From Alphaproteobacteria bacterium (GTDB lineage Bacteria; Pseudomonadota; Alphaproteobacteria; MPNO01; UBA830), in assembly GCA_964291215.2 (NCBI GenBank), contig OZ219791.1:3200001-3264000 (forward strand): DNA of 64,000 bases, read 5' to 3'. The position numbers and the translations under genes are program-made. The notes under the pieces were generated by a model. That model was not told the origin of the DNA and ran no database searches. It saw nothing but the letters and a program-made list of their open reading frames with translations. Position 1 is the first letter of the stretch; the number at the start of each line of letters is the position of its first letter. Positions 1-64,000 of the stretch are shown here, in pieces.

Positions 1-325
1 CCGAAACACGGCGGCGGCTCGACCGCCGGGAAGCCGTCGCAGCCCCTGAGCGCCAATGGTGTCCGGCCGATTCCCGGACGCCGCCCACAACCCGAAAACA
101 ACCCGCCCACAACGCCGCCGGCGACGACCGCGGACGACCCCGAAGCCAGAGAACTCGGCACGCTGTGAAACCTCCGGACAACAGAAGACAGCAAAATTGA
201 ATGCAGTGTGGGAAACACCTGCGGTCCGGCGGGTTCCGCACGATCGTGCTGTGTTATGCTTGACGTAATCCGGATGTCGCCGCTAGGATGTGTGCCGTGC
301 GGTCGCAGCGGGAACATGAATTGTC

Positions 326-607
326 GTGATTGTCGGTTTCGCTGACAGGAAAACCGAGACATTTTACGAGGGCCGCCGGGTGGCGGCCTTCTCCGGCTTT
401 GCCTGCACAGCTTCGCGTAAGCTCGACCAGCTCGACGCCGCCACCGTGCTGGGCGACTTGGCGCGGCCCGGCAATCGGCTCAAGGCGCTCAAAGGTCGGC
501 GCAGGGGGCAATGGAGCATTCGCATCAACGGCCAGTGGCGGATCTGCTTCAAATGGCTCGAGGGTAGTTCCGGGCCGACCGAAGTTGAAATCGTCGACTA
601 CCATTGA
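326..607 (+). CDS. higB: HigB/RelE-family toxin (plasmid maintenance killer type)
   Basis: 93 aa, GTG start; motifs RKLDQLDAA, PGNRLKALKG, WSIRINGQWRICFKW, VEIVDYH typical of HigB; toxin-first gene order. Confidence 0.9.
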   Translation: MIVGFADRKTETFYEGRRVAAFSGFACTASRKLDQLDAATVLGDLARPGNRLKALKGRRRGQWSIRINGQWRICFKWLEGSSGPTEVEIVDYH

Positions 608-620
608 GAGGAGGCAGGAC

Positions 621-932
621 ATGCGCGAACCCATCCATCCCGGCGAGACGCTGCGTGAGGACCTTGACGCGCTTGGCATGAGCGCGGCGGAGTTGGCGCG
701 ACGCATCGAAGTTCCGGTAAATCGCATCACCGAGATTCTCAACGGCCGGCGATCAGTCACGGGCGATACCGCCCTGCGCCTGGGGCGCTTTTTCGGCACC
801 TCGGGCGAGTTCTGGCTCAATCTCCAAAAGCTCTACGAGCTGCGGAATGCGGAACAGAAGAACGGAGCGAAGATCGCCCGGCTGAAGCCGCTGGGACCGG
901 AATCGGATATCGAGCCGCATGCGCTCGCTTGA
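621..932 (+). CDS. higA: HigA antitoxin (XRE HTH)
   Basis: ATG at 621 after a GAGGAGG RBS; MREPIHPGETL, RITEILNGRRSVTGDTALRLGRFFGTSGEFWLNLQ is the HigA signature. Confidence 0.9.
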   Translation: MREPIHPGETLREDLDALGMSAAELARRIEVPVNRITEILNGRRSVTGDTALRLGRFFGTSGEFWLNLQKLYELRNAEQKNGAKIARLKPLGPESDIEPHALA

Positions 933-1001
933 ACCGCCCCCCAAACCGCCGGGTCGAGGAGTCGTGATACATTGGGACCCCGGGCCGTGACGGAAGGTCA
1001 G

Positions 1002-4000
1002 ATGAACCTCGACCTCGCAGGAAGGCCGAGCGCGCGTGCCATTCTCGACCGCATTCGCAAGGAAAGCCGCGATGAGGCCGAGAAGGGACGCTGGTTCGAA
1101 CAGTTGTTCATGCGGGTCGCGCTTCAGGAGCCGGAGTTCGAGATCGAGGGAATTTGGCGCTGGGCGGAGTGGCCCGAGCGCGAGGCATTGACCGGACTTG
1201 ACGGGCGCGACATCGGGATCGATCTGGTGGCGCGGCGCGCCTCGGGCGAGTGGGTTGCCATTCAGTGCAAGTGCTACGACGACCGGCACGTGCTCGGCAA
1301 GAGCGGGATCGACAAGTTTCTCGGCGGCTCGCAACAGCCGGTCTTCCGCCTGCGGTGGGTCGTGGCGACTTGCAGATGGGGGCCGAACGCGGAGCGTGCG
1401 ATCCAGAACGCCCATCCCGAAGTCAGGCAAATCGACTTCCGGCAGTATCTCGACATTCAGGTCGAGGAGCAGGATGCCGGGCGCCCGGTGCAGGAGCCAT
1501 GGCCGCTTCAGGCCGATGCGATCGAGGACGCGGCAACCGGGCTTGCCAACCACGACCGGGGCCGCCTCATCATGGCGTGCGGTACGGGCAAGACATTCAC
1601 CTCCCTTCGCATCGCCGAGCAGGTCGTCGAGGACGGACAACGGATCCTGTTTGCCGCCCCGACCATCGCGCTCGTCTCGCAGGCCCGGCGCGAATGGCTG
1701 CGGCAGACGACGCGCAAGCTTGCATGCATCGTCGTGTGTTCCGATCCAACGGCCGGTGGGCGCAGCGAGAACGAGGATATTCGGGTCTCAGAACTCGAAT
1801 GCCCGGTGACGACGGACCCCGGCGAGATCGCACGGTCGCTCGCCGGCAACGGCGCGACCAGTGTCGTGTTCTGCACCTACCATTCCCTGGGGCGAGTGAC
1901 CGAGGCTCAGGCGCTGCATGGCGCACCGGCGTTCGATCTCGCCATCGCCGACGAGGCGCACCGCACGACCGGAGCGGTTCTCGACGGACGCAAGTCCGGC
2001 AATGGCCGCAAGGTCGATTTCCAGGAGTTTCACGACGACGCGCGGCTAAAGTCTCGCAAGCGCCTCTACATGACGGCCACGCCGCGGCTCTACACCGAAC
2101 GCTCCAAGGACAAGCTCGCCGAACAAGGGGTCGCCGTTGTCGACATGGGCGACTACAAAGTCTACGGACCGCAACTTCATTGGCTGCCGTTCGCCAAGGC
2201 GGTGGACCACGGCATGCTCTCCGACTATCGGGTGATCGTCCTCGGCGTCGGCGAGGGGAGCGTGACGCCCGGCTTGCGGCGGCGCCTAGAAGGGATCGAC
2301 CAGTCGGCGAAGGGCAAGCAGGCACCGACCACCAACGACATGACGCGCGTGCTTGGCGTCTCGCTAGCCTTGAATGGCGTTACCGAAGGCAAGGCGCTGG
2401 AGCAGCCGGGCAAGCTCCCGCGCACGATGGCGTTTGCCAACAGCATTGCGCGTTCGAAGTGGTACGCGGAAGCGCTCATGGAGAGCGAAGTCCTGAGGGC
2501 CACCACCCGACGAATGCGGGATGGCCGGGCGATGAAGGTCGTTGCCCGGCACCTTGATGCGTCGTCCAGCGCGCTGCAACGCAATCAGGAACTTCGTACG
2601 CTGGCCCGTGCCGACGCGGACGGGGAATGCCGGGTGGTGTGCAACGTCAAGCTCTTTACCGAGGGCGTAGATGTGCCGTCGCTCGACGCCATTGCCTTCC
2701 TTGACCCCCGGGACAGTCAGGTCGATGTCGTGCAGGCGGTCGGGCGGGTGATGCGAAAGGCGCCGGGCAAGCGCTTCGGCTACATCATCATCCCGGTTGT
2801 CGTTGCACCGGACCAGGATGTCGTGGCCGCGCTCGAGCGGGGCACGGAGGGCTACAGGACGGTCGGGCGGGTGCTGCGAGCGCTCCAAGCTCACGACGGG
2901 CGCCTTGCGGAGTCCCCGGCCAATTTCATCAAGGTTTACGAACAGTCCGGCGCGACGGCACCGGGAGAATCGGCCGGCGGCCAGGTTCGAGAGACAGAAG
3001 GAGAGCACATCCAGCGTGAACTTGATCTGAAGGAGGCCGAGCAGGGGATTTACGCACATGTCGCCGCGGCGTCGGGGCTCGGCAAGCCCGGGCAGGTCGT
3101 CGCGGATGAGATTACCGACGCAGTCCGTCACGCCAGCACCGTGCTTCAGGACGAAGCGATGGAGGAACCGCTCGCGGCAGCGCTTGACCTCGTGCCCGAA
3201 GACGACGGCGGCGCGAAGGGGGTCTGCACGGTCGCCGCGCTCATGCTCTGCAACGCCTGCCTGCTGCAGCGCCGGCTGCGCGACGAACCGGAGATGAAGA
3301 CCATCGTGCGGCTTGACAAGGTTTCGGGGGCGAAGCATCCCGGAGAGGTTCTTGAAGTCGCGTGGGAGGCAATCCTCGAAAAGGACTATGTGCCGGTGTT
3401 CCGCCCCGCGCTCGCGGTGCTGGCCGTCTTGCGCGAATGCAAGGCCATCGACGACACCATCCGCATGCTTGCCGAGTGCGCCAATCGCGTCGCCGACTCG
3501 CTCAGCGATCTCGGCTACGACCACGCGGGACCGCTCTACCATCGCATCCTCGGCTCCGCGAAGAGCGACGGGGCGTTCTATACCAACAACCTGTCGGCGG
3601 TCATGCTGGCGCGTCTTGCCCTTGCCCGGGATCTGATCGACTGGTCCGATCCGCAGGCCGTGGGGAAACTCCGAATCGTCGATCCTGCGTGCGGGACCGG
3701 AACGTTGCTCATGGCCGCCCTCCAGACCATCAAGGCCCGGGTCTCCGAATCCGGGGAGATGAGCGACGAGGATCGAAACGCCTTGCACAGGCATCTCGTG
3801 GAGGATGTTCTCTGCGGTCTCGACATCAACCAGCACGGAATCCAGTTGGCCGCGTGCAACATGACCCTCGGCGCTCCGACTGTCGATTATGCGCGTATGA
3901 ACCTGATCACCATGCCTCACGGTCCACAGGCTGAGGGGCCGCCGAAGGCGGGATCGCTGGAGATACTGACGGCGGCAGAGGATTCCCGGGCAAACCTGCA

Positions 4001-5378
4001 ATCCATGATCGCGCCGTCCCGCTCTCTCGAAGGCCTGGATGCCGCCCAGGTCAACGAAAGCGCGGAGATCCGGTTTCCGTTGCGCAACCTCGACGCCGTG
4101 ATCATGAACGCGCCGTTCACCGCGAACGAGAACCGAAGCAGGAAATACGGCGTTGACGGTCGCAAGGCCATGCAGCGTCACGAGCTCGATGTGCAAGCGC
4201 ATCTTGCGCACACAGATCCGATGGCGGGCGCCGCCGTGACGGCAAACAGCATCCGGACATTTTTCACTCCCCTTGCGGATATGCTCGTCCGGAACGCCTC
4301 TGGCCTGCTTGCCATGGTTATTCCCACCACAGCTTGCACTGGCCCAAGCGGGACGGCGGAACGCCGCTTTCTTGCCGAGCGCTTCCAGATCGAAACCGTC
4401 GTGACCAGCCACGATCCGCGCCGACCCAACTTCAGCGAGAACACCGCGATTCATGAATCGTTGCTGATATGCCGTCGTCGGAACGAAGACGGCGCCGGCA
4501 AGGCTCAGCCTACCCGCTTCGTTGCGCTGCGCACCATGCCCGCAACGCCCGAGGAAGCGATCGAGGCCGCAGAAGCCATCGAAATGGGTGCTGTGAGCGA
4601 GTGGTTTACCGTTTACGAACAACCGGAGGCGCAGGTCCGGGCAGGAGACTGGCGGCCCTGCCAGTTTCTGGATCCGGAGCTGGTTGGCGCCGCCATGCGT
4701 CTCGAACGGGAGACATCGCTCGTGCCGCTGGGAAGCCAATATCGGCTGGGTCCGGCGGGGCGGCGGATTCGGGACGCGTTTCGTCCGGTTGAGAATGATG
4801 GCGACGGCTACCGCGTGTTCTGGGGACGCTCGAAGGATCTGCGGACGACGATGGAGGCGGTTCCGGAACAGGCGGTGACGGACAAGAAGCCGGCGCTCGC
4901 CGCCCGCTACCGGCAACAGGCCGGATACATCCTGCTGGCGGCGAAGTTCAACACGAATTCTGGCCGGCTTCTCGCGATCTTCAGCGACAATCTAGCGTTG
5001 GGATCGATGTGGGTGCCCATCCAGAATACGAACATAGAGGAAGCGAAGGCGCTGTGCGCATGGTGTAACAGCACTCTCGGTGTGCTGGGCTTCATGATGA
5101 GGCGAGGTGCGACGTTGATGAACCCGTCGTTCTCACAGGCCGAGCTTGCCACGTTGCCCGTTCCGGACTTCAGGACATCAAGCGCAGTTGCGCTTGCCGA
5201 AGCGTTCGAGCAGACCAAGAGTATGCCGGTCGAACCCTGGAAGAACGCGGCGGACGACGACCTGCGCGATGTCCTAGACCGGGCCGCCGCCGCCACGACG
5301 GGGATCGACCTTGCAACGATCCGGGACTGGCGAGCGCGGATCAGCCGAGAACCGACGGTTTCTAACGTATCCGCTTAA
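1002..5378 (+). CDS. Type ISP (single-polypeptide) restriction-modification enzyme: Mrr-like nuclease + SF2 helicase + N6-adenine MTase + specificity region
   Basis: N-terminal GIDLVA...AIQCKCY (Mrr-like PD-QxK); Walker A MACGTGKT, DEAH, MTATPR, QAVGRVMRK helicase motifs; MTase motif I DPACGTG and motif IV variant NAPF. Start uncertain (972, 987 or 1002). Confidence 0.85.
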   Translation: MNLDLAGRPSARAILDRIRKESRDEAEKGRWFEQLFMRVALQEPEFEIEGIWRWAEWPEREALTGLDGRDIGIDLVARRASGEWVAIQCKCYDDRHVLGKSGIDKFLGGSQQPVFRLRWVVATCRWGPNAERAIQNAHPEVRQIDFRQYLDIQVEEQDAGRPVQEPWPLQADAIEDAATGLANHDRGRLIMACGTGKTFTSLRIAEQVVEDGQRILFAAPTIALVSQARREWLRQTTRKLACIVVCSDPTAGGRSENEDIRVSELECPVTTDPGEIARSLAGNGATSVVFCTYHSLGRVTEAQALHGAPAFDLAIADEAHRTTGAVLDGRKSGNGRKVDFQEFHDDARLKSRKRLYMTATPRLYTERSKDKLAEQGVAVVDMGDYKVYGPQLHWLPFAKAVDHGMLSDYRVIVLGVGEGSVTPGLRRRLEGIDQSAKGKQAPTTNDMTRVLGVSLALNGVTEGKALEQPGKLPRTMAFANSIARSKWYAEALMESEVLRATTRRMRDGRAMKVVARHLDASSSALQRNQELRTLARADADGECRVVCNVKLFTEGVDVPSLDAIAFLDPRDSQVDVVQAVGRVMRKAPGKRFGYIIIPVVVAPDQDVVAALERGTEGYRTVGRVLRALQAHDGRLAESPANFIKVYEQSGATAPGESAGGQVRETEGEHIQRELDLKEAEQGIYAHVAAASGLGKPGQVVADEITDAVRHASTVLQDEAMEEPLAAALDLVPEDDGGAKGVCTVAALMLCNACLLQRRLRDEPEMKTIVRLDKVSGAKHPGEVLEVAWEAILEKDYVPVFRPALAVLAVLRECKAIDDTIRMLAECANRVADSLSDLGYDHAGPLYHRILGSAKSDGAFYTNNLSAVMLARLALARDLIDWSDPQAVGKLRIVDPACGTGTLLMAALQTIKARVSESGEMSDEDRNALHRHLVEDVLCGLDINQHGIQLAACNMTLGAPTVDYARMNLITMPHGPQAEGPPKAGSLEILTAAEDSRANLQSMIAPSRSLEGLDAAQVNESAEIRFPLRNLDAVIMNAPFTANENRSRKYGVDGRKAMQRHELDVQAHLAHTDPMAGAAVTANSIRTFFTPLADMLVRNASGLLAMVIPTTACTGPSGTAERRFLAERFQIETVVTSHDPRRPNFSENTAIHESLLICRRRNEDGAGKAQPTRFVALRTMPATPEEAIEAAEAIEMGAVSEWFTVYEQPEAQVRAGDWRPCQFLDPELVGAAMRLERETSLVPLGSQYRLGPAGRRIRDAFRPVENDGDGYRVFWGRSKDLRTTMEAVPEQAVTDKKPALAARYRQQAGYILLAAKFNTNSGRLLAIFSDNLALGSMWVPIQNTNIEEAKALCAWCNSTLGVLGFMMRRGATLMNPSFSQAELATLPVPDFRTSSAVALAEAFEQTKSMPVEPWKNAADDDLRDVLDRAAAATTGIDLATIRDWRARISREPTVSNVSA

Positions 5379-5393
5379 GGATACACAGGAGAT

Positions 5394-7496
5394 TTGAGCA
5401 TGCCAGTTGATTACTCAATGAGGATTTCTCGACTTACCGTCGACAAACTAGGCGTCAAGCTCTACGACAAAGTCTCAGCCGTCATCGCCGAACTCATCGC
5501 TAATGCTTACGATGCTGATGCCACCCACGTGACGGTTCAAGCACCGATGGGTGAGTTTCTAGCGACCCGGGCCGGCGGTGAAGTGGCGGACAAGGGTTTC
5601 GACATCGAAGTAACCGATGACGGCATAGGCATGACGCCTCAGCAGCTGCAGGACTTCTTTCTCGTCGTCGGAGCTGAGCGACGCAACGATAGCAGGCGAG
5701 GCGACCGTTCATCCCGCTTCCTTCGTAAGGTCATGGGCCGCAAGGGGGTCGGAAAGCTGGCGCCCTTCGGTATCTGCAAGACCATCGAGGTGATTAGTGC
5801 CGGCGGCGAGTACATCAACGGCAGTGGGGGCAACTCCGGTTCCACTGGCTACCTCACTTCCCACATCATCCTTGATTACGATGGCATTACGGCGCTCGGC
5901 GATGAGCCCGACGAACGCTACAAGCCGACCGTGGGAGACCGCGACGGAGACTACTCTCCGCGGTCGGAGACTCGTATCATCCTTAAGAACTTCAATTACC
6001 GAAGGGTTCCCGAGCGTGATGTCCTTGGCCGCCAACTAGCCCAGCGCTTCGGTATCCAATCGGCGGATTGGCAGATCCAGCTTCTGGACAACACGAAATC
6101 CACTCGGTCACCGATGACGATCGGCGCCTTTGAAATTCAGACAATGCCGAACACGAAGCTCACGTTTGGGCAAGACCGCACGGTGATCGGACCCGACGGC
6201 AACCCCGATTCAGGACTCGCCGCTGGCTTCTGCCACGAAGGCTCCTTTCGTTCCGTAACCGGGTGGATGGCGTACTCGAAGGATCCTTACAAGGACGAGC
6301 TCATGGCCGGGGTCAGAATTTACTGCCGCGGAAAAATTGCTGCCCAGACATCAATCTTCAACCAACGAGCCGGCTTTACCGGAGAGCACAATATCCGCTC
6401 CTATCTTGTCGGAGAACTCCATGCTGATTGGCTCGACGAGGACGATGACCTAATCCAAACTGATCGACGGGACATTCTCTGGTCGGACGAACTCGCCGTT
6501 GCCTTCCAAGCTTGGGGCCAAGGAATTGTCAAGCGGATCGGGACCCTGTCGCGGGATCCCATGCGGAAAGCGACTTTGCAATTGTTTCTTGAGACCGGCA
6601 ATGTCGAAGCCCGAATCCGGGACGCTTATCCGAACGAAGTGCAAGAGGATATTCGCAGTAGTGCTAAGCAGATTGCACAATCCTTCGGTCGCACGATTAG
6701 CCGCGGAGAGGTCGAAGATGAAAGTACTGTGAGCAGCCTGGTTGATTTGAGCATTACCCTCGCTCCCCATGTGACACTCAATAATAAAATGAAGGAAGCG
6801 GTCGCCAGTGCCGATACAACGCTCTCTGTCCTGACATCGCTCTTGCGTACTGCGCGGTTGGCCGAGTTATCGTCGTTCGGGAGAATTGCGGAGGATCGCC
6901 TCAAGGTCATTGGTCGTCTTGAGGTGCTGAAGGACACCGACGACACAGATGAGAACGACCTTCAGCAGTTGATCGCCGACGCCCCTTGGCTGATCAATCC
7001 CGAATGGGCACCGGTGACCGAAAACCAAACTTTCGCCAGTCTGCGCCGAGAGTTCGAGAAATACTACGAGGACAAGACCGGACAGTCCATTTCATTGACT
7101 AATTTCCAGGAGGCGGGCAAACGGCCGGACTTCGTTCTGTCCAATCAGGAAGGCACGGTGCAGATCATCGAGATCAAGAAACCGCACCACCGATTGTCGA
7201 ACCCTGAAATGGACAGGATCGTGACCTACTACGATAATATGGAAGCGTTTCTGAAGGAGCCCGGGCACGCAGAATTCCACAAGCACTTCGCTGATTTCCA
7301 CGTTACAATCGTGTGCGACCATCTCGGGTTAACCAATAGCCAGCGCGCTGCCTTTGATGGTTATATCGCCCGAGGGAAGCTGACTCACTTGGATTGGACA
7401 GCGTTCCTTCTGAAATCGGAACAGGTGCACCAGGACTTTCTGGGCGAGGCGCGTCGACAGCGTGCCGCCGAACCAGCGGTCTCCGAGGGCTGCTGA
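5394..7496 (+). CDS. GHKL (MORC/HATPase_c) ATPase with C-terminal PD-(D/E)xK nuclease-like domain
   Basis: ELIANAYDADA, DDGIGM, GRKGVGKLA GHKL boxes; C-terminal RPDF...IIEIKKP nuclease motif; directly upstream of a C5 MTase. Confidence 0.8.
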   Translation: MSMPVDYSMRISRLTVDKLGVKLYDKVSAVIAELIANAYDADATHVTVQAPMGEFLATRAGGEVADKGFDIEVTDDGIGMTPQQLQDFFLVVGAERRNDSRRGDRSSRFLRKVMGRKGVGKLAPFGICKTIEVISAGGEYINGSGGNSGSTGYLTSHIILDYDGITALGDEPDERYKPTVGDRDGDYSPRSETRIILKNFNYRRVPERDVLGRQLAQRFGIQSADWQIQLLDNTKSTRSPMTIGAFEIQTMPNTKLTFGQDRTVIGPDGNPDSGLAAGFCHEGSFRSVTGWMAYSKDPYKDELMAGVRIYCRGKIAAQTSIFNQRAGFTGEHNIRSYLVGELHADWLDEDDDLIQTDRRDILWSDELAVAFQAWGQGIVKRIGTLSRDPMRKATLQLFLETGNVEARIRDAYPNEVQEDIRSSAKQIAQSFGRTISRGEVEDESTVSSLVDLSITLAPHVTLNNKMKEAVASADTTLSVLTSLLRTARLAELSSFGRIAEDRLKVIGRLEVLKDTDDTDENDLQQLIADAPWLINPEWAPVTENQTFASLRREFEKYYEDKTGQSISLTNFQEAGKRPDFVLSNQEGTVQIIEIKKPHHRLSNPEMDRIVTYYDNMEAFLKEPGHAEFHKHFADFHVTIVCDHLGLTNSQRAAFDGYIARGKLTHLDWTAFLLKSEQVHQDFLGEARRQRAAEPAVSEGC

Positions 7497-7501
7497 CGAC
7501 C

Positions 7502-8602
7502 ATGGCTCCGACGGCGATCGATGTCTTTGCGGGCGCTGGGGGCCTGACGGTCGGCCTCAAACGCGCAGGGTTTCGCGTCGCCGCCGCCGTGGAGATCGAG
7601 CCCCATTCGTTCGCTACCTACAAAGCGAACCATCCCGAAGTGCGGTGCCTGAAGGAGGATATTGCGACCATTTCAGGTACCGCTTTATTGGAACTCGCGG
7701 GAACAGACCGGATCGATCTACTGGCCGGTTGTCCACCGTGCCAAGGCTTCACCAGCCTGACGGCAAAATACAGGGATAGGGAAGATCCTCGTAACGCACT
7801 CGTTCTGGAGATGACCCGCCTAGCCGAGGAAATTCGACCGCGGGCGATCATGATGGAGAATGTTCCCGGCTTGGCGCGTAAGGGGAGATCGCTGTACGGC
7901 CAAATGCAAGCGCGGCTCCAAGCGCTCGACTACCGACTGACGGAAGGGGTTCTGCAGGTTGCCGATTACGGTGTGCCACAGTTTCGGCGACGTTTCGTTT
8001 TGCTCGGCGGCCAAGGCTTCGAGATTGCCCTCCCCGATGCGACTCATTCCGGTGTGCCGACTAGCGACCTTGCGCCGTGGCGCACGGTACGTGACGCGAT
8101 CAAGAACATGCCAGCCCCCCTCACCTTGGCAGAGGCCAAGGCAATGGGACAGGTCGAGCGGTCCGATTGGCACATCGTTCGGAAGCTGTCACGCGAGAAT
8201 GTCGAGCGCATCAAAGTGGCGAAGGCAGGCGAGACATGGACGCACATTCCCGAGCATCTCCGGCCGGCCTGCCACCGCGGTGGCTATGTCGGGTTCACCA
8301 ATGTGTACGGGAGGATGGTTTGGGACCGTCCGTCGCCTACGATCACCGGCGGCTGCACCACTCTAAGCAAGGGCCGCTTCGGTCACCCAAATGCCGATCG
8401 GACGATCTCCGTACGGGAGGCCGCGCTTCTCCAGACCTTTCCTCGAGATTACCGCCTTGACACGCCCTTCATGGATCGTGTTTGCAACATGATAGGCAAC
8501 GCATTGCCATGCGACTTCGCGGAATCTCTTTCGCGACAATGTTTTGAGGAGCTTGACAGGCAGGCGACAAACATGTCTTCAGTTTTCGACTACGCAACCT
8601 GA
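7502..8602 (+). CDS. DNA cytosine-5 methyltransferase
   Basis: ATG at 7502; DVFAGAGG (motif I), GCPPCQGF (IV), ENV (VI), YGVPQFRRR (VIII), RTISVREAALLQTFP and IGNA (IX-X). The last codons lie inside the IS256 end. Confidence 0.93.
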   Translation: MAPTAIDVFAGAGGLTVGLKRAGFRVAAAVEIEPHSFATYKANHPEVRCLKEDIATISGTALLELAGTDRIDLLAGCPPCQGFTSLTAKYRDREDPRNALVLEMTRLAEEIRPRAIMMENVPGLARKGRSLYGQMQARLQALDYRLTEGVLQVADYGVPQFRRRFVLLGGQGFEIALPDATHSGVPTSDLAPWRTVRDAIKNMPAPLTLAEAKAMGQVERSDWHIVRKLSRENVERIKVAKAGETWTHIPEHLRPACHRGGYVGFTNVYGRMVWDRPSPTITGGCTTLSKGRFGHPNADRTISVREAALLQTFPRDYRLDTPFMDRVCNMIGNALPCDFAESLSRQCFEELDRQATNMSSVFDYAT

Positions 8603-9807
8603 TGTCTGGAAATTGTCGTGAAGCTCTCAGTCATCGAGCTGTTCCCATTTGATCTTGGTTTCGGTTTCCCATTTTTCGTCGATGAGGACCGCGGTTGAGA
8701 GGCGCTCCAACGAGGCGAGGTTCGGAAAGCCCCTGACTTTGGAGGTGCGCCGCTTGAGCTCTTGCTGGATCGGCCGCTCGATACCGTTCGAGGTTCGCAT
8801 GCGCTTGCGGTGAGCATCGGGCAAGGTGAAGACAGCGAGCCCCGCATTCTTTTCCAGCCAGGAAGCCTGGATGCTTGTCGTTGGCCACGAGGGCGCCCAG
8901 TTCAGCCTCGGCGGTTTGGAGTGAGGACGCATGGCTCCGAGCTGTTTTCCAATACGTTTCCTGATGTCATTGTTCGGTGCACGGCGTTTTGCGCAGGTGG
9001 AACTGGCAGCGCTGCCACATCGCCGCGCCCAGCACCGCGCGTCGTGCCGCTTTCAGCCCAGCATCCGAGACGATGAAGGTCGTACCATGCAGGGCTAGCA
9101 AGCTTTCCGGGAAGGCTCTCCAATGGACCTCGGCCTCGGAGAGCGCCACAGAGAGCCCCAGAACGTGCCTGCAGCCCCTATTCCGATGGCCGAGAGCACT
9201 GCAACATCGCGCACAACGCCGTCATGGCGGGCTTTTTCGTAGCGCGCATCCAGGTATTTCATCAGGGGCCGGTTGCGCGGCGAGTTCTTCATCGAGCAAC
9301 CTGGTGGCCCCCTGAGAAGAGGACAGGCTCCCGAACTCGCGCATTACATCTTGCCGCGTGGGAACACCCTTGATGTACATCTCGGCTACGGCGCGAGAAG
9401 ATCGCTGGCCGCGTTCAAGCGACTGGGGACGGATCGTCCCCGTGAGCGTTTGGCACCTGAACGGTAACAGTGGGGGTGTCGATCCGCTTGTAGCCGTTGG
9501 CATAGCCCTGTCGCTCCGGTGTCCGGTGGCCCGCTTTCAAGTACTGCTCGCGCTCGATTTGCATCGCAAGCTCGAAGAGCTGGCCAAAGACCCGCCCCAG
9601 ATCCGTTGCTCCGTTTGCGATCAGATGTTCCAAAACAGTCCCGATCGTCGTAGTGTGTCGCAGGTCCATTCGCTTCCTCCATGAATGTTTACAGCTCCAT
9701 GGGATAGTACGATGGCGCCGCGTTTCACTGGGGGGCTAGCCCCCCCCCAGTGAAACGCCTCAAAGCGCAAACCTCAGACAAATTTCCAGACATCAAGTTA
9801 CAGTACC
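8588..9807 (-). mobile_element. IS256-family element, copy 1 (transposase pseudogene)
   Basis: Imperfect 26-bp inverted ends (GGTACTGTAACTTGATGTCTGGAAAT / GACTACGCAACCTGATGTCTGGAAAT); fragments LDARYEK, ALSEAEVHWRAF, WQRCQFH, RTSNGIER in several frames; near-identical to 33713-36970. Confidence 0.88.
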
Positions 9808-9829
9808 CGGGGGACCCGGGGGGGGGGGG

Positions 9830-29651: not shown

Positions 29652-32495
29652 ATGACGCCGGACGCGTTCATCGCCAAGTGGCGGGCGTCGGAATTGAAGG
29701 AACGCTCGGCGTCGCAGGAGCATTTCATCGACCTGTGCCGCCTGCTGGGTGAGCCGACGCCGGCGGAAGCCGACCCGGTGGGCGAACAGTACTGCTTCGA
29801 GCGCGGGGCGCGGAAGGACAGCGGCGGCGACGGCTGGGCCGATGTGTGGAAGCGCGGCTGCTTCGCCTGGGAGTACAAGGGCAAGCACGCCGACCTCGAC
29901 GCGGCGTTCAACCAGCTTCGCCAGTACGCGCTTGCGCTGGATAACCCGCCGCTGCTGATCGTCTCGGACATGGCGCGGTTCCGCATCCGCACCAACTGGA
30001 CCAACAGCGTGAGCGAGACGCACGAGTTCACGCTCGACGATCTGGCCGACGGCGCGACCCGCGACAAGCTCAAATGGGCGATGTCGGACCCGGAGCGGCT
30101 GCGGCCGGGTGAGACGCGACAGGCGGTGACGGAACGCGCGGCGGCGACCTTCGCGGCGCTTGCGCAGGGCTTGCGCGAGCGGGGCCACGTTCCGCAGGCG
30201 GTGGCGCATTTCGTGAACCGGCTCGTGTTCTGCATGTTCGCGGAGGATGTGGACCTGCTGCCGGGCAGCATGTTCACCCGGATGCTGGAACAGGCGCGGA
30301 GGCAGCCCGACGAATTCGCCGAACTGGCGGGCGATCTGTTCAGCGCAATGTCCACAGGTGGCCGGATCGGCTTTGAATCGGTGGCCTGGTTCAACGGCGG
30401 TTTGTTCGACGACGACGCGGCGTTGCCCCTCGACCGCGCGGGGATCGAGACGGCGCTCAAGGCCGCGGCGCTCGACTGGTCGGAGATCGACCCGTCGATT
30501 CTCGGCACGTTGTTCGAACGCGGCCTCGATCCGGACAAGCGCTCACAACTCGGGGCGCACTACACCGACCGCGACAAGATCATGGATATCGTCAAGCCGG
30601 TGATCGTCCGTCCGCTGCTCGCGGAATGGAAGACGGCGAAAGCCGAAATCACGGCCTTGGTCGAGCGCGCCGATGCGACCGGTTCGCCAGCAACCCGGAC
30701 ACGGCTGCAGCGCCGGGCGAACGAGGCGTTGCGCGTCTTCCTCGAACGGCTGCGGCAGTTCACTGTGCTCGATCCGGCCTGCGGGTCGGGCAACTTCCTC
30801 TATCTCGCGCTGCACGCGCTCAAAGACATTGAGCATCAGGTCCAGCTCGAAGCGGAGGTCCTCGGCCTTCCGCTCGGGTTCCCGGCAGTGGGCCCGCCGA
30901 ATGTGAAAGGCATTGAGATCAACCCCTATGCGGCGGAGCTTGCCCGCGTGTCGGTGTGGATCGGAGAAATCCAGTGGATGCGGCGTAACGGCTTCGGCGC
31001 CTCGACCGATCCGGTTCTCAAGCCGCTCGACACCATCGAATGCCGCGACGCGATCCTCGCGCCGGACGAGAGCGAGCCCGAGTGGCCGAGGGCCGATGTC
31101 GTGATCGGCAATCCGCCGTTTCTTGGGGACCGGATGATGCGAGGCGGTTTGGGCCACGAATACACCGAGCGTTTGCGCCAAGCCTATCGGGGTTCGGTGC
31201 CAGCCTCCGCCGATCTGGTCTGCTACTGGTTCGCCAAGGCTGGCGCGCTGGTGGGCCGAGGCGAGATCGCCCGTGCCGGCTTGGTCGCGACGAACTCGAT
31301 CCGGGGCGGCAACAACCGTCCCATCCTCGATCGGATCGTCGCCGACAGCGCCATATTCGACGCTTGGTCGGACGAACCCTGGGTGGTCGACGGCGCGGCG
31401 GTGCGGGTGTCGCTAGTGTGTTTCGGCCCGCGCGACGCCGACCTTCCCATCTCGCTGAACGGACAGCCAGCACCCCTGATCCGCGCTGACCTGACCGAAG
31501 ATGGAATCGACTTGACCGCGGTCGCGCGGCTGGATTGCAACAGGGTCGTTGCATTCTTGGGCGTCTACAAGAACGGCCCGTTCGACATTCCGGGTGATCG
31601 GGCGTGGGAGTGGCTCTCCCTGCCGGCCAACCCGAACGGCCGTCCGAACGCCGATGTCCTCAAGCCGAGGGTCAACGGCATGGATTTGACCCGGCGTTCC
31701 GCGGGCAACTGGATCGTCGATTTCGGCGAGGATATGAGCGAAGCCGAGGCCGCGCTTTACGAAGCGCCGTTTGCGCACATACTCAAGCATGTGAAGCCGG
31801 TGCGCCTCGGCAGGCGGCGGGAGAGACATCGAAGATACTGGTGGCGGCATGGAGAAACCCGTCCGGGCATGTGGCGGGCGCTCGACGGACTGTCCCGCTT
31901 TATTGCGACGCCGACCGTTTCCAAGCATCGGCTGTTCGTCTGGCTTGAGGCAGGCGTCTGTCCCGACCACCAGCTTATCGCCATCGCCCGCGACGACGAT
32001 GTTACCTTCGGCATCCTGCACAGCCGGTTTCACGAGGCTTGGTCCTTGCGGCTGGGGACGTGGCTCGGCAAGGGCAACGATCCGCGCTACACGCCGACCA
32101 CCACCTTCGAGACCTTCCCCTTCCCGGGGGGCCTCTCGCCGGATATTCCCGCCGCCGACTACGCTGCCGACCCGCGCGCCGTCGCCATCGCCGAGGCCGC
32201 GCGGCGACTGGTGGAGTTGCGCGACCGCTGGCTCAACCCGCCGGAATGGGTGACGTGGGTGGACGAGCCGGCGCGGGGCTATCCGAAGCGCCCGGTTGCT
32301 CGCGACGAAGTGGCGGCAAAGCACCTCAAGACCCGCACGCTGACCAACCTCTACAACGCCCGCCCCCAATGGCTCGCCGACGCCCACGCCGAGCTCGACG
32401 CCGCCGTCGCGGAAGCGTATGGCTGGGATACGGATCTGAGTGAGGAGGAGGCGCTTGGAAAGTTGCTGGCGTTGAACTTGGCAGCCGAAGACTGA
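29652..32495 (+). CDS. MmeI-like (Type IIL/IIG) restriction-methylase
   Basis: ATG 29652; WADVWKRGCFAWEYKG nuclease motif, WFNGGLF, GAHYT, LDPACGSGNFL, IGNPPFLG, RYTPTTTFETFPFP, LDAAVAEAYGW. Confidence 0.9.
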   Translation: MTPDAFIAKWRASELKERSASQEHFIDLCRLLGEPTPAEADPVGEQYCFERGARKDSGGDGWADVWKRGCFAWEYKGKHADLDAAFNQLRQYALALDNPPLLIVSDMARFRIRTNWTNSVSETHEFTLDDLADGATRDKLKWAMSDPERLRPGETRQAVTERAAATFAALAQGLRERGHVPQAVAHFVNRLVFCMFAEDVDLLPGSMFTRMLEQARRQPDEFAELAGDLFSAMSTGGRIGFESVAWFNGGLFDDDAALPLDRAGIETALKAAALDWSEIDPSILGTLFERGLDPDKRSQLGAHYTDRDKIMDIVKPVIVRPLLAEWKTAKAEITALVERADATGSPATRTRLQRRANEALRVFLERLRQFTVLDPACGSGNFLYLALHALKDIEHQVQLEAEVLGLPLGFPAVGPPNVKGIEINPYAAELARVSVWIGEIQWMRRNGFGASTDPVLKPLDTIECRDAILAPDESEPEWPRADVVIGNPPFLGDRMMRGGLGHEYTERLRQAYRGSVPASADLVCYWFAKAGALVGRGEIARAGLVATNSIRGGNNRPILDRIVADSAIFDAWSDEPWVVDGAAVRVSLVCFGPRDADLPISLNGQPAPLIRADLTEDGIDLTAVARLDCNRVVAFLGVYKNGPFDIPGDRAWEWLSLPANPNGRPNADVLKPRVNGMDLTRRSAGNWIVDFGEDMSEAEAALYEAPFAHILKHVKPVRLGRRRERHRRYWWRHGETRPGMWRALDGLSRFIATPTVSKHRLFVWLEAGVCPDHQLIAIARDDDVTFGILHSRFHEAWSLRLGTWLGKGNDPRYTPTTTFETFPFPGGLSPDIPAADYAADPRAVAIAEAARRLVELRDRWLNPPEWVTWVDEPARGYPKRPVARDEVAAKHLKTRTLTNLYNARPQWLADAHAELDAAVAEAYGWDTDLSEEEALGKLLALNLAAED

Positions 32496-32517
32496 TCCAA
32501 AGAAAGCGTAGCAGGCT

Positions 32518-32925
32518 ATGAAACGACATTGTTGCCGAAATTGCCACTTCCTTGCTAAGGAACATGCGGATCGTACGGGAGCAAGACTTTCCTTTTCTTG
32601 GAATGACGAAGAAAGGGGAAATATGGAAGTGAAGGACGACTATGCGGCGAAATGTGCTGAAGGCGTCTGGGATACAGGGATCAATCAAAATTTAAATGCA
32701 TGTTTGCGCGAGATATTGATGAAAAACAGGAAAAATGCTTGCTTCTTTATAGAGGTGCAGCAGGGAATGTCATTCGATGCTGCTCGAAAGATTCATCGTA
32801 TCAAAAGCGAAAATAGAAATTTGAAAAGAAGCTATCGTTATACCCAAATAGGTTTATGGATCGCTGCGTGCAGCCTTCTGGCAAATTCAATTTACTTGAT
32901 TCTAAGAGATTCCCCCGTTCCATAG
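32518..32925 (+). CDS. Hypothetical Cys-rich protein with a C-terminal transmembrane helix
   Basis: 135 aa, visibly AT-rich versus its flanks; CCRNCHFL, further Cys residues, hydrophobic IGLWIAACSLLANSIYLIL; 22 bp downstream of the MmeI-like gene. Confidence 0.65.
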   Translation: MKRHCCRNCHFLAKEHADRTGARLSFSWNDEERGNMEVKDDYAAKCAEGVWDTGINQNLNACLREILMKNRKNACFFIEVQQGMSFDAARKIHRIKSENRNLKRSYRYTQIGLWIAACSLLANSIYLILRDSPVP

Positions 32926-33712
32926 TGAAGTGCAACACATGATGGGCTGTGGTCATGTGTTTTTAGACGCATGATGTTGCGGAGCGGTAGCGGCGAGAGT
33001 TCCTGTACAAGATGAAGGGAGCTTGTTCATGTCCAAAGGCTACCGTCACCTACGAAGAGCGATGCCAGATTGAGGCAGAAAAGCGGTCTTTCACAAGGTG
33101 CGATTGCTCGGCAGCTGGGCCGATCAACAATTTTCCGGGAGATCAAGCGCAACACCGGGGGACGGGGTTACCGTCACAAGCAGGCGCAAAGGATGGCAGA
33201 AACGCGCCGCAGGGCCGCCTCGTCTGTTTCTTGGCGGTTGACGCCTCGGGTTGAGGCTCAGAAAAAGCTGCGGGAGGGCCCCGAGCAGCGGCCGTTTTCG
33301 ACTGGAGGGCCGTGGGTCGGCAACGGATCCATGATCGCCGAAGATCGGAGAGCCGGGGGCGTCTTGTGGAAGAAGCTTCGGCGGCGCGGCAAGAAGCCGA
33401 ACTGGAAGGGTGGATGCCATTCCGGCCGGGTGGACATTTCCGAGCGCCCTGCGGAGGCAAAGGAACGGGTTGGCGACCGGGAGCCATCATCGGCAAAGCT
33501 CACAGTGGAGCTGTCGTGTCGATCGTGCCACGAAATACGCCTTGCTGGGTGGACAGAAAGACACGGTTGGTTCGGTCATGATCCGCCTGCTCGGCTCTGG
33601 TGCGCTATTGGTCCACACAATCACGTCAGACAACGGAGTTCGCAGACCACAGGCGTGTCGCACTTGACGCAGATTTCTTCTTCGCCTTTCCATTCCTGGG
33701 AGCGCGGCGGCT

Positions 33713-36700
33713 GGTACTGTAACTTGATGTCTGGAAATTTGTCTGAGGTTTGCGCTTTGAGGCGTTTCACTGGGGGGCTAGCCCTGCCGTGTCATGACAA
33801 ATCTGGTTGACAATGGTTTACGTGTTCACGCGTGTCTTTGTCTATCCCGGAACCCGATTTCCCGGCCGATTTGGTGACCCAGTGCGACGCTGGTGTGTCT
33901 GGCCACATGATCTGGTGACCCGGGCGTGCTGCGGTAGCCGCCGAGATGGGCGACCAGGTGCACCGCATCGGCGAGACGCTCCGGTTCCTTCAGGGCGTAC
34001 TTGTGTGCGTAGTCGCGCGAGTTCGCTGTCGGTGAACATCAGCTGCGGCTCGCACCTGGCGGCCGAGCAGGGTCATGACCATGATGCGCCATGCGATGAC
34101 GGCGTTGATCGCCCGCTGCAGGCGGTGCGGAACAGCAGGTGTTCCACCCTGCATCCGGATTTGAGCACGTAATCCTCGATTCGCCAGCGCTGAAGGTAGA
34201 AGCCGACGATGTCGGCCGCCTCCTTCGCAGTGCCAACCCGCACGGTGGTCAGCAGGCACCACGGGATCCTCACCCTCGGGCGGTCCCTGACCCCGTGCAG
34301 GGACACCGGCTTCGCGCTGGGGGCGGTGCCCGTCACGGGTGACGGACCGTAACTCGCCAGGCGCTTCTGTCGCGCGGGCCTTCTTCCGGCTGGCTTGCTC
34401 CGTCAGTCCCTCGATCTCAATCAGGCCTGCACCGCCGGCCATGACGGCGAACAGCCTTCCCTCCTTCAGCACCCTGTCATGCTTGGCGCGCAGATCGACG
34501 CGGGGCAAGCGCGTGTCGAACAGCTCGAAGATGTCGGCTTCCCGACGGAGATGACGCGCGTCTTGCCGCCGGGGTGGCAGCGCCTTGAACCCCTCGAGCC
34601 AGCGCTGCGGCGTGTCTCCTTCTCCTGCGACCGGGGCTTCACCGGACCCAGCACCCCGAGTGGCAGGTCAGTCACCGCCAGGGTCGCGTGCAGGTGCAGG
34701 CTTGAGGCCCCGGTCTGGTTCTCACCTGCAGGCCGTCGCAGCCGGGAGAAGTTCAGGTCCGTGCCGCAAGAACCGTCTTCTGGCCACGGATGCGCCGGAT
34801 GCTGCGCTCACGGTGCGGCGCAAGAATGTTCGCCGGCGTGATCTCCGAGGGCGACCATCCGGTAAAACGCATTGATCGCGGTGTTGTCGGCGCTGGGAGA
34901 CGCATTGATCTTCTGACCGGCCGCCAGAAGGCCGGCGCTCCAGGCGCGCAGAAAGTCGCTTGTCACCCCCCTCCAAACTCGTTCTGCGCCCAGTCGTTCA
35001 GACCTTCGCCCGGCGAGGGCGCATGATCGACCTCCCCAGCTTCCTGCGCCACGAGCGCTCCAGTTCGGCCACGAAGACCGTCTTCACCGTCTCCCAGTGC
35101 TCCCGGTCCTGCCGGCCTTCGGTCCTGCACAGGAAGTTGGCCGCGCGCAGGCAGGGTAACCTTCATCGGCAAAACTGAGCCATGGTCGAAACGGTCCTCG
35201 AAGTCACGCGGCGCAGGATGCGCACATGGCTGGGCGGGCAGAGCACCTGATCAAGAAACGGCTCAGACAGACGATCCGCTGCAGGTGGTTCCGGCGCTGC
35301 CCGTCGTTCCATCCAGCGGTCCCGCGCCGCGCGGCGGCGGCAAACCCCGCCACCCGTGCGCCGAGCCCACGAGATATTGGCAGCCGGCGAAGGTCGTCGC
35401 GGGTGTTCACGCGCAATCAGCGTGACCGCCCGGTCAATACGATCCCCGACCACGATGATCCCGAATGCGCGCGCCGGAACCTCTGCAGCGATATCATCCA
35501 CCAACAGGCGAGGCCGGCGGTCGATTGTCGGTGACTTCGGCGCCGGCAGGACGATCTCCGGGCGCCCAGCGCCCTCAGGCAGCCGGCAAGCTGCAGACGG
35601 CCGCGCGCGTCGACAAAGGCAAACTCCTCGCAGACGACCCAGAGCCGACCGGCTGTCGAACTGCTCACAGGACAGCAGCGACGCGATCCGCGCAACTGCT
35701 GCCTCGTCCCGCAATGTGCGGCTGATCTGAGACTGTGACATGGGACACTTATGCCACGCCGAAACACCGTTGTCCAGCTAAAATTTCCGTGACATGCGAG
35801 GGCTAGCCCCCCAGTGAAATGCGGCGCCATCGTGCTATCCCATGGAGTTGAAAAACATTCATGGAGGAAGCGAATGGAGCTGCGACACACTACGACGATT
35901 GAGGCCGTTTTGGAACATCTGATCGCAAACGGAGCAACGGATCTGGGGCGGGTCTTTGGTCAGCTCTTCGAGCTTGCGATGCAAATCGAGCGCGAGCAGC
36001 ACTTGAAAGCGGGCCGCTACGAACGGACACCGGAACGACAGGGCTATGCCAACGGCTACAAGCGGATCGACACCCCCACTGTTACCGTTCAGGTACCAAA
36101 CGGTCACGGGGACGACCCCCCAGTCGCTTGAACGCGGCCAGCGATCTTCTCGCGCCGTAGCCGAGATGTACATCAAGGGTGTTTCCACACGGCAGGATGT
36201 AATGCGCGAGTTCGGGAGCCTGTCCTCTTCTCAGGTCAGCCGGGCCACCAAGTTGCTCGATGAAGAACTCGCCGCGCAACCGGCCCCTGATGAAATACCT
36301 GATCCTGGATGCGCGCTACGAAAAAGCCCGCCATGACGGCGTTGTGCGCGATGTTGCAGTGCTCTCGGCCATCGGAATAGGGGCTGCAGGCACGTTCTGG
36401 GGCTCTCTGTGGCGCTCTCCGAGGCCGAGGTCCATTGGAGAGCCTTCCTGGAAAGCTTGCTAGCCCTGCATGGTACGACCTTCATCGTCTCGGATGCCGG
36501 GCTGAAAGCGGCACGGTGCTGGGCGCGGCGACGTGGCAGCGCTGCCAGTTCCACCTGGCGCAAAACGCCGTGCACCGAACAACGACATCAGGAAACGTAT
36601 TGGACAACAGCTCGGAGCCATGCGTCCTCACTCCAAACCGCCGAGGCTGAACTGGGCGCCCTCGTGGCCAGCTATCGCGACAAGCATCCAGGCTTCCTGG

Positions 36701-36970
36701 CTGGAAAAGAATGCGGGGCTCGCTGTCTTCACCTTGCCCGATGCTCACCGCAAACGTATGCGAACCTCGAACGGCATCGAGCGACCGATCCAGCAAGAGC
36801 TCAAGCGGCGCACCTCCAAAGTCAGGGTCTTTCCGAACCTCGCCTCGTTGGAGCGCCTCTCAACCGCGGTCCTCATCGACGAAAAATGGGAAACCGAAAC
36901 CAAGATCAAATGGGAACAGCTCGATGACTGAGAGCTTCACGACAATTTCCAGACATCAGGTTGCGTAATC
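33713..36970 (+). mobile_element. IS256-family element, copy 2 (transposase pseudogene ~35874-36931), interrupted by IS4
   Basis: Same ends as 8588-9807; 33713-33783 and 35801-36970 join into a full copy; approximate target duplication GCGCGGCT. Confidence 0.88.
33784..35800 (-). mobile_element. IS4-family (Tn5/IS50-like) element with N-terminal DUF4338/DruA-like region, degenerate
   Basis: Imperfect inverted ends, GGCTAGCC duplicated on both sides; fragments FVDARGRLQLAGC, LIAREHP, IVCLSRFLIR, then WAQNEFGG, GDKRLSARL, WCLLTT, YLQRWRIEDY, LKSGCRVE, AVIAWRIM. Confidence 0.78.
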
Positions 36971-37589
36971 GCGCGGCTTGAATGAGCACACCAACGGCCT
37001 GGTGCGGGAGTACTTCCCGAAGGGCACGGACTTTCGCGCGACATGCAACGAAGATGTTCAGAAGGTACAGGATCGGCTCAACACTCGGAAAGTCCTGGGA
37101 TCGCCGACGGAGGTAATCTTGAAGTGAAACCGCCCTGACCATCTGCGTTCCGCAGCCGCAACGTGCAGCAGGGTCCATGCTGCGCGACGGCGAAATAGTG
37201 GCTTGAAGCCGACAAAGGCGTTGCATAAGCTCGATGTTGAAGGAACTGAAGCTGTTCCCAGGCGGAATCGAGAGGGGCAGAGGGGGAAAATTTGTGCAGC
37301 ATCCGGCCCTCATCTCCGTTCGGACTACGCCCTCACTGCGATGAGGGCCGGATGTTGCACTTCAGACTGGAAGTGGGGTCGTTGAACTTCCTGTAACACT
37401 TCTGCCCGGTTCATTGCGCTTCCTTTCGGGGGCGCGAAGATACCGGACAGATCGCATGTTAGCGACAGATTCCGATTTGAACATTGCCTGTACCTGTCTT
37501 CGAGAGTAGGGTCTAATTGTAAAAGTTGAGCGCCGATTTGGTCGCAAATGCGATCAAAGGCTGCTGCGACCGGAGGGAAAGGAAACGGA

Positions 37590-38831
37590 ATGTCCCAGAA
37601 CCGGGTGTATCTGTTGGGTGGATATCAGTCCGATTTCAAAAAAGCGTATCAGTGTACCGGCATCGACCTGAAGTTCCTGATGGGAGAGGCTGTCGATGGC
37701 GCCATGACGGCGACGGGCATCGAGCCTGAGGATGTCGAGGTCGCTCACGTCGGTAATTTTGTGGCCGAGCTTTTCTGCGGTCAGGGGCAACTGGGCGGCT
37801 TCTTCGCGGCGCTTCACCCGGAATTTTCCGGCCTGCCGGCTTCCCGGCATGAAGGGGCGTGTGCGTCCGGCAGCCTGGCGGCGCTGGCGGCCCAAGCGGA
37901 TATAAAGGCGGGGCACTACGATCTGGCGTGTGTCCTAGGCGTGGAAATGATGCGGCATACCGATGCGCAAACCGCTGCAAACAACCTGGCCGCGGCCGCG
38001 CATATCGGCGCCGAGGGCGAGGAGGCGCAATGGATGTGGCCCTGGATGTTCGACAAGTTGGGCGAAGAGTACGATCGTCGATATGGCCTGAAGTACGAGC
38101 ATCTTGCGGCGATCGGCGAAACCAACTTCGGCAATGCCCGGACCAACCCGAATGCGCAGGCCCGGGAATACCGGTTTTTCGAGAACAGTTTCACCCAGGA
38201 CGACGAGGCAAATCCGATCATCGAAGGGATGATCCGAAAGCAGGATTGCGGACAAATCACCGACGGCGCGGCCTGTGTTTTTCTTGCGTCCGAATCCTAT
38301 GCGAAGGACTACGCCGCCAGACGCGGCACGAGCCTTGAGGACACTCCCTATATCAAGGGCTGGGGCCACCGGACCGTGACGATCCGGCTGGAAGACAAGC
38401 TCAAGGAGCAGCACAACAGCCCTTACGTCTTTCCACATGTGCGCGGCACCCTGACCGACGCCTACGGGCGTGCGGGAATTGCCGGGCCGGAAGATCTTGA
38501 TGTCATCGAGACGCACGACTGCTTCACCACTACCGAATATATGGCGATCGATCATTTCGGTATCACAAGGCCGGGCGAAAGCTGGAGAGCGGTGGAAGAC
38601 GGTACGATTCGGCGCGACGGGAAGCTGCCGGTCAACCCGTCGGGCGGGCTCATCGGCGGTGGCCATCCGGTCGGTGCCACCGGAGTCCGCATGCTGGTTG
38701 ACGCTTACAAGCAGGTAACCGACACCGCCGACGGGTACCAAGTGGAAGGCGCAAAGACCGCCGCAACGCTCAATATCGGCGGATCGTCAACGACCATGGT
38801 CAGCTTCATCGTCTCCGCCGGCTCCGCCTGA
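37590..38831 (+). CDS. Acetyl-CoA acetyltransferase (SCP-x type thiolase)
   Basis: RHEGACASG, DCGQITDGAA, ETHDCF, NPSGGLIGGGHPVGATG, LNIGG. Confidence 0.93.
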   Translation: MSQNRVYLLGGYQSDFKKAYQCTGIDLKFLMGEAVDGAMTATGIEPEDVEVAHVGNFVAELFCGQGQLGGFFAALHPEFSGLPASRHEGACASGSLAALAAQADIKAGHYDLACVLGVEMMRHTDAQTAANNLAAAAHIGAEGEEAQWMWPWMFDKLGEEYDRRYGLKYEHLAAIGETNFGNARTNPNAQAREYRFFENSFTQDDEANPIIEGMIRKQDCGQITDGAACVFLASESYAKDYAARRGTSLEDTPYIKGWGHRTVTIRLEDKLKEQHNSPYVFPHVRGTLTDAYGRAGIAGPEDLDVIETHDCFTTTEYMAIDHFGITRPGESWRAVEDGTIRRDGKLPVNPSGGLIGGGHPVGATGVRMLVDAYKQVTDTADGYQVEGAKTAATLNIGGSSTTMVSFIVSAGSA

Positions 38832-38952
38832 GCCGGCGAACCGCCCTCCGAAAATGCGCCCGGCGGTCGCCCGCAACTTTCGGTGGGTTACAGGTTGCTG
38901 GCGTGTCGGGCAAAACGAAACAGTATTATAAAGTCATCACGGACTGTGCGAA

Positions 38953-39957
38953 TTGACTTCGCTACAACTATCGCAATCCTTGGAAACAGCGCCGGAACTC
39001 TCGATCGACTCCCGCGATTCCGATGCCTGTCACGCCGCCCTGTCCGCCGCGCTCGTGCGCTTCAACAACATATTCGGCGATCCCTGGTCGATTCTGATCC
39101 TGCGAGACTGCTTTCTGGGGATCAGCCGTTTTCAGGAGTTTCGCGACAGCACGGGGGTCACGCGGCAAACGCTCAGCGCACGTTTGAAGGAGTTGACCCG
39201 TCACGGTGTCTTGCGCCGCGTCCGTTACAATGAGCGACCTGCGCGATACGAATATCGACTGACGTCGAAGGGGCTCGATCTCCACCGATTCGCCTACGCT
39301 GTCTGGAAATGGAGCGTCGACTGGTCCCTATCGCCGTCTACGCTTCCGACAATCCTGTTTCACCGGAAGACACTCCAGCCTGTGACCCCGGTGTTGGCCT
39401 GCAGCAATTGCCAGATACCCCTTGTGCTGAAAGACCTGGTTATGGGGGCCGTCGGGCGCGAGTTAGTCGATGTGCAACTCAACCGGCGGGCGCGGCGCTG
39501 GGCCGGCAATACCGCGACGGCCACCATTGGCGACACGTTGTTCGGCAAGCGAACCTTCATTATCGGCGATCGGTGGGTCGGCCTGATCCTCGCCAGCGTG
39601 CTGTTGGGCGTACATTCTTTCGACCGTTTGGCCGACCGACTTGGCATCGCGACCAACATCCTGACGCACCGCCTCAAGATGCTGACGGAATACGGTCTCC
39701 TGTCGGCGCCGGTCTACGACCCGGACCAACGATGCTACGACTATCGGCCGACACAGGAAACAGCGGCCCTTGTCCCGCTGTTCCTCTCGGTGTCGGAATG
39801 GGTGGCGCGATGGGAAACGCCGGTTGGCTTGGCGCATCCGGTATGGTGGCACAGGCCCTGCGGCGAGGCGATTGAAACCTGCCTTGTCGACGAAACGTTC
39901 GGCTGTCGCCTTTTGGTCTCGGATATTCGGTTTTCGGCGTCCGTAAAGGATCGATAA
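38953..39957 (+). CDS. HxlR-family winged-helix regulator with two tandem domains
   Basis: GDPWSILILRDCFLGISRF...EYRLTSKGLDL and GDRWVGLIL...IATNILTHRLK. Confidence 0.88.
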   Translation: MTSLQLSQSLETAPELSIDSRDSDACHAALSAALVRFNNIFGDPWSILILRDCFLGISRFQEFRDSTGVTRQTLSARLKELTRHGVLRRVRYNERPARYEYRLTSKGLDLHRFAYAVWKWSVDWSLSPSTLPTILFHRKTLQPVTPVLACSNCQIPLVLKDLVMGAVGRELVDVQLNRRARRWAGNTATATIGDTLFGKRTFIIGDRWVGLILASVLLGVHSFDRLADRLGIATNILTHRLKMLTEYGLLSAPVYDPDQRCYDYRPTQETAALVPLFLSVSEWVARWETPVGLAHPVWWHRPCGEAIETCLVDETFGCRLLVSDIRFSASVKDR

Positions 39958-39988
39958 CGCCGCGACGCCGACCCGCGCTGGTCCCTTC

Positions 39989-41299
39989 TCAGCCCATTGC
40001 GCCGATGGCAGTGGGCAGCCACAAAACAACGCCCGGAAAGGCAACCAGCAAGCTCAGGCGCATGAGGTCAGCCGCCAGGAACGGGACCGTACCGGCGAAC
40101 ACGGTGCGTAAGGGGAGGTTTGGCGCCATCTTGTGGAGCACAAAGACATTCATCCCGATCGGCGGCGTGATCAGGCCGATTTCGATCACCATCACGTTGA
40201 TGATGCCCCACCAGATTGGGTCGTATCCCAGACCGGTTACCAGCGGAAACACGAACGGTAACGTGATCACCATCGCCGATATGGTCTCGAACACCGCCCC
40301 TAGAATCAGGTACATCACGAGGATCGCGCAAATCACAAGGATTGGTACGATTCCAAGACCGCCGATCCAATTGACCAACGCTTCCGGCACCGTGGACGCC
40401 GTCAGGGCGAATGTGAAGATGGAGGCGCCAACGATAATCAGGAAGATCACAGCGGTCGCCCGGCCCGTTTCGACAAGAATGTCGAAAAGACCGTCGAACC
40501 GGCCATCGGTTCGCAATATCCAGATCAGGAAAGTAAACAGAGCGCCGACGGCGGCGGATTCCTCGACGGTGAAGATCCCCGAATAGATGCCGCCCATGAC
40601 CACAACCACCAGCGCCACGACGGGCCAGCTCTTCAAAACCTGTCTGCTCCGTTCTCTCCATGTCGCTCGTTGGCCGGCCGGACCGGCTGCCGGATCCAAC
40701 GTGACCACCAGTCGGATGGCCGCGAAATGAAACAGGACCGCGATCGCGCCGGGGACCAGCGCTGCGGCAAACAATGTCAGGACGAACTGTTCCGTCAGGT
40801 GACCGTAGACCACCATGACGATTGACGGCGGGATCAACATCCCAAGGGTGCCGCCGGCTGCGATGGATCCGGAAGCCAGCCGGCGCGAGTAATTTCGGGC
40901 AACCATCTCCGGCATCGCCACCTTGGTCATGGTCGCGGCTGTGGCGAGCGAGGAGCCGGAAACAGCACCGAAACCGGCGCAGGCGCCGATCGTTGCATAG
41001 GCCAGGCCGCCGGGGCGATGGCCCAGAAAGGCGTAGACGAGGCGGAACAGATCACCCGAAAGGCCCGCCGCACTCGCGAACGACCCCATCAGGATAAACA
41101 GCGGCAGAATGATCAGGTCGCGGTTGCTGAAGGTCGATGAAGGCTGGGTCGACAGCAGCGAAAGCGCAGCGTTCGGGTCGATTGCGAGAGCAACGCCGAT
41201 CAATCCCGACAATCCCATCGCGACGCCGATGGGTATGTGCAACGCGATCAGGACAAAGAGCAACGCAAAGGACAGGATGCCGATCGTGACGAGGTCCAC
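39989..41299 (-). CDS. dctM: TRAP transporter large permease
   Basis: Highly hydrophobic; LPLFILMG, GSSLATAA, AGGTLGMLIPPS, EIGLITPPIGMNVFV. Start at 41299 (GTG) or 41326. Confidence 0.93.
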   Translation of the reverse strand: MDLVTIGILSFALLFVLIALHIPIGVAMGLSGLIGVALAIDPNAALSLLSTQPSSTFSNRDLIILPLFILMGSFASAAGLSGDLFRLVYAFLGHRPGGLAYATIGACAGFGAVSGSSLATAATMTKVAMPEMVARNYSRRLASGSIAAGGTLGMLIPPSIVMVVYGHLTEQFVLTLFAAALVPGAIAVLFHFAAIRLVVTLDPAAGPAGQRATWRERSRQVLKSWPVVALVVVVMGGIYSGIFTVEESAAVGALFTFLIWILRTDGRFDGLFDILVETGRATAVIFLIIVGASIFTFALTASTVPEALVNWIGGLGIVPILVICAILVMYLILGAVFETISAMVITLPFVFPLVTGLGYDPIWWGIINVMVIEIGLITPPIGMNVFVLHKMAPNLPLRTVFAGTVPFLAADLMRLSLLVAFPGVVLWLPTAIGAMG

Positions 41300-41347
41300 T
41301 AGCGAACCTCGCAGGACGTGAGCCAATACCGGGTCACAAGACCGATC

Positions 41348-41884
41348 CTAGGCAATTTCGGCTCGCTCTTCGTCAGGCACGAACAGTTCGACAAGATGCG
41401 CCAGCGCGCTCAGCCCGATCAGGATTGTCGCCCCGTACCACCACGGGGCGACCGGCCATCCAAGGACTGAGAGTTGACGGTTTTCCTCCGCCATGTCGTG
41501 GCTGTGCAGCAAGAGGTAGTAGGTGATTGCCCCCATGAAAACGGTCATGGACAATGCCCCGGTCCAGTCGAAGATTTTTCGGGCGCGCGGACCGAGGACA
41601 TAGCCGGCGACCGGCAGGGAGACATGTGCAGTTGCACTGGATCCGGCGACGAAAGATGCAGCGGCTATCAGGATGATTACGGTGCCGGCGATATCCATCG
41701 CACCGTGTATCGGTTGCGAGAAGGACCAGCGCATCAACACATCGAACACCGTGACCAGGGCGACCAGGAACAGGCCGACCATCGCCGCGACGGCGGCCGT
41801 GCGGGTCAGAGATCGGTGGAACGACGCGAGCGGCCGAGCCTTTCCCGGACGCGCCGACGCAGCAGATTTGATATCATCCGCCAT
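41348..41884 (-). CDS. dctQ: TRAP transporter small permease
   Basis: Four hydrophobic segments, DVLMRW..QPIHGAMD; between dctP and dctM. Confidence 0.88.
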   Translation of the reverse strand: MADDIKSAASARPGKARPLASFHRSLTRTAAVAAMVGLFLVALVTVFDVLMRWSFSQPIHGAMDIAGTVIILIAAASFVAGSSATAHVSLPVAGYVLGPRARKIFDWTGALSMTVFMGAITYYLLLHSHDMAEENRQLSVLGWPVAPWWYGATILIGLSALAHLVELFVPDEERAEIA

Positions 41885-41987
41885 GAAGTGGAATCGTCAC
41901 CCGATTGCCTCGGCGACCGCCGGCCAATACCGGCGAGCGGGCGGCCTTCCCGCAGGACAAGCCGCTCCGTTTGCCGGGCCCCAAAGG

Positions 41988-42992
41988 TTAGTTGGTGCCA
42001 CGCACTTCCTTCAACGCCTTTTCATAGGCCTGCCAGCGCGCTTCTCCCACCGTCTTGCGCAGATCGGCATTGATCCCTGCAAAAGCTCTCTTCATCGCTG
42101 CCCGATCGGCGGCGGAAACCGGCGTGTAGGTGCTACCGTCGGCGGCCTTCACCTTGGCGATGGAGGCCGCGGTTGCCGTGTCCGAAGCCGCACCCTGCAA
42201 CCTGGACATTAGAGCAACGCCCTCCGGCACCAGCATCTTAGCCTTGTCCGGGAGCGCCTCGTAGACCTTCTTGTTCATCACCACCATGATCGGCAAGACG
42301 CCCAGCGAAGTGTGAAAGTGACTCTTGGTGACCTTGAGGATCTTGAACGTTTCGGCGGCGTTCCATTCCGAAACTGATCCATCGAGCAGGCCGCGGGAAA
42401 TGTTCTCGGCGATCTTGGTCACGCGCATGCCGACCGGCGTGGCACCAAGGGCCGTGACGATCCGGTTCTGCACCCGTCCGCCGGCACGGAGTTTCATGCC
42501 CTTCAGGTCTGCGATCGTCTTGACCGGCTTGACCGTATGGATAGAATAGGCACCGGTGCTGAAGACTCCCAAAACCTCGATCTTGTCCAGATTCCGGATC
42601 AGGTCGGCCTTGTACAGCTGCCACACCGCATAGGAACCCTCCGTTGAATTCCGCGCCAAGTTCGGCGCTTGGAAAAGGTCGAAATCCGGGAAGGTGCCCG
42701 GTGTGTAGCTGGGCACCACAAAGCCGATGTCCATGATGCCGGAACGCACCAGCTTGTACTGTTCGCGGGGGTTGCGGCCCAGCGTGCCGCCGAAGAAGAA
42801 TTTCACCTTGACCGCGCCCGCCGACTTTTCTTCGAACCACTTGGCCCAAGGCTTCAGAACCTTGCCAACCACATTGGCGCGTTCGCTGAAAAACACGCCG
42901 AAACGCACCTCCTTTGCCTCACCCATGGCCGCTGCCGGCGCGGTCGCGAAAAGCGCGGCGCCTAGGCCAACTGTTGCTAATACTCGTGTCAT
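41988..42992 (-). CDS. dctP: TRAP substrate-binding protein
   Basis: Signal peptide from ATG 42992; FFGGTLG, DLKGMKLRAGG, LGATPVGM. Confidence 0.9.
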   Translation of the reverse strand: MTRVLATVGLGAALFATAPAAAMGEAKEVRFGVFFSERANVVGKVLKPWAKWFEEKSAGAVKVKFFFGGTLGRNPREQYKLVRSGIMDIGFVVPSYTPGTFPDFDLFQAPNLARNSTEGSYAVWQLYKADLIRNLDKIEVLGVFSTGAYSIHTVKPVKTIADLKGMKLRAGGRVQNRIVTALGATPVGMRVTKIAENISRGLLDGSVSEWNAAETFKILKVTKSHFHTSLGVLPIMVVMNKKVYEALPDKAKMLVPEGVALMSRLQGAASDTATAASIAKVKAADGSTYTPVSAADRAAMKRAFAGINADLRKTVGEARWQAYEKALKEVRGTN

Positions 42993-43099
42993 GGTTTCTT
43001 CCCCATCGTTGGTATCGGGCGTTAGCATCGGACAGAAGCAATTGCACAGTTGGTTCGTTTGTGCAAGTTCAGGATTTGTCGGCAAGGCAGAGGAGAACC

Positions 43100-44308
43100 A
43101 TGAAGGCAATACTGGACGGCGTCAGGGTGCTCGATTTCGGCCATTTCATTGCGGGACCGTTTTGCGGCGCTCTGCTGGCCGACTTCGGCGCGGAGGTGAT
43201 CCGCGTGGAGAGGCCTCAAGGTGCGAACGACCGGTTCCTCGTGCCTCTGAGCGAACCGCCCGACATCGGTGGAGCCCTGTACCAGCAAGTCAACCGGAAC
43301 AAGCGCAGTCTGGCTCTCGACACCAATCAGCCTGAGGGGATTGCGGTCGTGACAGACCTGATCAGACAGGCCGATGTCGTCATCGCGAACTTTCCCGATC
43401 GCGTTCTACGAGCCCTGAAACTCGACTACGCGACACTGTCGGCAATCAAGCCGGATATCATCTTGTGTACCTGCAATGCGTATGGCGGCGTGGACAGTCT
43501 GTCGGACAAGCCGGGTTTTGATGGTGTTGGCCAAGCGCTTTCGGGCGCCATGGAGATGACGGGCGACCCGTCCGGTCCACGCAAGGCCTATGCTCATTAT
43601 GTCGACTTTTCGACCGCCGCACTCTCCGCTTTCGGCGTCGCCCTGTCGCTAATGAAACGCACCCAGACCGGAAAGGGCGATCATGTGCGGACATCGCTTC
43701 TCCACACGGCGCTTTCGATCATGAACTCCACGCTGATCGAAGCTTCCGTTACCGGTGTTGACCGGCGGGGAACCGGAAACCGAGCTCAGCTCGCCGGACC
43801 GGCCGACTGCTTCGCCACCAAGGACGGCCATATTCTGGTTCAGGTCGTAGGAGGATCCATGTTCCGGCGCATTGCAGACGTTGTGGGCCATCCCGAATGG
43901 CTGACGGACCGGCGATTTGCCACGGACGAAACGCGCGGCGAAAACGGCACTGTCCTGAGCGGTGCTGTCGCCGACTGGTGTCGCACCAAGACAACACGGG
44001 AATGCATTGCGGCGCTGGAAGCCGCCGGCCTGCCGGCGGCGCCGGTCGTCGCCCCGATTGACGTGATGGCCGATCCTGCCGTAGCAAGGCGCGGTTTCTT
44101 TTCGGACGTCTCGGTGCCGGGTGTTGCCAAACCGGTGCCGGTTGCCGGATCGCCGGTCGCGCTGGTTTCCGCCGACGCGTCGGAGCCCACCGTTGCTCCG
44201 GCGCTCGGCGCCCATTCCAGGGAAGTGCTGCAGGGTATCGGCTACGGAGATTCGGCCATTCAGGGGCTAATCGACCGGGGAGTTGTCCTGGCGTCCGACT
44301 CCGTCTGA
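43100..44308 (+). CDS. CaiB/BaiF family III CoA transferase
   Basis: GAGGAG RBS; LDGVRVLDF, AGPFCGALLADFGAEVIRVE, NRNKRSLALD, APALGAHS. Confidence 0.93.
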   Translation: MKAILDGVRVLDFGHFIAGPFCGALLADFGAEVIRVERPQGANDRFLVPLSEPPDIGGALYQQVNRNKRSLALDTNQPEGIAVVTDLIRQADVVIANFPDRVLRALKLDYATLSAIKPDIILCTCNAYGGVDSLSDKPGFDGVGQALSGAMEMTGDPSGPRKAYAHYVDFSTAALSAFGVALSLMKRTQTGKGDHVRTSLLHTALSIMNSTLIEASVTGVDRRGTGNRAQLAGPADCFATKDGHILVQVVGGSMFRRIADVVGHPEWLTDRRFATDETRGENGTVLSGAVADWCRTKTTRECIAALEAAGLPAAPVVAPIDVMADPAVARRGFFSDVSVPGVAKPVPVAGSPVALVSADASEPTVAPALGAHSREVLQGIGYGDSAIQGLIDRGVVLASDSV

Positions 44309-46005
44309 GTTAACCCTGCCTCGACAAAGACCAGTTTGCTGCGCACGATCTTGTTCAAGGGATTGCGCGGAAGCGCTGCGAGAATCTGCAAACGCTCGGG
44401 AAACTTGTACTGCGCCAATCCCTGCTCGGTGAGGAATTCGGCGAGGCTCTCCAGGCTGATCTCAGCCCCGTCTTCCGGTACGACATACGCGCAGACGCGT
44501 TCGCCCAACCGGCCGTCCGGATAGCCGGCCACGGCAGCGTCTTTCAGCAGTGGATGTTTAGACAGGACGGTATCCAACTCCACCGGTGAGATGTTCATGC
44601 CGCCCCGGATGATGATCTCGCGTTTGCGTCCGACGAATCGGTAGTAGCGCGGTCCGAATGCATCTTCCGCTATCTCGAACAGGTCGCCGGATGGATAGTA
44701 CCCCTCGTCGTCGAAGACATCGCGAATGACCATCCCTCTGCGGAAATATCCGGGAAAGACGGAAGGCCCCCGGATAATCAACTCGCCGGGCCGGCCGGGC
44801 TCATCGATTTCCGCGCCCGTCTCGACATCCAGCAGCTTGGTCTCGCTCCAGTTCATCGCTGGGTTTCGCCAGGTAAACCGACTGCGACCGGCGCGCGGAA
44901 AGAACCGGGCGCGAGCCTCCGGATCCCCAACGTCGTCAATACCCGACGTAAGCGAAACGCCCTCGTTGGAGCCGAAAAAATTGGTCACCGTGACGCCGAA
45001 CCCGCGTTCGAAAACCCTCATCATCCAGGCATCCGGCGGCGCCGAGCCGGTCCCAACGCCGTCCAGCTCGCTAAGGTCCAACGACGCCAGCAGTTCCGTG
45101 TCCCGGGCGATCTGGTTGAGCAGAGCGGGTGCCACCACCGTGTAATTGATACGCTCGGTCTGGATCTGATCCAGAAAGCCGTCGAGATCGAAAGGATGGT
45201 GCAGGACAAATGTGCCGCCCGTAATCAGCCATGGCATCCAGATTCCGCCGATGGATGCCATGTTGACCGTCGGAAACGGGTTCAGCAGACGACACCCATC
45301 CCGTAGCCGTCCTCCCACGACGATTCCCTTGCCGGTGGTCATCCAGTTGTTGTGCGTGCGCGGTACCCCCTTCGGCTTCGCTTCGGTACCGGAGGTCCAG
45401 CAAACCGAAAAAATCTCGTCCGGAGATACCCGAGCAGCCTTGCCGATCTCCGCTTCGCGGCCTTGCACACCCTCCGCCAGCCGTGCTTCCAGATCGATCG
45501 CGCCTGGATTTTGGCTGCGCCCCCACGCATAGACCCGCGACGGTGGGCTGGAGAGCCCGGTCAGAAAGAACGCGACGTGATCGAAGCCCTTGAAGTTCGG
45601 CGTTGTGAAACAGGCCGCGGCGCCCGATGTCTCTAGGATGTCGGCAATTTCCTTGTGCCGGTATTGAATCGGAATCGGGCTGATGACCAGACCGAGTTTG
45701 GCCGCGGCCAAATACAATTCGATCTGCTCCGCGACGTTTGGCAATTGCACGACAATAACGTCATCTTTCTCAAGGCCATCCGCTGTCAGGATTGCGGCCA
45801 GCCGGTCTGCCGACTCGGCCAGGTCCCGATAGGTCAATCGCTTCGGCGTTCCGGTGGTGAAGGTTGGCCGGCGCGGATCGTCGATGACAGCATCGCGGTC
45901 CGGCGTCGCATGGCAATTTGCGATGAAGCGTTGCCAGACGGTCTCGTCGCCCCAGGCACCCAATGCTCTGTATCGCTCGATCACATCCGGCGGAAACGGT
46001 GTCAT
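44260..46005 (-). CDS. AMP-forming acyl-CoA ligase
   Basis: WTSGTEAKPKGV, FFGSNEG, YPSGDL, GRKREIIIRGGMNISP, LPRNPLNKI. Confidence 0.93.
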   Translation of the reverse strand: MTPFPPDVIERYRALGAWGDETVWQRFIANCHATPDRDAVIDDPRRPTFTTGTPKRLTYRDLAESADRLAAILTADGLEKDDVIVVQLPNVAEQIELYLAAAKLGLVISPIPIQYRHKEIADILETSGAAACFTTPNFKGFDHVAFFLTGLSSPPSRVYAWGRSQNPGAIDLEARLAEGVQGREAEIGKAARVSPDEIFSVCWTSGTEAKPKGVPRTHNNWMTTGKGIVVGGRLRDGCRLLNPFPTVNMASIGGIWMPWLITGGTFVLHHPFDLDGFLDQIQTERINYTVVAPALLNQIARDTELLASLDLSELDGVGTGSAPPDAWMMRVFERGFGVTVTNFFGSNEGVSLTSGIDDVGDPEARARFFPRAGRSRFTWRNPAMNWSETKLLDVETGAEIDEPGRPGELIIRGPSVFPGYFRRGMVIRDVFDDEGYYPSGDLFEIAEDAFGPRYYRFVGRKREIIIRGGMNISPVELDTVLSKHPLLKDAAVAGYPDGRLGERVCAYVVPEDGAEISLESLAEFLTEQGLAQYKFPERLQILAALPRNPLNKIVRSKLVFVEAGLTQTESDARTTPRSISP

Positions 46006-46064
46006 CGACAGTTCTCTGAAATCGGTCCTTTCACGACAAGCGTCCGGCGGATCGCGGAGCCCGT

Positions 46065-47006
46065 TCAGACGGACTGAGCATATTCGGACTTGAAGCGGGC
46101 AACCAGATCCCGAACGGGCAGCGTGCCGTCAATCGCACCGACGCCCTGGCCTGCCGACCAGATGCCTGTCCAAGGCTTCACTTCCATGTCCTTCTGCCCG
46201 GTGAAGTTCATTTTCGCTTTCTTGTCGATGAGGTCGTCCGGATTGATCCCCTGGGCTTCGATGCTGGGCCGCAACATGTTGGCGTTCGCGCCCGTGAAAG
46301 CCTTGGTCACGACCAGATCCTGCGCGTTGCATTCAGCGAGCAGTTGCTGATGCTGCGGATCGGCCAGGCTTTCCTCCGTGGCGATGAAGCTGGTGCCGAC
46401 ATAGGCGAAGTCGGCGCCGAGAACCTCACACGCCCGAACCGCATTTCCTGTCGCGATTCCGCCAGCAAGCGCAATGTAGCCATCCCAGAACCGGCGCACT
46501 TCGTCGACGAATGCGAAATGGCAAAGGTCGCCCGTGTGACCGCCGGCGCCGGCGCATACGAGCACGAGGCCGTCAACGCCGGCGCTTGCGGCCTTCCGCG
46601 CGAGCGGTACGCTGTTCACGTCCGCAAACACCAAACCGCCATAGCCGTGGACATCGGCGACCACGCGCTTCGGGCTTCCCAATGCGGTAATGACGATCGG
46701 CGCCCGATACTGAACGACCAGTTCAAGGTCTTCGGGCAGACGTGCATTGGTCGAATGAACCACGAGGTTGGCGGCCCAGGGCGCAATGGGCGTCTCGGGA
46801 TCTTCAGCCTGCGCCCCGGCAAGCCTGCCGGTGATCTCCTTCAGCCATCGTTCCAAGTTGTCGACGGTTCGGCAATTGGGCGTCGGAAAGGTGCCGACGA
46901 CGCCGGCGCGGCAGGCCTCGACAACGAGGTCGGGTCCCGAGACGAGAAACATCGGCGCTACGAACATGGGCAACGAGAGTAATTTCAGTGCCTCCGCAGG
47001 AGTCAT
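46065..47006 (-). CDS. Nitronate monooxygenase family flavoprotein
   Basis: APMFLVS, GAGGHTG, LAGGIATG, YVGTSFIATEES, WSAGQGVG. Confidence 0.9.
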   Translation of the reverse strand: MTPAEALKLLSLPMFVAPMFLVSGPDLVVEACRAGVVGTFPTPNCRTVDNLERWLKEITGRLAGAQAEDPETPIAPWAANLVVHSTNARLPEDLELVVQYRAPIVITALGSPKRVVADVHGYGGLVFADVNSVPLARKAASAGVDGLVLVCAGAGGHTGDLCHFAFVDEVRRFWDGYIALAGGIATGNAVRACEVLGADFAYVGTSFIATEESLADPQHQQLLAECNAQDLVVTKAFTGANANMLRPSIEAQGINPDDLIDKKAKMNFTGQKDMEVKPWTGIWSAGQGVGAIDGTLPVRDLVARFKSEYAQSV

Positions 47007-47008
47007 GG

Positions 47009-48559
47009 TCAGGCCCAACCCAGATCTTCGCCTCGTACCCATGTCGTGTGGAACCCCAACGGGATGCGCTGCGGAATCTTGATTCGCGCGATCGGGCCAT
47101 CACCTGGACTTTGAGCGTCGAACAGATGGCATTCGGATTGCCAGGTTGCCGTATCGGTGACGAAGGTGACAACATACCCGTCGTCCTCCCGGTCGTTCAC
47201 CGTCGCCCCGATTTTTGGCGCGAAAGGCGCCTCGTTTCCGTAGCAGCCCTCACCGTAATCCCAGCGTTCGCAAGATCCGGTCTCGGTATCGTATTTCACC
47301 AAACCGTCGAAGGTTTGGCAGTGACCGGTTACGCTGCCTGGTGCGTGGTCCATCGGCGGGATGAACTGGTTGTAGGAATAGCGCGATTTCAATCCTGCAT
47401 AGAGCGGATTGATCGTCGGGAATTCCGTGTTCAGTTCGTCGATCCGGTGCTCGCGGGTTTCGCCGGTCTTCAGGTTGAAGCGCCAGCGATGCAGCATATG
47501 AATGCGCTGGCGGAGCGACAGCATGGAGGCCAAGCCTTCGTTCCCCGGATCGCGCTCGTAGCTGGGGTCAGGCTGACGACAGCCGTCCATGACGATCCAG
47601 TCGCCCTCTTCCCAACAATTGACGATGTGCAGGATGTAGCAGGGGTCGGCCTCGAACCACCGGACCTCGTCGCTCCGGCCATAGCGCGGAATGATACCGA
47701 AACGCGCTGGCAGATCCGGATGGAAGCGCACTTGGCGCTTGTTCGCCGTATCCAGCACATCGACATCCTGGAAGAAGGGCAGATCGTGGAGGATGGAGTA
47801 GTTCTCCGTCATCCCGATATCGTGGGGCGAACGCGGGCCGGGAATATCGACCGGCACTTCGTGGATCAGTTCGCCGGTCGGGCTGCCGACGCCATATGTC
47901 ATGTAAGGCGCCTCGTTACCGTAGTTGAACATGATCAGTTCGCCGGTCCGCGGATCGGTCTTGGAATGCGCAGACAGCGTATGTCGCAGTTTGCCGCCAA
48001 AATCTTCGGCGCCGCGCGTCTTCAGTGTGAGCGGATCAATCTCGTAGGGGACACCTGCGAGGTACCACAGACTCAGCAGCTTTCCGTTGTAGAAGATGAC
48101 GTCGGTGTTGGAATTGTCCTTGATCGGCGAATGGGGCAGCGAGAAATCGAAAGGACCTGCCAGGCCGGGCCAGATGTTGCGCCCCTCCTCCTCCTCGCGG
48201 CGAAAAGCGAATGTATGGATCCAGCGCGACACGTAAGACGCTTTGCCATCTCGGAAATAGATGGCGTGGAGCATTCCGTCACCGTCGTAGTAATGATACT
48301 TGGTCTCTGGTTTGAAGCGCTGGTTCGGCCCGTTCCGCACATAGGCGCCGACCAGACTGTCCGGTAGTTCGCCTTCGACTTCGAGCATATCGGCCGACAT
48401 CTCGGTCGTGATAGGTGCAAAGACGCCGTGCAGATACGGGTGATCGACGTCCCAGATCCAATCCGGCGTGTCTGTTGGCGGAGTCCCCGCAGCGCCGAGC
48501 GCTTCGACATTGCGAACGGTGATCGGCAATCTGGCTAGCCTTTGCCGGACGGATGTCAT
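47009..48559 (-). CDS. Carotenoid oxygenase / lignostilbene dioxygenase family (RPE65) protein
   Basis: YVRNGPN, HYYDGDGMLH; four Fe-ligand His in SAHSKTD, PHDIGMT, ILHIVN, GFHTTW; EFPTIN, EAPFAP. Confidence 0.93.
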   Translation of the reverse strand: MTSVRQRLARLPITVRNVEALGAAGTPPTDTPDWIWDVDHPYLHGVFAPITTEMSADMLEVEGELPDSLVGAYVRNGPNQRFKPETKYHYYDGDGMLHAIYFRDGKASYVSRWIHTFAFRREEEEGRNIWPGLAGPFDFSLPHSPIKDNSNTDVIFYNGKLLSLWYLAGVPYEIDPLTLKTRGAEDFGGKLRHTLSAHSKTDPRTGELIMFNYGNEAPYMTYGVGSPTGELIHEVPVDIPGPRSPHDIGMTENYSILHDLPFFQDVDVLDTANKRQVRFHPDLPARFGIIPRYGRSDEVRWFEADPCYILHIVNCWEEGDWIVMDGCRQPDPSYERDPGNEGLASMLSLRQRIHMLHRWRFNLKTGETREHRIDELNTEFPTINPLYAGLKSRYSYNQFIPPMDHAPGSVTGHCQTFDGLVKYDTETGSCERWDYGEGCYGNEAPFAPKIGATVNDREDDGYVVTFVTDTATWQSECHLFDAQSPGDGPIARIKIPQRIPLGFHTTWVRGEDLGWA

Positions 48560-48751
48560 CGTAGTCGAACCTCGGTGGCGGACTGCAGAGTGCGCTCATC
48601 GCAAAGCGGAACCGCGTTTTGCGGCGCGCACAATCGGTTGGAGCACCTTTTAACTTTCATTATTAGACTTGCTAAATGTCAACCGGGAGAGTGCTGTTGT
48701 CAACCGTCCCCGCGAGTGTCGGCACCTTGTATTGACTTGAGGAGAAGCGAA

Positions 48752-49459
48752 TTGTCGAGACAGCCGGAACTGCCATGGATTTTGCTGCCGGGATTGCTTT
48801 GCGATCGCGAGTCCTGGAGCCCGCTCCGTTCCGCGGTGCGGGATGTGTCGGCAATCTGTCCGACCTATCCGGAGGCGTTCGCCGTCGCCGAGATCGCCTC
48901 GACAGTTCTTGAAGCGGCGCCGGAAAGGTTCTTGGTCGCCGGCCACTCAATGGGCGGCTATATCGCTTTCGAGATGCTCCGCCAAGCGCCGGAGAGATGC
49001 GCCGGCCTGTTGCTGATCTCCACGCAGGCAGAAGCGGACACGCCCGAACAGTCGGTGGCGCGGCGGGAGCTGGGCGACCGCGCCCGGCGCGAGGGCCTGG
49101 ACGGAATCGCTGAGTTCATGTCTAATCTGTGTATTCCCAAGACGAGCAACCGCGCCACAGCGCTCCGGCGGCGATTTGCGGCGATGGCGCACCGTTATGG
49201 CGTGGACGCTTTCGCCGCGCATCAGGAAGCCATAGCCGGCCGCCCGTCGAGCGTGCCGGACCTTCCGGGCATAGGCATACCGACGGTCCTGGTCGGCACC
49301 GCCGATGACAGGATCGTGCCGCCGCATCGCACGTTCGCCATGACCGACGCCCTGCCGGCCGCCCAGACTTTGAGGCTCGATACCGGCGGTCATTTGCCGA
49401 TGTGGACGCAGGGCGAAGATTGTATCGATGCTGTACATCTGCTATCGGATAAACTGTAA
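48752..49459 (+). CDS. Alpha/beta hydrolase
   Basis: TTG start after GAGGAG; LPGLLCD, GHSMGG nucleophile elbow, GTADD, GHLP. Confidence 0.88.
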   Translation: MSRQPELPWILLPGLLCDRESWSPLRSAVRDVSAICPTYPEAFAVAEIASTVLEAAPERFLVAGHSMGGYIAFEMLRQAPERCAGLLLISTQAEADTPEQSVARRELGDRARREGLDGIAEFMSNLCIPKTSNRATALRRRFAAMAHRYGVDAFAAHQEAIAGRPSSVPDLPGIGIPTVLVGTADDRIVPPHRTFAMTDALPAAQTLRLDTGGHLPMWTQGEDCIDAVHLLSDKL

Positions 49460-50069
49460 GCGTTCGTTCGTGCGGTGATCACGATCTGCGCCGAGCTTTG
49501 TTTTGGCGATTGGTAACTGCTCACCTCCTGGTTCCGGCTTGATGTCGGGGTAGAGCAACGAACGGGTTTTCGTGGAGATTTGACACGGCAGACCGATTCG
49601 TTTAGTTGTGGTCATCGAGAACGATGAGGACCGCCGGTGGGCTACTTTGGATGTGAGCGTTCGTTCGTGCGGTGAGGTGTTGTTGTTCTCGTCCGTTTGA
49701 CGGGCTTTTGTCAGGGAGTTCCAGCGTCATCCGGAGCGGTTTCGTGCACCGGGATGCGCGGTTAGGTTGGGCGGGCACTGGCCAAGGCTCTTCTTTTGTC
49801 CGGTTCCGTCCAACGAGGGAGCGTTGTAGGCAGATCTGGAGGTCCATTCGGGGGCGGATTTCGTTGTCGATATGCCGGTTCCGACCTTGAGAAGGTGCCA
49901 CCAGCTTCAAGAACGGCCACTCTGACACGGTTGTCCGCCGCCGATCGCGACAACAGAATGGTCCTGGGGATCATCGTGCCCGCGTTGCCCCACCCGTTGC
50001 GCCGTGCTAGGTACTTCGGCGGTGCGGAGGCGGACCCGGTTGCAGAGGGCCCCCGCCCGCTGTATCAAC

Positions 50070-50202
50070 TACTAATCCCACACGCGGGGCTGCGGGCCGC
50101 AACCGTCCGGTTGATGGTCCGTTCCGGTATCGGGAAGGCACCGGCAACGAGCCGGTGTTCCCGGTGTTTCCTGCGGAGGTCCAACCGGAAAAGGAAACCG
50201 AC
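50070..50202 (+). promoter_or_regulatory. Probable rpsB 5' leader (autogenous regulation)
   Basis: CCCACACGC...GCGGAGG..AACCGG bracket upstream of rpsB, as in proteobacterial rpsB leaders; recognised by eye only. Confidence 0.5.
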
Positions 50203-51162
50203 ATGACGATGCCAGAATTCACCATGCGCCAGCTTCTCGAAGCCGGCGTGCATTTCGGACACCAGACACGCCGCTGGAACCCGAAGATGGAACCATACAT
50301 CTACGGAGTGCGCAACGGCGTCCATGTTATCGACCTGCGCCAGACCGTGCCGATGCTGCATGCAGCGCTCGAATTCGTTCGCAGCGTGACCGCGCAGGGC
50401 GGGCGGATACTGTTTGTCGGAACCAAGCGGCAGGCCAGCGATCTCGTCAAGACGGCAGCCGTCCGCTGCGGCCAGTACTATGTCAATCACCGCTGGCTTG
50501 GCGGCATGCTGACCAACTGGAAGACGATCACGGCCTCCATAAAGAGGCTTTCGGAGCTTGACGAGCGGCTCGAATCCGCCGAGGCAATCGAGGGCCTTAC
50601 GAAGAAGGAGCGCCTGAACCTGACCCGTGAACGCGACAAGCTTGAACGCTCGCTTGGCGGCATCAAGAACATGGGCGGGCTCCCGAACGTTATTTTCTTG
50701 ATCGATACGAACAAGGAAGCGATCGCGATGGCCGAAGGCCTCAAGCTCGACATTCCGCTGATTGCTGTGATCGACAGCAACTCCAACCCGGATGGAATCG
50801 CCTATCCGATACCCGGTAACGACGACGCGATCCGGTCGATCGCGCTCTATTGCGACCTCTTGGCAACGGCCGTGCTCGACGGCCTCCAGCAGGAGGCAAT
50901 CGGCGCCGGCAGCGATATCGGCGAAGCCGAAGAGCCCCTCCCCGAACCGGCCCTTGAGGCGCCCGATGCGCCATCGGGCGAAGAGGCGGCGGATGCAGCC
51001 GCTGCGCCAGATGCCGCCGCGGGCGATGCAACGGGTGTGGACGCGGGCGATGCGGCGTCAGCCGAAGCCGTGGAGGCGTCCGATGACGAGGCTGGCGGCA
51101 CTTCGGCTTTGCTGCCGGATGGTGGCGGCGGTGATGAGGAGACGTCCGAAACCGGACAGTGA
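50203..51162 (+). CDS. rpsB: 30S ribosomal protein S2
   Basis: [37 protein letters not shown]; acidic C-terminal tail. Confidence 0.99.
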
Positions 51163-51213
51163 GGCCGGGAAGGGGAACGCGAATGTTTCGCAAGTATGGG
51201 GGACAGGCAAGAG

Positions 51214-52143
51214 ATGACTGACGTGACGGCAGCGATGGTCAAGCAACTGCGCGACAAGTCCGGTGCCGGGATGATGGATTGCAAGCGCGCCCTGACAGAG
51301 TCCGGCGGCGAGATCGAGGCAGCCATAGACTGGCTTCGCAAGAAGGGGCTGGCGACGGCGGCCAAGAAGGCTGGGCGTGTTGCTGCGGAGGGGCTTGTCG
51401 CTGCTGCCACGGATGGCGGCAGGGGCATCATCATAGAGTTGAACTCCGAGACCGATTTCGTGGCGCGCAACACGGAATTCCAGGACTTGGTGGGTGCGGT
51501 CGCGGAGGTGGCCCTCGGCACCGATGGCGACATGGACTCGGTCGCCGCGGCGACCACGGCCGACGGCAGGACCGTTTCCGACAGGATCACGGATCTCATA
51601 GGGGAGATCGGCGAGAACCTCGTGCTGCGACGCACTGCGGCGGTGTCCGTTGGCCGCGGAACCGTGTCGAGCTACATCCACAATGCCGCCGCGCCCGGCC
51701 TCGGCCGGATCGCCGTTCTCGTGGGCCTCGAATCGGAAGCGGACAGCGACGCACTCGGCGAATTCGGCCGCAAGCTGGCAATGCATATTGCGGCCGCCAG
51801 CCCGTCTTGGCTGTCCCGGGATGACGTCGATGCGGCCAGCACCGAGCGCGAGCGCGAAATACTGCGCGAACAGGCGCGGTCCGAAGGCAAACCCGAGCAG
51901 ATCGTCGACAAGATGGTCGAAGGCCGCATGAGAAAGTACTTCGAGGAGGTCTGCCTGCTTGATCAGACCTACGTTATCGACGGGGAGTCGCGGGTGTCGG
52001 CCGCCGTGGAGGCCGCCGCCGCCGAACTTGCCTCGCCCGTCACCGTGGCGGGCTTCGTCCGCTACCAGCTCGGAGAAGGAGTCGAGAGGGCGGAGACCGA
52101 CTTTGCGGCCGAGGTGACGGCTGCCAGGGGTGGTCAAGGCTGA
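51214..52143 (+). CDS. tsf: Elongation factor Ts
   Basis: [29 protein letters not shown]. Confidence 0.99.
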
Positions 52144-52151
52144 TCGATGCG

Positions 52152-52904
52152 ATGACCGATGGGGGCCAGCCGCGGTTCGGGCGCGTTCTTCTCAAGCTGT
52201 CGGGCGAAGCCCTGATAGGTGCCGAGGCATTCGGGATTGATACCGAGGCCGTCGATCGCATCGCCCGGGAAATCCGCACGGTGACCGATCTCGGCACGCA
52301 GGTCTGCGTCGTCATCGGCGGCGGCAACATCTTTCGTGGCGTTTCCGGTGCGGCATCGGGGCTGGAACGTGGGACGGCGGACTACATGGGCATGCTTGCC
52401 ACGGTGGTGAACGCCCTGGCCCTCCAGGGCGCGCTGGAGCGGGTGAATGTGTCGACGCGGGTGCAGTCGGCGATTCCGATGAACACGATCTGCGAATCCT
52501 ATATCCGCCGGCGAGCAGCCCGCCACATGGAGAAGGGCCGCGTCGTGATCTTTGCAGCCGGCACGGGTAACCCCTATTTCACCACCGACACCGCTGCCGC
52601 GCTGCGGGCGACGGAAATGAACTGTGACGGGATCTTCAAGGGAACGCAGGTTGACGGCGTCTATTCGGCGGATCCTCACAAGGTCGCAGATGCCGAGCGC
52701 TACGACCGGCTGAGCTATCTGGAGGTTCTGTCGAAGGACCTCCGCGTTATGGACGCGTCCGCGATTTCCCTCGCCCGTGAAAACCGAATTCCCATCGTGG
52801 TGTTTTCGATACATAATCCGGACGCGTTTGCCGACGTCATCAAGGGTGCCGGCGCATACACGATAATCAACGAAGAGCGGCAAGAAGGGCAATCCGATGT
52901 CTGA
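52152..52904 (+). CDS. pyrH: UMP kinase
   Basis: [33 protein letters not shown]. Confidence 0.99.
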
Positions 52905-53454
52905 CCCGGATATGGGCGACCTCAAGAGGCGCATGAACGGCGCGATCGAGGTTCTGAAATCCGAATTCGGCGGCCTCCGGACCGGGCGGGCGTCGCCGGC
53001 TCTTCTGGAGCCGATTGCCGTAGATGCCTACGGATCGAAGATGCCGATGAGTCAGGTCGGCACCATCAGCGCCCCTGATGCGCGCCTGCTTTCCGTTCAG
53101 GTCTGGGACAAGTCCCTCGTCTCGTCTGTCGAGAAGGCCATTCGGGAATCGGATCTGGGTCTCAACCCGCAGACCGAAGGGACGGTCATCAGAGTGCCGA
53201 TTCCGCAGCTTTCGGAAGAACGGCGCGTCGAGATGACCAAGGTCGCCGGGAACTATGCGGAACAGGCTAAGGTCGCCGTGCGCAATATCCGGCGCGACGG
53301 CATCGAATCTCTCAAGAAGGCAGAGAGGGGCGGCGAGATGTCCCAGGACGAACAGCACGCGTGGGCCGGGGAGATCCAGGAACTGACCGATTCCATGATC
53401 GAACAGATCGATGCCGCGCTCAAGACCAGGGAAGCGGAAATCATGCAGGTCTGA
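52897..53454 (+). CDS. frr: Ribosome recycling factor
   Basis: [25 protein letters not shown]. Confidence 0.99.
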
Positions 53455-53770
53455 GCGCCGGGGCCGCCGGTTCGCGTCGCCCGTCCGCGGGGCCTGCCGG
53501 CAACCCGGCGGCGGTGGGGAGCCGCTGCGAAAGACCGTTTCTCGCACCGCTGTGCGACATGGGTACCGGAAATCACCATGACAAATCATGAAGATGGCAC
53601 TTGACGGCGGCTTCGGGGTGGCGGCAGGTCCGGCGAAACCGGCTGCGGCCGGCGTACCGGGCGGCGCCGGCTGTCTCCGGCGGGCGGTGTTGTGCACCGT
53701 ATCGACCGGACCAGCGCGGCGCCGGATGGCCCGGACAGCGGCGCGGTGCGGCTGGCGGAGGGGTTGAGAC

Positions 53771-54508
53771 GTGGCGGTGCTAGCTCAAGCCGACGGCGGT
53801 GCGCCGTATTTTCCGGAACATGTGGCCATTATCATGGACGGAAACGGCCGCTGGGCGCTGTCGCAGGGCTTGCCGCGGGCATCCGGGCACCCGGAAGGTG
53901 CCGAGGCGGTCCGGCGCATCATAGCGGCGTCGCTCGAATTCGGAATCCGCCATCTGACCCTCTACGGGTTCTCGATGGAGAACTGGAACCGCCCCCCGGC
54001 CGAAGTGCAGGCGCTGATGACGTTCCTGCGGACAAACCTTGCCGAGGAATCCGCCAAGCTCGATGCTCATGGCGTCCGCCTCGTGTTCATCGGCGACCGC
54101 AGCCGGCTCGGCCATGACATTGCGTTGTGTCTCGACGACGCCGAACGCCGTACAAGGAACAACACGAGACTCGATGTCATCGTCGCGCTCAGCTACGGCG
54201 GTCGGCAGGAAATCACGTCGGCCGTGAGGCGGCTCGCTGGCAAGGTGGCCTGCGGACAGATCGAGGCTGCGGAGATCGACGAGCGGATGGTCAGCGAGCA
54301 CCTGTTCACTTCGGACGTGCCGGATCCCGATCTTGTCATCCGCACCGGCGGAGAGCGGCGCATCAGCAATTTCCTGCTGTGGCAGGTCGCCTATTCGGAG
54401 TTCATCTTCACCGATGTCCTGTGGCCGGATTTCTCGCGCGAGCATCTCGCGGAATGCCTTGACGAGTTCGGGCGCAGAAACAGGCGCTATGGCGCACTCT
54501 CGGCCTGA
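53771..54508 (+). CDS. uppS: Undecaprenyl diphosphate synthase
   Basis: HVAIIMDGNGRWA, FSMENWNRP, SYGGRQEI, IRTGGERRISNFLLWQ. Confidence 0.97.
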   Translation: MAVLAQADGGAPYFPEHVAIIMDGNGRWALSQGLPRASGHPEGAEAVRRIIAASLEFGIRHLTLYGFSMENWNRPPAEVQALMTFLRTNLAEESAKLDAHGVRLVFIGDRSRLGHDIALCLDDAERRTRNNTRLDVIVALSYGGRQEITSAVRRLAGKVACGQIEAAEIDERMVSEHLFTSDVPDPDLVIRTGGERRISNFLLWQVAYSEFIFTDVLWPDFSREHLAECLDEFGRRNRRYGALSA

Positions 54509-55304
54509 AGGGGGGCGCGACAATCTCGCACTGCGCCTGGGTTCCGCCTGCGTGCTGGTGCCGCCGGTCGTTTTCGCGGTCCATGCCGGTTTTCCGTGGT
54601 ACGAGGGGGGCGTCGCCGTCGTCGTGACGTTGATGATCTGGGAATGGACGCGGGTCTGCGGCGCGCGCGCGGCGGCGGCGTCCGGACTGGTCCTCGCTGC
54701 CGCCGTCCTCGGGAGCTGTCTGGCGATTTCCGCGGCTACGCCGCAGGTTGCGGCCGCGACGGCCGCTGCGGCCGCCGTGATTCTCGCCGGTGTCCAGCTC
54801 CGCCGCGGCGTCAGCGAGGCCCTCATCTTCAGCTGTGGTGGATTGACAATCATTTCCTGCGCTGCCGCCCTCCTGTGGCTGCGGATCGGGGCCGAAGCCG
54901 GCCGCGAGCTTGTTTTCGGTCTCCTCTGCGCTGTATGGTGCACCGACACCGGTGCCTATTTCGTCGGCAGAGCGGTGGGCGGCCCCCGCCTTGCCCCCCG
55001 GATCAGCCCCGCAAAGACATGGGCAGGCCTTTGCGGGGGTATCGTCGGCGCGGCGGCATGCGGCTGGATCTGGGCGCGCCTCGCCGGTTTCGGCAGTCAC
55101 GGCTGGGCGATGGCATGCGGCGCGATGATCGCGTTGCTCGCGCAGGCCGGGGACCTGGCGATGTCCGCGGTCAAGCGGCGGTACGGGGTAAAGGATTCGA
55201 GCGGTCTCATCCCGGGGCATGGAGGCGTGCTCGATCGCGTTGACGGAATGCTCCTGACCGCGCCGGCGGTGGTCCTGGCGGTGGTGATCCTGGACGGAGC
55301 GTGA
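54489..55304 (+). CDS. cdsA: Phosphatidate cytidylyltransferase
   Basis: DTGAYFVGR, SPAKTWAG, KRRYGVKDSSGLIPGHGGVLDRVD. Confidence 0.97.
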   Translation: MAHSRPEGGRDNLALRLGSACVLVPPVVFAVHAGFPWYEGGVAVVVTLMIWEWTRVCGARAAAASGLVLAAAVLGSCLAISAATPQVAAATAAAAAVILAGVQLRRGVSEALIFSCGGLTIISCAAALLWLRIGAEAGRELVFGLLCAVWCTDTGAYFVGRAVGGPRLAPRISPAKTWAGLCGGIVGAAACGWIWARLAGFGSHGWAMACGAMIALLAQAGDLAMSAVKRRYGVKDSSGLIPGHGGVLDRVDGMLLTAPAVVLAVVILDGA

Positions 55305-55307
55305 CGG

Positions 55308-56504
55308 ATGGGGACAGCGGACGCGACGCAGGGCAGGCGCAAGACGATCTCGATCCTGGGATCGACCGGGTCGGTGGGTTGCAGCACGATCGATCTGGTA
55401 CGGCGCGATCCCGGATCCTATCGGGTCGAGGCGCTCACAGCGCACCGCAATGTCGCTCTGCTGGCCGAACAGGCGCGGTCCCTCGATGCCGCCTGCGCGG
55501 TGATCGCCGATGGTCGGCTGTATGGCGATCTGCAGCGCGCGCTCGCGGGAACGGACACCGAGGTTGGCGGCGGGCCCGAGGCTGTCGCAGAAGCAGCGTC
55601 GCGGCCGGCCGACTGGATCATGGCGGCGATTGTCGGCGCCGCGGGCCTCGTGCCGACCCTTGAGGGGATTCGCCGGGGCGCGACGGTCGCGCTTGCCAAC
55701 AAGGAAAGCCTGGTCTGTGCAGGAGAGGTCGTGCTCGCCGAGGTCGCCGAGAGCGGCGCCGTGCTGCTGCCGGTCGATTCCGAGCACAATGCGATATTTC
55801 AGGTCTTCGATTCCGAATACCGGCCGGGAATCGAGAAGATAACGCTGACCGCTTCGGGCGGGCCCTTCCTGGACATGTCTGCCGAGGAGATGAGGGACGT
55901 CACGCCGGCGGCGGCTGTCGCTCATCCGAACTGGGACATGGGGGCCAAGATCTCGGCCGATTCCGCGACCATGATGAACAAGGGGCTGGAACTCATCGAG
56001 GCGCACTATCTGTTCGCGATGCCGGAGGACAGGATCGACATCCTGGTGCATCCCCAGTCGATCATCCACAGCATGGTGTCCTATATCGACGGGTCGGTCC
56101 TGGCGCAGCTGGGGACGCCCGACATGCGTACGCCGATCGCCCATGCGCTTGGCTGGCCGGAGCGGATCCCTGCGCCGAGCGGGCGGCTGAAACTGGGCGA
56201 GATAGCGACGCTCACCTTCCAGGCCCCCGACCCGGTGCGGTTTCCGGCGCTTCGGCTGGCGCGTGAGGCGCTGACAGTCGGCCAGTCCTGTCCGACCGTC
56301 CTCAATGCTGCGAATGAAACGGCCGTAGAGGGCTTTTTGGCGGGCCGGCTCGGGTTTCTGGATATCGCCAGGATCGTCGAGGAGACGCTGTCGGGAATCC
56401 CGCGGTCGCCGATTCGGTCGATCGACGACGTCATGGCGGTCGATTCGGAGGCGCGCGCATACGCCGGCGGGGTCGTGTCGGCCCCCCTGGTCACGTACGG
56501 CTAG
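55308..56504 (+). CDS. dxr: 1-deoxy-D-xylulose 5-phosphate reductoisomerase
   Basis: LGSTGSVG, LANKESLV, PVDSEH, HPNWDMGAKIS, MNKGLE. Confidence 0.99.
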   Translation: MGTADATQGRRKTISILGSTGSVGCSTIDLVRRDPGSYRVEALTAHRNVALLAEQARSLDAACAVIADGRLYGDLQRALAGTDTEVGGGPEAVAEAASRPADWIMAAIVGAAGLVPTLEGIRRGATVALANKESLVCAGEVVLAEVAESGAVLLPVDSEHNAIFQVFDSEYRPGIEKITLTASGGPFLDMSAEEMRDVTPAAAVAHPNWDMGAKISADSATMMNKGLELIEAHYLFAMPEDRIDILVHPQSIIHSMVSYIDGSVLAQLGTPDMRTPIAHALGWPERIPAPSGRLKLGEIATLTFQAPDPVRFPALRLAREALTVGQSCPTVLNAANETAVEGFLAGRLGFLDIARIVEETLSGIPRSPIRSIDDVMAVDSEARAYAGGVVSAPLVTYG

Positions 56505-56525
56505 CGGCGGAAAGGAAAGCGTGCG

Positions 56526-57665
56526 ATGGAGGTACTTGCCGCCGTCTGGAACTATCTGATTCCCTTTCTCGTGATCTTCACCGTGGTCGTGTTCGTGCAT
56601 GAGATGGGCCACTACCTGATCGCGCGGCGCTGCGGCGTGCGCGTCGAGATCTTCTCGATCGGGATCGGCACCGAAATATTCGCCCGCACCGACCGTCACG
56701 GCACCCGCTGGAGAATCGGCGCGGTGCCCGTGGGCGGTTATGTCAAGATGCGTGGCGAGATGCAGCCGCTGCCCGGTCCGGTGCAACAGGCAATCGCCGG
56801 CACGGAGGGGAAGGACGACGATTCGTTCGAGACCAAGACGGTGATGCAGCGCGCCCTCATCGTCGCCGGCGGGCCCCTGGCGAATTTCGTGCTGGCCATC
56901 GTTCTGCTGGCGGGCATGTTCGCCACCCTCGGGCAGCCATACACGCCGGCGGATGTCGGGAAGGTGCTGCCGGGCAGCGCCGCCGAAAGGGCGGGCTTCC
57001 AGCCCGGAGACCTGATCACAGGGATCGACGGAACCCGCATCGAGCGCTTCGAGGAGGTGGTGCAGGTCGTTCAGCTCCATCCTGCGACGGCGCTGGAATT
57101 CCGGTTGATCCGCGACGGCCGGCAGATAACGCTGACAGCGGTCCCCGACACCGTCGATCTCCAGGATCGTTTCGGGAACCCGATGAGGATAGGCAGGCTT
57201 GGCATCTCGCGCGGTGCGGGCGACACCAAGCTGGTCCGTCACGATCCGTTTACCGCGGTATGGCGCGCGACCGGCCATACATTTTCCCTCGTCGGCGATA
57301 TTTTCTCCAGTATCGGCCAGATCATCGACGGTCGGCGAACGACGGAGGAACTCGGCGGCCCGATCCGCATTGCCAAGATATCCGGCGATGTATGGCAGAC
57401 CGGTTTTCTCGGCGTGTTGACGTTTGTTGTCCTGCTGTCTATCAATCTCGGGCTGGTGAACCTGTTGCCGATTCCGATGCTTGATGGAGGGCATCTTGTG
57501 TTCTATGCGGTCGAAGCCCTGCGCGGCAGGCCTCTTGGCGCCAGGGCACAGGAATTGGGGCTCCGGGTGGGGCTGGGCATGGTCCTCGCGCTGATGGTCT
57601 TTGCAACCTGGAACGATCTTGTCCAGCTGAGAGTTATCGATTTCCTTGTTGGTCTCGCTACATGA
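56526..57665 (+). CDS. rseP: RIP metalloprotease RseP
   Basis: HEMGH, PDZ domain, NLLPIPMLDGGH. Confidence 0.97.
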   Translation: MEVLAAVWNYLIPFLVIFTVVVFVHEMGHYLIARRCGVRVEIFSIGIGTEIFARTDRHGTRWRIGAVPVGGYVKMRGEMQPLPGPVQQAIAGTEGKDDDSFETKTVMQRALIVAGGPLANFVLAIVLLAGMFATLGQPYTPADVGKVLPGSAAERAGFQPGDLITGIDGTRIERFEEVVQVVQLHPATALEFRLIRDGRQITLTAVPDTVDLQDRFGNPMRIGRLGISRGAGDTKLVRHDPFTAVWRATGHTFSLVGDIFSSIGQIIDGRRTTEELGGPIRIAKISGDVWQTGFLGVLTFVVLLSINLGLVNLLPIPMLDGGHLVFYAVEALRGRPLGARAQELGLRVGLGMVLALMVFATWNDLVQLRVIDFLVGLAT

Positions 57666-59965
57666 CAATCATCTCTTGGCTTGCGAATACGGGTTTGCAC
57701 CTTCGACAACAGGGAGCCGCGGCGCGATTGTTCGCGCTTGCAACCGCGCTACTGCTGGCCGCGGCGAGCCAGGCGGGCGCCAGCCAGATCCGCATCGAGG
57801 GCAACCAGCGCATCGAGGCTGAGACGGTGCGCCAGTACATGAGGTTGAAGCCCGATCGTGAAGCGACGGACGAGGAGCTCGACAGGGCGCTCAAGGCGCT
57901 TTTTGACAGCGGGCTGTTTGCCGATGTCGAGGTGCGGCGCGATGGCCCGGATGTTGTCGTCCGGGTGGTCGAAAATCCGATAATCAACCGCATAGCCTTC
58001 GAGGGAAACAAGCGGATTTCCGACGAGGATCTGCGCGCCGAGATCGAGTTGCGTCCCCGTATCGTGTTTACACGCCCCCGCGTCCAGCGCGATGTTCAGC
58101 GCATCGTTGACATCTATCGGCGAAGCGGCCGTTACACGACGTCGGTGGAGCCAAAGGTCGTCCAGCTGCCGCAAAACCGTCTCGATCTCATCTTCGAGAT
58201 CGCTGAAGGAAGCCTCACGGAGATTCGCAGCATCACGTTCACGGGCAACCGTGCATTCGACGATGGAGATCTTCGCGAAGTCGTTCAGACCAAGGAAAGC
58301 GCGTGGTACCGCATCTTCAGTTCGGGGGACACATATGACCCCGACCGCCTGGCCTTTGACCGCGAACTCCTGCGTCGTCACTACCTGTCGGAGGGCTACG
58401 CCGACTTTCGCGTGATTACTGCCGCAGGCGAACTCACGCCCGAGAAGGACGCCTTCTTCATAACGTTTTCGGTCAGCGAGGGAAGCCGCTACAAGTTCGG
58501 CAAGATCGATATCGAATCGGCTCTCAAGGAAATCGACATCGAGGCACTCCGGGCTGAGCTGACGGTCGCATCGGGTGACTGGTACGATGCCGAAGAGGTC
58601 GAGAACAGCATTGGCAAGCTTACCGACGCGCTCGGCAATCGGGGCTATGCGCTCGCCGAGGTTCAGCCGCAGATAGCGCGCGATCGCGACAACCTCGCTG
58701 TAGATGTCAGGTTTGTCATAAGCGAAAGTGAGCGAGTGGTTGTCGAGCGGATCGAAATTTCCGGAAACATACGGACCGAGGACAGCGTCATCAGGCGCGA
58801 GATGCTGCTTGTCGAGGGAGACATATTCAATACCTACAGGCTCCGCCGCAGCCGTCAGAGAATCACCAATCTCGGCTTCTTCGACAAGATCGATGTCACC
58901 CGGGAACCCGGCAGCGCCGATGACCGCACGATCATCAAGATCGCGGTCCGCGAAAAAGCCACCGGCGAGCTCTCGGTCGGCGTTGGCTACTCCACGGACG
59001 GCGGTGCGCTGACCGATCTCAATATTCGCGAAAGAAATCTCCTTGGCCGGGGACAGGACCTGCAGCTCAACCTTAAGCTGGGTGTGCAACAGACCGAGAT
59101 CGTCCTTGGCTTCACCGAGCCGTATTTCCTCGAGAAGGAACTCTCGGCCGGGTTTGACATCTTTCGCACCACCGACGACCTCCAGGACCTGAGTTCTTAT
59201 GACAGCGAGAGGATCGGGTTCGGATTGCGCGCGGGTTACAGAATTACCGAACCGCTGTCGCAAAGATGGACATATACCCTTGAGCAGACGGAGATTCAAA
59301 ATGTCCCCGCGAATGCGTCGAGGGCGGTCAGGGAAGAGCAGGGAAAAACGCTAACATCATCGATCGGGCAGACGCTGCTTTATGATACGCGCGACAACCG
59401 TTTTGACCCGAACGAGGGGTATTCCGTGCAGTTGCGCAATGTCTTTGCCGGTCTCGGCGGCGACCGTACCAACCTGCGCAGCGAAGTGGAAGGAGACTAC
59501 TTCCGCCCACTGACGGACGATCTGACCCTGATCGCCTTGGTCGGTGTCGGATATATTCTCGATTTTGGTGAGCCGACGCGCCTGTCGGAACGCTATTTTC
59601 TCGGCGGATCGAATCTGCGCGGTTTCCGGTCGCGCGGCACCGGGCCGCGCGACCGGGCAAGCACCGACGCCTTGGGAGGCAACTGGTTCTACCGCGCTTC
59701 GCTCCGCCTGAGCTTCCCGCTTGGCCTGCCCGATGAGCTGGGACTCAAGGGCAGCGTGTTTACCGATGCAGGGACGCTCAGCGGGATAGACTTGGCTTCT
59801 GCCACACCGATCTGGGACGAGAGTTCGCTGCGGGCCGCGATCGGGGCCGGCCTGTCCTGGGTCTCGCCCGTGGGCCCGATGACATTCAGTTGGGCGTGGC
59901 CGATAGCCAAGGAGAACTTTGACAAGACCGAACTGTTTCGCCTCGGCATAGGCACCAGGTTCTGA
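57662..59965 (+). CDS. bamA: Outer membrane protein assembly factor
   Basis: POTRA repeats (IEGNQRI, FEGNKRI), LRGF motif, C-terminal GTRF. Confidence 0.98.
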   Translation: MTIISWLANTGLHLRQQGAAARLFALATALLLAAASQAGASQIRIEGNQRIEAETVRQYMRLKPDREATDEELDRALKALFDSGLFADVEVRRDGPDVVVRVVENPIINRIAFEGNKRISDEDLRAEIELRPRIVFTRPRVQRDVQRIVDIYRRSGRYTTSVEPKVVQLPQNRLDLIFEIAEGSLTEIRSITFTGNRAFDDGDLREVVQTKESAWYRIFSSGDTYDPDRLAFDRELLRRHYLSEGYADFRVITAAGELTPEKDAFFITFSVSEGSRYKFGKIDIESALKEIDIEALRAELTVASGDWYDAEEVENSIGKLTDALGNRGYALAEVQPQIARDRDNLAVDVRFVISESERVVVERIEISGNIRTEDSVIRREMLLVEGDIFNTYRLRRSRQRITNLGFFDKIDVTREPGSADDRTIIKIAVREKATGELSVGVGYSTDGGALTDLNIRERNLLGRGQDLQLNLKLGVQQTEIVLGFTEPYFLEKELSAGFDIFRTTDDLQDLSSYDSERIGFGLRAGYRITEPLSQRWTYTLEQTEIQNVPANASRAVREEQGKTLTSSIGQTLLYDTRDNRFDPNEGYSVQLRNVFAGLGGDRTNLRSEVEGDYFRPLTDDLTLIALVGVGYILDFGEPTRLSERYFLGGSNLRGFRSRGTGPRDRASTDALGGNWFYRASLRLSFPLGLPDELGLKGSVFTDAGTLSGIDLASATPIWDESSLRAAIGAGLSWVSPVGPMTFSWAWPIAKENFDKTELFRLGIGTRF

Positions 59966-60561
59966 TGTTGACGGAACGCCTTCGCCGTCTCGGAATCCTG
60001 GCCATCGTCACCTTGGCGGCGGCGCCCGCAGTCTGGTCGGCACCCCGCGCCCAGACCGCGGACGGTGTCCGTATCGGGATAATCGATGTCCAGCGGGTCT
60101 TCACCGATGCCAAGGCCGCGAAGAGCGTTCGCGGGGAAATGGATAATATTCGCAGGCAATTCCAGGAAGATGTTCGCGCGCAGGAGCGAAAACTGCGCGA
60201 GTCGGCGCGCCAGCTCATGGAGCAAAAGGTGCTCCTCTCCGAGCAGGAATTCTCGAGGCGGCGGCGGGCGCTCGAAGATGAGGGGAGAAGGGCGCAGGAG
60301 GCGGTTCGCGAGCGCAAGCAGAAACTCGACCGGGCTTTCAGCAGGACCAGGAACGTCATCATGAAGGATCTGGTTGCGGTTACCAGAGACCTCCGGAAGT
60401 CACGCGACATAGACATAGTCTTGGAAAAGCGTGACGTGTTCTTGGCCGTGTCGGCCCTCGACCTGACACCGGAAATCATCAAGCGCCTCGACAAGAGACT
60501 GCCCAAGGTCGCGCTGCAGCTGGATGATTCCGGAAGCGACAAGGGCAAGGGAAAGCAGTAA
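59965..60561 (+). CDS. skp: OmpH/Skp periplasmic chaperone
   Basis: Signal peptide, IGIIDVQRV, coiled coil, DLTPEIIKRLD; syntenic position. Confidence 0.9.
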   Translation: MLTERLRRLGILAIVTLAAAPAVWSAPRAQTADGVRIGIIDVQRVFTDAKAAKSVRGEMDNIRRQFQEDVRAQERKLRESARQLMEQKVLLSEQEFSRRRRALEDEGRRAQEAVRERKQKLDRAFSRTRNVIMKDLVAVTRDLRKSRDIDIVLEKRDVFLAVSALDLTPEIIKRLDKRLPKVALQLDDSGSDKGKGKQ

Positions 60562-60563
60562 AC

Positions 60564-61595
60564 GTGCCGGACGCCCGGTTTTTTCCGCCCGCGGGTCCGT
60601 TTTCCCTCCTTCAACTGGCGGAAATCGCGGGCGCGGAACTGCGCGCCGACGGCGATCACGGGCGCATGCTGGCCAACGTAGCGCCGCTCGACAGCGCGAC
60701 CGCAGACGATGTGAGCTTCCTCGACAACAGGCTCTATGTCGACCAGTTTCGTGTCACGGCGGCCGGCTGCGTCATCGTCGCCGCCAGATTTGCCGGACAG
60801 GCTGCGGACGGAACCGGCCTCCTGATTTCCGAACGTCCCTACCTGTCCTACGCGCGGGTGGCGACGGCGTTCCACCCGGACTCCGACAGCATGTATGTAC
60901 CGACCGCAGGGGAGGCGAACGTTCATGAGAGCGCCGTCATCGGTGCCGGCACGAAGATCGCCAACGGCGCCGTGATCGGACCGCGCGCGCATGTCGGCAC
61001 GAACTGCGTGATCGGCGCCAACGCCTATATCGGCCATGCCGTGCAGATCGGCAATGATTGCCGCATCGCGCCTCTGGCATCCGTGCGCTGCGCCGTGCTT
61101 GGCGACAGGGTGGTTCTTCATGCCGGTGCGCGCCTGGGAGAGCCGGGATTCGGGTTTGCCGTCACGCCGGAGGCAATGGTGACGATTCCCCAGCTCGGGC
61201 GCGTAATTGTCGGCGACGATGTCGAGATCGGCGCCAACAGCACGGTGGATCGCGGCGCCGGGCCCGATACGGAGATCGGGGAGGGGACCCGGATTGATAA
61301 TCTGGTTCAGATCGGGCACAACACGCGGGTCGGACGGCGGTGCGTCATTGCGGGCATGGTTGGCATAGCAGGCAGCACGACGATCGGCGACGGCGTGATG
61401 TTGGGCGGGCAGAGTGGAATTGCGGGGCACCTCACGGTGGGTCAGGGCGCCCGGGTCGCGGCACAGGCCGGGATCATTCGCAGCGTGCCGCCGGGTTCCA
61501 CTGTGATGGGCCTTCCGGCGGTTCCGATAAAGCAATTCTTCCGGCAGGCGGTGGCGTTGTCGAAGTTGTCGCAGAAGAGGGAAGATCGCGAATGA
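60564..61595 (+). CDS. lpxD: UDP-3-O-acylglucosamine N-acyltransferase
   Basis: Hexapeptide repeats, GFGF, IPQLGRV, IDNLVQIGHN. Confidence 0.98.
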   Translation: MPDARFFPPAGPFSLLQLAEIAGAELRADGDHGRMLANVAPLDSATADDVSFLDNRLYVDQFRVTAAGCVIVAARFAGQAADGTGLLISERPYLSYARVATAFHPDSDSMYVPTAGEANVHESAVIGAGTKIANGAVIGPRAHVGTNCVIGANAYIGHAVQIGNDCRIAPLASVRCAVLGDRVVLHAGARLGEPGFGFAVTPEAMVTIPQLGRVIVGDDVEIGANSTVDRGAGPDTEIGEGTRIDNLVQIGHNTRVGRRCVIAGMVGIAGSTTIGDGVMLGGQSGIAGHLTVGQGARVAAQAGIIRSVPPGSTVMGLPAVPIKQFFRQAVALSKLSQKREDRE

Positions 61596-62065
61596 ACGGA
61601 TCTGAAACTGAAGTCGGCACCGGAAACGTCGAGATGAATGTACAGCGGATCATGGAGATGATTCCGCATCGCTACCCGTTTCTCATGATTGACCGCGTGG
61701 TGGAGATCATTGCCGGCATTAGCGCCACCTGCATAAAAAATGTGTCGATCAACGAGAATTTCTTCGCCGGCCATTTCCCGAAGGAAGCGGTCATGCCGGG
61801 AGTCCTGATCATCGAGGCCATGGCCCAGACGGCGGCGGTGTTCGTCGTCCACACGCTGGGTCGCGAGGCCGAGGGCAAGGTGGTCTATTTCATGTCGATA
61901 GAGAGCGCGCGTTTTCGGCGTCCGGTCAGGCCTGGTGATCAACTCGTGATAAAGGCCATCAAGCAGCAGAGCCGAAAGAATGTCTGGAAATTCAGTGCCA
62001 AGGCCACCGTTGGCGGGGAACTGGTTGCCGAGGCGAACTATGCCGCGATGATCATGGACAGCTGA
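61592..62065 (+). CDS. fabZ: 3-hydroxyacyl-ACP dehydratase
   Basis: IPHRYPFLMIDRV, GHFP..VMPGVLIIEAMAQ. Confidence 0.98.
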   Translation: MNGSETEVGTGNVEMNVQRIMEMIPHRYPFLMIDRVVEIIAGISATCIKNVSINENFFAGHFPKEAVMPGVLIIEAMAQTAAVFVVHTLGREAEGKVVYFMSIESARFRRPVRPGDQLVIKAIKQQSRKNVWKFSAKATVGGELVAEANYAAMIMDS

Positions 62066-62877
62066 TGGCGAATATTCACGCAACGGCGATCGTCGACCCC
62101 GCGGCCGGCTTGGGCTCCGGCGTCTCGGTCGGTCCGTACTGCGTTGTCGGCCACGATGTCGTTCTGGGCGACGGCTGCACGCTTCTCTCCCATGTGGTTG
62201 TCGACGGGCGGACTGAAATAGGTCCGAATACCCGAATCTATCCTTTCGCTTCGATCGGGCATCCGCCGCAGGACATGAAATACCGGGGCGAGGCCTCACG
62301 CCTGGAGATCGGCGCGAACAACATCATTCGTGAGCATGTGACCATCAACCCGGGAACAGAGGGCGGTGGTATGCTGACCCGGGTTGGAAACAACTGCCTC
62401 CTGATGGTTGCTGTGCATGTAGCCCACGACTGCATCATCGGCAATCATGTGATCATGGCCAACAACGCCACTCTGGCGGGCCACGTCATTGTTGACGACC
62501 ACGCGATACTGGGCGGTCTTGCCGCCGTGCAGCAGTTCTGTCGAATCGGAAAGCACGCCATGGTCGGCGGCATGTCCGGCGTCAAGAGCAGCGTCATTCC
62601 CTACGGTTCGGTCCGGGGCAGGGAGGCTCACCTGAGCGGATTGAACCTGATCGGTCTGAAACGGAGAGGCTTCTCCAAGGATGACGTATCGGCGCTGCGC
62701 CGGGCTTATCGATTGATGTTCGCCAAGGAAGGCACGATGGCCGAACGCCTCGATGACGTCGTTGAGAGCTTCAGGGAACGACAGGCGGTGATGGAGATTG
62801 TCGATTTCATCCGCTCGGATTCGGGAAACGCCATATGCCAGCCCGAAGAGGCTGCAGCCGAAGAGACCACGGTATAG
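62065..62877 (+). CDS. lpxA: UDP-N-acetylglucosamine O-acyltransferase
   Basis: IHATAIVD, PQDMKY, HVAHDC, LAGHV, GLNLIGLKRRGF. Confidence 0.98.
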   Translation: MANIHATAIVDPAAGLGSGVSVGPYCVVGHDVVLGDGCTLLSHVVVDGRTEIGPNTRIYPFASIGHPPQDMKYRGEASRLEIGANNIIREHVTINPGTEGGGMLTRVGNNCLLMVAVHVAHDCIIGNHVIMANNATLAGHVIVDDHAILGGLAAVQQFCRIGKHAMVGGMSGVKSSVIPYGSVRGREAHLSGLNLIGLKRRGFSKDDVSALRRAYRLMFAKEGTMAERLDDVVESFRERQAVMEIVDFIRSDSGNAICQPEEAAAEETTV

Positions 62878-63350
62878 CGGGATCCGGGCCGCCGCCCGAA
62901 ACGATGACACGCGACAGGATCCGGCTTGCGGCTCCGCCGACAATGCAGTGAGCGGCACCGGCGTTTCGAGCGCCGCTTGGCGTTTCCGCTCGGCGGCGCG
63001 ATCAGGGGCGGACGACTGACAGGTACCCGGCCCGAGTTCCGAGGTGCTCGGCGGCTGTCTGACAACAGACCGCGAAAACCTGTTTCGAGGCGGCCAGCTG
63101 GCTCGGCCTGTCCGCCGCTGTCGTCGAGGACGGGCTCTTTCCCGATAGCCGCGCTGGCCCGTTTCCAATCGGTCGGGATTGCTGCAGGCCGTGCCCGGTC
63201 CGGAGCTGTCCCGGCGGCTTGAGACGAGTGTCGCCTGTATCACGGGTTTGCAACCTGATGCGGCGTGACATAGGTATTGTTCGTCAGTGAGGCGAGGGTT
63301 GCCGGTTTTTCCGTGCAGCCCGTTGACGGGCGGACGCCCCGGAAAGGGAC

Positions 63351-64000
63351 ATGGCTTCGAAACTGGGCATTGTCGCGGGCGCCGGCGGGCTGCCGGGCCA
63401 CCTCGTCGAAGCCTGCCGCCGCAGCGGGCGCGACTTTCACGTCTTCGCGTTCGAAGACAGCGCCGACATCGAAGCGCTGGCCGGCGCGCCGACGGAACGG
63501 ATTCGATTCGGAGCGCTCGGCAAGGCGATCGATGCAGCGCGGCGCCTCGGTATCGTGGAAGTGGTTCTTGCCGGCCGGATTCCCCGTCCGCCCCTGACAC
63601 GGCTCCTGCTCGATCCCGTAGCGGCCCGATTCCTGGCCCGTGTCGGCACCCGCGTATTGGGCGACGACCACCTTCTTGCCGCCGTGATTGGGGAGCTAGA
63701 GGAAAAGGAGGGTTTCCGCCTCGTCGGGGCGGATGAGGTCCTCGTCGAACTTCTGGCCGTTTCAGGAAACCACGGTACCCTGGGTCCCGACGAGGACAGC
63801 ACCGCGGATATCCAGCGGGGGGTTCGCGTAGCCCGCGCCCTCGGTGTGCTGGACGTGGGTCAGGCAGTAATCGTCCAGAACGGAACGGTACTCGGGCTTG
63901 AGGCAATGGAAGGCACTGATGCGTTGATCGAGCGCTGCGCCGCGTTCGTCGAGCGCGGCGCGCCGGGCGGCGTGCTGGTGAAGTGTTCCAAGCCCGGCCA
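63351..64000 (+). CDS. lpxI: UDP-2,3-diacylglucosamine diphosphatase LpxI (partial, runs off the window)
   Basis: MASKLGIVAGAGGLPGHL, GDDHLL, LDVGQAVIV, EAMEGTDALI, GVLVKCSKPG; follows lpxA. Confidence 0.93.
   Translation, partial: MASKLGIVAGAGGLPGHLVEACRRSGRDFHVFAFEDSADIEALAGAPTERIRFGALGKAIDAARRLGIVEVVLAGRIPRPPLTRLLLDPVAARFLARVGTRVLGDDHLLAAVIGELEEKEGFRLVGADEVLVELLAVSGNHGTLGPDEDSTADIQRGVRVARALGVLDVGQAVIVQNGTVLGLEAMEGTDALIERCAAFVERGAPGGVLVKCSKPG

Follow-up and report, generated by a model that had tools for sequence, protein, structure and literature searches.

Background

RIP of fungi loads repeats with inactivating C-to-T changes and largely spares single-copy genes. Gene conversion among the IS copies of bacteria is said to have been described by Cordaux in 2009, and EndoMS cuts with a 5-nt overhang. 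Mismatch repair is efficient for loops only up to ~4 nt, and loops larger than ~4 nt undergo MutS-independent processing that includes loop-directed removal (PMC2504288). Deletions in symbiont pseudogenes have power-law sizes with an excess of 3n lengths, as reported in PMC6054270.

In the 64,000-nt DNA analysed here (the window), 8588-37378 forms a defence island in which IS elements are nested within one another, and the deletion pattern found there and elsewhere in the genome is RIP-like in outcome and biased-conversion-like in logic, and by its properties belongs to neither class. As with RIP, repeats are loaded, single-copy genes are largely spared and transposon families die, but the lesions are 5-7-nt deletions in a bacterial host instead of C-to-T changes. 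As with gene conversion of IS elements, non-functional copies exchange sequence and are mosaics, and RecA is present, but the exchange here is apparently directional and nearly limited to gaps of at least 5 nt. Large loop repair, as described in PMC2504288, is a repair activity and not a genome-scale ratchet, and it leaves the origin of a 5-7-nt peak unexplained. The A-EJ of symbionts (PMC6054270) resembles the present case in that small deletions erode neutral DNA where Ku and LigD are lacking, whereas here the size mode is 6 nt with 5 and 7 nt on either side, and lengths of 3, 4 and 9 nt are seldom seen. Chromosomal curing by asymmetric transformation (PMC4774983) likewise has recombination favouring the shorter allele counter mobile elements, but that process eliminates entire elements and depends on DNA uptake, and ComEC was matched in none of five genomes of the genus. 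A literature search whose coverage lay largely outside the subscription journals found no description of the pattern, which is real and probably undescribed.

Genomes and comparisons

The genome that holds the window (G000; the window lies on contig 2) has 6.15 Mb in two contigs with 64% G+C, and about one third of it is repeated, as judged by k-mer pairing. Its EF-Ts matches, at 48-63% identity, mark it as an alphaproteobacterium. Repeats were compared by k-mer pairing of genome tiles; 6,149 of 7,922 tile pairs were kept, those with fewer than 200 aligned bases or more than 10% substitutions being excluded, and the pairwise gap survey by family covers families 1-61 of 65. Comparison genomes were G001, a relative 92% identical to G000 in core genes, and G002, a distant congener ~70% identical in core DNA, of which 400 kb was scored; the share of the genome compared was ~16% for G001, ~7% for G002 and ~5% for G004. 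X1-X3 are sequencing runs of three samples from a single study.

Deletion load of the mobile elements

Relative to the family reference, IS256 copy 1 (8588-9807, minus strand) shows 23 substitutions besides ~21 gaps of 5-12 nt, and copy 2 (plus strand) consists of a left end (33713-33777) and a body (35800-36970; ~18 gaps of 5-12 nt, 16 substitutions). The four 6-nt pieces that the earlier note had reported missing from copy 1 (36018-36023, 36236-36241, 36302-36307 and 36672-36677) are indeed absent from it and all present in copy 2, and alignment confirmed that copy 2 lacks 7 nt found at 9036-9042 of copy 1; one 3-nt and two 1-nt gaps additionally separate the copies. The two were also suspected of sharing further gaps, which was borne out: the 69 of 77 near-full IS256 copies of G000 that span the ORF have 991-1149 nt compared with 1,182 nt, and none of the 69 reaches a full-length ORF. 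Intact relatives elsewhere are mostly 393 aa long, and one of these is matched by the union of the IS256 copies at 90% identity in one half and 78% in the other. The resemblance of the union to an intact relative, combined with the lack of any full-length copy among the 69, implies that the gaps are losses; ancestral-state polarity was checked against intact outside proteins for IS256 only. The IS256 copies are mosaics, with a mean load per copy of 15.9 deletions (~12/kb; range 4-24) and 17.4 substitutions. Unions of six other repeat families have open frames of 387-678 codons.

Of the other elements in which the earlier note had suspected gaps from family consensus, IS630, IS4 and IS1634 were verified against family references, and IS30 and the integrases against other genome copies. 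IS256 copy 2 is interrupted by an element of the 14-copy IS4 family (33778-35799, minus strand) that has 12 gaps of 5-8 nt and 9 substitutions. An IS1634-family element (plus strand) has 5 gaps of 5-7 nt in its left part (9809-10241) and gaps including 6, 13, 6, 9 and 6 nt in its right part (11362-11929), the two being separated by an IS630-family element (10236-11363, plus strand; empty-site joint 10238-11362) with 10 gaps of 5-7 nt and 17 substitutions. The IS30-family element (left part 32915-33701, plus strand, resuming after 36970) has 5-7-nt gaps relative to other copies, and the tyrosine-integrase segment (26350-29000, minus strand, five copies) has such gaps in both directions at low density. 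A fragment of a 22-member repeat family (15941-16134, minus strand) has 4 gaps of 5-7 nt within ~200 nt. In the 540 bp of the IS5 piece that could be compared there are no gaps.

Two sequences had been offered as internal controls. The nucleotidyltransferase-hsdS pseudogene (16542-18151, minus strand) is as claimed, with two stops, one frameshift and no two-residue gap in ~1.6 kb relative to P0092. The intact IS256 at 20137-21339 (minus strand) is indeed clean, differing from its only twin by ~40 substitutions and no gaps, but its codon changes number 21 synonymous and 12 non-synonymous, an excess that suggests selection and disqualifies the element as a neutral control.

Sizes and ends of deletions in repeats

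The repeats of G000 contain 1,729 distinct gap sites of 3-14 nt. Distinct gaps of 5-7 nt number 1,301, divided 287:659:355 among 5, 6 and 7 nt, and the adjoining 4-nt and 8-nt classes have 28 and 99. A 5-nt core with two independent one-base extensions predicts 292:649:360. Singleton deletions peak at the same sizes (40, 73 and 45 at 5, 6 and 7 nt versus 10 and 20 in the 4-nt and 8-nt classes). Deletion ends have a weak symmetric preference, which is roughly C/G, then not-C, pyrimidine and C on each strand, such that the left-end motif of the coding strand equals the right-end motif of the template strand (99 sites). This symmetry suggests a double-strand cutter, with a motif strength of ~0.35 nats per site and three cut geometries that fit about equally. 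Microhomology at the junctions is modestly enriched and is mostly 0-2 nt. The 6-nt sites have no codon phase (16/25/24), which led to rejection of coupling to translation or codon boundaries; neither periodic spacing of deletion sites nor a flanking motif out to 45 nt was found.

Among the tile pairs kept, the density of 5-7-nt gaps is 0.68/kb for sequences in two copies, 1.25/kb for 3-4 copies, 3.03/kb for 5-9, 3.88/kb for 10-19, 8.04/kb for 20-49 and 8.51/kb for 50 or more, and the trend persists inside each divergence class. Gaps of 5-7 nt are few in multicopy host genes (RTX, hsdM, Rpn, MmeI-type) and missing from a young 10-member IS66 family, and pairs of copies from a 15-member IS66-like family show almost none (1.0/kb at 43 substitutions/kb). 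Since host genes make up most of the multicopy families that are clean, selection confounds the copy-number trend. In most elements the first 200-300 and the last 100-200 nt are lightly loaded, which is expected if pairing requires flanking homology; selection on the ends or limits of transcription are alternative causes. A 65-copy seed around an RT match shows the same peak, and because it may contain another IS it was excluded as evidence.

Single-copy DNA

The earlier note had stated that single-copy genes lack these deletions, and had allowed for a process confined to mobile DNA. The former is not confirmed, and the latter not supported, by a comparison of G000 with G001 over 457 kb of single-copy DNA (492 tiles of 776), in which G000 lacks 8, 46 and 12 pieces of 5, 6 and 7 nt and G001 lacks 0, 2 and 0 (66 versus 2). 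In 24 kb of intergenic DNA there are 28 versus 2 gaps of 5-7 nt, and over 299 kb of in-frame genes there are 13 versus 0 gaps of 6 nt. Scored on the repeat-derived motif, the 66 sites average -0.01 +/- 0.15 versus -0.39 for the local background, so the same weak motif probably applies. The sharp peak near 6 nt is therefore real, but it is not restricted to repeats. What does distinguish single-copy DNA is density, 1.2/kb in intergenic DNA and 0.04/kb in in-frame genes versus ~12/kb in IS256 copies; this background, 10- to 300-fold less dense than the load of the repeats, is a further difference from RIP. The core genes of the window had also been considered clean, but the core-gene block at 53640-60560 (plus strand) has four single-copy 6-nt gaps relative to G001. 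One lies near 53647, between the genes for RRF and prenyltransferase, and the others are near 56484 at the end of DXP reductoisomerase, near 57729 at the start of Omp85 and near 60547 at the end of OmpH; their direction as deletions is taken from the 66:2 asymmetry and not from an outgroup. Beside five clean IS insertions, 6.7 kb of single-copy flanking DNA contains 2 such gaps, and 15 frameshifted single-copy genes have mostly 1-nt losses. The deletion source is general and lineage-specific, with a load far higher in repeats. The heavy load of repeats is real as an outcome, and its contrast with single-copy DNA is partly due to selection.

Deletion alleles within repeat families

In 16 families there are 655 deletion alleles, of which 160 (24%) are private, and 4,214 SNP alleles, of which 2,571 (61%) are private, the private deletions amounting to ~6% of the private SNPs. 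The sharing of alleles differs from RIP, which makes new mutations in each copy. At 88% of 367 sites, one breakpoint is found in at least 90% of the deleted copies; a uniform breakpoint within each site, together with varied lengths across sites, favours single origins that spread. A frequency above 0.5 is reached by 38% of 517 deletions of 5-7 nt and 18% of 71 deletions of 8-10 nt, compared with 2% of 66 deletions of 1-2 nt and 4% of 26 insertions of 5-7 nt, a directional bias foreign to ordinary IS gene conversion but subject to the caveat that extra bases which are rare and non-tandem count as ancestral in the family references, so that the high-frequency deletion class is inflated. Spread is seen at 5 nt or more and not at 1-2 nt; the 3-4-nt class comprises only 18 alleles.

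Among markers 3-10 nt apart, 39 of 55 deletion-SNP pairs have all four haplotypes, compared with 42 of 96 SNP-SNP pairs. Deletions are nearly unlinked to substitutions 3-15 nt away (for example, haplotype counts of 15/41/3/10 for a deletion and a SNP 6 nt away), and some show tight linkage with a SNP at a distance of 3-4 nt. IS4 copies with one SNP in 2 kb differ at 5-11 deletions, and diversity is lower beside deleted alleles (0.029 versus 0.053 at 4-10 nt). A deletion bias spread by gene conversion, as the earlier note had offered among its options, comes closest to these data, but gene conversion of the ordinary kind is a poor match, since it would co-convert flanking markers and here most substitutions within a few bases stay behind. 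In the two largest families SNP distance shows no correlation with deletion distance (r 0.03 and -0.06), and in smaller ones the two are correlated (r 0.84, 0.60 and 0.50). Inheritance contributes to the pattern, as judged from these correlated distances and from nested copies in G002. A clean duplicate of one insertion was sought among the copies and was not found.

Distribution in the genus

Distinct gaps in the repeats of G002 number 163 at 5 nt, 178 at 6 nt and 31 at 7 nt versus 8 at 4 nt, which a 5-nt core with two extensions fits as 171:163:39, and the end motif is symmetric and related to that of G000 but richer in A/T. A five-copy G002 family has deletion loads of 0, 9, 24, 25 and 26 in nested patterns, and an eight-copy IS66 of G002 is intact, six of the copies having the very sequence of the first. 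In G004, repeats have no size peak (4, 6 and 9 gaps of 5, 6 and 7 nt in 39 kb of pairs); those of G001 yielded one pair, and those of G003 five pairs (3 kb). Because it is present in G000 and the distant G002 and absent from the closest relative G001, the trait is patchy in the genus: it is in G000 and, shifted to 5-6 nt, in G002, and is not seen in G001 or G004.

Candidate enzymes and guides

The earlier note had suggested looking for genes that co-occur with the pattern in related genomes; no candidate family tracks the signature across the compared genomes and no responsible gene was found. RecA, ExoVII, Rpn/YhgA, reverse transcriptases and Cas1 do not discriminate genomes with the signature from those without, a type II-like Cas1 being present in G000 and G002 and also in G004. 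The genes mutS, mutL and recA are intact in G000, no core repair gene among 29 E. coli genes tested is apparently broken, SbcD, family-1 Ung, RdgC and RAYT have no match in G000, and SbcC has a weak match only. Sixteen G002 proteins similar to G000 include no candidate nuclease, being mostly metabolic, with one helicase-PLD protein and three without a family. Ku/LigD end joining was rejected as a source in a genome with neither Ku nor an ATP-dependent ligase, as were NucS (no match in G000), a T7 endonuclease I-like enzyme (one sub-threshold match in G000), endonuclease VII, VRR-NUC and topoisomerase IB. Restriction-site loss was rejected since the three best motifs account for 11% of 1,066 sites, and natural transformation on the ComEC result given above. 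Target duplications were resolved for few IS families (8 bp in 62 of 84 copies of one, AT-rich 6 bp in 2 of 9), and none of these combines a duplication and motif that match the deletion signature.

Potential guides were likewise rejected: the 96 + 16 present-day CRISPR spacers have no full-length genomic match, CRISPR/TnpB self-targeting would require a PAM/TAM at a fixed distance and none was found, Piwi is in 0 of 41 genomes (the search for pPIWI-RE was run without a positive control), and the pAgo model matched a SIR2 domain only. No array of short IS pieces was found in G000, and for lack of such a guide array the template is likely a sister copy or its RNA.

Proposed mechanism and alternatives

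The explanation given slightly better than an even chance is a rare genome-wide source of 5-7-nt deletions combined with deletion-only copying between repeats. In the first step, a staggered cut of two-fold symmetry would lose its overhangs before rejoining, for a loss of 5-7 nt at a low rate genome-wide; the agent may be a dimeric nuclease or an abortive cut of the transposase type, with a 5-nt core and a one-base variation at either end. In the second step, a deleted copy (DNA, possibly RNA) would pair briefly with an intact copy, the extra bases, at least 5, would loop out as a loop too large for efficient MutS/L repair, and excision of the looped bases and sealing of the strand would copy the deletion without the neighbouring substitutions. 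Copying would presumably occur in place, at a fixed insertion. Old IS families would thereby become loaded with ~12 deletions per kb, and purifying selection would keep useful genes, whether single- or multicopy, almost clean. In favour of this explanation are the size ratios, the symmetric motif, the uniform breakpoints, the high frequency of deletions and their weak linkage to nearby SNPs; against it stand the tight linkage of some deletions to a close SNP, the lower diversity beside deleted alleles, the correlated distances of smaller families and the nearly gap-free 15-member IS66-like family.

Possible, though doubtful, is a single patchy system, perhaps of one locus, that both creates the 5-7-nt deletions and templates the same deletion into sister copies, which would make it a self-propagating drive and a counterpart of RIP with its memory in dead elements.

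It is unlikely that repeats are recognized by pairing or by a guide and that each copy is then cut independently at hot spots set by sequence, as in RIP. Such recurrent de novo deletion would account without any transfer for the independence of deletions and SNPs, the 4-24 spread of loads and the copy-number trend, but the ends vary ~1:2:1 across sites and not within them, the motif is too weak to fix the ends, the same peak occurs in single-copy DNA, and no source of guides emerged from spacers, Piwi, pAgo, an IS-piece array or a flanking motif within 45 nt.

Distinctly unlikely is a general mutation bias by itself, with selection clearing useful DNA and dead IS lineages inheriting deletions via trans-mobilisation and unbiased recombination. 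This would accord with the 5-7-nt peak in single-copy DNA, the ~6% ratio of private deletions to private SNPs and the correlated distances in small families, and the uniform IS4 copies of X2 and X3 (in each run a single contig of ~1.3 kb at ~10x single-copy depth) could be clonal bursts. It leaves unexplained why deletions of at least 5 nt reach high frequency when 1-2-nt deletions and insertions do not, why deletion-SNP linkage is weaker than SNP-SNP linkage, and why none of the three lesions that the hsdS pseudogene has in ~1.6 kb is of this kind.

Double cutting of heteroduplexes between diverged copies, centred on mismatches and performed by an EndoMS/NucS-like enzyme, predicts the dependence on copy number, and the 5-nt minimum and the symmetry resemble the EndoMS overhang, but it is improbable and largely refuted, given that G000 has no NucS match and that deletion centres have no excess of polymorphism (10 of 96 versus ~16% elsewhere; 196 sites). 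An assembly or consensus artefact at multicopy repeats, which the earlier note had listed and which the single study and unrecorded library type of the runs might favour, has a probability close to nil and is ruled out by the k-mer contigs of X1-X3, which carry both deletion alleles at several sites beside single-copy flanks in which as many as 191 of 1,724 letters are unlike the window (the IS4 of X2 and X3 differing from the window copy by 38 and 83 gap letters and 4 and 2 substitutions), and counter to it are also the 66:2 single-copy asymmetry, the young IS66 family without gaps, the size mode and motif that G002 has of its own, and the lack of a peak in G004.

Implications

The copying of deletions between repeats would likely be an undescribed way to ruin bacterial mobile elements. 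If a general deletion source and deletion-only copying do act together, the deletion-only transfer is a new kind of biased conversion, by which IS families are disarmed without being individually recognized, and it could help to explain the viability of a genome that consists of one-third repeats. The sharp 5-7-nt class in two congeners, unseen in two others, points to a nuclease or repair route that could be tracked down by comparative genomics. Any complete genome can be scored for the signature at little cost, which makes the inactivation of IS bursts in bacteria directly testable.

Defence genes and gene content

The defence island of the window (972-8602, 22210-25878 and 29499-32495) comprises a type IIG-like restriction-methylase, an HATPase together with a C5 methylase match that is the sole one in the genome, a full-length Dsr2 and an enzyme of the MmeI type. 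The hsdS pseudogene (window 16542-18151) appears to be a broken nucleotidyltransferase-HsdS fusion of approximately 540 aa when whole, a form that is common among its homologues. Across the five genomes of the genus (the source genome, G000, and G001 to G004), no match to ComEC was found, and Rpn/YhgA matches number 12 in G000 and 16 in G002 versus 2 to 5 in each of the others. At L347 (G000:C2:2011019-2011189), a 999-aa open frame has a T7 endonuclease I-like match that is weak and below threshold and was found in G000 alone.

Insertion at the IS256 left end

At its left end, the IS256 family carries a short palindromic core flanked by runs of G and C that vary in length (window 9733-9750 and 33770-35810). 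This core is an insertion hot spot for other elements, which include the IS4-family element of the window and a 1,253-nt element elsewhere.

CRISPR arrays and IS66 families

The genome encodes a type I-G CRISPR system with 96 spacers (L101, G000:C1:574173-581216) and a Cas9 system with 16 spacers (L102, G000:C2:2068487-2069571); the spacer lengths of both are regular, and therefore approximately 8 kb of array shows no loss of 5-7 nt. Two identical 36-nt repeats in the window (12692-12727 and 12758-12793), placed 66 nt apart, have the 36+30 geometry of the type II array but differ from it in sequence.

Copies of a 15-member IS66-like family (L243, G000:C2:2779500-2781300) differ from one another by only one gap per kb despite 43 substitutions per kb; either the deletions are already fixed or the family escapes them. 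The ten members of another IS66 family (L241, G000:C2:1611440-1614232), with open frames of approximately 460 aa, differ by 3.2 substitutions per kb and have no 5-7-nt gaps; this young family is likely to be a current invader.
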